Source of the DNA: Amoebophrya sp. A120
Lineage: Eukaryota; Protista; Dinoflagellata
Reading direction: 5' to 3'
DNA length: 64,000 bases
NCBI GenBank assembly: GCA_905178155.1
Contig: CAJINV010000001.1
Coordinates: forward strand, 4,550,233 to 4,614,232
Position numbers and translations under genes: made by a program
The notes under the pieces: model-generated
The model's input: only the letters and a program-made list of their open reading frames with translations
Databases searched by the model: none
Told to the model about the DNA's origin: nothing
Shown: positions 1 through 64,000 of the stretch, in pieces
Position numbering within the stretch: position 1 is the first letter of the stretch
Layout of the letters: each line of letters begins with the position of its first letter

Positions 1-1808
1 CGTCCAGTGGTGTTCTTGCAGGACATATCCTGAGTAAAAACGTCCCCACCCCATAGTTGTCATGCAGATCTGCAAGCACAAGAGCATTTGTAATGCGCAT
101 CCCCATGAGAGGCATTTCCCATCGTGTTTTGGAAGTTGTAATGCTGTCAACAGGACAAGGAGATGGATTTGTTATGCGGCTTCCCTTGCTAAACTGCATT
201 ACACTACAGCCTGCAACTTGTCATGCGTGGCTCCCAAAACTTTCAGGTTTGTGTTGCAAAATCCCCATTTTGACTCTGGGGTGGGGACGTTTTTACAAAT
301 GATAGCACACGAACCAGTTCGGGGCGATTCCAAGGGCCGATGTCGGCCAAACCGCGGTCAACCCCGTCACCATGCTTCCCCCCAAGAAACTTCGGTATGT
401 TCTCTTCGTCCACAATCTCACATAGCGCCGGGTAGAAATCTGGATGATTTTTGACAGAAAAATTTGCTTGATTCTCAGTTATATACCTGTCGTTCGCGTA
501 AGGGTAAGTAGTACCGCAGTGCCAAATAAGACTCAGCGGCAGAACTTCCGTTGCTTAAAAATTCGCTGGCTGCAAAGGTAGTGCGAGCAACGGAATCTCG
601 TTGTGCCAAGATCTACTTCAAGAAGAATCAATGCGCACGATCAACGAAGCTTCGTCTTCACTACTTACCGCTTCCGTAGATTGAAATCTTCTCCAGAGTT
701 TTTTCATCCAGCAAGGGCTTCACAAAGCTCCAAGCTAGAGAAAACACCCGCGGCGCATTGACGATGAACATGCGGTGGAGGGTCTCGGGGTAGTGGTCCT
801 GATTTATCGCGGACAGAAACTTGATCAGCTTCCGAATCATGGCGTGCGTGACCAGGCGGAAAGATAGTCCGGACAGATCGATGACGGCCACGGAGCTTTC
901 GATCAGGCGTCCCGCCGCCAGGGAGCAGCACGGGAAGCGGATGCAGTCCCGGCGCTCGCACTCTGAAATGAAATACTCGATGATCTCCTCTTCCGTGGCA
1001 ACGGAAAACAACCCGCCCGCGTCGATTTTTCCCACGCAGTCGATGTACAGAGGCATACCTGTCTTGGTCGTACCGTGGTACCTGAAGAAGTTCGAGGAGG
1101 AGGTAGTGGCAGATCTATTGTGCTTTAAACTACGCCCCTTTATTTGCAATCGGCAACGGTCAGCGTCAGAGAGACCCACGCCAAGGGAACCAATTAAAAA
1201 CAAATCCTCTCCAGCACGTCGGTAATGGTTATTTTTGCTTTTCAAACAGAACAACACGACTTCATTCCGCCTTACCCCGTCGGGTAGTATTTGTTCAGCT
1301 GTGGGATACGGGCCTGGATGCTCGCACTAGCACCTGAAACGTGCAGCTGAAACACCGGAACTGCGCTCAGCGCCCCCATCTTCGCGCTTGGATTCGGAAA
1401 TAATGGCTTCGTGCGCCATTGAAAATGACGGTTCAACAGGTCAGTTACCTTCTCCAAGTTGAAGTCGCGCGCGCGACAAAACTTCAATAGCACCATCGTG
1501 TTTCCTGTGAGGTGGTTCGTTTTCGTATTTCGACCTTAAGAATGAGTGCAGCAGTTCTACCATGTGAACCAGCATGAATTTCATCATTGACGTAGGCCAC
1601 ATTGAACAATCTTTTTCTCTTGAGGAAACATAAAACTCCAGGCAAAACCAAACCGATTGATACCAAATGCTGCGTCGACCGTTGCCTGTACGGCAAAGCG
1701 CCGCCGCACCTCCTCGAGCACTTGTGACTGCGCTGGAGTGAGGTTTCCCGGAAACCCGACTGGTGGCTGCATTGGATACATCGACGCGCTCCCGTTCATG
1801 TTGCTCAT
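1..1808 (-). CDS. SEC14/CRAL-TRIO lipid-binding protein, multi-exon, 3' end beyond window start
   Basis: Spliced exons give GFPGNLTPAQ..., LLKFCRARDFNLEK, YHGTTKTGMPLYI, VIDLSGL, QDHYPETLHRMFIVNAPRVF..WSFVKPLLDEKTLEKI, EIVDEENIPKFLGG and DIGPW, all typical SEC14 motifs. It has GT-AG introns plus one introner (26-304). Start codon uncertain (1808 or 1778). Confidence 0.9.
26..304. mobile_element. TIR introner, family E
   Basis: TATCCTGAGTAAAAACGTCCCCACCCC ... GGGGTGGGGACGTTTTTACAAATGATA. Flanking DR GGACA/GCACA. Homologous to 63555-63833 in the opposite orientation. Confidence 0.9.
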
Positions 1809-3153
1809 GGTCTGTCTTCATCGAGTAGATTAGTTACTCACAGCACCCACTAGGCCATTTGCAACATTTAGTACGATTGGACCTATACCAACTGGGGGGT
1901 GAGCACCAAGAGGTAGACACTCGCTGTCAATCCAATATGTAGTACGTGCAAGCTGTTCGTAAGCGCGGATGCCATCCTCTTCTAGGGGTCGGGGTGTGAA
2001 TAAAAGTTGCAGAGTACCGCATTAGGTGCTGGGAAACAAGGGTCACCAGATTACTTACTACTAATTTTAACCGTGCCACCGTGTTCCGCTCCGAGTCGGT
2101 CATAGAAAGCAATGTTGAAAGACGATCCATGAAACGAAAATTGCAGAGATTTCAGTTCACCGGCGATGCCAGGCGCCTGATAGTCCTCACAAATAACTGA
2201 CGCAAAACCTAGAAACCACGACCTGAAAAACGAGACAAACAAGCAGGAAAGTGAACAGTCTGACAAGCGCTATGGAAACAGCTTTAGACATTGTCATATC
2301 CGCTACGACAGCGATAGGTCGCACAGCTTTCTTCCTTGATCTTCTTCCTCGCATTTTTCTAAAACATATTCCGCAGGTTGTACGTTTTAGATAGTTTCCT
2401 CTGCAACTGCATGGTAGAAGATTCTGTGCATTTTAGTTCTGTGTAGTAAACCTGTGACAATAGAAAGAAACAAAAGCTCTACTTCCTGCCGTGCACCCGC
2501 AGCCGAAGACACAGATCTTCATGAGTTTATTTTGCGACGACCGCAATGTAACGACAATCCCATGCTATACCATGTGAAGAGTGGCCCAGTCTTGTCACAA
2601 GCAGCGTTTTTAGAGATAAAAGTTACAATCCTCCAAGAGACCCCAGACGAAGTGGCGCCTCACCAGGGGAGGAAACTTTATTTTCGTTCGAAACAAAATG
2701 TCTGACTTTCTATTATCTTGAAAAGTACTGATACTGTACGAAACCTGATTCTGCAAACTTTTTTGTGATAAAATAAGAAAAGATACAGCCGAAACCTGTC
2801 TGATTCAAGAAGTATAACCACCTCAAGTTCTGTTCACCAACAAAGGGTGCATGATGTTTTTCTGATTCTGTCTGTCTGTAAACTGATTTTTTGCTCTGGT
2901 GTCTGATTACTGTAAACCTATACTCGAAACTCTGCTTTATTATTACTGCGCAATAATTTTGATGTAGTCTGATTTTCGTACATGCGATCGGAAGAAGAAG
3001 TTCTGAAACCTTTTTTACCTGTGATAAACTGAAAGATAATTTTTTGTCTGATTCTGGACCGCTATGGGCGGGACAAGTATTCAAAGAAGGTTTTGAAAGT
3101 TCGCAAACATAACTACCTGCACAACATATCAGCCTCAGATCCGCTTTGTACCC

Positions 3154-6100
3154 TTACTCTTCCGTGAGAAGCATGGCGGCACCGGCGAGGACCCAGCGGG
3201 CCTCGTTGTCGTCCGCGTCCATGCGCATGTTTGCCTGGTAAACGAAGGTAGCGCCACGGAGCGAGGTGATAAACACGGGGCAGTGGTACATGCTGTCCCA
3301 GCTCATTTCCTCCGAAACCAGAGCATAGCAGTTCACCACCGGCATCACGGCGCGGAGCTCCTTCATCTTACTGTCGGTGATGTAACCTTCATCGCCACCC
3401 TTACCTGTGTTGCAAAGAGAAAGTGAAAGCCATTCAAACGCATAACGAAAATAAATAATTCTTTTGTATTGTTCTGTGCAGCAGCATGCAAAAATGCACA
3501 CAACGAACTCTACTTCTTATTCGCAGTATCAGTACGTGAATATTAAATGCAGAAAATGTGTAGCAAATAAGTATCTACTTCTACCTTCTTCCCAACTAGC
3601 GCCTTCCATGAACATTCCGTGAAGGAAGGTTCCGCCGCACGGCGCCATGGCGGGGAGGTCGCCGACTTCGTGCCAGTTGGTAACAAAGGAACGGTTGACC
3701 ATGAAGTCCAAGGGCAATCCTTTTTGACGCGCGGTCACCTGCTTGATCGCCGTCAAGAAACTGTTGGGGTTGAACAGCCCGGGCAACCACGTGGAGCGGA
3801 GCAGGTTGATGTTGTCCGTCCAGCTGTACAGCTGTTGCACGCGGAGAACCAAGTCGGGCATCCACACACCCAGGGACTTCAGCGACGGGTACGCAAGCTT
3901 CTCCCAACCGGCGTACACCTGATAAAATTTTTTTCAAATTTTCGCTTAGCTGGAACAACCGCTCGACGACGATGTGCTGTTGATCCTATCACTTTATAAT
4001 TTGAGGTCTAGCTGAGGACAAAGCAGCCTCAAAAACAAGAGCAGGACTAATGTCATGCTATTCACAACTTCTACCTTGTTCAGGTTCAGGCAGCCCGCGA
4101 GCGCCTCCATCTTTTCCGTCACGTTGAGTGCGCCGGAAATACCGAGCTCCAACTCGAGCAGCGAACGCTTGATCTCGCTCAACAAAATGTTCATTCGGTC
4201 GGATTCCTGGAAGGACACGATCACGTACGGATCGGATCGCAATTCTGGTGGGCATTTGGCACGCACTTCCATCATGTCGACCGGCACCGGGCAAGCCTGA
4301 TTTGGTTTCGGAAAGATGAACAAAATTCAGATCTAGAAGATTCTTGCGGTATTAATACTTGGGGATGTAGTTTCTTTTCCCTAGTGCCAGTAAAAATCGC
4401 GTAGTCGGTTTTTAGAAAATGACACTGAAAATAAGAATGCACAGTAGATTTTCACTCACCTCGAGAAACGCCGCAATCAGTGGGCTGACGCTGCCCAGAT
4501 CGCCACCGCCACCGCCTCCGGAACCACCAGCGGTCGCCATCATGGTCTTGAAGATCTTCACACCAGAATCGGTCAGGTAGCTGTATTGTTCATCACAAAT
4601 GCGATTTAGATTGATCACGTCTGGTTTTATTTCAACACAGAATTTTGATGAAAGAGGCTCCGAAAGAGAAAATAGGACCCTGTGAATGTTATGCTATGTT
4701 CATGTTGCGGAAAACACGACGAACCATGGAAAGGCATGTGCAAGCTGCAGAGAGTTGTGAGAGACTGTGACTGACCATGTAGCAAAATAATAAGTACCCG
4801 ATCTCGGCGTTCGCGTGCATGCCGTACAGGGATGGAGACTCCGCGGGGAATTTCTCTTCGATGTACTTGATGTACCCCATGTAGTCCATCTTGCTTGAGT
4901 CCGGTGACTTGAAGCCCGGAGCCAGATTCATACCGTTCAGCAAATCGGGGATCACCAGCACGGCCAAGTACGTGTTGTTCACGCGTCGATCCCAGGGATC
5001 GGTAATGTGCCCACCATACATGATTTCACCGGTAATGTAGCGAAGATCCGGCCATGGCACGTCGTTCTCCTGGTGGTGCGCGGCGTTCATGTAGTTCCGG
5101 TGCACCGTGGCGGAGATGGTCAAATCCCCATCATTGAACGGGTACTTACGCGACCAGCCTTGGGCGCCAAACTTGATACGACCGGAAATCAGCGCGTGGA
5201 AGAAGCACAGCGCAAACAAGCAAGACTTGAACTCACGCGGCTTCAGGCACGCATCGATCGTATCCTGAGAGAACTTCGACCAGGCCCTGTTATTTTTTTT
5301 TTTGGTGCGATAGCAATGCTTTTGCTTTGATGCAGGAGTAGTTACTGTATGCAGCTTCTACATGATAATCCATCAAAAAAAGCGCCAAGTCTTGCAAATT
5401 GTAAGATTCCGGGGAAACAAGCATGGTACTCAAACTTTCAGATTATATCTCGATCAAACTTGTTGCTAGTCCAAATATCGCAGTTGTAGTACTTACCTTC
5501 TCAAATTGCTCTTGACGTCAGACGGGGCCTCATCGGCGATCTTGATGCATTTCTGCAGAATGGACTCTGGGCACAACTCTTGCAGGGGCCCGTACAGCGC
5601 TGATGGCGGTTCGGAGGTCAGGAAGCAACGGAAGTCCGGTGCGGCGAATTCTTCGACGATCTCCAGCTGACGCTCCAAGGCCTTTAACCAGTTCTGCATC
5701 AAGTGAATGTTCTGAAGCATCACCCTGTTTTTGTTCATGGTTTTAGTTTAGTTATCATCATGAATTTCATTGCACGTGAAGGCGAATATCAGAAACTTAG
5801 AAAGATAAGTGGGTACTAGCGCGTAGGCTGTGGTTGTCGTGGAAGAACTTCGTTTACTTAGTATACGAAAAGATGAAGAAATGCGATGCATCGCCATTCA
5901 ATCGAATTTAAAAAAAAATTCTCCTGTGATACCATCCACCCTCTTTGGCGGACTTGTTTAAGGCGTTGATGGCGACGTTCTCCTGACCCTGTCCCATGGA
6001 GATGTTGACCAGTTTACCATTCGCTTCCGTGACGCCCAACTTGCGGCCCAGCGCCTCGATGGTCGGGGTCGGGTCCGTACCCGGGAAGAGCACAAAGAAG

Positions 6101-9100
6101 AACGGCGAGTAGCAGGATGATTCTTCGTACGTGGACTCCATGTTGAAGGGCTATGCAGTGCAAAAGTATCGTACTCGTATGAATGCATGACAAATTTCCT
6201 CAGCATGAGAGATAAAATTTGTAATGCGGATTTGCCTTTAAAAAAAGATTTGTAATGCAATACTTGCATTTATACGAGTACGATACTTTTGCACAGGATA
6301 AGGGCTCCTGTTCTACGAAGTCGTTCCCAAGATTGTCGTGCACGTACTGCGTTAGCGCGGCGGACAACCGATCCGGACGCAAGACACGGAGCAGCAAAAG
6401 GCGGTAGAACGGGGAAATGTCGCGGAAGGAGCGCGGCAAGTCGGCCGACTCCGCGCGCGCCTCGCCGTACCAGCGGCGCCACCCGAGCGAATCCTGTTCC
6501 ATGTTCTGGGTCAGCGCCCCGTTCACGGACTTGAACACAGCCAGGGACTCCAACATCTGCAACTGAGCCCAGATCCCGTCGGTCAACCAGGACCGGGCGG
6601 ATTCCGGGATCGGCTTGGCGTTCGGGTCTGGGGGCGCACGAATCAGAATGTCGACCTCCTCGCGAGTCGTCGCCTTGGTCAGCACGCCGATGCGCATCGC
6701 GAGCATGGTCGCGATGGTGAGCTTATCGACGTCGAGCAACCCACGGCGGGTGTAGCTGAAGGCAAACGAGGTGACGATGCCGGAGAGCAAGTGCACGCGC
6801 TCCACGAGCTCTTTGCCACTCAACTCGATCACGCCCTCGTCCTCGTCCTCTTCCTTGACCTCCTCGACCGGCGCCGGCTCGTCATCGAGTTCCATGTCCT
6901 CCTCGTCGTCCTCCCCACCCCCGGCCGCGACCGCGGCCACGGGCTCCGCCTTCGGCTTGCGAAGCAGGACGGAGGAGATCGCACGCGTGACCACAACGAC
7001 AAAAGCGTCGAGCGAGTACTTGTAGAAGGAGTGGATCTTGCGCAGGTCCATCAGCAAGAAGAAGAACAGCGCGCCCTTCTGCGCGGTGGGGCGGTAGTTC
7101 TCGGAGATCTCGTTGATCTTGGCTTCGGTGTCGATGGCGATCGCGAACTTCTCCTTCACCTCGTCGGACGTCTTCTTGGCGTCCTCCAGGGTCAAGATCA
7201 GGTCCACGTCCTCGAGGATGTCCCCCTCCGACGCGGCGAGCTTCTCCAGCAGGAGCGCCTCGAGCTCGGCCAGTTTCACCTTGAACTCGTTCTGCTGCGC
7301 GACCAGGGTGGCCTTCAACCGGGCCAGATCCGGGCGCTCGAGCTTCACGACCAGGAAGAGCAGCTGGTCCTCCAGACCGGCTTCGGTCACGGTGAAGTTG
7401 ATCAGCGTACACTCGGCGTGGATCTCGGGCGGGTAGTGCGGGTTGGCCAGCTTCGTCTGCATGAACAGCTTGAACTGCGCATGGAAGTTGATCTCCTTAT
7501 CCCCCAATTTGATCACGCGGGACTTGCCGCGCTTGATCGTGTTGCGCGCGATCACCGGCTGCAGCACCGCGTCGACGCCCTCACCCATGTTCTCGATGAT
7601 GACTGACTTCCCGGTGTCGAGCGAAACCTCGAACGTCTGCACCATCTTCGGGTGGCCCATGCGGGTGACCTGCAGATTGTTGCCGGACTCCTTGTTCTTA
7701 ATCCACAAAATCCCCTGCAGCTGCGGGTCGATGATCAGGCACCAGCGCTGGGAGTTTGTCATGATCGCACCGTTCTCGGACGACACGCGATCGGACGGCA
7801 GGCCCTGCGTGGCCCAGCCCGCGATCACCGCGTCCGTCGCGAGCAGCTTGAGCGGATCCGTGGTCTTGCCCATCGGTACGTTCTTCGCCTTCAGGAAGTC
7901 GACGAAGCGCTTGGTCGCGCCCTCGCGGTACTCGCGCGTGAACACCCCGAGGTAGGACGCGAACGCGCAGGAGACCAACACCTCCCCGGGCATGATCTCC
8001 AAGTCCTCCTCCACCGTGAGCACGGTTTGTTCCCAGATGACACCGTTGGCTGCCAACGCGTTGATCAATCGCTGGGCCATGTTCAGTTTGTCCTCGCACT
8101 TCTTGGCCTCGGCCATCACCGCCGCCTTGTCCGCCATGGCGGTGTCGAACTCCTTCATCAGCTTTGCCAGCTTGGCTTCCAGGTCCGCAACCAGCGCGTT
8201 CACGGCCGCCAGCTGGTCGGAAGCGTTTTTGAGTGTCGCGTTCGCCTCGCGCAGTGCCTGCTTCTTGGGTTCGACCTGCACGACCACCTCGTAGTACATC
8301 ACAATGTTGACGATCCACTCGCACAAACCGGCTGCAGCCAAAGATTTCTTTCGCATCACCTCCGGCGTGAAGTCATCCCCGATCGAGGCCATGCACTTTT
8401 TCGCAAAGTCAATGTTCTGCTGCGGCACCAGACTGTCATCAATGGCCGGCTTGAACGCCTTCAGCGCCTCCAAGAACTTCTCCGGGTTGTTCATCATCTT
8501 CTGCGCGCCCTTCCAGCTGCCGTCCTTGATCTTTCCCTTCTTGTCGATCTCGATATCCGGGTTGATACCCGCCTGCAGGTGCATCGCGCACTCGCAAACC
8601 ACGTCGACACCGCCGGGCGGCTTACCGAGGGCCTTCAACTCCTGGAAGTCCTTCTTATTCAGCACGTCCAGCGCCGCCTCAGCCTGGGCGACCAGCGGCC
8701 CGGCGGCAGCCAGGTCGCGTTCGCAAGACGCCGCCTGGATCGACACCTCCTTCGCGATCTTGTCGCACTTGGCAGCCTCCAAGTTCGCCTTCTCGGTCTC
8801 CTCGTTCACGTTGGCCTTCTCGATACCGACCTCGGTCGCGAACTTGTCCGCGGCGTCGGCCTTCTCCTTCACGAACACCGCCTTCACCTTCAGGTCCTCC
8901 TCCAGCGCGGCCACGGACACCTGCGTCTCCTGCAGTTTGGTCAGACCGTTGGTCAACCGCTCGCGCTTGTCCAGCAGGCCGGACACCGCGCCGCCGACCT
9001 TCGCGGCGTAGAGCTTGATAAACTCCAGGAAGGACTTGGGCGTGGAGTACGCAAACCGCTTCTCGAAGTCGATGTAGCGCTGCGAGAACTCGCCACAGAT

Positions 9101-12100
9101 GCCGAAGGACGCGGGGAAGAACTCGTTGATGCCCAGCCGGGTAGCGGAGTCCTCTTCCCCGAGCTCCTCGATGGGGGCCAAAAATTTGATCCCCACGTCG
9201 AACAGCGCGTCTGCGGGCCAGGGCTGGAACCAGTCGATCACGGTGCAGTTCACCAGACCCGGGAACTTGCGCGCCCGGTTGCGCATGCCCTCGCCGACGG
9301 GCGAGAAGCACAGCGACATGTGCAGGTTCTTCTTGATCCGGGAGATGAAGAACGCCCACAGGTTGTCTGGCGTGTCCGGGATCCCCGACGCTTTGCAGCC
9401 GGAGCGCACACCATTCCTGATCGCGTCTTTGTCCTCCGTCGCATACAGGTCCGCGATCTCCCCGGACGACAGCAAGTCGTTGATGTACACGAGGAACTTC
9501 TCGTTCGTGATCTGTCCGTCGGTGAACAGGAACATGACGCCCTCGTCCTTCACGCCGGCCTTCTGGTACATCACCTGCAGATCCGTCTTCAAATCGTTCA
9601 TCCCGTACTGCCCCGAGATCACGATCATCATCGTCGTGCACAGGCACACGTAGGCCGACAAGCGGGAGAGCGACTGACGCCCAGACCCACCGACACCGAC
9701 CAGCAGCGGGTGGCCGGAGGGCTTCGTGATGATACGGGTGATCTTCGCCACGTGCTTCATGGCGTCCTCAAACAGGACGAGGTCCATCGACGCGTTGTTC
9801 TCGTTGTACTGGTCTAAAGCAGCGTTCAGCAGCTGCGAGCACACCGCGACGCCGTTCAGCTTGTCGTAGATGACGCCCTCCTCCATGCGCTCCAACCCCT
9901 GGGAGAAGGGGACGAAAACGAGGATTTCCGGGTTCTTCTCCTGGAAGTACTTGGTAAAGTTGTACTTGTTGAACATCTTCTTCGACAATTCCGCGGCCAG
10001 CGCGCGGTACTTCTTTAAGTCAGTGACGGACACCAGGCGATCCCCGTACACGCGCTCCGACTCGTGCAGCCACAAAAGCACCAACTTTTCCGCGTCCGTG
10101 AACTCCGTCGGCTTCGCGGACAGCATGCCATCGAACACGCCCGCCAAGTGCCGAATGTTGAACTCGTAATGGAAGTTCGCGGCGGTCTTGCGGAAGGTGG
10201 AGGACACCTGGGAGTGCAGAGACAACGCGCCCTTGATGATCGAGGTGATCACCTCGGTGACGGAAGATTTAAACGGCAGTTTCTCGTAGTGCCCCTTCAT
10301 GAAGGTCGTGTAGATCGTCGTCAACGCGCTCTGTTCGGGGAAGGGCACCGCAGCCGTCCAGAAGTGCCGCTGCAGGCGCTGGTTGATGATAAACGAACCC
10401 GCGGTGGGGTTCATGCAGCACAGGTAGGAGGTGTTCCCAATATCCTTCAGCGTGATCTTCGCCCGGTCGTACCAGTGGTTGTAGTCCTGCTTTTGCCGCA
10501 TCAACTCGATGGATGTCTGCGTGTTGTACGGGTCCAAGGCCGGCATGTTCAAATCGTCAATGAAGTAGATCATGTGCAGCTTCCCCGGCGGGGCGTACAA
10601 ACGTCCGGCCTTCTTCTCCAGCGGAATCTCCATCATGGCTTGCAACAGCGTGGAATCGGTGTAGAAGTTCATGTTGATGCTGTGCGAGCAGAAGAACTCC
10701 GGGTCCAGCGACTTGAGCAGACCGTTGCACGCCTGCGTCTTACCGCCACCGGCCAGTCCGATCAGCATGATAGCGCACTTCACGTCGATCAAGGCTTTCA
10801 TCACGTACGAGAGCGCGATCGTCTCGGTCGTGGGCACGGTGACCGAGCCCATCGGCGTGTTGCTGTCGTAGTCGATCGACTCCAGAATACTGCCCCACTC
10901 CTGCAGCCGCGCGTCCTGGATGAAGTAGTCGAAGACCGTGCCCTTGGACGGGTACTTGATGGTCTTCATCTCGTTCTTCCACCAGGTGGAGAACGCCTTG
11001 CGGTAGTCCACCCCGTCCACCTCGGACAGGCAGCCGCCAATCGCGAACACGCAGCAGAACACGAACCAGTACTCCAGGGAGTCGAACTGGTCCTGCCGCT
11101 TCACCAAAGAGTCGATCAAACTGCAAATGATCATCACCGGCGAGATGTCGAACAGCGGGACCTGGATCTTGGCCTGCTTCTTCAGGAACATCAGACTGTC
11201 CGGGAGGTACTTCTCCCAGTACTTGCGCAGCTGGTCCTTCAGCGCCGGCGTCCAGGTATTGTCCAGCTTCTGGATCCAGGAGTTCACGTAGGACCGCCAC
11301 TGCACGCCGTCCACGTCGCTCATACACACGATACCCGCGCGGGTCGCGGTGGCCGGCGTGGCGTAGTTCAAGTCACGGATCTCGAAGATGAGTTTCATGT
11401 GCAGCTTCAACGGAATGCGCTCGTTGGAGGGCAGGGTGAGCAGACGGTTGTCGTCCATGGTACTGTTCATGGATTCAATCCAGTTTGCGTCCAAGTCGCC
11501 GTCCAAAATGATCCACTTGGGCTGCGTGTCCGGAATCTGCCCCAGGTCGCGCATGGTCTTGGAGAAAATTCCGTCCTTCCACTCGCGCGTGGCCATGTTC
11601 ACGTAGCCGTACAGCTCGTTCGTGGAGATCGCCTTGGGCGAGAAGTCCACCACGGTGGTCTTGTCGCCCACCCGGGTCTTGGCCTTCGCCAGGATCTTCC
11701 ACAGCGCGGACTTGTAAGAACCCGGATTGCCCATCAAGAAGATGCAGTGGCGAATCCCGAGCAACTCGACCATCTGGGTGATCTTCAAAAGCAGGTAGCC
11801 GTTCTCGTCGTGGGTGTAGCCGAAGTCCTCCTGCAGTGCGGCCACGATGATGTCTTCGAAGGCGTAGTCGCGCGCACGCGGCACGTTGATGCCCGGGAAC
11901 AGATCCGCCAGCAGACCCATGAAGATGATCAAGTCATCACCCTCGATCTTGGCCTCGTTGGTGTCACGCAGCGAGCGCATCAGCACCGCCTGTTCCGGCA
12001 GCGAGGGATCCGCACGCTTAAAACCACCGGCGACCACGAGCACCGACTTGATGGCGCGCATACCCCAATCGTACTTGTTGGACTTGGACAGCAGATCCGC

Positions 12101-15100
12101 GGACAGCGCGTACAGAACGGAGAACTTGAGACCGAGCGCACCGGCCTCGGTAAAACCTTCCGCCATACACATGTTCTCCATGATCAGTCGGAAGTCGGGC
12201 ACCATCACGGTGATCGGGCGGAACAACGCCTTAAGACCCTCCGGCAGCTCGGATCGACCGAGGTACCCCGGGTTCATCGTGATAAAGGCACCGACCTGCG
12301 GGTCCAGGTTGATCTCATCACCCTGCAGGATAAAGCGCTTGGACCGGGCCTTGACCGCGTCGCACACCGCCTTAAACTGGACCGTGCACACGGAGAGCAC
12401 CTCCGGCACCAACCGGTTGAACTCATCGAAGCACCCCCAGGAACCAGAGGCGGCGAGACCCTTGAAGATGTTACCCATGGTCAAATAGTCCATCTCCGGC
12501 GCGGCATTGATCACGTAGCAAGCCTTCGCGAGGGCGTTCGCCAAATCCTTCGTCGATTCCGTCTTCCCGGTTCCGGCCGGCCCCGCGGGCGCGCAGCCCA
12601 TGCACAAGTGCAACGCCTGGGTGGCCGTCACGTAGATACGATCGGTGAGCGGGGTGACCACCAGCCGGGGACCGTTCCCCAGGTACTCGTACCCGTACGG
12701 GAAAACGGCATCGGCGATTTTCAGGCGCGCGTCGTCGAGGGTGGTATCCCAGTACCCCTTCAACATACTCTGCCACTGGAACGCGGTCGGAACCACGACG
12801 CCGTCGTTCACCAGCCTCACCTGCACATCACGATTGTGCGCATCCAGCGTGATCATGCACATCACCTTCGTCCGGTCCGGCTTGGTCAATTCCCCCATGG
12901 TCATCTTAATCAGGTCGACGACCAAGTTTGCCTGCGTATCCCGGGCCGCAACCACGCCGTTGCTGTTGCCCGCCGCGAACTTGTCAAAGCCGTCTTCCAC
13001 CAGCATCACCCACGTGATCAAATCGACGAGCAGAGCCACCTGCGCGGCCTGCACACCCTTTTCCTTGTCCACGAGCCACGCCGCACGTTTGTCGCCCCCG
13101 AGCACGCACTCCATATCGATGTACTTCTGCATGTCGAACTTGGTGTAGTAAGCAAGACAGTACCGGAACGCCTCGATGCACTTGTCAAGGTAGATTTCCA
13201 CCTTTCCCACCAGCGGACAGGGCTCCGGGAACGCGACGTACTCGACACCGACGCACGCGTCCATGCCGACGGCGTGCGGTCGCTTGCCCTCGCCGTCCGG
13301 GTACTCCAGCCTGTAGCTGTTGATGCAGTTGAAGAACTTGGGGAACTGCGGCACCACCTTCGCGGGGTTGTTTCCGTTCGACAGGACATCCAGCAAATCC
13401 GCGGAGGACATAAAGTAGAAACGCGGGAACGCGCGACGTTTGCCGTTCATGAACTCGTTCAAAGCTTTCTCGCACATAGTCAGCTGCGTCTGCGCCTTTT
13501 CCAGCTTGCCGAACATCCCCGGCTCGTTGCAGAACTCCTTGGCGAGCTTAGTCGCGAACCCCTTGGCGAGCAACTCCTTGACGTCCATATCGATCCCGAC
13601 GAACCGCTCGGACTCGTCCGGAAGTTCCTTCTTCACCTCCTCAGAGTGGATAAACAAGTTCTCCAAGAAACTCCAGGACCGCTGCACCTCGGACATGACG
13701 TTGCTGACCTCCGCGATGTTGGCCAGGGTCTTCTGCCACCCGACGACTTCGGTCTCGAACGTCGCCAGATACCGTGACGCGAACATGTTCTGCACCGCGA
13801 CCTGGTGCTCCTCCAGCATTTCGAAGTCCTCGTCCTTCACTTTCATCAGCATAATGTCCGTGCCCTTGTGGGCATCAAACCCGAACTCGACGACGGACCA
13901 GGAGGCGTTCAGCTTTCCGAGCGTGATCTCCATCTTGGCCTCCTGCTTGGCCTGATCCGCGGTTTCCTCGACCGCGTCCGGGGTCTTGTGCAGTTCCATG
14001 TTCCACATATCGCGAAGCAAGATGCGGGCGTCGATCGTCACAGCCTTCCCCGTGAAGTTCATCAACTGCGTCCAGTGACGTTGACGCATAGCCTGTGGTG
14101 AGAAGATATTATTATTTGTCGATATTCGTTTTGTTCGGCTCAGTCACACATCTTATCACATCAACACAAAAAACGAAATATTCTATGCCACCAAATTATA
14201 TCATTTCAGCAGACAGCATCTAGCATCAGGAGCGGTCTCTCTACTAATACAACTTCTATCTCTGTATCTCATTATACCGGGTCACGCAATTCTGCCACCA
14301 GGGGACAGAAGACAGCCCACTTTTTGAGCACTTCGGCAATGCCGAGGAACGCGTCGCACTTCCGGTCCACCTTAACCTCACGGAGTTTCTTCCCGAGCCC
14401 TTTGATCTCGTCCTCCATGTCCATGGGTTTCACCTCGAAGAAGCGGGAGTTCAAGAACTCTTCGGTCACCTCGATACGCATTTGCTCGAACACCCACAGG
14501 GAGCGCATGGCGGTGGAGTCTTCCTTGATCGCCTGGAGCAGCTTCTTCGAATTGTTCAGCATACCCGGGTAGTCGAAGTTCTGCGCAATGTGAAAGAGGA
14601 ACTCCATCTCCCCGTAGAACTGGTTGTACTGCTTGTCGACCGCGTCGCACCGCTCGTACGCCAGCTCCAGCCCGGACTTGTAGAAGTAGTAGGCTTCTTT
14701 GCGCAAGCCCCCCACGTAGTTCTTCAACTCCTCCTCGAAGATGTGGATCTTCTTCTGGTAGATGTCGCTCTCCTGCTGGACCAGCGGCGCGATGTCCTTG
14801 GCCACGACGGCGCAGCTTTCGTGCAGCGCGTTGACCAAATCCCCGATTTTTTTCAGCAGCTTGAACTGCTTGTCACTCGGGATGCCCTCCTTCTCCATGT
14901 GCTTCAAGGCTGCGAAAATCTCGTCCTGCTTCAGCTGCAGGTACGCCGCCTTGTCGGCGGTTTCCGTGATGTGGTTCTTCACCTTGATCAGACCCTTCAC
15001 ATCGCCGTCCTTTAGTTTCGCGTGGATCCCGGCGTCGGTGGTCTTCGCGTACTCGTCGAGCGCTTTCATGGTGCCCGACGTATCAAATGCAAAAATTTCT

Positions 15101-18100
15101 GGGTCTGGAGGATTCTGAGACTTGTCAATGTCAATGTCATGCAGGTTTTGCATGAGTCATGATGTCTGTGATGCGTGCCCTAGCATCACAGATTTTTTGA
15201 GGGCGTCTTGATGCCTATTCCGCATGACAAATGCCCTCTCCGCGTAGCAAAAATCACACTCCCTTTGCTGCTCATGCAATACAGATTTTTTTGCAATCCA
15301 AATGCAGCACCACAAGTTGCATTCTTCCAGACCCAGACACTTTTGCATTTGATAAGACACGAAGTTCACCATCAGCGGGCCCGTGTAGTCGTTCGCGCGG
15401 TTCTTCGCCGCGCCCACCGCCGAGGCGTGGAAGGGCGTGCCGCGGATGCGGTACTCCTTGTCGTTGTCCCCCTTCAAATACACCTCGATCTTGTAGTCGC
15501 CCTCTTCCGGCGTGTACACGACCTCGTACTTCCCGGTGTCGTGGTCGACGAACTCGAAGGGCGTCTCCTCGAACCGGTACTTGGTGGTCTCCGTAACCTC
15601 TTGCCCCTCCTCCAGGATGGGGATCTTCTTCATGACCGTGATGCGAAACTCGTCCGCCCCGCTCGCGCGGTTCTCCCCCAGCTCGTTGATCGCCTGGATC
15701 GTGAAGCGGTCGGGCGTGCCGGCCTGCTGGTCCTCCTGCAGACCCGGACCGTAGCAGAGCGACTTCTCGGCGATGGTGTTCAGGAAGTACTTGTATTTGA
15801 CCATGGTCGTCGTGAAGTCCCGGATGCCGATCGCCAGGCGCACCTCGCAGTCCTTCGGGCCGATCGTGGCCACCACATCCGGCGTGTTGCACTCAATCAG
15901 CTCGTCGTCGATCACCACGCCCTGCGACTCGGCGTAGAACTTCGGCGTGATGAACCGGACCACCACCTGGCCGTTGGTCGACTTGAAACCGATACCGGTA
16001 TCAAAATGAAAAATCCCCCCTCCCCATGTCGAAAACGAGAGGACTTGTGTTGCTGTATTTGAGTACACAAATCGCATTTGTCTTGCAGTAAAGGACTGCA
16101 CGCAGACCGTAAGCCTCAGGGGAGGCCCTTCGGTGTAGGGGCCTAGCATGGCAGACGTCTGCCCTATAGGCCTTCAGGCATTACAAACCGCCTGCATATC
16201 GTGGCGAAGTCTCTGAATTTGCCCTCTTGCATGAGGGGCAGGATTTGTGGTCTCAAATCAGCATCACAAATTTTTAGAAACGTACCTTTTCAGTATGGGG
16301 AGGGGGGATTTTTCCTTACGATAACCGGAGATCTGCACCTTCTGTCCCCCGGTGACCGGCCCGAGGTGGGGCTTGATCCCGATCACCGCGTACGGCGGTC
16401 CGACGATGGAGCTCACGTTAATCTGCCACACGTCGTCCAGCCACTTGTTGGCCCAACCCCCGAAGAGGATCAGCCGCGACTCCTCCTTGTCGTAGCAGAT
16501 CGCCGTGTGCTCACGCGGAGGCACCCTGATGTCGCTCGGCTTGTTTTCCAACGCCGGCGTGGACCACTCAAACTTGTCCGCAAGCAGCAGGCAACCGAGC
16601 GTGTCGTCGACAATACCTGAGTCGGTGAAGTAGAAGTGGGATTAGATCTGATGTCAATCAAGATGAGAATTAAAAATGTTAATCGATGCATGTCGTACAC
16701 GTTGACATGAAACAGCAATCTTCCATGATGTTCTGTGACAGAGTGGAAAATCGGCTGAACGACCTACCAGAAGTATCAAGCATTTATTAAATACCTAAAC
16801 TTCGGCCCGTTCCGGCGCTGTCCGCGGACCCTCCAAAAATGAAGACCCGCCAACTCGGGATGGCCTCGACAAGCTGCATGCAGTGGTTCCACCGGGGAAC
16901 GCTCCAGTTGAGGTCCATATCGGTCCAGTCCTTATTTTCCACGTCCAGCATGAAGAAATCGTTAAACTGGCCGTCATTGTTCCAGCCGCCGAAGATAAAC
17001 AGACTGTTGTCCTTCGCGAACGCGCTGTGGCCGGACCGCGGCGCGGGCGGGTTCCCCTGGCACACCAGCTGCGTCCACCGGTTGTTATCCAAGTTCAGAA
17101 TCCACGTATCGTTAAACGCTTTTCTCGTGTATCCGCTACCACCGTGACCACCGAAGAGACCCACGGAGGATTCCTGCAACAGGGAGAGAGTGTGGTTCGC
17201 GCGCTGAGTTGGCACGTTGGAGGGTTGATCCGAGGTGTCGATAGCACTGCCGAAACCCTGACTGACCACGTTGACTAAGTCGCTGTGGAAACCGCTTGCG
17301 GCCGGGCCGTCGGATTGGGCTGTTGTGATTTTTGTTTAATTGGCTTTCATCAAAAAGTTCTTACTTTTCGCGCACGGGGCTTTGAATGTTGACTGATCTA
17401 TCAAACAAAAAACTCAACAGAATATACTGGCATCTAATCATTCGAAAAAGTCACTGACAACGATCAAACCAATAGACTGAGCGTTATCCTACATGTCTCT
17501 CGAACTCAATTTTGAAATTGAGGCAAGAATGCATTTTCCGTTGTCTTCACCATGCGAAAACACATCGAAGGTGTGTTGTATCTCATCAAACCTTCTTTGC
17601 TGTGCGAGGTGCGGACACCCAGGTTCATTTTGCTCTTCAAAACGCTCTGCCACGTGGACTTGCCGCCAATGCGTCCCGCGAGGCCCCTATAGCGAAGAGG
17701 AGTTTTGGAAGATTTTTTTCAACTAACGAGCGACAAGCAGAGCGTGCACTCAGTGCCGTCTGCGAAGGAAAGAAAAAGCCCGCCCGGCAACGCTCGCGTC
17801 TGCGACGTGCCGAGAGGTCGTGGTTCGGTAATTTAAGCCTCCAAGCGACGCTCGCATTTGCGACGCGCTGGAGCCAAGAGAAGGTCGTGTGGCGATCGCG
17901 TTTGCGATGCGAGTGTTTGGCCCCGGTATGAAAAAAAAGTTGCTCCCGCCCCGATGGTAGGTGTCGTCTGACCACGCTTTGCGGAGGTTTTCTAGTACCT
18001 CTTTTTCTTTTTTACTTGCTTTTATGGTGATACCTGCCTTGCCTCCGCCGCCACCGCCAGCTCCGATATTCATCTTCGCCTTCAGCGTGTCACGCCAAGA

Positions 18101-18991
18101 CTTTGAAGTCTGTTGTCTCTTCCTATAATTGCGTTTCCGTTTGGAACGTTTACGAAATTTCTCAGCATTCTTGGAATGCGATAGTTGCAGATGCTCAGCT
18201 TCTTCCTTTTGATGGTGCATACCAACTAAACACTGACACGACCTTCTCAATTATCATCGTCTAAGTACCAACATAACCATAAGCATTCAAAACAGGAGTG
18301 TTGCAACACAAATTCTACTGCAAACGAGTTTCTAGAAGCGAAAAAAAAACTCAAAAGCACTAGTATACATTTTCGACGTCTGCGGTCCTGCGGGCGCCGC
18401 GGACATCTTGGACTGCCGAGCGGCGGCAGCACCACCAGCGGCGATGTCCAAAAAGCCCAGCTTTCCGGCCTTGCCCATCATCAGCTTGGACGCGGATCCG
18501 CGGCGGCCGAGAATTGCCGCCTGCGTTGCGGCCGGGATGGGGCGCTCCTGGATTAATCCGGTCATACGGCGGGAGTAACTACCCTTCTGTCCGGCCAGGG
18601 ACGCTTTGAACTGGATGCGCTTCCACTCCATGGCCTCCGTGTCCAGCACCCACCCGTCGTTCAGGCACTGGTAGGGTGTGGCGGAGTGGATGCCCCCGAA
18701 GATCACCACCTCGTCGCCGTTGCACGTGGCGGAGTGCAGGGTTCGGGCCGGCGGGATGCCGGAGGCCGGGTCCAGCTCTACCATGGACCATTCGTAGTTG
18801 CCCTTGGAGACCAGCTTGAGCAGGTACAGGTCGCTGTTCGGCGACGGGTTGCCCTGGTCGTTTCTGCGGCCGTCCATACCACCATACAGGATAAACCCGA
18901 AGTTGGTGCTGGTGATGGTGTGACCCGCACGCGGGGAGACGTTCACGCTCCCCGCGTTGTTCAGCTTTAGCCATGCGTATGGCTGCGGCAT
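3154..18991 (-). CDS. Axonemal outer-arm dynein heavy chain with N-terminal kelch repeats and IPT/filamin-like Ig domains (alpha-HC type, Chlamydomonas ODA11-like)
   Basis: Kelch motifs (SPRAGHT..ILYGG, PPARTLHS..IFGG, PAPRSGHS..IFGG, PPREHT..LFGG), an IPT-like GPVTGGQKVQISG, then DHC_N2 and AAA P-loops GPAGTGKT, GNPGSYKS, GLAGGGKT, GVGGSGRQS, stalk, and C-terminus ARWVLAGAAMLL. Includes one exon of about 7.8 kb (6301 to about 14092), canonical introns and 3 introners. Exons within 17330-18360 are not resolved. Confidence 0.92.
6152..6300. mobile_element. TIR introner, family B
   Basis: TATGCAGTGCAAAAGTATCGTACTCGTAT ... ATACGAGTACGATACTTTTGCACAGGATA. DR AGGGC. Splicing gives EQEPFNMES. Confidence 0.93.
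15081..15354. mobile_element. TIR introner, family A
   Basis: TATCAAATGCAAAAATTTCTGGGTCTGGA ... TCCAGACCCAGACACTTTTGCATTTGATA. Degenerate DR CGACG/AGACA. Removing 279 nt keeps the frame (NFVSGTMK). Confidence 0.9.
15999..16323. mobile_element. TIR introner, family D
   Basis: TATCAAAATGAAAAATCCCCCCTCCCCAT ... ATGGGGAGGGGGGATTTTTCCTTACGATA. DR ACCGG. Splicing gives VQISGIGFKS. Homologous to 29041-29360. Confidence 0.93.
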
Positions 18992-19969
18992 CTTGTGCGA
19001 TCGTTAATTCGACACTTCTTTTGTTCCCAATGCAGTACTGTAGTATCCCTTGGAAATAGTAGCCCAAAAAAAAAGATACCTTCCTATCTGTTTTTGTTTC
19101 ACAACAGGATTTTTGAATCAACTTCTGTTTGTTCACAAAGAGGCTATCAATCTTCAGAAAGGAACTTCACGCTCTATTTCTAGAAGAACAATGGCACAAG
19201 TAGGACTACTTTGGTCAGGTACGACCCTTACGGTTCTTGATTATTCGACTTTCTAATTCCTGTGGTGCTTTTGGTCAATTCAGTTTTTTTCGTATGACAG
19301 GTGGGAAGGACGGGTTTGGGATGAAAATCAGGTAGTTACGTAGGGTCAGTCTTCTTTCATCCGTGTCAACAATTCACGAAAAGGCACGACGGGGGGAAGG
19401 AAGCGTAGTACGTCTGACGTTTACAACTCTCTTTTTCCAAGAACGAAGGCAGGACGAAGTGCGGTTTATTGTTATCGTTAGTATTCTTTGAAGAAAATGG
19501 AAGACTCTCAGCTGTACGTACGACCTCACTCAGCGGACATCTCCGTGCGAACATGGACGAAAGCAGAGCGTGCATATTAAGGTTTCGAGGTTGCGTGCGA
19601 AACGTAACGAGAAATCTCCTTCGTGCGTCTGAGGTAAAGTCCTGTACGAATTAAGAAAAACAATTGCTAAGGTACAGATTCCACTAGCTACCAGCGACAG
19701 CAGTCGAAACGTAGTGCAGCACAAATTTCTGTACAGTGTATCAAGGAAAAAAGAAAACTTCCACCGGAGTTCAACAAAACCCGAGCGCTTTGGCTTTTCT
19801 AGTGGATCTTTTCAGTGATCTAAATAAACTTCACGATAATCATTCCACGGCAAGGTAAGGATATTCGGATTAAACTTGATGATGGCCTTTACGCACTCCT
19901 CATCGTCGACGTAGTGTCTACGAAAACAAGAACCGATAATTTATTGTGAATCGCATTTGCTTTTAGAGC

Positions 19970-20184
19970 GGGGTAACAAATTCAGACGATTTGTGGTCAT
20001 CCCACTTTTCACCCGCCCGGCCGGGTGGGTGAAAAGTGGGACGGAGCCGGATTGGCGCGCACACGAACGGAGAAAAGCAAGATCCGCTCAGTCGGTCAGG
20101 ATCCTGGTTCTGTCCCACTTTTCACCCACCCGGCCGGGCGGGTGAAAAGTGGGATGACCACAAATCGTCTGAATTTGTTACCCC
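19970..20184. repeat. Intergenic long inverted repeat (MITE-like), 73-bp perfect arms
   Basis: 19970-20042 is the exact reverse complement of 20112-20184 (GGGGTAACAAATTCAGACGATTTGTGG...). Each arm has its own internal hairpin. Confidence 0.9.
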
Positions 20185-20327
20185 TTTTGTTACTTAAGCT
20201 ATTAAATAGCTTAAGTCAAAATTGATGAAAATGATGATTCCTCGTCCACCACAATTGCCTCAAAACACATGACTACTTTTTGAAAAAACCACCGGGATAC
20301 TTAGACTTACACCTGCTACCCTACTTT

Positions 20328-23300
20328 TTAGCGCAGGAAGGCACTAGTCGCGGAGGGGAACTCGCAGGCCTTTGTCTTCGTGTTGCACGTTGCGCAGTCT
20401 GCGGCGTTGGTCTTGTCGCAGGGGCAGTCGTCATCCACGTCGCAGCAGCCCGTTTCTGACACCTCGCTGCAGTGATACTGGCAGGCGTCGCCACTGTACC
20501 CGGGTAAGCAGTCGCAGGTGCCCGGGGCGAAGGGTTCGCCCGTCGCCGACCGGCGGCACGCGCCCTGCCCGCTGCAGGGCACCGGGACGTGGGGAAAGAA
20601 CCGGTTACTCCCCACCGGACAGGCGTCGTAGCAGTGGCACCCGAGTTCGACCCCCATGTACAGCCCACGCACCTCCTCGTTCAGCAGCGCCCCCTTGATG
20701 ATCGACGCACGGTGGATGGTGCCATGGAAGAACGCAGACAGCGGGTCCATGTCCGCGGACCGACCCAGATTGGATTCCTCAAACTCCCCGGAGATCACGC
20801 CGCGGTCGGTTGCGAACTTGGTACTGCGTACCCCAAACACCAACCGCGTGTCGTCGAAGCCCTGGGCCCAGGTGATCGCCGGCGCCCGCGTGTACGGGTT
20901 GCCGTACCGCTCGCCATTCCGGTAGATCGCGATGTTGCCGTCGCGGTCAAACGTGGTGACCACGTGCACCAGCTGGCCGACCGACTCCACCTCGGTCGTG
21001 GCAAAGGTCGCGTCCGACCGCGCCCCGCTGTCAGAGGCCACGTTCCACTGCAGGGGTTGGAACTGGGCGAACGCGATGGTGGAGTACTCTTTTGTCTTCG
21101 TGTTTTCCAGCCCAAACAAACCGCCGCCACCCCGGTGCTCGTAGATCTGGATGTCGTAAATCTGCAGCAGCTGCATGTTCCGCCCGTCGTCGTTCGGGAA
21201 ATCCGGATCTGGGGAGTATATCTTCGGGTTCCGCACCCGGATGTTGATGTACCGCGTCTGGAAGTGGGTGGTGGAAGGCACCGTGAAGACGTTGCTGTTC
21301 TGTGTGTTCGTTTCGATCGCATACGCGTAGTGGTTGTTTTGCGCGTCGTGGTAGTAGACGGAAATACTCGTGGGGTAGTTGTCGCCGAACGTCATCTGCA
21401 TGCCCGCCACGTTGCGTGTGTACTGCAGGTCCAGGCTCAGGTACGCGTCGTTTCGCTGTAAGGGGAAGTTTCGTTTTAATGTTCATTTTTCGCTGGTGTT
21501 GAAAAAAAATTCTCCAGAAGCTAAGTCGTATCGCTAGAATCTTAGGGGATTTCCTGTAGAGTGTACTTGTCCTCTCCAAACCATGCGTTCTATTGAAAGT
21601 GATGACAATGAGTAAAAATTCACCTATACCAAAATTATACCTTCAGCTCCCCGGCCCAGTAGGTAGTCATCGAACCGTCCACGACGTTGGTCAAGGGGTA
21701 ATCCCACACACTGGTCGCGGTCGCCGGGATCCCCCGACCGAGATTTCCGTCCATGATAATCCGGATGTCCCGGAGCCCGGTGCCCAGCTGCCCGTCCACC
21801 TGGTCCAGGTAGTTCACCGTGATCAAAATCTTCAGGTACCGCATCTCGATGGTCTTCACCAAAAACTTCACCCCCACTTCCGCTTCCTGCAGCCCGAAGA
21901 GGACCGCGTCCGGGCGGAAAAGAAACACTATCAAACAAAAAAGTGCTAACGCGAATGGTTTTGGGGCATTGCAGTCGCGCATGACAAATCCAAATGATCA
22001 TACCGCTATAATCATGCATGCTATGCAATACAAACATCATTTCTCGTGCATTCCTGCATGCCATCAAGTTCCGTTAACATTATAGAACACTTTTTCCTGT
22101 AATAAACACGAACCACTTGTCGTAATCCGTACTGTACAACACCTGCCGCGTGGGGTAGTAGGTCCAGTACATTTTCAGCTCCGTGACGGTGTACACCCGG
22201 TTCAAGTCCAGAACGGCCTCAATCCCGGAATCCGCTGGCCTTGGCATCCAAAACGTATTGATGTCCGGGTCCGTGGCCCGCACTCGGGTCCCGTCGAAAG
22301 CCTCCGCGACATCAGCGCCGGAGCAGACCACCGCGCCGAACTTGCACTCTTGCACCGCCTATGAATTGCAAAAGTATCGTACTCGTATAAATGCATGACA
22401 AATTCCCTTAGCATGAGAAATAAAATTTGTAATGCTAATTTCCCTTAAGAACAGGATTTGTAATGCATTATTGCAATACGAGTACGATAGTTTTGCACAG
22501 GATACCGCCCGGATTTCGTTGTTGCCCTTCACGGCCTCCCACATATGGAAGCGTCAGGTTTGAAATCGACAAAGTTGAAACGATTTGTCATGCATAAAAT
22601 GGATACCAGTTGGAAACCCAATTTCTAAGCGGCGCATGACAAATTTTCCGAGCACCGGAATCCAATTTGTCATGCTGTTTGGGCACAGACGACTGCTTTT
22701 GTCATGCTCCTTTAGCAGCTCTACTTCAAACCCTAAACAGGCTGACACGCGGCCTCACTTGCCATCCCGGCAAGACAGGCACTTCATGCCTTGCATTTTA
22801 TGCATGACAAACTATTTCAACTTTGACGATTTCAAACCTGACACATCCATACCACACGCGGATCTCATACAGCCGGATGTCGAAAAAGCTGTTTACCACC
22901 TTGACGCGGACGCTGGTCACCTGGCGGTACAGCTCCAGCTGCGTGAGGAAGAGGGTGTTGCCCTTGGTGGAGTACACCGTGACCCAGTCGGGGTTTACCT
23001 TGTCCTCCGGGTTGAGACAGTCGATCTGGAACTCATCCGCCAGCGCGCTCCAGTATATGTAGATGCGGCCTACCGGCACCACGCTGTCCCAGTTCAGCTG
23101 GATGGTGGCGGCTCGGACGCCCGTCTCCGCCTGCCACACGGCCCCGATCACGGACCCGTCCACCAGCGAATTTGTGTCCGTCCCGCCCCCGGACTTCACG
23201 TTGGCCTGTGGGGGCCGCAAAAAGCTCGGGCGGTTGGTCAGCGTGTTCGCGATCAGCTCCGCCGGCTTGTACAGCTGGAAGTTCTTCAGCGCCGCCCAGT

Positions 23301-26300
23301 AGTCCCCCTGCGGCAGCGGCCGCTTCTTCACGATCACCAGGCGCAGCTTGTTCGCCTGGAACCCGGTGTGGATGGCGAGGTTGTAGGTGGACAGCGTCTG
23401 CCGCGGCACGGGCGTGTTGGGGTCGGTGAAGTTGAAAAACGTCCCCGTCACGTTGAACCACTTGTCCAGCTCTAAATTGTAGCCCTGGAAGTACAAAATG
23501 TCCGGGCAGAACCGCCACAGCATCTCCGCGCCGCCGACCCAGATGTAGTCCTGCAAATCGAACTCCAGAATAGTTTGCGGCACGCCGACGTTTCCGAACC
23601 AGAAGGTGTCCTATCAAAGTGCACCACTCGTCCAGCCCTCATCGATCGATGGCATCCACAGCAACGCAAGTGCTGGCAAAGATGCAGCTGTATTTCTTGC
23701 ATGGCATAATATTAACGACCGATGCTTATGCTGTTTCGTCTTCGGGATGTTGAACCTGTCATGCGTAGTAGTGGCAGAAGGCAAGATGTGGATGAATTGG
23801 TATTTTACATATACACACGAGAACGAGGGGGAGTTGTGCACTCTCATAGGTCCAACGAGTCGTCCAAAATGTTGGCAATCGCGAAGCGGTTGGGGTCCAC
23901 TTCCGGCGCCCCGTCGTGCGGCGGCTGCACTTGTAGCAGTTTTCCGCGAGCAACGTTCTTCTCAAACATCATCTCCACGGCGTAGATCGCGTACATCACT
24001 TGGCCCTTGTTCGCCACCCCCTGCGCCAAGTCGAAGTGCGCGGACCGGGTCATGGTGAGTCGGACGTACTTATCAAATGCAAAAATGTCTGGGTCTGGAA
24101 CATTCTAAACTTGTGATGCTGTCTGTGGATTCTGAAAAAATTTGTATTGCATGAACAGCAAGAGGACTCCAGTTTGTGCTACGCGGAGAGGGCATTTCTC
24201 ATGCGGTAGAGGTATCAGAAAGCGCTCTAAAAATCTGTGATGCTACAGCATGCATCACAGACGTCACCGGTCATGGAAAATATGCATGACAAGTCTTGAA
24301 ATCTTCCAGACCCAGACATTTTTACATTTGATAGTACTGCGCCTCGAAGTCTTTCACGATGGTGGTCAGCGTGTCGACGTTGTTTGTCACCGTCGCCAAG
24401 TGCGTCCAGACGGCGTTGGCCGTGACCGGGGGCTCCCCGGGAATCGCGTCGGTGTAGTCGATCACGAAGTCCTTCGCGGGCACCCACCAGCGGATGAACA
24501 GGTCCCCGACTACTTCCCGCTTCTCGAGCAGGTTCAGCATCAGCGTCGCGCGCGTGCTGTCCAGGTAGTTCACCCACGGCCGGTTCAGGTTGCCGTCCAC
24601 GGCGATTTCCGACGTGTGCTCGAACTTCTCGTTCGACGTGGCCTTCACGCCCAGTGCCTTGTTCGGCGAATTGTACACGAAAAGTCTCCGGAGTTGGTAC
24701 CTGAAATCGTTCGTTGAAAACAAAATCTTGATTTTCACCAAGGGACATGAAGCATGCAATATTTTTCATACCCGTCTAGAAGTACTTCTAGTACAGAGAG
24801 AAATTATACCGCACTGCAGCTTCGCATACGAGCGCCACAGCTGACGCAAGAAAGACAGCAGCCTTTGGCCTCAAACTTTCGCTGATTCGATTTCGAAGAA
24901 AGTTAGAACAATCAGAGGATAGAAGCATCAAAAACAATGAATGAATCCCCACGTTGTTAGCGTCTGAAATGCGGTGCTCGTGGTATTTCCTACGGTCGTG
25001 GTGACCTCCGCGGCGCCGGGATCGAGAAACGCTAATTTCAAATATCGGGCCTTGAACTCGGCAAACATGTACTCCGGCGTGGCGTCCGCTTTTCCGCGGA
25101 CCGAAAAGATCGGGTCTGCGCTGTAGGCGACCGCGTTGTAGCTGGCGAAAATGTCGATATTGCTAGGGAAAACTGCTCCGAAATCTATCATCAACCCCCA
25201 GAATTGCTCGGTGTTCGGTCCGAGGTCTAACACTAGTGACACGCGTTTCCGCTGCACCGCGATAGACGCATCCTCACCGGGGATCACGATCGCGCTCGTA
25301 CTCCACACCAACGGGCTGGACTGCAGTGCGTAGTACGCCGGATCATTGCTGTTTTGAATCAAGTTCGCTCCCCCGGAGTTGGTCACGCCGGCTACGGTCG
25401 GGATGAACTGGTGCACCGCGGCCAGGGGGTAGGGCGTTCCGAATTCATACGCTCTTACCTCCCGGATGGCAATCATCTTGTAGTCCGCGTACGTGTCGCG
25501 CGGCATCGCCAGCGTGAGGGTGAGGGACGGGCAGTTTGTGACGTAGTCAATGCCGTCCCATGGATACAAATTGGCAATCATGGGCCCCGAGATCAACGTC
25601 TTCAGAACATCCGCCCCGCACTGGAGGATCAACGTATCCGACCGAAGCCGCCACTCGATCACCACCACATCGATCTGACAAAAATTATTTTGTTCACGAC
25701 ATGGACATCGACTTACAATCTGTCGGTCATTCAGAAGTTTCAAATTGCCTGTTGAGCTCCCGATGGAATAAAAACGAAAGGAGTTGTACTCGAGTTCGTA
25801 ATATTGGATCTAGCTACTCCTATGACCACGTAGTTGTCCCCTACTACACATCTTCGGCCGCGGCCACTATTGCAGTACTAAAAGTTACCCTCTCTGTTTG
25901 GGTAAAGGGCAGCGTGACTCGCAATGTTTCTGTCCCGCCCGGGTACGCCTTGTTGAAGCTGGACAGAAAGGCGGTGCTCTTGTCCCCATCGCACAGCCGC
26001 TCTGCGCTGTAGAGTTCGTTCTCGTCGTAAGGAATCACCGGCTCCAGGTCCTGCCAAGCAAAGGGCTTGGCCGTTTGGTCGTAGTAAGGAACCGGGGCGT
26101 AGATATTGTCGAAAAACGCGTTTGTGTAGGTCAACGGGGCTTCCATCACTGGCTTTGTGAAAATGTTCGCAATCGTGACCGGCGAGGACGGAAAAAACTC
26201 CAACTCCGACAATCCGATGAGCCCGCCCAGAAACGGGTTGAAAGTGGTGAACTCGAAGCGAAAGAGTGTGACCGTCCTGGCTCCAGGAAAAATGATGATG

Positions 26301-29300
26301 GCGTCCGGGCCGGCGGCGACCAGCGGGTCGCTCATCAACACCTGGAAGGTCCTCCCGTCGTCTGCGGAATTGGACACCTGATACCCCGCGGGGGAGTAGG
26401 TTGTCCCCCCGACCGTCGCCCACACGACGCGCACACGAAATAGTTCGGTCGGCTCGAGGAAATCGATCGTGAAGTAACCCAACGCGCTAGCAAAGAAATA
26501 CGTCGTCAGGTCGTTGTCGAATACAAACGCGAGGTCCCGGGTAACGCCCTCGTTCTCGATCCCGACGAGGTTCGTCATGCCCGCGCCCTCCGCCAGCGTC
26601 GTGTTGCCCCGAATCTGCTCCGGATTGTACGGCGCAGCCTCAAGCTCGCGGATTTGGACGAGCTGCTTGTCCTGGTAGGGCGAGGTAATCATGTACACGA
26701 TGACGCAACGAGCGTCGTATGGGAAATATACCACGTCCGCGTCGTAATTGCTCAAATCCGACGTCTTCGACGTGATCAGCGTGACGTCACCAGCCACGTA
26801 CGTGGCCCCGGCGGGCGGCGTCGGGCCGAGGAACTCGCCGCAGGTTTTGGAGAACGCGTACAGGTACCACTCCGAGGCCTTCAGGTTCCAGCTGATACGG
26901 GTGTATGCGATGTTCTGCGTCAGTGTAGTAAACTCGAGCATCGCGACCGCCGTCGTCACGCCGGTGAAGGGCGGGCTGCTCCAGTAGCTCTGCTCGTTCT
27001 TGTCCAACATCGCCTGCGGACCGTAGTCGATCGCGTAGGTCTGGTTGCTCGGATGCAGTCGCGCGAGGTTCCGGTCGAAGTAAATCTCGATCTCCCGGAT
27101 GGTAGCCACGTACTGCCCCGTGCCCGGCCCAGTCAACCGCTCGTCCAGCAGCCGCTCCATCTTCAGCAGAAACCAGCGCCCGCGGAAGTAGGCCGAGGTG
27201 CCGTAGTCCACAATGTAGTCGTTGTTGTCCAAAACCGTGTTCAACTGCACCCACTCCAGCTTCTCACCGTAGTACCCCTCTTCGGCGGTCAAGGTGCCGA
27301 AATCCAAAACCCGGTGGAAGAAGTAAATCTTCCACCCCTCCGCCCACACTGTCTTCCGAAAATCGATTTCGAAGTCAATCGTCACGCGCTGGAACTCAAA
27401 CAAACCCGAGGACCAGTATATAGCCTCCTCAGCCGTTACATTCTCAGCAGCTGTCACGTACCCGACAGCGTTTTTTAAGGCAACCCAGCAAGAGAAAAGC
27501 GCGATACGCTGCGCCGTTCGAATGACAAGTTTTGGACAGATTTCGATGGTGCTATTTGAGGCATCTCAAATTTGTGCTGCGTGGCTACATGAAAACGGGA
27601 AACGTGACGCAGATTTTGCATGACAAACGCGTTGGCTACGTAACAGTTGAGGGTGTAACACCTGAGGAGGCCATACAGTAGGTGTCCATGTCTTGATCCA
27701 AAGCTTTCGAGGGCGCGTAGCGGTCCTTCCACGCGGTCGTAGCAGTTAAATTTCCGGTTTTCCCGGACAACGCATCTTGCACCTTAAAGTGGATAGAAAA
27801 TCGATCAAAACATTTTCATCCGATCTAACGAACGAGATTCCATCTGATTGAATCACTGGTGGTGGTGCACTGCCAATCGTATAATTGAAAAAGCAGTATC
27901 TATTGGCATTCACTACTCCTTCCTCCGGTGGGATGGTTGCCCAGACCTCGAGCGTGACGTCCTGCATGTCTTGCTTCGCCATGTAGGGCGTCACCATGTA
28001 TTGGTTTTTCAGCGTTTTGTCGAAGATCAGCCCCTGCCCCTGCACGACTTGCACCCCGCCCGAGTCCAGCAGGTGCAAGTTCCCCACCTGGTCGAGCACC
28101 GACCCGGTCGCCTGGAAGTTCCATTCGGCCAGCTTGGAGTAGCACTTGTCCCTATCACATTGAAAAGTGCCCCCCCTCCCAGATGAACTTGGCAGCATCT
28201 ACACTGCAACACTTCGCTTCCCAATGGAAACGCTCCCCATCTTGCATGCATCAGCGTCACAACCACAAGTCTTCAATGCTGAGAGAATAGCTAAAATCTC
28301 TGCTTGCATCAGAAACTTTTGCAACTTCCGGGGTCGTGGGGGCACTTTTCATTGTAGTAGTCCCGCGGCACGAGGTCGCAGATCGCGTTGACGCAATCCA
28401 GAGTGTTCACCGGCCACAGCGTGTTGTTCTTGCTGCCCTGGTGATGCAGCACGAAGCTCGTGAAGAACTGCCGCGCGAGAATGTTGGGCGCGCAAAACCC
28501 GCCCCACGTGTCAAACGGACGTCCCGGGCACTCCGTCATGAAATGCGAGCTCACGCCGTTGAAAAGATCGAGGGCAGATCCGACCTGGAAGGGGGTATAT
28601 TCATATTCTGACTGACACGCCATGTGTCAAATTAAATTCCCTCGTGCGGGAAGGAGGGACACCCCCGTACTTCCACCTCGAATTCGAAATACTAAACAGA
28701 GACGAGGCATTTCTATGTTTATCTCTTCGTTTCAGGCTGCTGCAACCTAGTAGTGTACTTTTCGAGTTCTACCTGATGGCTGTTGCTTCGCGCGGCCTGC
28801 TCCTGGACAATGGGATCGCAGGACACCCAAGGGTCGTTGCCGTCGCCGATCGCGTTGTAGACGCAGGTCTTGATTTCCGTGATCTCGTTCTCGTTCAGCT
28901 CGTGCAAGTAGTTTCCCGCGAAGATGCAGCTCGCGCAGGCCTGACCCGCTGGGTAGTGCTGGAACGTGACCTGCACGGGCGGGCCGCAGTGGAACACGCA
29001 ATCGGGCTCCGGAAACTGGCGCAAGCAGTCGAAGCACGCCTATCAAAATGAAAAATCCCCCACCCCATATCAAAACGAAGCTTGCGGCGCTGGATTGTCG
29101 CACACAGATCAGATCTGTCTTGCTGGAGAGGACTGCAGCCCCATACTAAGCCCGAGCAGAGAGGTTTTGGACTAGGCTCTTAGCATGAGAAACGTCTGCG
29201 CTATAGGCCCAGCAGCATCACAAATCGCCTGCATAATGCGGCGGAGCGAGTGGAGTTGCATTCTTGCAAGACAGAGATGATTTGTGGTCGCATATCAGCA

Positions 29301-32300
29301 TTGCAAATTTTCTGCGACGTGCCTTTTCGATATGGGGAGGGGGCATTTTTCCTCACAATAACGCCAGCCGCGTGGTCTGCAGTCCGCGCAACGGGTAAAT
29401 CAGCTGCGGCGTGGCGATATCAAATGTAAAAATGTCTGGGTCTGGAAGATTGCAACTTGTCGTGCTAAATCTGCAGCATGCAAAAATCTGTGTTGCATGA
29501 TTACCAAAAGTCGCCGAATTTTGACCAAGTCGGGAGGTAGTTTCTCATGCAGGATAGGCATTAGAAAGTCCTCGCAGAATCTGTCATGCTAGCTCCGGCA
29601 TTCCAGACCTCATGGGTCATGGAAAAGCAGCATGACAAATCGCGCACTCTTCCAGACCCAGACATTTTTACACTTGATAGGCGACGCCCCCGCGCTCGTT
29701 TTGGTACACCGAAATCGTCTCCATCTTGTAGACCGTGCCTTGCCGGCAGTAGTCGTCGTACGTGCCGCACTGCGTTTTGGGGCAGCTGCTGAACAGCTCG
29801 CACAAGCCTTTGGGTACCGCATACATGTCCCAGAATGTGAAGAAGTTGCACCCGCTCGCACGGTCGCAGTACTCGTAGCACTCGTCGGGGGTGATGGGCT
29901 CCAGCAGAGAAGCGCCGGTGTACGATCGCATCAAGATCGCGCTCTTGCTCTGTCCCGCACCGGGCTGGCACATCGCGCCTTGTACAAAGGTAATGTAGCC
30001 CGGCTCGCAGTTGCACACGTCACCCCGCAGTCTTCCGTCCTTCACGTTGCCGTTGTCTAGGCGAAAATCGACGAACCCCTTGTTGATCGGATCTGGTGCG
30101 AGCGGGTTGCCCAGACGCAGGTTCAGCGGAGACTGTCGGCATTGCCCGGCTTTCAGGACGTAACTGGAATTCATTCACGTTGTCGAAGAGATAGATAGAT
30201 ATTGTTAAAAGAAAGTGTGTTTCAAAATTTTCCGGACAGAAACAGGATCAGAAAGCAAATAAGAATGAATAACACGGCGATCAGTATAGTAAAACCCGAC
30301 TTATTTCAATAAAATACTTGCACTGCGAGTGGTAGGTGCAGCCTCGGCACACCGGCGCCCGGATGTAGCTCATTGGTTGCAGATTCGAGAACGTGTACAG
30401 GTCCGTCCCCACGTCGCTGACTTCCAGGCAGCGGCAGAACATCCCGTACCGCGCCCCGCAGCGGCTCTGGTAAAACACGGAGTAGTAGTTTTGGATGTCG
30501 AACAGCCGCACGCAGTACTCGCAGTTGCAGTCGGCGGGCTGGTAGAACATCAAGGGGTCCGTTTCGTGCTCGCGCACGCAGTACTCGAACATGCGCTGGC
30601 GGCGAAAGGCGACGGCCGTGTTGTCCAGAATGTGCGGGTCGTCCACCAGCACCGCCCGGGTGCCGTCGCTGGACGTCAGCCACAGGCTGTCCGCGTGCGC
30701 GTTGTAGTGCACCGTTTTGTTGCACCCGAGATAGTATCCTGTGCAAAAGTATCGCACTCGTATAAATGCAAGTCTTGCATTACAAATCTTGTTCCCAAGG
30801 CAAATCCGCACTACAAATTTTATTTCTCACGCTGAGCAAATTTGTAATGCATTTATACGAATACGATACTTTTGCAGTTCATAGAAAGTACTGGTGCACG
30901 TGGTTCCACTGAATCGTGTCCCCCCGCAGCCCCATGCGCTCGTTGTTCGTCACCGGGTTCACGTCCAGGCACCGCTGCGCGTCCCAGTCCTGGCCCGTGC
31001 GGTACTTCGCGCTCACCCGCAGGGCGGCCCGCGCGACGTTCCGCAGCCCGATGGCGCAGTTCAGCAGCGTCTTGGTCCCCCGCGGCCCCTTTTTGCTCGC
31101 GTCCCCCGTGAAGTCCGCCCCGTACTTGCAGGGATCCTCGCTCTTCCGCGGGTAATTCTTGGAAAGGCGGCAGTACATCTCATCCGAGGTGCAGGGGGGC
31201 ATGGACTCGAAGTGCCAGTCAAGAATGTCTTATGACGCTGCACTACTCGCCCTCCCTTCATTTGTCACGCTTCACAGACTGCGGGACTCAAGCCCGGGGG
31301 GGTGCGCGGTCCGAGGGGTGCACAAGGCAATGCCACGGCCACACCAACCCACGAGAAAGGCCTCGACCAGAGACAGGCCGGCGATGAGGTTAGGGCACGA
31401 CGAGCTGGGAGCGCCTGCATTTCGCCCCTTCTGGGAGTGTCTGCAAAATGCGCAAAATGTGCAAAATGCGCACAATGCACAGAATACTGCGCGCAAGATG
31501 TGCAAAATGTGCAAAATGTGCAAAATGCGCAAAATGTGCAAAATGCGCAAAATGCGCAAAATGCAGATGAATATTGCCCTGCAGATGAGCGAGAGGGGTA
31601 GTTGTGCAAAATGCGCACAATGCCCAGAATACCGTGCCAAAACGCGCAGAATGCGCAAAATGTGCAGCATGCGCAAAATGCATATGAACGGGGGAGTTGT
31701 GCAATCTGCAAAATGCGCAAAATGCAGATGAATATTGCCCTGCAGATGAGGGAGAGAGGGGGAGTTGTGCAACCTGATATGTCCACGGACTGCATCTGGG
31801 ACTCCTTGGTGGAGGAGGTGAACCCCACGTACCCCCGGCCTGGGTAAATGCCGTCGTCGTCGGCGTTGTTCAAATAGTTGATGTCGAACTTGAACGTCCC
31901 GAGATTGTCCGACGCAACGACCTGGGAGAGGTCCAAAGGCGTGATCAGCTTCTTCACCCCGTCCAGGTACACTTTCAAAATTCCCACCCTGCCGGTGGCC
32001 TGGCGGCGCAAAAAATCCGGTTGCACATCCCCAAACCACGTCGGCTCGTAGTACTCATCGGACTTCACGTCCTGCGTTTCATACACGATGTCGACCTTGT
32101 GCGTACCCTCCTGCAACTTTGGCAAGTCACTGGTTTCCGCGATCCGGCTGTTTTCGTGGCTCGCGGTCGTCGGCTGCCCGTCCCGCATCGAGGTCATGAT
32201 CCCGATGTGGTTGTCCGTTTCGTCCTTCATGTCAAAATCCCGGTACATATCGAATTCAATCGCGAGCGTGAAGAACAATCCGGAGAATCCCATCCCCGCC

Positions 32301-33505
32301 CGCTCCAGCCCAAGCGCATCACGCTTGTTATTCTGGATCACAAACGCGAACCCGTCCCCACCCTGCTTGTAGCACCATTGCGATTCTTTTCCCGCGACCT
32401 TGCACTCCTCCTTCCGGTGTAAAACGCGGAAGTGAAAGGAAGTTTTGAATCCATACGCGACGAACACCTTCTTCTTTCGGTAGATCGAAGCCCAATTTTG
32501 CGCGGTGGGGTTGGTCAGCCGCAGCCCGAAGTGGCAGACTTGCGGCCTTTTGTGGGGAAGTGCAATGTCGGGAATAAAGTCGTCGGGAACGAATTCAATG
32601 GTGCGATTTGCCTCGGTGAAGCTGCTGTTGAAGATGCGGCTCGCGTATTACAGTGAAAAGTGCCCCCCCACCCCTGAAATCGCAAAAATTTGTGATGCGA
32701 AGTTTCCAAATGAACACTTTTTGTCATGCATGAAAGCAGTATGAATCTTTCTGATGCTGAGTCTAGGCGTGTGTCGCATCGCTTGCATGACAAGCGCCGC
32801 TCTTGCTGGGGTCTTTTGCAATACAAATTTTTACTATTCACGTTTGGAAACCTGTGATGCTGATAGATGCAAGAGGGCGAATGTTTCACTTGGCAAGGTT
32901 TGCAATACAAATGCTCCCAAGTTCGGGGGTGGGGGCATTTTTCATTGTAATATCGCGAACGGGTTGTTCACGTAGTCGGGCAGGAGAAACGCGTTTTCCC
33001 GCAGGTTCAGCGGCTTGTACCGCGTCTGGAGGTACTGAAACTGCGCGCCCTGCACGTCCCCGTACTGCTTCGACGTGACCTCGTCCAAGTCGCTCGGCCG
33101 CGTACCGTTGTTGGCGACCCGCTCGGCCTCCAGGTTTGCCGCGTTTGCCTCGGGTACCGGGGTGAAGTCTTCCTGTAGCTCGCAGTTCTCCAGGTAGGCG
33201 GTCGAGAAGAAGGCTGGGTTTTGCTGTGGATCGGTCACCGTCCCGCCGGTCAGATAAAAATCTTCCGCTTGGGTGCCCGTGACGTCGACGTAGCTGCGGA
33301 AACCCGGATAGGCGAAGATGTCGCGGGGGGACGTTTGGCCCGGGACGCCCACAGCTTGCTGTCCCCGCACGCTGAGGTGCAAATGGCCGCCGAAAAAAAG
33401 TCCTAGTAGCAGCGAAAGAGAGGAAAGAAGATCCCGCCGGCACCAGGGGAGCTCCGAAGAGAACACGCACTGGGTACTGATTCGCTTCCGTAGCTTTGAA
33501 GACAT
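20328..33505 (-). CDS. Very large secreted adhesin-like protein: signal-like N-terminus, L-type lectin, Cys-rich/PAN-apple, LamG split by tandem discoidin (F5/8C)-like domains, EGF-like C-terminus
   Basis: Hydrophobic LLSSLSLLLGLFF near the N-terminus. Lectin motifs LRLT..GFKTSF, GDGFAFVIQ, LAIEFD, NHIGI, YVGFTSST, DILDWHF. PAN-like ECYEYCDRASGCNFFTF. Repeated A.D....TYW / ARYLKL / IREIEIY discoidin motifs. LamG motifs VHVVTTFD..YRNG..FHGTI. EGF CSGQGAC..CDCLPGYSGDACQ. Frames join across all 11 introners. A few canonical junctions (about 24750-24950 and 27460-27930) are uncertain, so a split into two genes is not excluded. Confidence 0.75.
21929..22104. mobile_element. TIR introner, singleton G
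   Basis: TATCAAACAAAAAAGTG ... CACTTTTTCCTGTAATA. DR AACAC. Splicing gives KWFVFLFRP. Confidence 0.85.
22360..22504. mobile_element. TIR introner, family B
   Basis: TATGAATTGCAAAAGTATCGTACTCGTAT ... ATACGAGTACGATAGTTTTGCACAGGATA. DR CCGCC. Confidence 0.93.
22544..22851. mobile_element. TIR introner, singleton H with a long TIR of about 57 bp
   Basis: TATGGAAGCGTCAGGTTTGAAATCGACAAAGTTGAAA ... TTTCAACTTTGACGATTTCAAACCTGACACATCCATA. DR CCACA. Splicing gives EIRVWEAV. Confidence 0.93.
23612..23848. mobile_element. TIR introner, family F
   Basis: TATCAAAGTGCACCACTC ... GAGTTGTGCACTCTCATA. DR TGTCC/GGTCC. Splicing gives DDSLDTFW. Confidence 0.85.
24071..24333. mobile_element. TIR introner, family A
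   Basis: TATCAAATGCAAAAATGTCTGGGTCTGGAA ... TTCCAGACCCAGACATTTTTACATTTGATA. DR GTACT. Splicing gives EAQYVRLTM. Confidence 0.94.
28153..28359. mobile_element. TIR introner, family C-related
   Basis: TATCACATTGAAAAGTGCCCCC ... GGGGGCACTTTTCATTGTAGTA. DR GTCCC. Splicing gives VPRDKCY. Confidence 0.9.
29041..29360. mobile_element. TIR introner, family D
   Basis: TATCAAAATGAAAAATCCCCCACCCCATATC ... GATATGGGGAGGGGGCATTTTTCCTCACAATA. DR ACGCC. Confidence 0.92.
29418..29679. mobile_element. TIR introner, family A
   Basis: TATCAAATGTAAAAATGTCTGGGTCTGGAAGA ... TCTTCCAGACCCAGACATTTTTACACTTGATA. DR GGCGA. Confidence 0.94.
30735..30883. mobile_element. TIR introner, family B (opposite orientation to the 6152 and 22360 copies)
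   Basis: TATCCTGTGCAAAAGTATCGCACTCGTATAAATGCA ... TGCATTTATACGAATACGATACTTTTGCAGTTCATA. DR GATAG/GAAAG. Confidence 0.92.
31231..31779. mobile_element. TIR introner, family F, expanded by a 9-bp minisatellite
   Basis: TATGACGCTGCACTACTCGCCCTCCC ... GAGGGGGAGTTGTGCAACCTGATA. DR TGTCT/TGTCC. Splicing gives QSVDILDWHF, the end of the lectin domain. Confidence 0.87.
31443..31724. repeat. GCAAAATG(C/T) 9-bp tandem repeat arrays inside an introner
   Basis: Directly visible tandem units, interrupted by reiterated copies of the element's right end. Confidence 0.95.
32646..32952. mobile_element. TIR introner, family C
   Basis: TATTACAGTGAAAAGTGCCCCCCCACCCC ... GGGGTGGGGGCATTTTTCATTGTAATA. DR TCGCG. 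Highly similar to 52868-53173. Confidence 0.94.
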
Positions 33506-34339
33506 GGTGCTGGTGGACACGTCGCAAGCCGGCCGCGTATGATTTCCACGCGCCTCCTGCTTCCGGTCGCTAGCGCTACGCGAACGACCGCAACTGCGGT
33601 GCAATGTCCGCTGCGGAAAAAGTTTCAAATGTGGTGGTGGCAACAGGTTGCCAGGAGCTCCAGTGTGGCAAAGCCAGTTCTCGCCCGCATCGTTCTGCGC
33701 TCGCGCCCTCCCCCGTCGCCGGCGACGCTTGCAAAACCATCTGCGAGGTGGAATGGCTTTCCGGCAGTGAAGATTCCCAGCTCCGTCTTCTAAACCGAAA
33801 TCGCCAGTCGTGGACATCCATGGTCGGCCTCGCTCCAGGAGGCCACACCGCCTCTGGCTGCGCATCCTCCGACATGGAGCTGCGCCGAGGCGGTCAGCGG
33901 AGCGCATGCATCATGCTCTCTGACTGCCTCTCAGCTACGCGGAAGCCACACGGACCACAACGCCTGAGCTGCCTCCTCTACAATAAAGTAAGATTAGGAC
34001 GAAATTGAGGCACATTAGGAATAAACCACACACGTCTTCAAATTGCACACATCAAGCCCCTCACGCTTAATATAACCGCATACATACATTCTCTCAGATG
34101 GATCCCGCCGGCTCCTCCCGTGGTGTGAAGATCCATTCGTCTCTCAAGAGAACGGAGGCAAGCTGCGATGCAGACAGATCAGCAGCGCTAAGAAGTGCGG
34201 GCGCCGCTGGAAGGCCAATGGCGTAGCACCGCTTGTTAAATCTGCTTCTTCTTCTTCTTGGAATTGTCCTTCATCGTGCGCCAGAAAGATAGTTAGCACA
34301 GCAGAACTGAGAATCAGACAACACACAGACGCAAGCAAA

Positions 34340-35431
34340 CTAGCTCTCTATCTCCAAAGTGATTCCCGCTTTATCTTCTAGGAACTTCGCCAAATACGTG
34401 TAGTCAATGATCTCCCCCTGTTTCCGAGCGTCGTCGCATTCCCCCTGGTAAAACGACGCTGCATCGTCTAAGAGCTCCGCAACGCGCGGCAGAATTGCTG
34501 TCTGATGACCACCCTCTGGATGCTGGCCCACAGAACTGGCATCCAAAATCAGATTTCTTGCTGCGTCGCAATCCTTTTGCATCAGCTGCAAGTCGAATCC
34601 ATACCCGAACCGGCGTGAAAACACCTCCTCCGGCACGCGCTGTATGCTCTGGAGCGACCGCCCGGAGCTGCTGTTGATGCAGCGAAGCGCTTTCTCCAAG
34701 TCTAGCCTGTCCCCGAAGAGTTTTCGCAACACCAGCAGTCCCTCGACGGTCGTCGCCAAATTCGCACTGTTCAATATGTTATTGATCGACTTTACCGCGT
34801 GTGCACTCCCAAGGGCACCGCAGGATTCCCGCTTCGCGGCAAAGGCACTGGCAAAGTGCTTCGCGTACGCCACGGCGGCTGTCGAATTCCCACCGAACAT
34901 GGCCGTCACCGTCGCTGCCTGGGCACCGCGAGGGCCGCCGGAGACGGGACAATCCACGAAGGTGATACCGTGCTCAGCAAGCATCTCGCCGATTTCTATG
35001 GTGTGCGCGTACTCTCCAGAGGTGCAGTCGATTAGGAGTGATACCGGGCGAAGAGCTGATCTAGGGGATAATATTCTCTCGCTTTCAGTAGAAGGCTCCG
35101 ATGCAGTACCATGGAGGTCGAACCGATGCTCATCATCCACCAAGCCTTCCCCCACTGCTCGGCGTCTGGCCTCGATAATGCGCGAGGCCACGTCATGAAC
35201 CTCGCGCCAGCACGGGAGGCACGAAAACAAAGTGGGACATCGGAAGTCTTCGATCTCGGCAACCGCAGTAGTTCCGTGCTCCATTGCATGTAGGGTTGCA
35301 ACGTGCGTCGTGCGATTCCACACAGCGCACGGACCGAATTTCTTATGTAGGTGCGCTGCCATCGGAAACCCCATGCGCCCAAGGCCCACGAAGCCTACAC
35401 GCGCAGCTGAGCTACTAGTGGAGGACGACAT
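34340..35431 (-). CDS. 3-hydroxyisobutyrate dehydrogenase / beta-hydroxyacid dehydrogenase family, intronless
   Basis: Rossmann VGFVGLGRMGFPMA, VWNRT, DCPVSGG, catalytic-Lys motif AHAVKSINN, and F.L.LMQKD. First ATG before the Rossmann motif is at 35431. Confidence 0.9.
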   Translation of the reverse strand: MSSSTSSSAARVGFVGLGRMGFPMAAHLHKKFGPCAVWNRTTHVATLHAMEHGTTAVAEIEDFRCPTLFSCLPCWREVHDVASRIIEARRRAVGEGLVDDEHRFDLHGTASEPSTESERILSPRSALRPVSLLIDCTSGEYAHTIEIGEMLAEHGITFVDCPVSGGPRGAQAATVTAMFGGNSTAAVAYAKHFASAFAAKRESCGALGSAHAVKSINNILNSANLATTVEGLLVLRKLFGDRLDLEKALRCINSSSGRSLQSIQRVPEEVFSRRFGYGFDLQLMQKDCDAARNLILDASSVGQHPEGGHQTAILPRVAELLDDAASFYQGECDDARKQGEIIDYTYLAKFLEDKAGITLEIES

Positions 35432-35878
35432 GCTTGCCGAACGGCTGTTGCTAAGAGCTGAATCGAGACAAAACGTGACCAGAAAATGGGACAACCAGCG
35501 AGTTAGTTTTTTAACCGCATCACTTTCACACACTGTTGTCTGAGGCCAGAGCCAGACTATTGTAGGTTCCACGCGTTGCTTTAGGAACAAAAGCACTTCT
35601 CCCTCTCTCTACATTGAACGATCCCGGAAGCGCACAGATGACAGCAACAAAGCAGAAGCAATGAACACGAGTAGCTTGCAAGAGAGTACAGTAGAGGCGG
35701 GGAAGCCTTCTGAATTTCTGGACCTGCCTCGACAGATGAATATTCCACTGTTGCTCCCTATGAGCAACGACACAAACTAAACGGACTTGTCATAGGACTT
35801 CTGTTCACTCTTTCCGTGTTTTACGAAAGGAGCAGTGCGCACGTTCAAAATTTCATTCGATTGGGCACAACGGCTCGC

Positions 35879-36587
35879 TTACTTCTTCTCAGCCTTCTTT
35901 TTCTTCGGGGCCGGAGCGTCCTCCTCCTTCTTGGCCTTTTCCTTCTCCTGAAGGACCTGCTTGACGCATCGCTGTTCCTCGATCAGGAAGGCACGGATGA
36001 CACTGTAGTGGATTTTTTTAACGTATCGGGAACATCAACAGACCTTCCTGACCGACACGTCGCGACACACACAAGACAACACACCAAACAAAAAGCCTAA
36101 TGTTGTTGACATCAAAATGACAAATGTAAAGCACAAACACAATTTGGAAGTAATAAGTACCGCTGGCGCACGGCTCCGGCGGAAAGGGTACCACCGTAGG
36201 CGCGGGCAACCTTGCGCTGTCTCTTCTTCAAGGTCTTGTACTTGTGCGGGCGCAGAGTCGGCACACCGATCAGCGGCTTCTTGGTGTCACCGCATTTCGG
36301 GGCCTTGGCCTTCTTCGTGACGACCTGGTAGTTTGGAAATTTGGCGATTTTAGTGGACAATTCTACAGGGAGAGAGAACCAGCAGTGAGAAGCGAAAGAA
36401 CAGAATCGAATTTAGATTGAGATTTAAAAACGCGAGCCTTTCGGCGTTAGTATTCGCGAAAATCTAAATCATAACTAGCTGGCCCTACCTGGTAGGTCAA
36501 GCGACCACCCGGAGTCTTCACGAAGCGGTGCTTGTTGGAACGGGTGTTCCAGGAAACGTGGCGGCGGAAAGTCTGACGAGTCACCAT
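35879..36587 (-). CDS. RPL34: 60S ribosomal protein L34, 3 exons
   Basis: MVTRQTFRRHVSWNTRSNKHRFVKTPGGRLTYQ|VVTKKAKAPKCGD...VARAYGG...VRQR|VIRAFLIEEQRCVKQVL. Two GT-AG introns. Confidence 0.96.
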
Positions 36588-37820
36588 TTTTGTCCGTTTT
36601 TGTGTCGAGAATATCCAGTCCTAGATCCTCTCCCTGTCAGATGTAAGGAAATGAAGCTCTTATCAGTTGCGTAGGCAGAGCAGAATCATAGTGCTATTCG
36701 TAGGGCATAGTCGTATTCTAAATTTCACAAAATTTAGATCGCATCTATTACTGATCCTTTTTCGATCCTTAACATGATCACACCATTTTCATTCTATCCT
36801 TCATCAGATTTTCAGGATCGACAATTTCGCTTGCTGAACCTTCTGGATCTTGTCAACACGGAATGGCTCTTTGCACAGGTTACTGAATCTGTTCTTTAGT
36901 CACGTCTCGCGTGCCCGCACTGCGATCGATTTATACATGGAATCGTGAGTGATCATTCGCTTTACATCGAAGCGGAAGCTCCGGGAAAATTGTTATCATA
37001 TTCGTGTCCTTCTGGAATGTCGCGTGCGCATTCAGTTTTAGACTATGACTACGTGAGCGAACGGTATGATTTAAACCAATGGCTGATCCATCATCTTGCA
37101 CGGCGTGTCACATGCAATGAAAGAACCTTTTTGACAGATTTGGACCGACCAGTGATCTGATGATCCCCATCTTGGCAAAAATGCTGCACACTGCGATAGA
37201 CGTCACGAGAGGGAACAGTTTGCAGCTTCCAGCAGGTGTGCTGGGTGACAGCAGATGTAGGACACACAAGAATATAGTGATCCGTCATAATCAGCCGACA
37301 TTTAGATCTCCATGACCTCCTGTAGCGGCTCGACAGCGACGAGTGATCCGCATACTACAACAGGTCAAACCTGGCAACAGCAATGAAAATTTGCAGCCAG
37401 TCGAGCATCATGCCGACAGGGCAGCGAGGCATAACAGTGAAACAGGTAAATGTGGCGTTTTGCAAAAAGTGTGGTAGACGGATCGATTGGAAAAGTTTAG
37501 CAATTCTGAAAAGGAGCACGAGACACATCCATCCAAGAGGCATTAAAGTTTCAGAATCTCCTCACTGACTTTGTCTCGCTCAGCAGGAGTCACATTTCGC
37601 AGGGTGTAAAGGCTTGTTGTAGTAGACAGCGGCAGGTCAAAGAGACAGTCACTAGGCTGGCAAAAATGTCGTTAACTAACAACCAAAGAGCCATGAGAAT
37701 CGGGATTACTCTGTTATACCATAAGTAGAAATGTGTGGCCGCGGCAAATAGAGATCTATGAGAGCAATTGGTTTGCGTTTTTCTCCTGCGCTCAAGTACA
37801 TTTGAATATGCCACCAGCAA

Positions 37821-37866
37821 CATCCACGTAGATTTAGATATGCCATCCACGTAGATTTAGATATGC
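37821..37866. repeat. 23-bp perfect tandem duplication
   Basis: CATCCACGTAGATTTAGATATGC occurs twice in tandem in intergenic DNA. Confidence 0.9.
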
Positions 37867-38264
37867 TGGCGCCCGCGAAAAGGCTCTTTAGAAACTTGGA
37901 AAGCGTCCTACGCCTACGATACTGCCTTGCGTAAGTATCTGCAGAAAGTGCGTGGTGTCCCTCCTGTCCTAGTTTATCCAATCAGTCTAAAGATACTCAG
38001 CTAATCTCAATGTCGACAAGTATCGCAGATTGACTCACATGCTCGCGGGTATTCTCTAGGCAGGACACGTCGTAATGTCAGAGATGAAGTAAAACGTGAA
38101 AACCTTTTGCTTCGTTTGCGACTTGAGATCCACATGACAGGATCAGAATAGAAATAGCATAATATTGCGAAGCACTTCTCGTCGTGGCACCGTCTCAGTC
38201 CGTTTCAGACGTGGTCTAAAATTGACGACGTGGTCTACAATTGACTTTCTTGTTCCGGGTACAT

Positions 38265-41200
38265 CTAGAGTCTCCGCGGCTGATCGTCAGCTGGGTTCTC
38301 CGCCCCAAAGAACAACGCGCCGTAATTGTGCGCGGTCCGCGCGTATCCACTGTAAATATGTCTGGGACTGGAAAGGTTCATAGTTCTTTGCTTCTGGTCA
38401 GCTACACAAAACATATACATAAAACTCTGTAATACATACGTCCCAAAAGCTGTTCGCTTTTGGCCACGCTGAGAGGAAATCTCGCAGGCGGAATAGGCAA
38501 TGCAAAGCTTTTACGCAACTTGTGATGCCAGCCCTGCATCCCAGACCTGCTCGGGCATGAAAAAGCTGCGTCACAAACTTCTGCGATCTTCCAGTGCCAA
38601 CCATAAATGTGCATTTGATAGCGCGCTCAGGTTCCCCCGCTGCACGTAATTGTACTCCTTTCTTTTCCCATGCGCAGCCCTGCTCACCTGGTGCGTTGCC
38701 CAGAGCGACCGCGGGTCTCGCTCCCCCGGAAAGTGAAGCCCAAAGAACGCAAACCGTAGGCTTCCGCTGACTATCAAATGCAAAAATGTCTGGGTCTGGA
38801 AGCTTGTAATGCTAAAAGTGGATGATAGACTTAGACGCACTGCAATACGCAGCCACGCATGACAAATTTTATGGCTACCATGTCTTACGTATTCCGCATG
38901 GCAAACGGCGTTTTTACACGACAGGTAGGAGGGCCTTTTTGTGCCTATGCAACACAGATTCAGATTCTCGAGTTATGCCAGACAAGCATGACAAACTTGC
39001 ACTCTTCCAGACCCAGACACTTTTGCATTTGATACTGACCCATCGTGTGGGCTCCTCCAGAACAAAGGAAACGGTGACCGGCTCCTCTTTTCCCTCCGCC
39101 GCCGCGCGCTCGTCGTACACTTGGATGCCGAACGAGATGCGGCGCGCGGTTTGGCGGGGTGGTGACACGGTGGGCGCGAAATGCGCGCCGCCGAGCGGCA
39201 CCAACGCTGGCACGTCTGGAAAGGCCTCCGCGTTCAACGCATAGCGCGCCCGGTTCGGGCCGTAGCGAGTATCTAGAAACTCGCGCACCTCCACGGCGAC
39301 GTCGCGCACCGTCCGTCGGCGCAGAATGTCGCCGAACTCGTATCCCACCCGCAGGGCGAATGGCGTTTTCTCCACCGGAGCGCTGATGGCCGTCCTTTGC
39401 AGCTCGGCGGCGAACGGACCCTCCACGAGCTTGTGCAGAAAGTTGGACACAGAGGGCTGGCTCCAGATTACGGAAACGATGGGCGTCGCGCCAGCCGCTC
39501 CTCCAGCCAGCCTCTGTTGCTCCTGGGCGATAGCCTGCTGGAGAGTACCACTGCATTTTCTACTTGCTCGTGCCGTGCCGCGATTTCTATCGCCATGCGC
39601 AGCCGATTCTGCTGCTTCCATTTCGACGTCCACCGCCGTAGTACTTTTATCCCCGCCCTCCGCTGCTAACACGGACCCGAGCGCCCTTGCGTTTGGCAGC
39701 TGTTCTGTCGCCGTGTGGTTCCCGTCGCTCCCGCTACTGCTCTGACTGAACAGGAACATACAACTGTCCTCCTCCAACATTTCCTGCTTGGTGAGCGGCA
39801 CCGTGTGGTCCCGGGGAGCTTTTTCCAAAGGGCACTCTGTTTCTGGCACTGCCGGGGGGATCAACGGCATCCAAGGCAGTTCCTCCTCATCCTCGTCTGG
39901 CAACGGCAGTAGAGAGGGACTGTACGTCGCTTCCGACCCCGGGGTATGCATTGCAAATATCTTCGACCTGGGTCTGGAAGGTAGAAGACTTGTAGTGCGT
40001 ATCTGGTACCATGGCTGCGAAGTTTGTGTTGATGCGTGTTGCTAAAGAGTATTCCTTTTTTATATTGCAAAAGTGCGATTTCTTATGCGGAATCAATACG
40101 CAAGAACATAGGGCTCCCAAAAAACTTTTCATGCTAGGTGGTTGACTATTGTACTCTATTCATCAGCCACAAATTCGCATGACAACTTCCCAGACCCAGA
40201 CACATTCGCAGTGGATACGGGGCGGAACAACACCGGCTGCTGGTTACCACTGAGTCCAGGTTATCCTGTGTAATAACGTCATGCAAGTCTGCATGCCTAA
40301 AATGATCCTCATGCGCATCCCTACGGAGACCATTTTTCAATGTCATCTGGGTAGAACTCATCATGCTCTACTAAGGATGAGACCATCGCTCTGTGATGCT
40401 GCTTCGCTAGCTCAACGCGATTACTTAAATTACTGGCCCAAACTTGATGTCATGCGTCACAGCCAACACGTGGCACTGTGTGCAGCAGATTATAATCCCC
40501 ATCCTGACTTAGTCAGGCGGGCACGCTTATTTTACACAGGATACAGGTCCGAGGACATTGAGTCGACGTCGTCGCTCGGACTGGTCGGACTCGCGCCCCC
40601 GGCGCCCCACTCACTAGCTGGACTGGCGAACACCGACGCCGAATCCTCGAGAAAGAACGTAGACAGGGAGCTGCCGCTGGCCGTCTTCGCCAGCGTCGTG
40701 CTGACCGCGCTCAAGGCCGGCGAGGGCGCGCTCTTCCGCGCTTCGTCCGCGCTTGCGGTAAATTGGCTCCGGAATGATGAACTCGGCGTTGAACTAGCAC
40801 CACCACCAGCACCTCCTCTACTACCCGGCATCGTCGAGACCGCATCTCCCCTGTTGTACTCTGTCGCCCCAGGGATCGAACTATTGCTCGAAGCCGCCCC
40901 CCCGCCCCGCTGACTAGTGCTGCTCGCAGGCTTCAGGATCTGCCCGGGGGGGGAGGTCAGAAGATCTCTACTGCGGCTCCGGCCACCCGAAGCTGCGCCC
41001 CCTCGGTCCCGTCCGGTGGCTCCCAGCGGCAGCTGCACCTTCCCGTTTGACCTGCTACGCCCTTGTTTGTTCGACGCGCCACCTCCCACGGAAGAAGCGG
41101 ATGAGGCGGAAAGCTGGGCTCCTGATGCAGGCTCCTGTGCGGCAGGAGCAGTACAACTACTTTCTGGTGCGCCGCCGCGCGCTTCGGTGCTTTTACTTCT

Positions 41201-41509
41201 CGAAAATAAATACTCCGATAACAGTGTCGTACTGTCGTACGAAACAACCTGGCCCGCGACCGTGACCACGGGCATCGCGGAGGAGCCGGCGGCGACGTGG
41301 TCCCCAAGTAATCTTTTCTCCGCTTCAAGTTGCACGCCTCGCCCGGTTATTTGCGTGGGATCGACGTCAAACTGCTTCTCACGGTCGCAGCTCAGACCCA
41401 CAAGGACCGTGACCATGGGTGCGGCGTGTGCTCCAGCGGCATCGGACTCGCCTGAGTTCGCGTTGACCTCCTCGCGCTCCGAAGACACGAGGCTTCTGAG
41501 CAAATTCAT
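38265..41509 (-). CDS. Hypothetical protein with a Ser/Gly/Ala-rich low-complexity middle, interrupted by 4 introners
   Basis: ORF 40532-41707, micro-exon 40218-40261, ORF 38914-39951, exon 38621-38771 and a last exon ending at TAG 38265 all join in frame when each element plus one direct repeat is removed. No recognisable family. Start codon uncertain. Confidence 0.65.
38344..38620. mobile_element. TIR introner, family A (diverged)
   Basis: TATCCACTGTAAATATGTCTGGGACTGGAA ... TTCCAGTGCCAACCATAAATGTGCATTTGATA. DR GCGCG. Confidence 0.87.
38772..39034. mobile_element. TIR introner, family A
   Basis: TATCAAATGCAAAAATGTCTGGGTCTGGAAG ... CTTCCAGACCCAGACACTTTTGCATTTGATA. DR CTGAC. Confidence 0.94.
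39945..40217. mobile_element. TIR introner, family A (diverged)
   Basis: TATGCATTGCAAATAT..CTGGGTCTGGAAG ... CTTCCCAGACCCAGACACATTCGCAGTGGATA. DR CGGGG. Confidence 0.88.
40262..40543. mobile_element. TIR introner, singleton I
   Basis: TATCCTGTGTAATAA ... TTATTTTACACAGGATA. DR CAGGT on the plus strand. Confidence 0.87.
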
Positions 41510-42331
41510 CCGCAAACCCGCAACTTCTAGGGACGGAAAGATGACGGATAAGGTAAAAACCTGCCACAGTACAAGCGTCCATGAGAACGGAAGCGCACGG
41601 GTAACAATGATCCTGGACCATGATAGAAATGACAGCCTCATCTCACTTCTCAGTCTTGCTTGGCAAACGGAGATTCGTATCGTTAGACAGAACAAGTAGA
41701 CCAACAACTACTAATATGATGATAGGAGGTCCGCTGCAGGAGAAAAATCAAAATGTAACCACTCGTTATGTTGTAGATTCTTTACAAACCTCCACACGAT
41801 TATTTGATTCAGATTCGGGAAAAGAAGCAAAAAGAGCTTTCGGAGTATGGCAGCAAACTCCCAAACAGCAGGTCTGAGCGAAATGAGGTCAAAGTGAAAC
41901 CAACGGGTTAGCAGGGTTGGATTCGTTATCCTCAACCGCAGCTAGATCGGTATTGAAGCTAAGAAGTGAAATTCCGCTCGAGCTCGAGAATTTTTTCCCG
42001 TCGGACGCAGCACTTTCCATTGCGTGAGCGGCTTAGGCGCACGCGCACGGCACTAGGCACAGGCAGCACGAGGACCACAAAGAAATAAATCGATCAAAAA
42101 GTAGCAACAGGCGATCCTGTTTTCAACATTTTGGGGTAGCGCTCCGAAGCTGAACACACGACCGCGCTGCCTGCCATCTTGGAGTCCACCGATCTGACGG
42201 TTGGCATGTCCGCTTCTTATTCATTGGCGGGCACGACTGCGAAAAAACGATACTCATAGCAGTCTTTTTGCGCATCCATTGCCAAAAGGTGATACATCAA
42301 ACTCGTCTTCTTGCGTCATCGATTACTTGAC

Positions 42332-43019
42332 TCACTTGTCTCCCCGCTTTGTATATGCCTTGCCGCGCATCTTTCCCTTTGCGTACTTTCCGCCACTGCC
42401 CTTCAACGGTGCTATTGTTCCGCGCCCGTAGCCTTGGCCCCGCGCGCCAAACATTGGGCACGAGGCGAGCATGTCAGGGAGGATAAAGTGCCGCACTGAT
42501 TGCCCTCGGACGTAAACCTGTTCATAGAGATGCAACACATCTTTTACTTTTTTGCATTTGAAGTAAACTAAAACAAAAACAAAAAGTTACTGTTCAGATC
42601 ATTTTTGTGGGTAAGTAAATATTAATATTCACGGGATTCTTCATGCATCATCCACCCGTAGGCGTAACAAGTGCACAGGCAATTCCAAAACCGACTCGAG
42701 CTCGCCCCTGATAGATTTGAAAACCAACACACCGGCGCCGGGCTAGAAATACAATCTCGGTGGTCTATCCTATGGGCGATAAAAGAAAATTAATTTCAAC
42801 ATGACATCTTTGCCTTGCGCATTTCAGAAGTACCTGTTCCATGACTGTTACGACGCCATGTTTTGGGTCGACAACAGAGCAGCCCTCCAGCATGCAGTTG
42901 AAATTGTCCTCGCAATGCATCAAATGCCCTCGGAATACCCTGCCATCACGAACCTCGACGGTCACCGTGTGCCCGATAGACTCGTGGAGAATCTTCGCTG
43001 GAATGCCTAGTGACGTCAT
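42332..43019 (-). CDS. SMD3: Small nuclear ribonucleoprotein Sm D3
   Basis: MTSLGIPAKILHESIGHTVTVE..G..FRGHL..CEDNFNC...MEQ|VYVRGQSVRHFILPDML..PMF followed by an RG/K-rich tail. One GT-AG intron (about 42518-42833). A further 3' intron is possible. Confidence 0.93.
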
Positions 43020-44698
43020 TGTCGCTTCTTGTTTATTTCAATGCCCGTTCTTTCCTGCGCAGCAATATCGGCAAGCGACCGCTGTGTGTTCGTGTACTCA
43101 AACTTTTTGTTTATTTTTTCCAGCCGTTTAGACTTCGCCGGTGCTGAAGTTGTCGCTCTAATATTGTTCTTGCTACTGACTGTGGTGGTGTATTGTGGTC
43201 GCCGCCGGATTTTTGTCTACTGTTGAGTCAGTTGTTCCAATTGGCAACTGCTTTCTGGCCACTGGCAATCCCTTGCGATATAGTCGCTTGTTCCTGTACA
43301 GTCGGTCGCGTTGCTGCACCAGAGGCCGATGAGCAGGTCATGTGACGAAACTAAATTAAAATTTCACTACTGATCATACTGTGCGTGTGCTCGCACTTAA
43401 GTATCATAACACACAGTTTCGCAATCGCTTTACACATATTTATACCTCTTCGTCTTCTTGCTTATATTTCTCCTCAAAAATAGTAGTATGGCTAACTAAT
43501 CGCGACAAAATGAAGAGCCTGTCGAAGGTAGAAAAGAAAGAACGATCGAAGAGCAGCTAGCACGAAAAATTGTGCACTTATCAGGGAGTATGCGTGATCT
43601 TCGGGATCGCGTATGAATGGATCCGACAAATTTCCCCGTCGCTTGGGACTTTTTCCGTGATCAAACCACTGCTCAGCAGCCTGAACTGATAATCGAGAGC
43701 CGAGCATCCGCTTCATGCGAACAAAGCCTTATCCTTACCCTTAGTTCCTATTTTTAATTGAATTTCGTAAAAAAAAAAAGAACAAGACCAATGTGACCGT
43801 CCAGCTAAATGCCTCTACACCAGATGAGCACTGGCAAGGCGCGGTGCTGTACTGCACCCGGCTTTGTTCCTCGAGTGATTCATTTTGTAACCCCTTTTGT
43901 TTAAAAGACGTCGCAAAATGCGACTTCTCGGATCTAGGCTTTTGAGTTCTCCCATTTTTATAACTTTTCTCAGAAGTTCAAACTTTACAGTGTTAGGCTC
44001 TAACAGAATAAAATAAATCTTATGCATTTTATTAGTCATCATGACATAGTCTTCGCCTCTAGAAGAGACGTGCTAGTGTTTGTAGTTCTGAATAAAACAA
44101 ATCTGTGCAATTGAAACCTATATTTTGAATCTAGTCTGATAAAACTCGATCTGAAGAAAGAGAGTTATTTTTTGCATTAAAAATAATTCTCTTTGGGTAT
44201 TAAACTATTTGTGTCTGAACAAGAATCCGTGACAAATAGAGTTCTTCCTCTGTCTGATCTTAGTATTTCCAGGGTAACTGTATCTGTAAAATTCAAATTT
44301 TAGAAACGAAATTTGTCTGTAAACTGTAAACTTGCTAAAGTGTGAGCATCTCACATTTGACATTTTTCAGAAAGGCAAAAGGGTATTCTCGGACGGTGGT
44401 AGAAACAGGTCTAATTCTTTGGGGTAGAAGAAACAGGAGGAATTAGAAAAGTATGGTAGGGTGGAGTTCTGAGTTCTGTCAAACCGTAAGAGATGGACCA
44501 CGCTTTTTTTCTAGTTGAAACACTTTTCTGAAACCTTGTCGACTGTGCTTGCGTCTTTTCGTAGTTTTCTTAATTCTTTCAACAAGCACACCTTCTGATG
44601 TTCATCTCTAACATTGTTGTACCAGTTGCACCAGTTGTCGCTTTTCCCAGGCAAAAGTTTGTCCCCTTACTTTCATCTTCCCTACTTGCTACTTAGTC

Positions 44699-47600
44699 TT
44701 AATCGTCGGTCTGCGAGATCATAGCGACACCACGCTTGGTCCAGAAGTTCTCGCTGTGGCCCTGGGCGTAGTCGACCGGCATGTACATAAACATGATGAA
44801 GTTGGAACTGTGTCCGGATGTGGACAGCACCCCGCGCCGGTCGCTGCACTTGTATATCCAATGCAAAAATGTCTGGGTCTGGAAGAGTCATGCTGTTTTT
44901 GCATGACACTGAAGGTCTGCCATGGAAGCTCTAGCATCACAGGCTTCGAGAAGCTTCCGCAATGCCGAATCCGCATGACAAATGCCCCACTTTGGTGACA
45001 GATAGTTGGCAGCTTTTGCTGCCTATGCATGAGAGATTTTTTTGTGTTGTGGAATGCGCATCACAAGTTTGCATTCTTCCAGACCCAGACATATTTGCAA
45101 TCCATATTGTACACCGGGTTGGCGTACATCTGGTTGTACACGTGTTCGTCCTTGTCTTTTTCGTTCGGCTTCAGCCAAATCAGGGGCACTGTGGACCACA
45201 GTACCTTCGGGAAGGAGTCCTGCAGCGTCATGGTGTCGTCCTCCCACCTGGCGCCCTGCATGTACAGGCCGCGGATGTAGCTACCCTTCTCCGGTTCCGC
45301 CGGATCGGTGTCGGTGGACGCCAGGGTTTCAAAGTTCCACATCAGCTTATCGATGGCGATGCTCGCGCCGCGCGCGAAATTCTGGAGCACACCGGTCAGG
45401 TAGGCCTGTTGGAAGAAGAAGGCCGAGAACCAGAACACTGTCGGGGCACCTGCAATAGTGATAGTATTCAAGTTGTCTTCGCTAGTATTAATAACCTCAT
45501 ACACTGCATTCTCCCATCGGCACTGCTTGCCTGTATGCATGTTCGTTGTTGACAAAGGAGCAGCAACTCTGCTCTGAGAAAGCGTTGTTCCCATAGACAG
45601 ACGAAACAGTGGCTGCAGAGAAAATGAAAATGAAAATGCTTGTCGACGCAAAGGAAATGTTGAAGAATTTAACATTATTAACCCGGGCAAAAATGAGGAC
45701 TGCGCAAATTATTTAATATCGTGGTCCCTAGTACCTTGCTTGATCCAGTCGTCCATGAATTTGAGCCTGTCCATGAAGTCGAAGACGTAGCTCATGGCGG
45801 GCTTCAGACTTGGATAACTGACGCCCAACCATGGTGGTGGGATGGTGTTCGTGAGGAAACCGCTGGCCACCGCCTCGAGTTCCGGCGAGAAGATGACCAA
45901 CCCCTTGGCCGCTTTCCCCAGGTTCACGCACGTGTCTTTCACCTTGTCGTAAAGCTTGATAAACTTGATCAACTCGTTCAGCAGCACCGTGTTCAGACAC
46001 TGGTCGTACTTGACCGGGTATTTTCTCCCGACCGCGCCCAAGTCAAACGCCTCGGGCATCAACGTGATCACCTGCTCGGCCAGGTTGCAGTACCGCTGCT
46101 CGTATCAAATGCAAATATGTCTGGGTCTGGAAAAGTGCAACGTTTGTCATGCACGTTTTGCATGACGCGTGAGGTCTATGATGCATGCCCTAGCATCACA
46201 GATTCTGTGAGATCTTTTCCATGCCTTTTCCGCATGAGAAACTGCCTCTCGGCCTTCTCAAAAGTGAACAGCTTTATTGGTAATCATGAAAAACAGATTT
46301 CTGTATGATTCAGATTTAGCATGACAAGTTGTACTCTTCCAGACCGAGACATATTTGCAATGCATAGCTCGGGCGTTTCCGCCTTGGCCCCCTCGTCTTC
46401 GTCGTCGCCGCCGCCGCCGCCACCGAACGAAGACATCAGGAGGAGCGCGTTCTTTAGCATGGAAATACCTGTTGGGTGGAATTTCGGAAGCAGTCGTTTC
46501 GGAAGAGAGATTCGATTGATCTATCGCTGCGACTCGCCCGACTTCTAAGCGCTGCAGCACAAAACGACTTATCGTCCATTCTCGGCATCTTTATCGCCGC
46601 TCGTCTTCATCAGCGTCAGGGTCAGCGTCAGCCCCCGACGGGCTCAGTAGGAATAGTATTGAAATTGATATAGATATTGAAGTTGATAAACAGAAAAAAA
46701 TAAACCTTTTTACCTTCGTTGATCGCCGCTGTGAGACTTGCGTTGGGGTGGAGCCAGAACACCTCGGGGGTGTGGTTCAACGGCAGACTTTCGACGTAGT
46801 CTAGGTGCTCCTTGATGGTGTTGGCAGTGGGCGAGTAGTAGATGCCGGAAATCGAGAACTTGTAGTCGTCTTCTAGGATCTTCGGTGTGTAGAAATCCTT
46901 GATGATCTCGACCTGTAGAGTGTGTTTTGTTTCTGTCACTCCATTTTTCGGTGCAGTCCGCATCAATGTATAAAACGAGCCTGCAACAGTTTGGGAACTT
47001 CGTTGACATTCGTCTTCTTCTTTTTTTCGTTTTCACATGCATCCTGCTCGAAATGAAAAAAATTATACGATAAGCCTCCTGTCCTGGCCATCTGTGACAC
47101 GACCACCGTAGTTTGCCTCGGCGACCATGTAGTTCAAAGCCGCATAGGGAATGTCGCTGAAGTCCTCGATGAAGTTGCGCAGTTGTTTCTGCGAAATGTC
47201 CAAATCTGGCTCGGAGAATCCGTAAGCCACGTTCCACCCGATGGGCCCAAAAGCGCGGCGCTCTAAGACAAGACCGTGAAAGAAGCAGAGCCCGAAAAGC
47301 AGCTTCTTGAAGGTCGTTGGCTTGGTCGAACTCTCGAACCACTCCTCGTCCATGCCTGATAATGAAATGTTTTGCTGTGATCCGCCATTTTTTCACGGGG
47401 TGCACTGGCTTGTGGCAACAGCACGAGCTGTTGTCGGAAAACGTCGTCGGAAAACATAAAAGTGTTTACAAAAAAAAATCTAATTTCGTACCGCGGTAGG
47501 CGCGTTGGAGCGAGTTCCTCAACCCCTTTGGTGGTTCGATGGTCATCTTGATTCCGCCTTGCAAAACGGCAATCGGGAAATCTGGAGATGGGCACGCGGT

Positions 47601-50600
47601 CAGCCACAATCGGAACGCGGGGTTCAGATCTTCCGGCTTCCATGCCTCGATCATACCTGGATTGTTATTTTTTCAAAAGGTATCTCGACCTAACAAGTAC
47701 TCTGAAGCTACAATGAGTCATCGAAAGCGGAGCGCCAAGAGAGGACACAAAAAAAAACTCAAGTCGCGTCGTAACAAGGAATTCATTGTCGATACTTATT
47801 TGTCGAACAAAACGCGTCACTCAGACAAAATACCTTCAAGCACGGGCATGTATGAGATTCCCAAGTGGCAGTTTTGCAGCAGCACCCACTTTCCGTTGGC
47901 AGAGCCATCCTTGATGCCCGCGGTGGCTTTTGGTCCTTGCCCCTGTCCCAGCGAAATCGGGACGATCTTGGACAACATATCGTGCTTCAACGCCAGGGCC
48001 GTGACATCTGCCATAGGGTCGGAACCCATCGACAGAATGAAGATCAGCGGCACCGCCGGAGAGCTGTCCTCGAACCACACGGGCAGATCGAAGGGGGGCA
48101 CCAACAGGTATTCGCGCCCGAGTTTGTTCAGTACCTATCGTATTTTTCAGATACACATGAAGTTTCAACTGATCGCTGCAAGTGCAACGATACAAAATGG
48201 AAAGTAACAATAACAAACTCGCGTAGCACAACTTTAATGTCATCAACAAACACGAGCACAGCAGGAACAAAATAAGAGGACACGGCAGGATACTATGTAC
48301 ATGCTTGTATCTTTTTTATACCACTTCCTGAATCGCGACCACGGTGGCATCGGTACGCAGTGCAAACATGGTGAGTGCCCGTTGCAGCGGGTTGCACTTC
48401 TGCTTGAAGTTCTTGGGCCACTCGATCTCGGCCGCCATCGGGTTTTCGCTGTCGAAAACGGCCTTCCAGCCTTCCAGATTGGCGGCGAAGTCGGCCGCGA
48501 ATCCCTCGAACACGTCCATCAGCGTTCCCAGCGTGGTCACACGCGCCCACGAGACATCGGTGAGCCAGTCGCTGTTCTCCGGCTTCGGCTCCAGGGCGCC
48601 ACCGCCGACGCAGGTCAAGAGCATATTCAACTGGTTCAGGTTAAGCTCCTTGTCCGTTTCCTGGCACTTCAAGCACAACATGAAGGAGTAAAGCAACTTA
48701 TCCTTCGCGAACAGGGAACGGCAGACCATGTCGTACAGCAAAGCCAGAAAACTGCGGAACAGCTCCGTCAACCGGTCGTCCTTGCTCTCCTTCGCTTCCG
48801 CGCGCCTGATGGACTCGACGAACTGCACCATGAACCAATCTAGAGAGAATTGGTACATGGGGTCCACAATACGCAGGTCCGCGATCACGAAGAACAGCGC
48901 CCCGCAACGGAAGGCGTGAGCCGTGTAGGACAGACGGGTCTCCGCGATGGTCGCGGCCGTCATCTCCTGCACCTTCACCTGCTCCCCGATGCGGGTGGAC
49001 GTCACCTTGGAACTCGCCAGCGTGTTGATCAACTCCTCGTCCTCCAGAATGTCCCCGGAGGAGGCGGACAGCAGCGCGAGAATCTTGTTCTCGATCTCGG
49101 CCAGCTCCGCCTTGGACTGCGCGGATTCGATAACCAGGTTCTGCCGAGCCTGTTCGACCTCCGGCTCCTCCATGGCCACCAGAATACCCAACATCGCATC
49201 CGTCAGACCGTCGACCGTGGCCATGAAGTTCAACAGACACGCGGCCACGCAAATCTCCGGGGCGTAGTGGGGGTTGGGCAGCTTGGTCGTGAAGTACAGC
49301 CGGAAGTCCTTGCTGTACTCGATCGTGCTGTCACCTGTGTGTGCGTCGATACGATCGTCGCGGTTTGCAAATTTACTGCAGTAAATATGTGTAGATGTTG
49401 TAGTTCTTCTGTGTGGACGGAACATTCATAAAAATCGTCACTCAAAAAAATGCAGAGGAATTTTTATGTGAAAAAAAATTATCGACTCTTACCCAATCGG
49501 ATCATTTCCTGGGGTCCCTGCTTAAACGTCGCCTTCAACAGCAGCGGGTTCAACATGGCGTCAATGGTGAGGCCGATGTTTTCGATCAGCACCGGGGTTC
49601 CGAAGGAGATGCAGGTCTCCAGGTTTCGCGCGTAGTTCTGGTTCAACCGCATCACCTTCAACTTCGTCCCGTGCGTGGTCTTGACCCACTTGTTGGCCTG
49701 GTTCTGCGGGTCGATCATCAGCGGCCACCGCGAGCTGTTGTCCAGGATGATGGCGTTATCAATCGACAGGTTGTCGTTGGGCAGCTTGTCGATGACCCAC
49801 TTGCGGATCTTCACCTGGTTCCCGATGCAGTTTGCCAACGTGAACTCCGGGGAGGCCGGGATTTGCAGTTCCGTCAGCTTGGTGAGCCACCTGTCGCACA
49901 CTTCCTTGCGGTACACGCCGGTGAAGCACCCGAGATACGCCATGATGCCGGACGCGATCAGGATGTCGCCGGTCAGGTTTGTGTAATCCTTGCCGAGTTT
50001 GGCGCTTTGCTGGGTCCAGGCGGCTTTCTCGCCACCCAGCCCGGTGATCAGCTTCTCGGCGCGCACCAGCTTCGCGCGGCAGTCGTCGCTGTTCTTCTGC
50101 AGTTCTTCCATCTTGGCCTTGGCCTCGTTCAGCTGGTTCACGAGCTTGTCGACCAGGGCAATCACCTCGGCGAGCTCGGCCTTCTTGCTCGCCAGCAGCT
50201 CCATCGCGTCCCCGGCGGACTTCTCGGCCTTGGCGAGCTTGGCCCGCTTCGGCCCCACCTCCTTCGCAACTTTGTCGTACACGACCATGGCACGGACCCA
50301 CTTACAAATACCCATCGCGGCAATGGAGGCCTTCTTGATAATGTCCGGATCGAACATTTCAGAATCATACAGCGGTTGCACCTTCTGGATCGCGTCGGGG
50401 GAAATGTTGTCCTTATCGAAGTTTACCATCTTTTCCAGCAGCCGGGGATCACCTGTGAAATAGCGTGTGAAGATAGTCCGTTTTGTCATCTTAGAACCTA
50501 TGTCATCTATCCATTTCAAGTAGATTTTTTTCGTAGAAACAACTTGAACTTGTTCGCAACCAAATTCTATTCTTGAGAAGGCATGCGGTAAAAATAAAAC

Positions 50601-53600
50601 CCCTTTGCAAGAAACAGTTGCAAAAAACAAAATGTCTGATTTCCTCAATCACAAAAATCTTACCGAGCAGTTCCTTTTTAGCCGGTTCCCAGAAGTCGTC
50701 TACCTTCCCCTTGCCGTCCGGGGCGGCGACCTTGACCGGCTTGACGCCGAACATGTAGCACAGGGCCTGCGAGGTGAGAATGACACCGGCCGGGGGCGTC
50801 TTCATCGCCTTCACCTCCCCGATATCACCCTTGGACAACTTGCTCAACGCGTCGACCGCGGCGTCCAGCGCCGGCATGGCGGCGGCCAGATCCTTCTCGC
50901 AATCGGCCTTAATTTCGTTCGCCTTCGCGCCCTCCTCTTCCGCGGCGGCGGCATCGGCATCGACCAGCTTCTGCTTCTCGCTCGCCTTTTTCTGTTCGCC
51001 CTCCACGTGAATCATCAGCTCGGAGGTCTCCTTCGCGGACTTCTCCAGCGACGGCTGCAGGTCCTCGAGATCCTTCTGCAGTGCGCCGACCGCCGAGGCG
51101 GCTTCCTCGATCTTCTCCATCCCCACATCGTACCGGGACTTGGCCGTGGACACGACGTCCCGCTGCTGCTTCAGCATCACGATGAAGGTGGAGATCAAGT
51201 CGAGGTAGGACGTGGGCGTCACGTAGAAGATACGCTTTTCCTGCTTGAAGAACTTCTCGGCGAGCTCGATCACGCTCGTCTGCTTCTCGACCATCACTTT
51301 CACCACGTTGTCCTTCACTTCCTCGGGCATGTCGACGGCCCGGAGGAACTGCTTTGCCACCGCGGTCAACGCCTGCGGCGGCCACTCCATGAACCAATCT
51401 GAGTTGAAAGTTTAAGTTTGTCTTTGTGACGGACAGTTTTTTTCTCGAATAATAAACTACCGGAAACGCTATTCATTGTTGGACTCTTCAGCGAGGGAGA
51501 ACAACATCAGATCAACAACAAGCGACTGCAATTATGCATATATGCAAAAAAACACAACAGCGAATTATACCGATCGTGCAGCAGTTGACGAGCGACGGGA
51601 AGTTTCGCAAGCGGATGCGGAAGTCCGCGCCGATCGGCGACAACGCCAGCACGATGTGCAAGTTCTGCCTGCAGACGCTCACGTACCAGGAGAAGACCTC
51701 GTTGGGCGTGATCTGGCCCGCGGCGTTGGCGCCCTTGGCGCAGAGCTCCATGATCTCCATCTTGTCTTCCTGGGAGTACAAGTTCGGGACCTCGCCCGTG
51801 TTCAAGATGGAGGACACCTCCTCCAGGAACGCCTCGTTGGCGATCTGCGTATCCGGGAACAGGAACACCATGTTCTTGTTCTGCCCACCGGCGGAGATCA
51901 GCAGTTTCTTGATGTCGTCGTGCCACTCGTTCATGCCGTAGCCCTTGGCCAACTCGATCTGGAACAGTTCAAACTCGGCCACGTAGGTGGCCAGCGTGGT
52001 CACGGACTTACGCCCGGAACCGCCCACACCGACGAGGAGGGCGTTACCCAGCGGGAGTTTCAGGACGCGAATCACGCGGCAGATGTGCTCCAGGAACGCG
52101 GTGAACAGCACCAGATCCAGGCGGATCTTGGACACGTTGTTGTAGTCATCCATGCACTCCTGCACCTTCTCAAGCAGCCGGTCCACGTCCGGAATTTCCT
52201 GGTACGCGGTGGATTTCGGGTCCACAAAGTCCACGAAAATCACCGGCTCGACCTGTGAAAAGTTTGGGAAATTGAAGGTCGAGATTTTGATTTGCATCCG
52301 ATGCAAGAATTCCCACAAATCGCAACACGTTTGAAAAACCAAAAATTTATTTCCCCGTCCCGTCGGCCCACTTCTACGCCGAATACACATACAGCTTTGC
52401 CCCTAAAAAGTTCTAAATCGCAGACTGATCACTTTGCTAAAATAAATATACCTTGACGACTTGGTCGTACGGCTTCTTGAAGTGCTTGTCCATCAATCGC
52501 TTGATCATAAACGTGAACGAGTTCTGATCTTGGCGGTTAATCAAACGGTCCTTGAAGACGCGCTCGCACTCGTGCATCCAGACCTTGCACAGGTCCTCCA
52601 CTTTCGGCAGGGATTCGCGCTGACAGATGCACATGCCCTGGAACACCTTCGCGACGTCACGCATGTTGAAAGTGTAGTGGGATTTCGCGGGGGTGGGCAG
52701 AAAGTCCTTCATCATGCTGAAGTAGACGTCCAGCACGCCCGACACCACGGCTGGGACCTGCGCGGCGATGTCCCGTGCGAGGTTCGCGAAGAAGACACCG
52801 ACGACGGTGGAGAAGATCCGCGCCAACGACTCGTCGTCGAAGGGGGTGACGAAGACCAGGTTGAACATATTACAGTGAAAAGTGCCCCCCACCCCCAAAG
52901 TTACAAACATTTGTGATGCGAAGTTTCCAAATGAAACCTTTTTGTCATGCATGAAAGGAATATAAATCTTTCTGATGCAGATTCTAGTGTTGTTTCGCAT
53001 CGCTTGCATGACAAGCACCGCTCTTGCTGGGATCTTTTGCAATACAAATTTTTGCTATTCACGATCGGAAATCTGTGATGCTGATACATGCAAGAGGGCG
53101 AATGTTTCATTTGGAAAGGTTTGCAATACAAATGCTTTCAAGTTCGGGGGTGGGGGCATTTTTCATTGTAATAGAACATCCGCGAGTAGCGGTCCGTGAT
53201 GTCGTTCTTGCCGCCGCCTGGCGGGCCCATGGCGGTCAGGTAGTTGATGTCCACCAGCGACCGGAAGTCCCAGCCCTTGCGGTCGTACCAGCCGAAGCCC
53301 AGCGGCGTCTTCACCATCGCCTGGCGGAGGATCTCGATGGGCGGCTGCGCGCCGTAGGTCTCCTTGATGGGCATGTTCAAGTCATCGATGAACACCAGCA
53401 TCTTTTTGTTCATCGGCGGGCCGTACACGCCCTTCCTGCGCTTGTCCAGCTTGCCGTCAATGATGTCCTGCGTCTGGTTCGCGGTGGTCTGTGCGGAGAA
53501 CGCGAACGCGATGGAGGAGTACTTCTTCGGGTGGAACCCACCGAGCAGCATCCCGTTGATGGAGGCGGTTTTCGCCGTACCGGTGGGCCCGGAGAGGAGG

Positions 53601-56600
53601 ATGTTGTGGCCCTTCTCGATCAGGGTGCGGATCAAAAACTGGTTGCGCTCCGTGTCCGCGGTGGGGACCACGATGGTGTGGTACTGCGTGCCCTTGGGGA
53701 TGTCCAGCGGCGCGATGCGCTCCGTCCACAGCTTCCACTTGCCGCCGTCCTCAGCGTCCACGTAGTAGTCGTGCAGCGTGCCCTTGCGCGGGGGTACGGG
53801 GATGGCGGCGCCGGACTGGAGGTCGTAGAACTCGGGCAGCACGATGAAGTTGTTCTTCTTGAAGTACTCGCTCTTCTTCTCGATGGCCGCCTTGATGGCG
53901 CCGTCCGCGACCGCGCGCCCGTCGTTGTTGGACACCGCGCCCACGGTCCACACGCACGTGAAGTAGAACAGCTGCGCGATGATCAGCTCGCGGTCCACCG
54001 CGGACTGCGGCTGCGGCGCGTTCTTGTCCTCCTCGTTCGGCTCCCCATCGGGCCGGCAGTACTGCATCACCTGTCAGATAGAAAGCAAAGTTCGGCGCTC
54101 GCTATGAATTCCGGCGATGCGGTAATTAATCGCTGCGCCTTCCGTTTTGCGAAGTAAAAAGCGCGACGCGCGCACTTCGGCCTTCCCCTTGGGAAGCCCG
54201 CCACGACGCCGGTCGGGTTCCTGTGCGGCGGCGGTCGTGCGCAAACCCAAAAAATTTTTGCGCGCCATACCGACGCGCCTGATGTCACCCCGCCGGACAC
54301 GGCGGGCGCCTGCTTTTTGCTCGTTTTCGTTTGTGCTTTTTTTATGTTTTTTTTTTTGCATTTTTTCGGAAGGTACTTTCGCACCTCAAAAACAGAGAGG
54401 ATCTGCTTGACCAGGCGGAAGCCTCCTGGCCAAAAATGGCAAAACGTTACACCCCTAGAACCGGTGACAAGCTGATCAAGTCTTCAGCGTCCCGCCGTGT
54501 TTGGCGGCGTGACAAATTTCGGATTGGGCACAAGGCGCATTCAAAATGGGCGATTTTTTTCATTTTTTCATTTTTTTTTTCTTGCAAAAGACGATGGCAG
54601 TCGCAGTGCGGACCCACGGAGGGTCCGAGTTCGCTACTTTTTCGCAAGCGCACCGGGGGGACTAGGGACAGAAAAAAACTTTCATTTTTCGGATACCAAT
54701 GCGTCCTTGGGCGCAAAAGTCGATATTTTCGCCCCTTCCCCCGTCGGAGCGCTGCTGGTTTGGCACACTTTTTGGCCGGCCACGCGGCCGACTTCGGGTC
54801 CAGCTTAGCAAGCCCTTCCCCCGGTGGTACTGCCCCACTTTGGGGGGAACCCCTTTGTTCCTTCTAGATCCCCCGTAAGGTAATCCGCCGTCGAACGCAA
54901 CGATTAATTTACCCATTATTTGGTCAAGGCGAAATGACCACTCTACGTACTACTGACCAAAAATGCCAAAGAAAAGTGCCAACGTTACTGTACCTGATCC
55001 GAGATCAGCGATTCCATAAGTCGGCAGGCGGACAGGGCGAGCCAGTTGTCGGAGCACGCGACTGGGGTGGGCACAATGTGCGAGGTTTCCAGGAAGACCT
55101 CGAACATGCCAGTGAACATATCCATAATCTGTTTCTCGTGGTCCTTGCGGATGTATTCCGGAAGCGTGGCCAACCAACTCTGCACGATCGGCTGCCAGCC
55201 CAGATCGGTGTCCGGTTCCAGGTACACGATACCGACGCGGGACACAGTTGCGGGAGATGCGTACTCCAGGTCGCGCACCTCGAACAACATCGTGGTGACC
55301 GGGGACAGCTTGATGATCTCACCTGTTTTGATTAAAATGTGGCAAGTTTGATGACATCAGGCTGCGCGGGCGTCGAACTAATACTGCGTGAAAAGCAAAA
55401 GCTACGTGTTGCAAAACCAAAAGACTTTTCGCAGACAAGGAAATTATAAATGTTCGCACATACAAAAGCTATGGACTCGTCAAGTGGAACGAACGCCCAA
55501 GTTAACTACTTTTGAAAAAAATCATACCAGAGTTCAAGCAGAGCTTCTTGTTATCATCCAGCACGGTGTTCATGTTCTCGATCCAGATCGCATCGACCGG
55601 ACCGTCGAGCACGACCCACTGGCGTCGCATCTTGCCGTCGGCGCCGACGGGCTGCGAACCGTTACGCACGGCAATGGCGAGCACACCGTCGGTCCACTCC
55701 TGCGTGTTCAGATCCGCCTCTCCGTAGAGCTGACCCTGCGTAATGGATTTCGGGTTCATCACGTACTGCACGACGGGCATGAACAATTCGTTTTGCCCGG
55801 AGACGCGCTCCAACGTCGTCGCCAGCACGTCCTTGATCGAGGTCTTCCCGCAGGGCGGGAACCCGACGGTCATCAGACCGTGGCGCACCACGATGGTTTC
55901 CCACAGCTGCACGGCCTTGTTGGTGAATTCACGGGTGGGCTGCAAACCGAACTGGGTGGTGACCTGCTCCAGGTTGGTGACCAGGTTGCCGTAGTCGGCC
56001 GGCGGGAGTCGCACCCCGGGGAACAAATCGCCGATGATACCCTTAAAGAGCGGGATGTCCGCGGACGTGAACTTCGGTAGATTGACGTCGGTAAAGGAAC
56101 GCAGCGCGATCACGTCCTCCGGGTACTTGTCGCCGTACGTTCGCTTCCCGTTACCACCCGCGACCAGCAGCGCATTCAGACCACGCATCCCGAAATCGTA
56201 GTGCTTCGCCGGGGACAGCTGTTCGGAGGACAGCTTCAGCGCCATGGTGGCCTTCATACCGATGCGCTTGGCGTCTTCGTACCCGTAGGAGTAGAGACGA
56301 ATCTCACCGATTAACGCGTAGTTTGGCACCATCATCGCGCAGGGGCGGAACAAAGCCTTCAGGTTATCGGGCAACTCGGAACGCCCAGCGTAACCGGGGT
56401 TCATCGTGATGTTCACGGCGCACGTCGGCACCAGGCGGATCTCCGTTTCCTCGAAAACGAACGTGGTGACGCGCTGCTTGATCGCCAGCGAAATCTGCTG
56501 AATCTGCTGCGCGACCACCGACAACACCTCCAGGGAGATACGGTTAAACTCATCGAAGCAGCACCAGGCACCGGAGGAGGCCAGACCCTTGAAGAACTTC

Positions 56601-59600
56601 GCCAGCTGCAGGTAGTCCATACTGTCGGAGCAGTTGAACACCACGCACTGCACGGCCAGGGCCTTCGCCAAATCTTTCGTCGATTCCGTCTTCCCCGTTC
56701 CGGCCGGGCCCTCCGGGGCGCCACCGTAGTACAGCGCGAACGCACCCATCAAGGTACGGTAGCAGCGATCGGTCAGTGGCGTGACCACGAGACGCGCGGT
56801 GTTCCCCAGGTACTCGAACCCGTACAGCAGCGTCGAATTCACGATGGAACAGCAGCACTCGTTCCTGCTGTTCTTTTCCCCGGACAAGAGCGTGTGTTCC
56901 CCCACCGGCTTCCAGTAGTACCGGAGCTGCGACAACCATTGGAAGTCCTCCTTGCTGTCGACACCGTTCTCCCTGAGCTCGGTGATCACATCACGCGCGT
57001 GCACATCCAGCGTGACCAGCGCACCGACAGTGACGCGCGCGAGCTTGGACATCTCGCCACGCACCAGCTCGACGATGTTGCTGATCTGCTGGAAGAGCTT
57101 CTTTTCGTAGTCTGCAATCTTCTTCTTGTCCAGGTACTCCTCCGCGCCGATCGTCCAGTAGTAGCACGAAGTGCAGATCGCCACCTGGCCCGGCCACAGG
57201 AGACACCACTGGTGGCGCTCGATCTGCGCGTAGTTGTCGTTGCACTCCGCGATGACCAGGCGCAAGGTGTCCATCATGGACTCCTCCAGCTCCACCAACC
57301 AGCGCTCGACGGCGCCGCGGTTGCCCGGCTTGTTGGTGTCGATCTGCCGCTTCAGCTCGATCTCCTCGCCCTCCGCGGAAATCATGCTCTCGATCACCGT
57401 CTTGCCACCGTCGAATCGCACCTTGGCCACGCCCTCGAAGGCCTTCCCCAAGTGCGGCTGCACCGCGGTGGGATCCTTGGTCTCGGCCAGGATGGACAGC
57501 AGATCTGCGTCGTTCAAGAAGAAGAACCGCGGGAAGTACAGCCGCTTGGTCTCCAGGTAGTCCTTCAGACCCTTCTGGACCTTTTCGATGGTCTCGTTCC
57601 CGTCCTTCAAATCCTCGATCAAGCCGGGGATGCGACCCACGCGCAAAGCGAGCTTGTCCTCGTCGACCTCCAGCATCCGGGCCCGGAACATTTTGTCCAC
57701 GATCTCGAACTGTTCGCTCTCGTGCGGCAGCTGGCGCTTGATATCTTCGGAGACAAAGATCGGCTCCAGCGCCATCCACGAGCGCTGCAGCAGGATGGTT
57801 TCGTCCACGAAGTCCTGAATCCGCAGCAGCAACGCCTCCCACTCGTGCACCTCGGCCTCGAACGGCTTGCAGAAGGGCGAGGACCGGATCGCCTGCGTCT
57901 TCACGATGAAGTCGTCCAGGTAGGCCTGGATCTCGTCGATCCCGCCGAGCAGCGGCACGCCCGTGTTCTTGTAGGCCTTCAAAGACAAGCTGATCGGCTC
58001 CCACTCGACCTTCATGTTGGCCAGCGCCCGCTTCAATGAGTACTCCTTCGTGGCCGCCATGGCAATCTCCTCGTAGTCCTCCGGGAAGTCAAGCACGCCA
58101 ATGTCGATCATCTCCTGCATGGTGATCATCTTGATGTCCTCCGTCGCCGGCTTTTTGCCGCCCATGCGCTCCGCGAGCGTGTCCCAGTGTCGCTGCAGGA
58201 TCGCTTCGGACGAGAAGGCGCGGAGAAAGGGGAACTTGACCTTGAACGCGTCAATGGCGTCGCGCAGCGCGCGCGCGGTGTTGCGCACGTTCTTCATGCT
58301 GTCGGAGGAGAACTGCTTCATCATCTTCACGCAGTCCTTGAACCACTGGTCCAGCTGCTCCTCCACCTTGGGCGCGTCGATGGTTGACAGCGGCTTTTCG
58401 TGCCACAGCTTCTGCAGCTTCTGGAAGTTGATCACGGCGTCCCACAGCGTGTAGTAGGGCTTGTAGTCATCGATCATGCCGTCCAGTTCGTAGTAGTCGC
58501 TCCGGGTCAAACCCAACAGCGCCTCGCGGCTGTTGTAGCTCTGGGTGCGCTCCACGCCCTTGTCCAGGGAGGACCGGAGCAGGTAGATGTCCGGCTCGTA
58601 CTCCTGCCACAGGCTGTAGTCCTTGAACTGCTTCCGGATTTTGTCCAGCAACTTCTGCCAGAACAGCATGTCGTGGTTGAATTCGGCCTGCTCCTTTTCC
58701 AGCGTGGTAATCTCGGAAATGTCGCGGTTCAACCGGAAGTGCCACAGCCGCACGCTGTTGTCCTCCGAGCACGTCGCGAGGCACTGGCCCAGCGGCGCCC
58801 AAGCACCGTTGTGCACGGCGGCAATGTGGCCTGTGATGTCACAGATCGCGGAAGCGTTTTTTGCTTCAATGCAGAAAAATATTAGTTTACCCAACGCGAA
58901 AAGCAAAATTCCCCGAAAGAACAAGAAAACGCAAAAAACACAATTGATCATCATAGCATACAATAAAGATGACAACTTAACAAACTACAACCAAGAAGAG
59001 GCATAATTGTACCTGGCAACGGAGCGGTTCGTGGGTTTCCGCTCACCGCGGAGAAGATTTGCATGTTCATGTCCTCGTTGGAGCAGACAATGGAGGCGCA
59101 GTCGGGCGACCACTGAACAAACCCGGTCAAGTTTTGAATGGGGTCCATGTTGCGGCTCGGGTGCAGAGCGGACTTGTCTTCGTTCCACATATCCCAGATG
59201 ATCACCGTCGCATCGGCAGACGCCGTGGCCATCAACCGCGGGTTCATCGGACTCCAGGCAACGCAGGTAATGGAAGCGTCGTGCGCCTGGAACGTGATGG
59301 GGTCACCCGGTTCCTCTTCGGGTTCGGGCGGGCCCTCCTCGCCCCAGCCCTCCTCCGGCTCTGGCGGCAGCGGGAGCTTCTTGTTGGGCCCCCGCACGAA
59401 GTCGGACTCGTTGGCGTCGCTGTAGTAGAAGCGTCCGTTCTGCCCACCGGAAACCACCGCACCGCCATCGCAAGCGATACTGAGCGACAACTGCGGAACC
59501 TTGGACTTCTTCTCCATGCAGATCAGGTCCCCGGGCTGCTCCGTGGTCTCCTCGCCGATCAGCGTGTTCCACATCCGCACCGTACCGTCCTGCCCGCACG

Positions 59601-62600
59601 AGAACAGGTTGGGCTTGGTGCCGAACGCGGCGCAGGGCACGATCTCCTTGCTAGCCTCGCGCTCCTCGCCGTCCTCCTCTCCCTCCTCGGGTGGGGGCGC
59701 TTCGGCTTCCGACGCCTTGGACGACTTCCTCGGCTCCTTCCGGGGCTTGCTTTGGTCCTCGCCGCGGCCCGGGTGAAACTTCAAGCCGGTGACGGCACCG
59801 TTGTGACCGGCCATCGTCTTGAGGGCCCCCGCATCCGCGGTTTCGGCGGAACTTGCATCGACCAGCAGGATGCTGCCGTTCTCCAATCCGACCGCGACGG
59901 TGCAGAGGTTGAGTTGCGACATTCCGTCGGACAGCAGCGAGTCCGTCGTGGGCGGGAAGGCGAGGCTGGTGACCGGCGATCCGCAGTCCACGGTGGCAAC
60001 GTGGGCGCCGTTGATGTAGCTCCACACATTGACCTTACCGTCCACGCCGCCGCTGACCATGACACCGTCGTGCTGCGAGAACGCCACACAGCTGACGCCC
60101 TGGGTGTGTCGGTCCAGCGGGTCGTTTTTCGGCACGCACACCGTCGCCGGCGCGTAGTAGGACACCACCGTGGGGTCCAGCAGCACGATTTCCGGAATGC
60201 GCTCCGGCGGCTTCACCGGCTCGGGGGGCGGCTGCGGCGGCTCCTCGCCCTCCTCCGCTTCCGGGGGGTCGTCGAAGAACTGCTGGCGCGCCTTCAGCTG
60301 CTTGTCGTACTCTTCGAGCGCGGCTTTCTCGGCGTCCTCCTCGGCCTTGGTCTGCTTCGGCAGCGTTTCCGGACCGGCGTACTTCACCTTCAGGCCGTGC
60401 ATCTCGTTGGGTCGCGAGTAGTACTCCACGCGGAGCAGGTGCTGCCCCTTGGTCAACTCCACCTCCGCGGTGGTTTGGTCCAGGTCGATCAGCAAGTTGT
60501 CGTTCACGAACATGCGGGCGCGCTTGTTGGCCTCGCAGAAGAACTTGTACAGCGCCCGCTTCTTGCCGCCGCACGCGACAGTCAAGTACCCCGTGTAGCG
60601 GGCGCAGAACCCGGGCGCGCCGTAGCGGTCGGGCAACCGCGTCCAGGGGTCGGTGTCCATGTCGAAGTCGAGCATCTTCTCGATACGCTGGATATCCGGG
60701 GTGCCGTTCGGCATGGTCATCTCCGTCGACATGTCCACCGGGAAGTACTCCGCCATGAAACCGGGCTTCTCCAAAATGTTGGTCGACTGCAGGTCGTGCT
60801 GCAGCACGCCGGCCGGAACGGACACCATGCTCTCGTGCGTGTCCGGTCCCTGGTACTTCAGGACCACTTTCTTGTCCATGTCGCTCTTGGCGCAGTAGTC
60901 CAAGCGGATCGTGTGCGTGCCCGCGACAAAGTAGTACCGCTTTCCCGCGACGATGTTCCGAGCGCCGATGCGGAGCGACGCGTAAGCCTCGGCGCTCAGG
61001 TCGAAGGTGTAATCCCCCATCTTCGCGATGGACAGCGTCCCGGAATAGCGGGTCGCGAAGTTGCCGGCGAACTCCATGCTCAGCCCCGTCCAGGGCTGGC
61101 CGTTTCCGGGCGCGCGGTTGATCTCCTGTTCCAGTCGCGTCAAATCCGGCTTGCGACCAAGCAGCGGTGGGATGCTGAGCGCGCCGTTGTTGAGCGCGCC
61201 GTTCATGTCCTCGTAGTTAAAGTACTGCGCGACCAGGCAGGCGCGCAGCTCGTCCGCCAGCACGGCGCGGTGCGGAGAGGCCGTAGCGCGCATGGTGGTC
61301 ACGGAGATGCGTTCCATCTCGATCATCAGCGTTCCCAACTGCAGCTTGATCGCGGCCTTGCCGTCGTCGCGCTCCGCGACGGACCACGTTCCGACCTGCC
61401 CGGACTCGGTCAGCGAAACCATGCCGTCCGCCTTGATCAGCAGCGAGTCCTCGGTCAACCGGCCGCCGGGCTTCCACAGCCAGTGCCCGCAGAACTCCAG
61501 CACCTTATCCGAGGGGTCCTTGGGTCGCACCAGCTGAGCGTGGATGCGACGGCCCATCCCTCCGTGTGCAAACTTCACGTCGTAGGTACCGTTGGAGTAC
61601 GCCTCCACCACGCTGCCGCTCACGTACCGGCCCTGGCCTTCGTAGTTCACCATCAAATCATCGCCGACCGCCAGGCGGCGGAACTCGAACCTGGTCTCCC
61701 AGAATGTTGGCTCCTCCTCGTTGCGCTTCTGACTCTGCAGCACCAGCTGGAAGCCGTGCACCTTGTTCACCTTGTCCTTTGCCTTGCTGCTCTGCGCGGC
61801 GATGTTCGTGATCGCGCGGCAGGCCTCACCCTGCAGCAGCGGAAAATCGGTGTGCTGGTTGATGCACTGCACGATCGTGTCTACCGTGCCCAAGTCGCAC
61901 ATGCGGTCGACCTGTTGATGCGCGGAAGATAATGTTTTGACGAAAAAAAATTGAGAAACTTTCTCAAATTCAATGCAGAAAAGACATGAAATTCTTTTGA
62001 ATTTCCAGACAACTAACTGTAACTTACTTTCTACTTCTCATGCATTTTGTTTTGAATTTGATTCTGCTTTTACTTATGAGCGAAAAAAAAAAGACGGCAG
62101 CAATACCACTTCCCCGGCGTGCGGGCCGCAGCACTGCGCTAAGTTTGCGATGGCGCGAATTCCGGTCTCCGCGATTGCGGGCAGGGACGTGTAGTTCATC
62201 AGTTTGTCTTGCAGAATGACGAGTCCGCCGTCCTTGTAGAAGTCGTAGCCGAAAAAGCCGGCGTTGACGCTGCTGGGCGAGGTGACGTTAGCAACCGCCT
62301 GAAAGGCCGACAGCACAGTCTCGTCCTCGTCTGCGCGCTGGAAAAGGTGGAGCACGAGCGGGTTTTCATTCCGTCGGAAGGTCTTGGCCTTGTTGGCGAT
62401 GGGCTTCCAGTCCGGGAAGTGCATCTGCTCCAGCATGCTGGTCACGCAGCTGGCGTCGTTGTCGGGCGAGTAGCAGAAGACGGGCAGCCGGCGCATAATG
62501 GTCTGCAGCTCCTGCGGCGCCTTCTTCACCTCCACCTCAAACATGGGGCACTTCTCCACGTGGCACATCATCAGCACCTGCGCCCCGCCCTCCAGCCCGC

Positions 62601-64000
62601 ACATAATCTCCTCCTTCACCACGTCCTTCATCAGGACATCCTGCCGGAGCAAGACCAGCATGTTCAGCGCGTTCAGCGGCGCCGTGTTCTTCTTGGGTTC
62701 CTCCGGCGCCTTCTTGTCGTCCTTCTTCTTCTTGTCGTCGCCCTTGTCGTCCTCTTTTTTGTCAAAGTCCGTCCCGAGCACCAGCCGGATGTTCGGCGTG
62801 AACTTGCGGATGGAATTGGCCAGTTGGAACGCGAACTCGCGCGAAAATTTGCTGCGGTCGTGCGTGACGTACAGGTCGTAGGTTTTCTGGAACCGCTTGC
62901 CCTTCTTCATCGTTTTCACCTTGTCGCTGACGTACTTGTAGTGGATGCCCACGTCGCGGGACTCGCCCTCGAAGATGCCCATCGACTTCGCGATGAAGGC
63001 GTGGTAGTTGAAGAAGGTGGTGTAACTGATCTCGCTCTCCAGCGTGAGACCCGGGTACAACATCATACTGTACACGCGGCGGGAAATCATCTCGCTGTAC
63101 TGGCCGCCGAGGGTCTCCGTCATCAGCCGGTCGATCTCCGCGAACTGCCCCCACGTGATGCGGCCCTTGCCCTGCGTGTCGTACAAGGCAAACAGGTTTT
63201 TGATGCAGGTCTCCACGTCGCCGGGGATCTTCTTGTTCTTCATTTCGTACAAACTGGTCTTGTACACGGCCAGCCGACCGTCGAACGCCAGCTCCATGGC
63301 CTGCGAGTTCTTATAGTTCAGCTTGAAGCTGGCCACGCCCGCGGCGCGGGTCCGCGGCGTCTTGTTATCGTCCGTCTTCACGAAGGCCGGGTCGGCAACT
63401 AAAGAGCGCAGCGTCGCGTCCGCGGTGCCCTCCAGGTACACAAACCGCATGGCCCGGTTCAAACAGGACTGCAGGACCGGGTCCTGGCACTTCTCGATCT
63501 CCGCGTCGATGTCCGGACACTGGGACAGGTGCTGGATGATGCACACCTGCAGCTTATCCTAATGAAAAACGTCCCCACCCCAGAGTCAAGATGGGGATTT
63601 TGCAACACAAACCTTGAAGTTTTGGGAGGCACGCATGACAAATTGCTAGCTGTATTGTAGCGCAGTTTAGAAAGGGAAGTCGCACTACAAATCCATCGGC
63701 TTATCCCGTTTACAGCATTACAAGTTCCAAAACACGATCGGAAATGCCTATCATGGGGATGCGCATTACAAATGCTCTTGCGCTTGCAGATCTGCATGAC
63801 AACTCTGGGGTGGGGATGCTTTTACACAGGATACAGCTCGGATTCCAGCGCGGCCTTCACCTCCTCGACCACCGCGCTGCCCTTCCCGTTCTCGTCGGTG
63901 GCGATATCACAGTGAAAAATGCCCCCCACCCCTGAAATTGCAAGAGTTTATGATGCGAAGTTTCCAAATGAAAGCTTTTTGTCATGCATGAAAGGAGTAC
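44699..64000 (-). CDS. Single-headed inner-arm-type dynein heavy chain (DNAH1/3/7/12-like motor) with a large N-terminal multidomain extension; 5' end beyond window
   Basis: P1 [33 protein letters not shown], P3 GPTGTAKT, P4 GVGGSGRKS, C-terminus NPVYKCSDRRGVLSTSGHSSNF...WTKRGVAMISQTDD with stop at 44699. The last WD40 repeat and DHC_N2 lie in the same exon. Upstream exons join in frame through GT-AG introns 58831-59012 and about 61912-62109. Confidence 0.9.
44855..45106. mobile_element. TIR introner, family A
   Basis: TATCCAATGCAAAAATGTCTGGGTCTGGAAGA ... TCTTCCAGACCCAGACATATTTGCAATCCATA. DR TTGTA. Splicing restores the conserved dynein motif PVYKCSDRRG. Confidence 0.94.
46103..46366. mobile_element. 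TIR introner, family A
   Basis: TATCAAATGCAAATATGTCTGGGTCTGGAA ... TTCCAGACCGAGACATATTTGCAATGCATA. DR GCTCG. Confidence 0.93.
52868..53173. mobile_element. TIR introner, family C
   Basis: TATTACAGTGAAAAGTGCCCCCCACCCCC ... GGGGGTGGGGGCATTTTTCATTGTAATA. DR GAACA. Splicing gives DRYSRMFNLVF in AAA3. Confidence 0.94.
63555..63833. mobile_element. TIR introner, family E
   Basis: TATCCTAATGAAAAACGTCCCCACCCCAGAGT ... ACTCTGGGGTGGGGATGCTTTTACACAGGATA. DR CAGCT. Splicing gives ALESELQVCII. Confidence 0.93.
63905..64000. mobile_element. TIR introner, family C, truncated by window end
   Basis: TATCACAGTGAAAAATGCCCCCCACCCCTGAAAT...TGATGCGAAGTTTCCAAATGAA matches the left ends at 32646 and 52868. Confidence 0.88.

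Follow-up and report, generated by a model that had tools for sequence, protein, structure and literature searches.

The window, a stretch of 64,000 nucleotides from Amoebophrya sp. A120 (Syndiniales), carries one minus-strand gene at about 45,064-64,922, which encodes a complete inner-arm-type dynein motor in a heavy chain of roughly 5,000 residues. About 1,750 residues ahead of the motor replace the tail, and this tail is single-copy in the A120 genome. From the N-terminus, three TIR-like domains in tandem are followed by a strongly conserved helical region containing a degenerate EF-hand, then by ARM repeats, a Tudor-like barrel and a short, unassigned beta segment; two PA14 domains come next, and an acidic proline-rich spacer separates them from a seven-bladed WD40 propeller and the motor. 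The start codon is an ATG at the window-equivalent position 64922 (L002:1922), 922 bases beyond the end of the window. It is the first ATG downstream of a stop and opens the frame of exon 0, and the relatives described below begin at the same methionine. An earlier note on this DNA let the gene segment begin at 63904, which has to be corrected: because the gene starts outside the window, 63904 is intronic, about 5 bases past the upstream end of a mini-exon.

All exons and introns given here are on the minus strand. Exon 0 lies outside the window (equivalent to 64182-64922, L002:1182-1922). It contains the start codon and codes for TIR-like domain 1, a long helix and the N-terminal half of TIR-like domain 2. 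It is followed by intron A (63900-64181, of which 63900..64000 is in the window), 282 nt with non-canonical ends and a 5-nt ambiguity, and by the mini-exon of 66 nt (63834..63899), whose 22 codons form part of TIR-like domain 2; both of its flanking joints are seen in spliced contigs, and it aligns within the uninterrupted frames of the relatives. Intron B (63550..63833, 284 nt) is non-canonical and of introner type, with a 5-nt ambiguity and terminal inverted repeats. Further copies of this repeat family occur within the window. Introns C (61912..62106, 195 nt) and D (58831..59012, 182 nt) are GT..AG introns; the latter lies within the propeller, and the frame of the relative P0020 passes this point uninterrupted.

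In run X1, a spliced contig of 7,619 nt with 0 mismatches connects the five upstream exons with the linker and with AAA1. Its 5' end lies about 187 nt ahead of the ATG; it extends 2,152 nt beyond window position 58700, and its 3' end is about 2.3 kb inside the linker exon, within AAA1. The four introns are skipped exactly, and the identical four joints are found in contigs of X4, a second sample; X1 and X4 were classed as RNA by guess, and spliced contigs could hardly derive from DNA. Two raw-read RNA runs placed no reads at all and so carry no weight. The exons measure 741, 66, 1443 and 2899 nt. As 2 nt of the following exon complete the last of them, the reading frame is preserved; the relatives' uninterrupted frames are also colinear over every exon junction. 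The upstream exons thus join in frame, as the earlier note had claimed, and its question of a misassembly or two separate transcripts is answered by the X1 contig, which is one transcript from the tail through AAA1. From AAA1 to the 3' end, continuity of the mRNA would follow only from the ordered motor exons. The NCBI annotation of A120 has a 315-aa product for the N-terminus (P0164), which includes the mini-exon and has junctions that match the spliced contigs around intron A. It looks like a truncated model, because only its first 19 residues from exon 1 follow the conserved frame, after which it ends in an unrelated tail. This suggests that the introner-rich genes of the A120 genome conceal large architectures from public gene models.

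Four environmental sequences of uncultured marine origin (P0020, P0167, L005 and L004) show the same domain order in uninterrupted frames, with a tail identity of 39-62%. In L005 a frame of 1,871 aa runs from the methionine to DHC_N2 and then into the motor. In a tree of the motor domains the five fused forms make up a single clade with support of 100/100; its sister is the A120 paralogue on contig C5, whose upstream frame has a weak resemblance to an ordinary inner-arm tail.

The TIR, EF-hand, ARM and Tudor calls had no Pfam match above cut-off on the window's own sequence and are based on fold comparison, relatives or profile evidence. Three TIR-like units were found, instead of the two described earlier, and they are mutually homologous (hhalign probabilities 97%, 95% and 89%), with domain 2 against domain 3 giving a probability of 97% and an E-value of 2e-11. 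The C-terminal part of domain 2, at the start of exon 1, was placed at 63388..63549 (-) by alignment A3 and is alpha/beta in the L004 model. Domain 3, which has a lysine/aspartate-rich insert, lies at 62416..62892 (-). The N-terminal AlphaFold model is that of the orthologue L004, which is 62-73% identical to the window protein, and has a pTM of 0.44; it contains three beta-alpha domains at pLDDT 75-90. With this whole model as the query, the aligned alpha/beta domain not being specified, Foldseek matched the SARM1 TIR at TM 0.71-0.76 (target-normalised) over 155-162 columns with probability 1.00, the E-value being only about 3e-3. Full-length SARM1 and the plant TIR-NLR RPP1 were also matched. 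Profile matches to the TIR clan in the relatives stayed below threshold (TIR E 0.004, ThsB_TIR 0.035, TIR_2 0.065), and the nearest ESM Atlas clusters carry TIR_2 at scores of 0.88-0.92, a range sometimes attained by shuffled proteins. No TIR profile was above cut-off in the window sequence (Pfam, PADLOC) or in the relatives, and PDB sequence searches gave no TIR match. Domains 2 and 3 have a conserved acidic residue in a helix, at a position that follows the third strand in the alignment; it is Glu in most rows and Asp in one, and may correspond to the catalytic Glu of SARM1.

The three alpha/beta domains could instead be some other flavodoxin-like module with no TIR-type function, for which the TIR label would be misleading. 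The profile results allow this, as the best E-value came from one relative and PADLOC was empty, and so do the modest Foldseek E-value, the SIS-type and other Rossmann-like folds in the same list, and the range of the ESM Atlas scores. Against it, the SARM1 TIR is the sole single-domain target covered at TM >0.7 while the SIS matches reach TM 0.17-0.25, three independent weak lines converge on the TIR clan, and domains 2 and 3 share the conserved acidic residue. We hold another module to be unlikely, though with a substantial share of the probability. The model suggests that the domains have a SARM1-TIR-like fold; the earlier description may stand in this sense of fold, and the TIR label is weaker than its title implied.

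The helical region (62893..63387, -) is the most conserved part of the tail. In alignment A1, 43 of the 45 invariant columns fall at residues 58-234 of the first row, a stretch that covers this region (exon 1 aa 55-219) and extends into the opening residues of TIR-like domain 3, and none fall further on, where most rows end. A degenerate EF-hand-like loop is found at 63148-63201. EF-hand_6 gave E 0.013 and 15.6 bits against a cut-off of 25, EF-hand matches are below threshold in 8 of the 12 aligned rows, and a profile search of the PDB with this region returned centrin at E 0.015. The loop departs from the canonical pattern at several positions, with a lysine at one of the ligand positions, and does not qualify as an EF-hand; the L004 structure model is poor over this region. 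Of the degenerate EF-hand described before, the loop was recovered and the profile support was not.

The ARM repeats are split by intron C into a first part at the end of exon 1 (62107..62376, -) and a second at the start of exon 2 (61696..61911, -; helices 2-72 of the exon 2 model). The Pfam Arm match in the window sequence is under cut-off (E 0.005). The exon 2 stretch continues the ARM region seen in the orthologue model, for which ARM entries filled the VIA list, and fold evidence supports the repeats of the earlier note. The Tudor/Agenet-like barrel follows at 61510..61686 (-). No Tudor-clan profile gave a direct Pfam match on the window sequence; in phmmer, query residues 73-131 repeatedly matched Tudor_5, SGF29_Tudor and Agenet repeat proteins, P0005 has 29 stretches matching the unit (E 6e-78), and the model shows a barrel of five short strands at a pLDDT of about 65. 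The repeat proteins and the five-strand model make the Tudor/Agenet-like unit plausible.

The frame 58951-61902, which is exon 2, also encodes PA14 in two stretches and WD40 repeats. PA14 domain 1 (60838..61248, -) aligns to PA14-2 of P0020 as an internal repeat, and domain 2 lies at 60352..60765 (-). PF07691 reaches 45.6-48.8 bits against its cut-off of 24, with two stretches matched, and the exon 2 model, which is weak (mean pLDDT 59), has the tandem-PA14 sensor 6qdi as its top Foldseek match (E 4e-14); this confirms the two PA14-like domains. Blades 1-6 of the WD40 propeller are at the end of exon 2 (59013..60129, -; PF00400 E 9e-26, above cut-off), and this model matched seven-bladed propellers at TM 0.7-0.75. 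The model has no seventh blade because blade 7 is encoded in the next exon, and the WD40 array reported upstream of the linker is accordingly a seven-bladed propeller.

Blade 7 (58742..58830, -) occupies the first codons of the linker exon. The open frame 55502-58975 (-) holds its WD40 match (aa 47-78), DHC_N2 and AAA_6/AAA1 without an intervening stop, and the WD40 repeat does run intron-free into the dynein linker, as first read. This last blade is about 38 residues ahead of the first position that can be aligned to ordinary inner-arm dyneins. The end of the inner-arm-type neck and the linker lie at 57242..58627 (-; DHC_N2 57242-58480, E 1e-123), with the alignment to DNAH7 beginning at residue 709. 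AAA1, the main ATPase site, is at 55841..56824 (-), where AAA_6 is matched over the full profile (E 7e-138) and the Walker A and Walker B motifs, read in the translation, are canonical. The remaining motor is spread over several exons at 45064..55840 (-) and comprises AAA2, AAA3, AAA4, the stalk and microtubule-binding domain, AAA5, AAA6 and the C-terminal domain; AAA_7, Dynein_AAA_lid, AAA_lid_1, AAA_8, MT, AAA_9, Dynein_heavy, AAA_lid_11 and Dynein_C are each above cut-off and in the correct order. The P-loop of AAA3 departs from consensus.

The best solved relatives in the PDB are DNAH7 (999 bits), DNAH12 (990) and DNAH3 (985), ahead of DNAH1 (954) and DNAH6 (812). By this score ranking, the motor tree having been built without reference classes, the motor appears to belong with the single-headed inner-arm dyneins and to be nearest to DNAH7/12/3. 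No DHC_N1 or PDB dynein match was found in exons 0-2, and the tail showed no homology to any of the nine ancestral classes. Since the inner-arm homology begins only at DNAH7 residue 709, the docking and light-chain-binding part is absent. Tails are seen in other A120 dyneins, as DHC_N1 on C7 and as the weak match to an inner-arm tail on C5. A lineage-specific, single-headed inner-arm-type dynein with a scaffold in place of the usual tail, as the earlier note proposed, is supported by the best matches, the single transcript and the clade of relatives.

It is conceivable that the protein works as an ordinary inner-arm dynein of the axoneme, docked at a standard site via accessory proteins, and that its extra domains only decorate the flagellum. 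The grouping of the motor with single-headed inner-arm dyneins agrees with this, as does the weak likeness of the EF-hand region to centrin, which is a light chain of some inner-arm dyneins; Amoebophrya also makes flagellated dinospores (PMC7789003). However, the part used for docking and light chains is gone, and the C5 paralogue keeps a weak match to the normal tail, so that the standard sites might be occupied already. We consider ordinary docking doubtful, but still worth serious attention; as the canonical docking tail is missing, the fused dynein probably does not sit at a standard inner-arm position in the axoneme.

That the protein is a decaying or non-motile relic, retained merely as a scaffold, is quite improbable. 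The off-consensus P-loop of AAA3 would fit such a relic, and non-motile dynein subfamilies have reportedly been proposed in a published study, but all exons are open, AAA1 has its full profile with canonical motifs, the stalk and microtubule-binding region are present, the gene is transcribed, and the motor is 70% identical to that of L005 over about 1,000 residues. Finally, the public 315-aa product and the dense same-strand arrays of dinoflagellate genes, where one contig can cover two genes, might suggest an assembly or annotation artefact in which a neighbouring scaffold-protein gene and a dynein gene were taken as one, but this is contradicted by the exon shared by blade 7 and the linker, the five stop-free spliced exons, the junction kept in one frame in four independent environmental sequences and the truncated look of P0164, and it can practically be dismissed.

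We are thus largely confident that this is a real, expressed A120 gene for a dynein with a complete motor, whose normal tail has been replaced by an array of modules about 1,750 residues long. Because the AAA1 motifs are intact, the motor is predicted to retain ATP hydrolysis and to pull on microtubules. The new tail would take over the role that the tail and accessory chains have in other dyneins, and it may have a signalling or cargo-binding role. The propeller could act as a built-in, intermediate-chain-like platform beside the motor, the TIR-like triplet could mediate self-association or possibly nucleotide chemistry, and the ARM, Tudor and PA14 units might select the partner or anchoring site by binding peptides, methylated residues or glycans. 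A bolder and rather unlikely extension is that the fused forms are a further dynein class, confined to Syndiniales-like marine alveolates and the first with a wholly replaced tail, and that the TIR-like domains are an active switch, regulated by the ARM repeats, which cleaves NAD+ or oligomerises. If so, the protein would be a signalling enzyme with a microtubule motor of its own to carry or position it, or motor assembly would be gated by TIR-TIR association.

The tail of a dynein determines where the motor is located and what cargo it carries. The fused family drops the ancestral tail and has adaptor-like modules built into the heavy chain itself, which raises the question whether a dynein can work with a built-in propeller, a PA14 pair and a TIR-like array replacing separate intermediate and light chains. 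For TIR-fold domains, a motor-linked TIR-like triplet beside ARM repeats is also a new setting. The MALV/Syndiniales are globally abundant parasites of marine plankton, and to our knowledge almost nothing is known of their motility and infection machinery.

None of the papers in the searched library describes a dynein with such an architecture, in agreement with the earlier note. In the largest survey, of 3,272 dyneins, the tails of new classes and all orphan tails but one could each be aligned to one of the nine ancestral classes (PMC5100056). Two consecutive PA14 domains are also found in the sensor of the clostridial RsgI anti-sigma factor (PDB 6qdi), which is a bacterial extracellular carbohydrate sensor. 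SARM1 (ARM - SAM - TIR NADase) likewise combines ARM repeats with a TIR-fold domain, but the A120 order is reversed, three TIR-like domains and then ARM, there is no SAM, the identity is 14-16%, and SARM1 has no motor. Human DNAH7, DNAH12 and DNAH3 (IAD3, Kollmar class 7) share the linker, six AAA modules, stalk and C-terminal domain, and align with 999-985 bits over about 1,000 residues, including the last 90 or so residues ahead of the linker; the A120 protein lacks their first 700 or so tail residues and has its unrelated domains there. Class-10 dyneins (Kollmar 2016, PMC5100056) have a WD40 region as a C-terminal extension and a conventional N-terminal tail, whereas the A120 propeller is N-terminal, directly ahead of the linker, and is accompanied by TIR-like, ARM, Tudor and PA14 modules.

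A dynein heavy chain with a swapped tail is a real feature of the Amoebophrya sp. A120 genome. The earlier note had read the last WD40 repeat as running without an intron into the dynein linker, and this is borne out by the frame 55502-58975 (minus strand), in which Pfam found a WD40 repeat (aa 47-78), DHC_N2 (E 1e-123) and AAA_6, which is AAA1 (E 7e-138), with zero stops. The upstream frame, 58951-61902, has two PA14 stretches and WD40 repeats above the Pfam cut-offs, and a weak Arm match. The downstream frames contain, in order, Dynein_AAA_lid, AAA_7, AAA_lid_1, AAA_8, MT (the stalk), AAA_9, Dynein_heavy, AAA_lid_11 and Dynein_C, and since all these domains are present in order the motor is complete. 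The frames belong to a single large intron-containing gene on the minus strand, from about 45,064 to the window end. Read from the translation, Walker A and B of AAA1 are canonical, and AAA2 also reads as canonical. The AAA3 exon (53138-54070) has a P-loop with an alanine at the second glycine of the consensus, its sole non-consensus residue.

The gene start is outside the window, in the next 10 kb (L002), where the first ATG to follow an in-frame stop opens a 258-aa frame at window-equivalent position 64922. Public sequencing runs were mapped to window positions 58700-64699, and a contig of 7,619 nt from run X1 had zero mismatches to this stretch while omitting four parts of it. These are introns on the minus strand, two with GT..AG ends (58831-59012 and 61912-62106) and two with non-canonical ends (63550-63833 and 63900-64181, the last running past the window end). 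The contig extends 2,152 nt more into the linker and AAA1 and 410 nt more upstream, and the identical four joints were found in contigs of X4, a second sample. The absence of the introns means that the contigs are hardly genomic, though the RNA nature of the runs is only guessed. Two raw-read RNA runs (X11 and X12) placed no reads here and say nothing either way on splicing. The exons measure 741 nt (from the ATG), 66, 1,443 and 2,899 nt, and the following exon adds 2 nt, which keeps the reading frame. Exons were searched and folded singly, and continuity was judged by the spliced contigs, by this arithmetic and by colinearity with the uninterrupted frames of relatives; all three agree with the earlier claim that the upstream exons join in frame. 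The possibility that a misassembly brought tail and motor together was rejected, as the five spliced exons hold no stop, the seventh WD40 blade and the linker lie in one open exon, and four environmental sequences have the same junction in one frame. In estuary metatranscriptomes (X5-X7), 9-11% of the sampled words of the gene stretch were present, and the fused dynein may be expressed in the field, by this species or by a close relative.

At the borders of both non-canonical introns there is a 5-nt direct-repeat ambiguity, and their ends are inverted repeats belonging to a single G-rich family. Five recurrences of this terminal repeat lie in the window, where 0.01 were expected, among them 53145-53165, 32924-32944, 29332-29352 and 16007-16027. 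Introner elements have been described for Amoebophrya (PMC7789003), and the non-canonical introns fit these.

A search with the first exon (exon 0, 64182-64922) led to P0164, a public 315-aa "unnamed protein product" of Amoebophrya sp. A120, listed with 100% identity, yet differing in one residue. It has the same first two splice junctions as the fused gene, and its match covers window-equivalent 64922 to about 63490. It departs from the conserved frame 19 residues into exon 1 and continues into an unrelated 27-residue tail. Leaving the conserved frame this early, the public annotation truncates the N-terminal part, and P0164 looks like a truncated or mis-spliced annotation of the fused dynein gene, as judged from length-limited searches, which would miss a full-length A120 or A25 protein.

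Single-exon searches also revealed environmental sequences, both proteins and contigs, in which no junction interrupts the frame. The protein P0020 (1,016 aa) has PA14, WD40 and DHC_N2 in one chain and is colinear with the gene where exon 2 ends and exon 3 begins, the exact splice point included, and P0167 (1,529 aa) has ARM, PA14, WD40 and DHC_N2. Two contigs were found in one metagenome scan. L004, which is 62% identical, shows the same architecture as far as it extends, and L005, a 10.5-kb JGI contig, has a frame of 1,871 aa whose first Met matches the N-terminal position of the window gene and which spans ARM, two PA14 and WD40 before entering DHC_N2, with one frame change after it and then 1,612 more open codons of motor. 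Exon 0, the mini-exon (63834-63899) and exon 1 of the window gene fit end to end onto the frames of the relatives in the tail alignment, A3. The architecture, which the earlier note had wanted sought elsewhere, is both expressed and conserved. No orthologue in any named taxon was found in the protein searches, some of which were length-limited; matches in Amphidinium, Lagenidium and Phytophthora were rejected as orthologues, since they match through PA14 or Tudor repeats only and contain no dynein. A partial 48% match to exon 2 residues 31-265 (ARM end, Tudor and the next segment) lies at 10001-11029 of L006 (JGI contig Ga0126342_10002820, 27.8 kb), a contig with few long open frames that may be an intron-rich relative.

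The proposed domains of the new tail differ in how well they stand. Two PA14 domains are confirmed, with 48.8 bits in two stretches in Pfam and a tandem-PA14 sensor as the top Foldseek match (E 4e-14). The WD40 array, also above the Pfam cut-off, shows, in translation, six repeats within exon 2 and one more where exon 3 begins, and its fold matches are seven-bladed propellers. The Tudor/Agenet-like unit gave no direct Pfam match; it has many matches in proteins that consist of Tudor_5, SGF29 and Agenet repeats. The EF-hand, degenerate as proposed, left a signal below the profile threshold. Between the Tudor-like unit and the first PA14 domain there is a conserved beta-rich segment (61249-61509) with no family match, where the confidence of the exon 2 model is low.

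For the N-terminus of L004, the AlphaFold model (mean pLDDT 72) has three beta-alpha domains, with a long helix and the helical EF-hand region lying between them. By hhalign the three are mutually homologous, with probabilities of 97, 95 and 89%. In Foldseek the model aligns to SARM1 TIR domains (TM 0.71-0.76), and also to full-length SARM1 and RPP1; the relatives give sub-threshold TIR-clan matches, and the closest ESM Atlas clusters are TIR_2 families. In a second structure search of the model ARM matches filled the list, with nothing bearing on these domains. No TIR profile passed its cut-off, no TIR turned up in PDB sequence searches run with exon 0, exon 1, the isolated domain 3 or the A3 profile, and the PADLOC search was blank. 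Because fold, homology and sub-threshold matches agree, but profiles and sequence searches do not reach TIR, we call the domains TIR-like, which is quite probable. The TIR-like domains suggested earlier number three and are short of any profile cut-off. An acidic residue is kept in domains 2 and 3 in A3 and would be compatible with a SARM1-like Glu.

A maximum-likelihood tree of linker and AAA1 places the five fused forms in one clade (100/100), with the A120 paralogue on contig C5 as its sister (100/99). The rows of this tree were tblastn or blastp matches projected on the window sequence; besides the fused forms they cover 15 further dynein loci of this genome, and no reference classes. The frame upstream of the C5 paralogue weakly matches an ordinary inner-arm tail (E 9e-6), and another paralogue, on C7, carries DHC_N1. 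The new tail is single-copy in the genome. Two pairs of dynein loci are almost identical or very near each other in the tree, with branch lengths of 0-0.17, G000:C3:6441604-6444483 with C18:625693-630144 and C2:12653415-12656408 with C2:12635411-12638647; these may be recent duplications, or, for C3 and C18, a redundant haplotype contig. The window contains a further dynein heavy chain gene at about 11426-14107 (minus strand), and another lies just before the window (G000:C1:4523424-4526872), so that about 90 kb of one strand carry three dynein genes. On another contig (G000:C25:211818-211886, L008), a 323-codon open frame includes 23 residues that repeat the very beginning of exon 1 with 83% identity.

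The fused dynein is probably an active microtubule motor, with a scaffold of its own as the end that anchors it or binds cargo. The propeller beside the linker could be a stand-in for an intermediate-chain-like platform, the TIR-like triplet might serve self-association or nucleotide chemistry, with putative catalysis, and ARM, Tudor and PA14 would choose partners. Having lost the docking tail, the protein is less likely to take a standard inner-arm position, but it may still have a flagellar role in dinospores. It would be of high interest to those who study dyneins or the cell biology of protists.

Searches of full texts that paired dynein with PA14, TIR or Syndiniales gave nothing relevant. 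The survey by Kollmar reports that tails can be aligned to one of the nine ancestral classes for its new classes and, with a single exception, for the orphan dyneins; it describes WD40 repeats solely in class 10, as an extension at the C-terminus (PMC5100056). Among solved structures, the motor is closest to DNAH7, DNAH12 and DNAH3 (999-985 bits), with DNAH1 and DNAH6 scoring lower, and the alignment to DNAH7 starts at its residue 709, about 38 residues past the last propeller blade. Compared with the inner-arm dyneins, the fused dynein keeps only the neck of the inner-arm tail.
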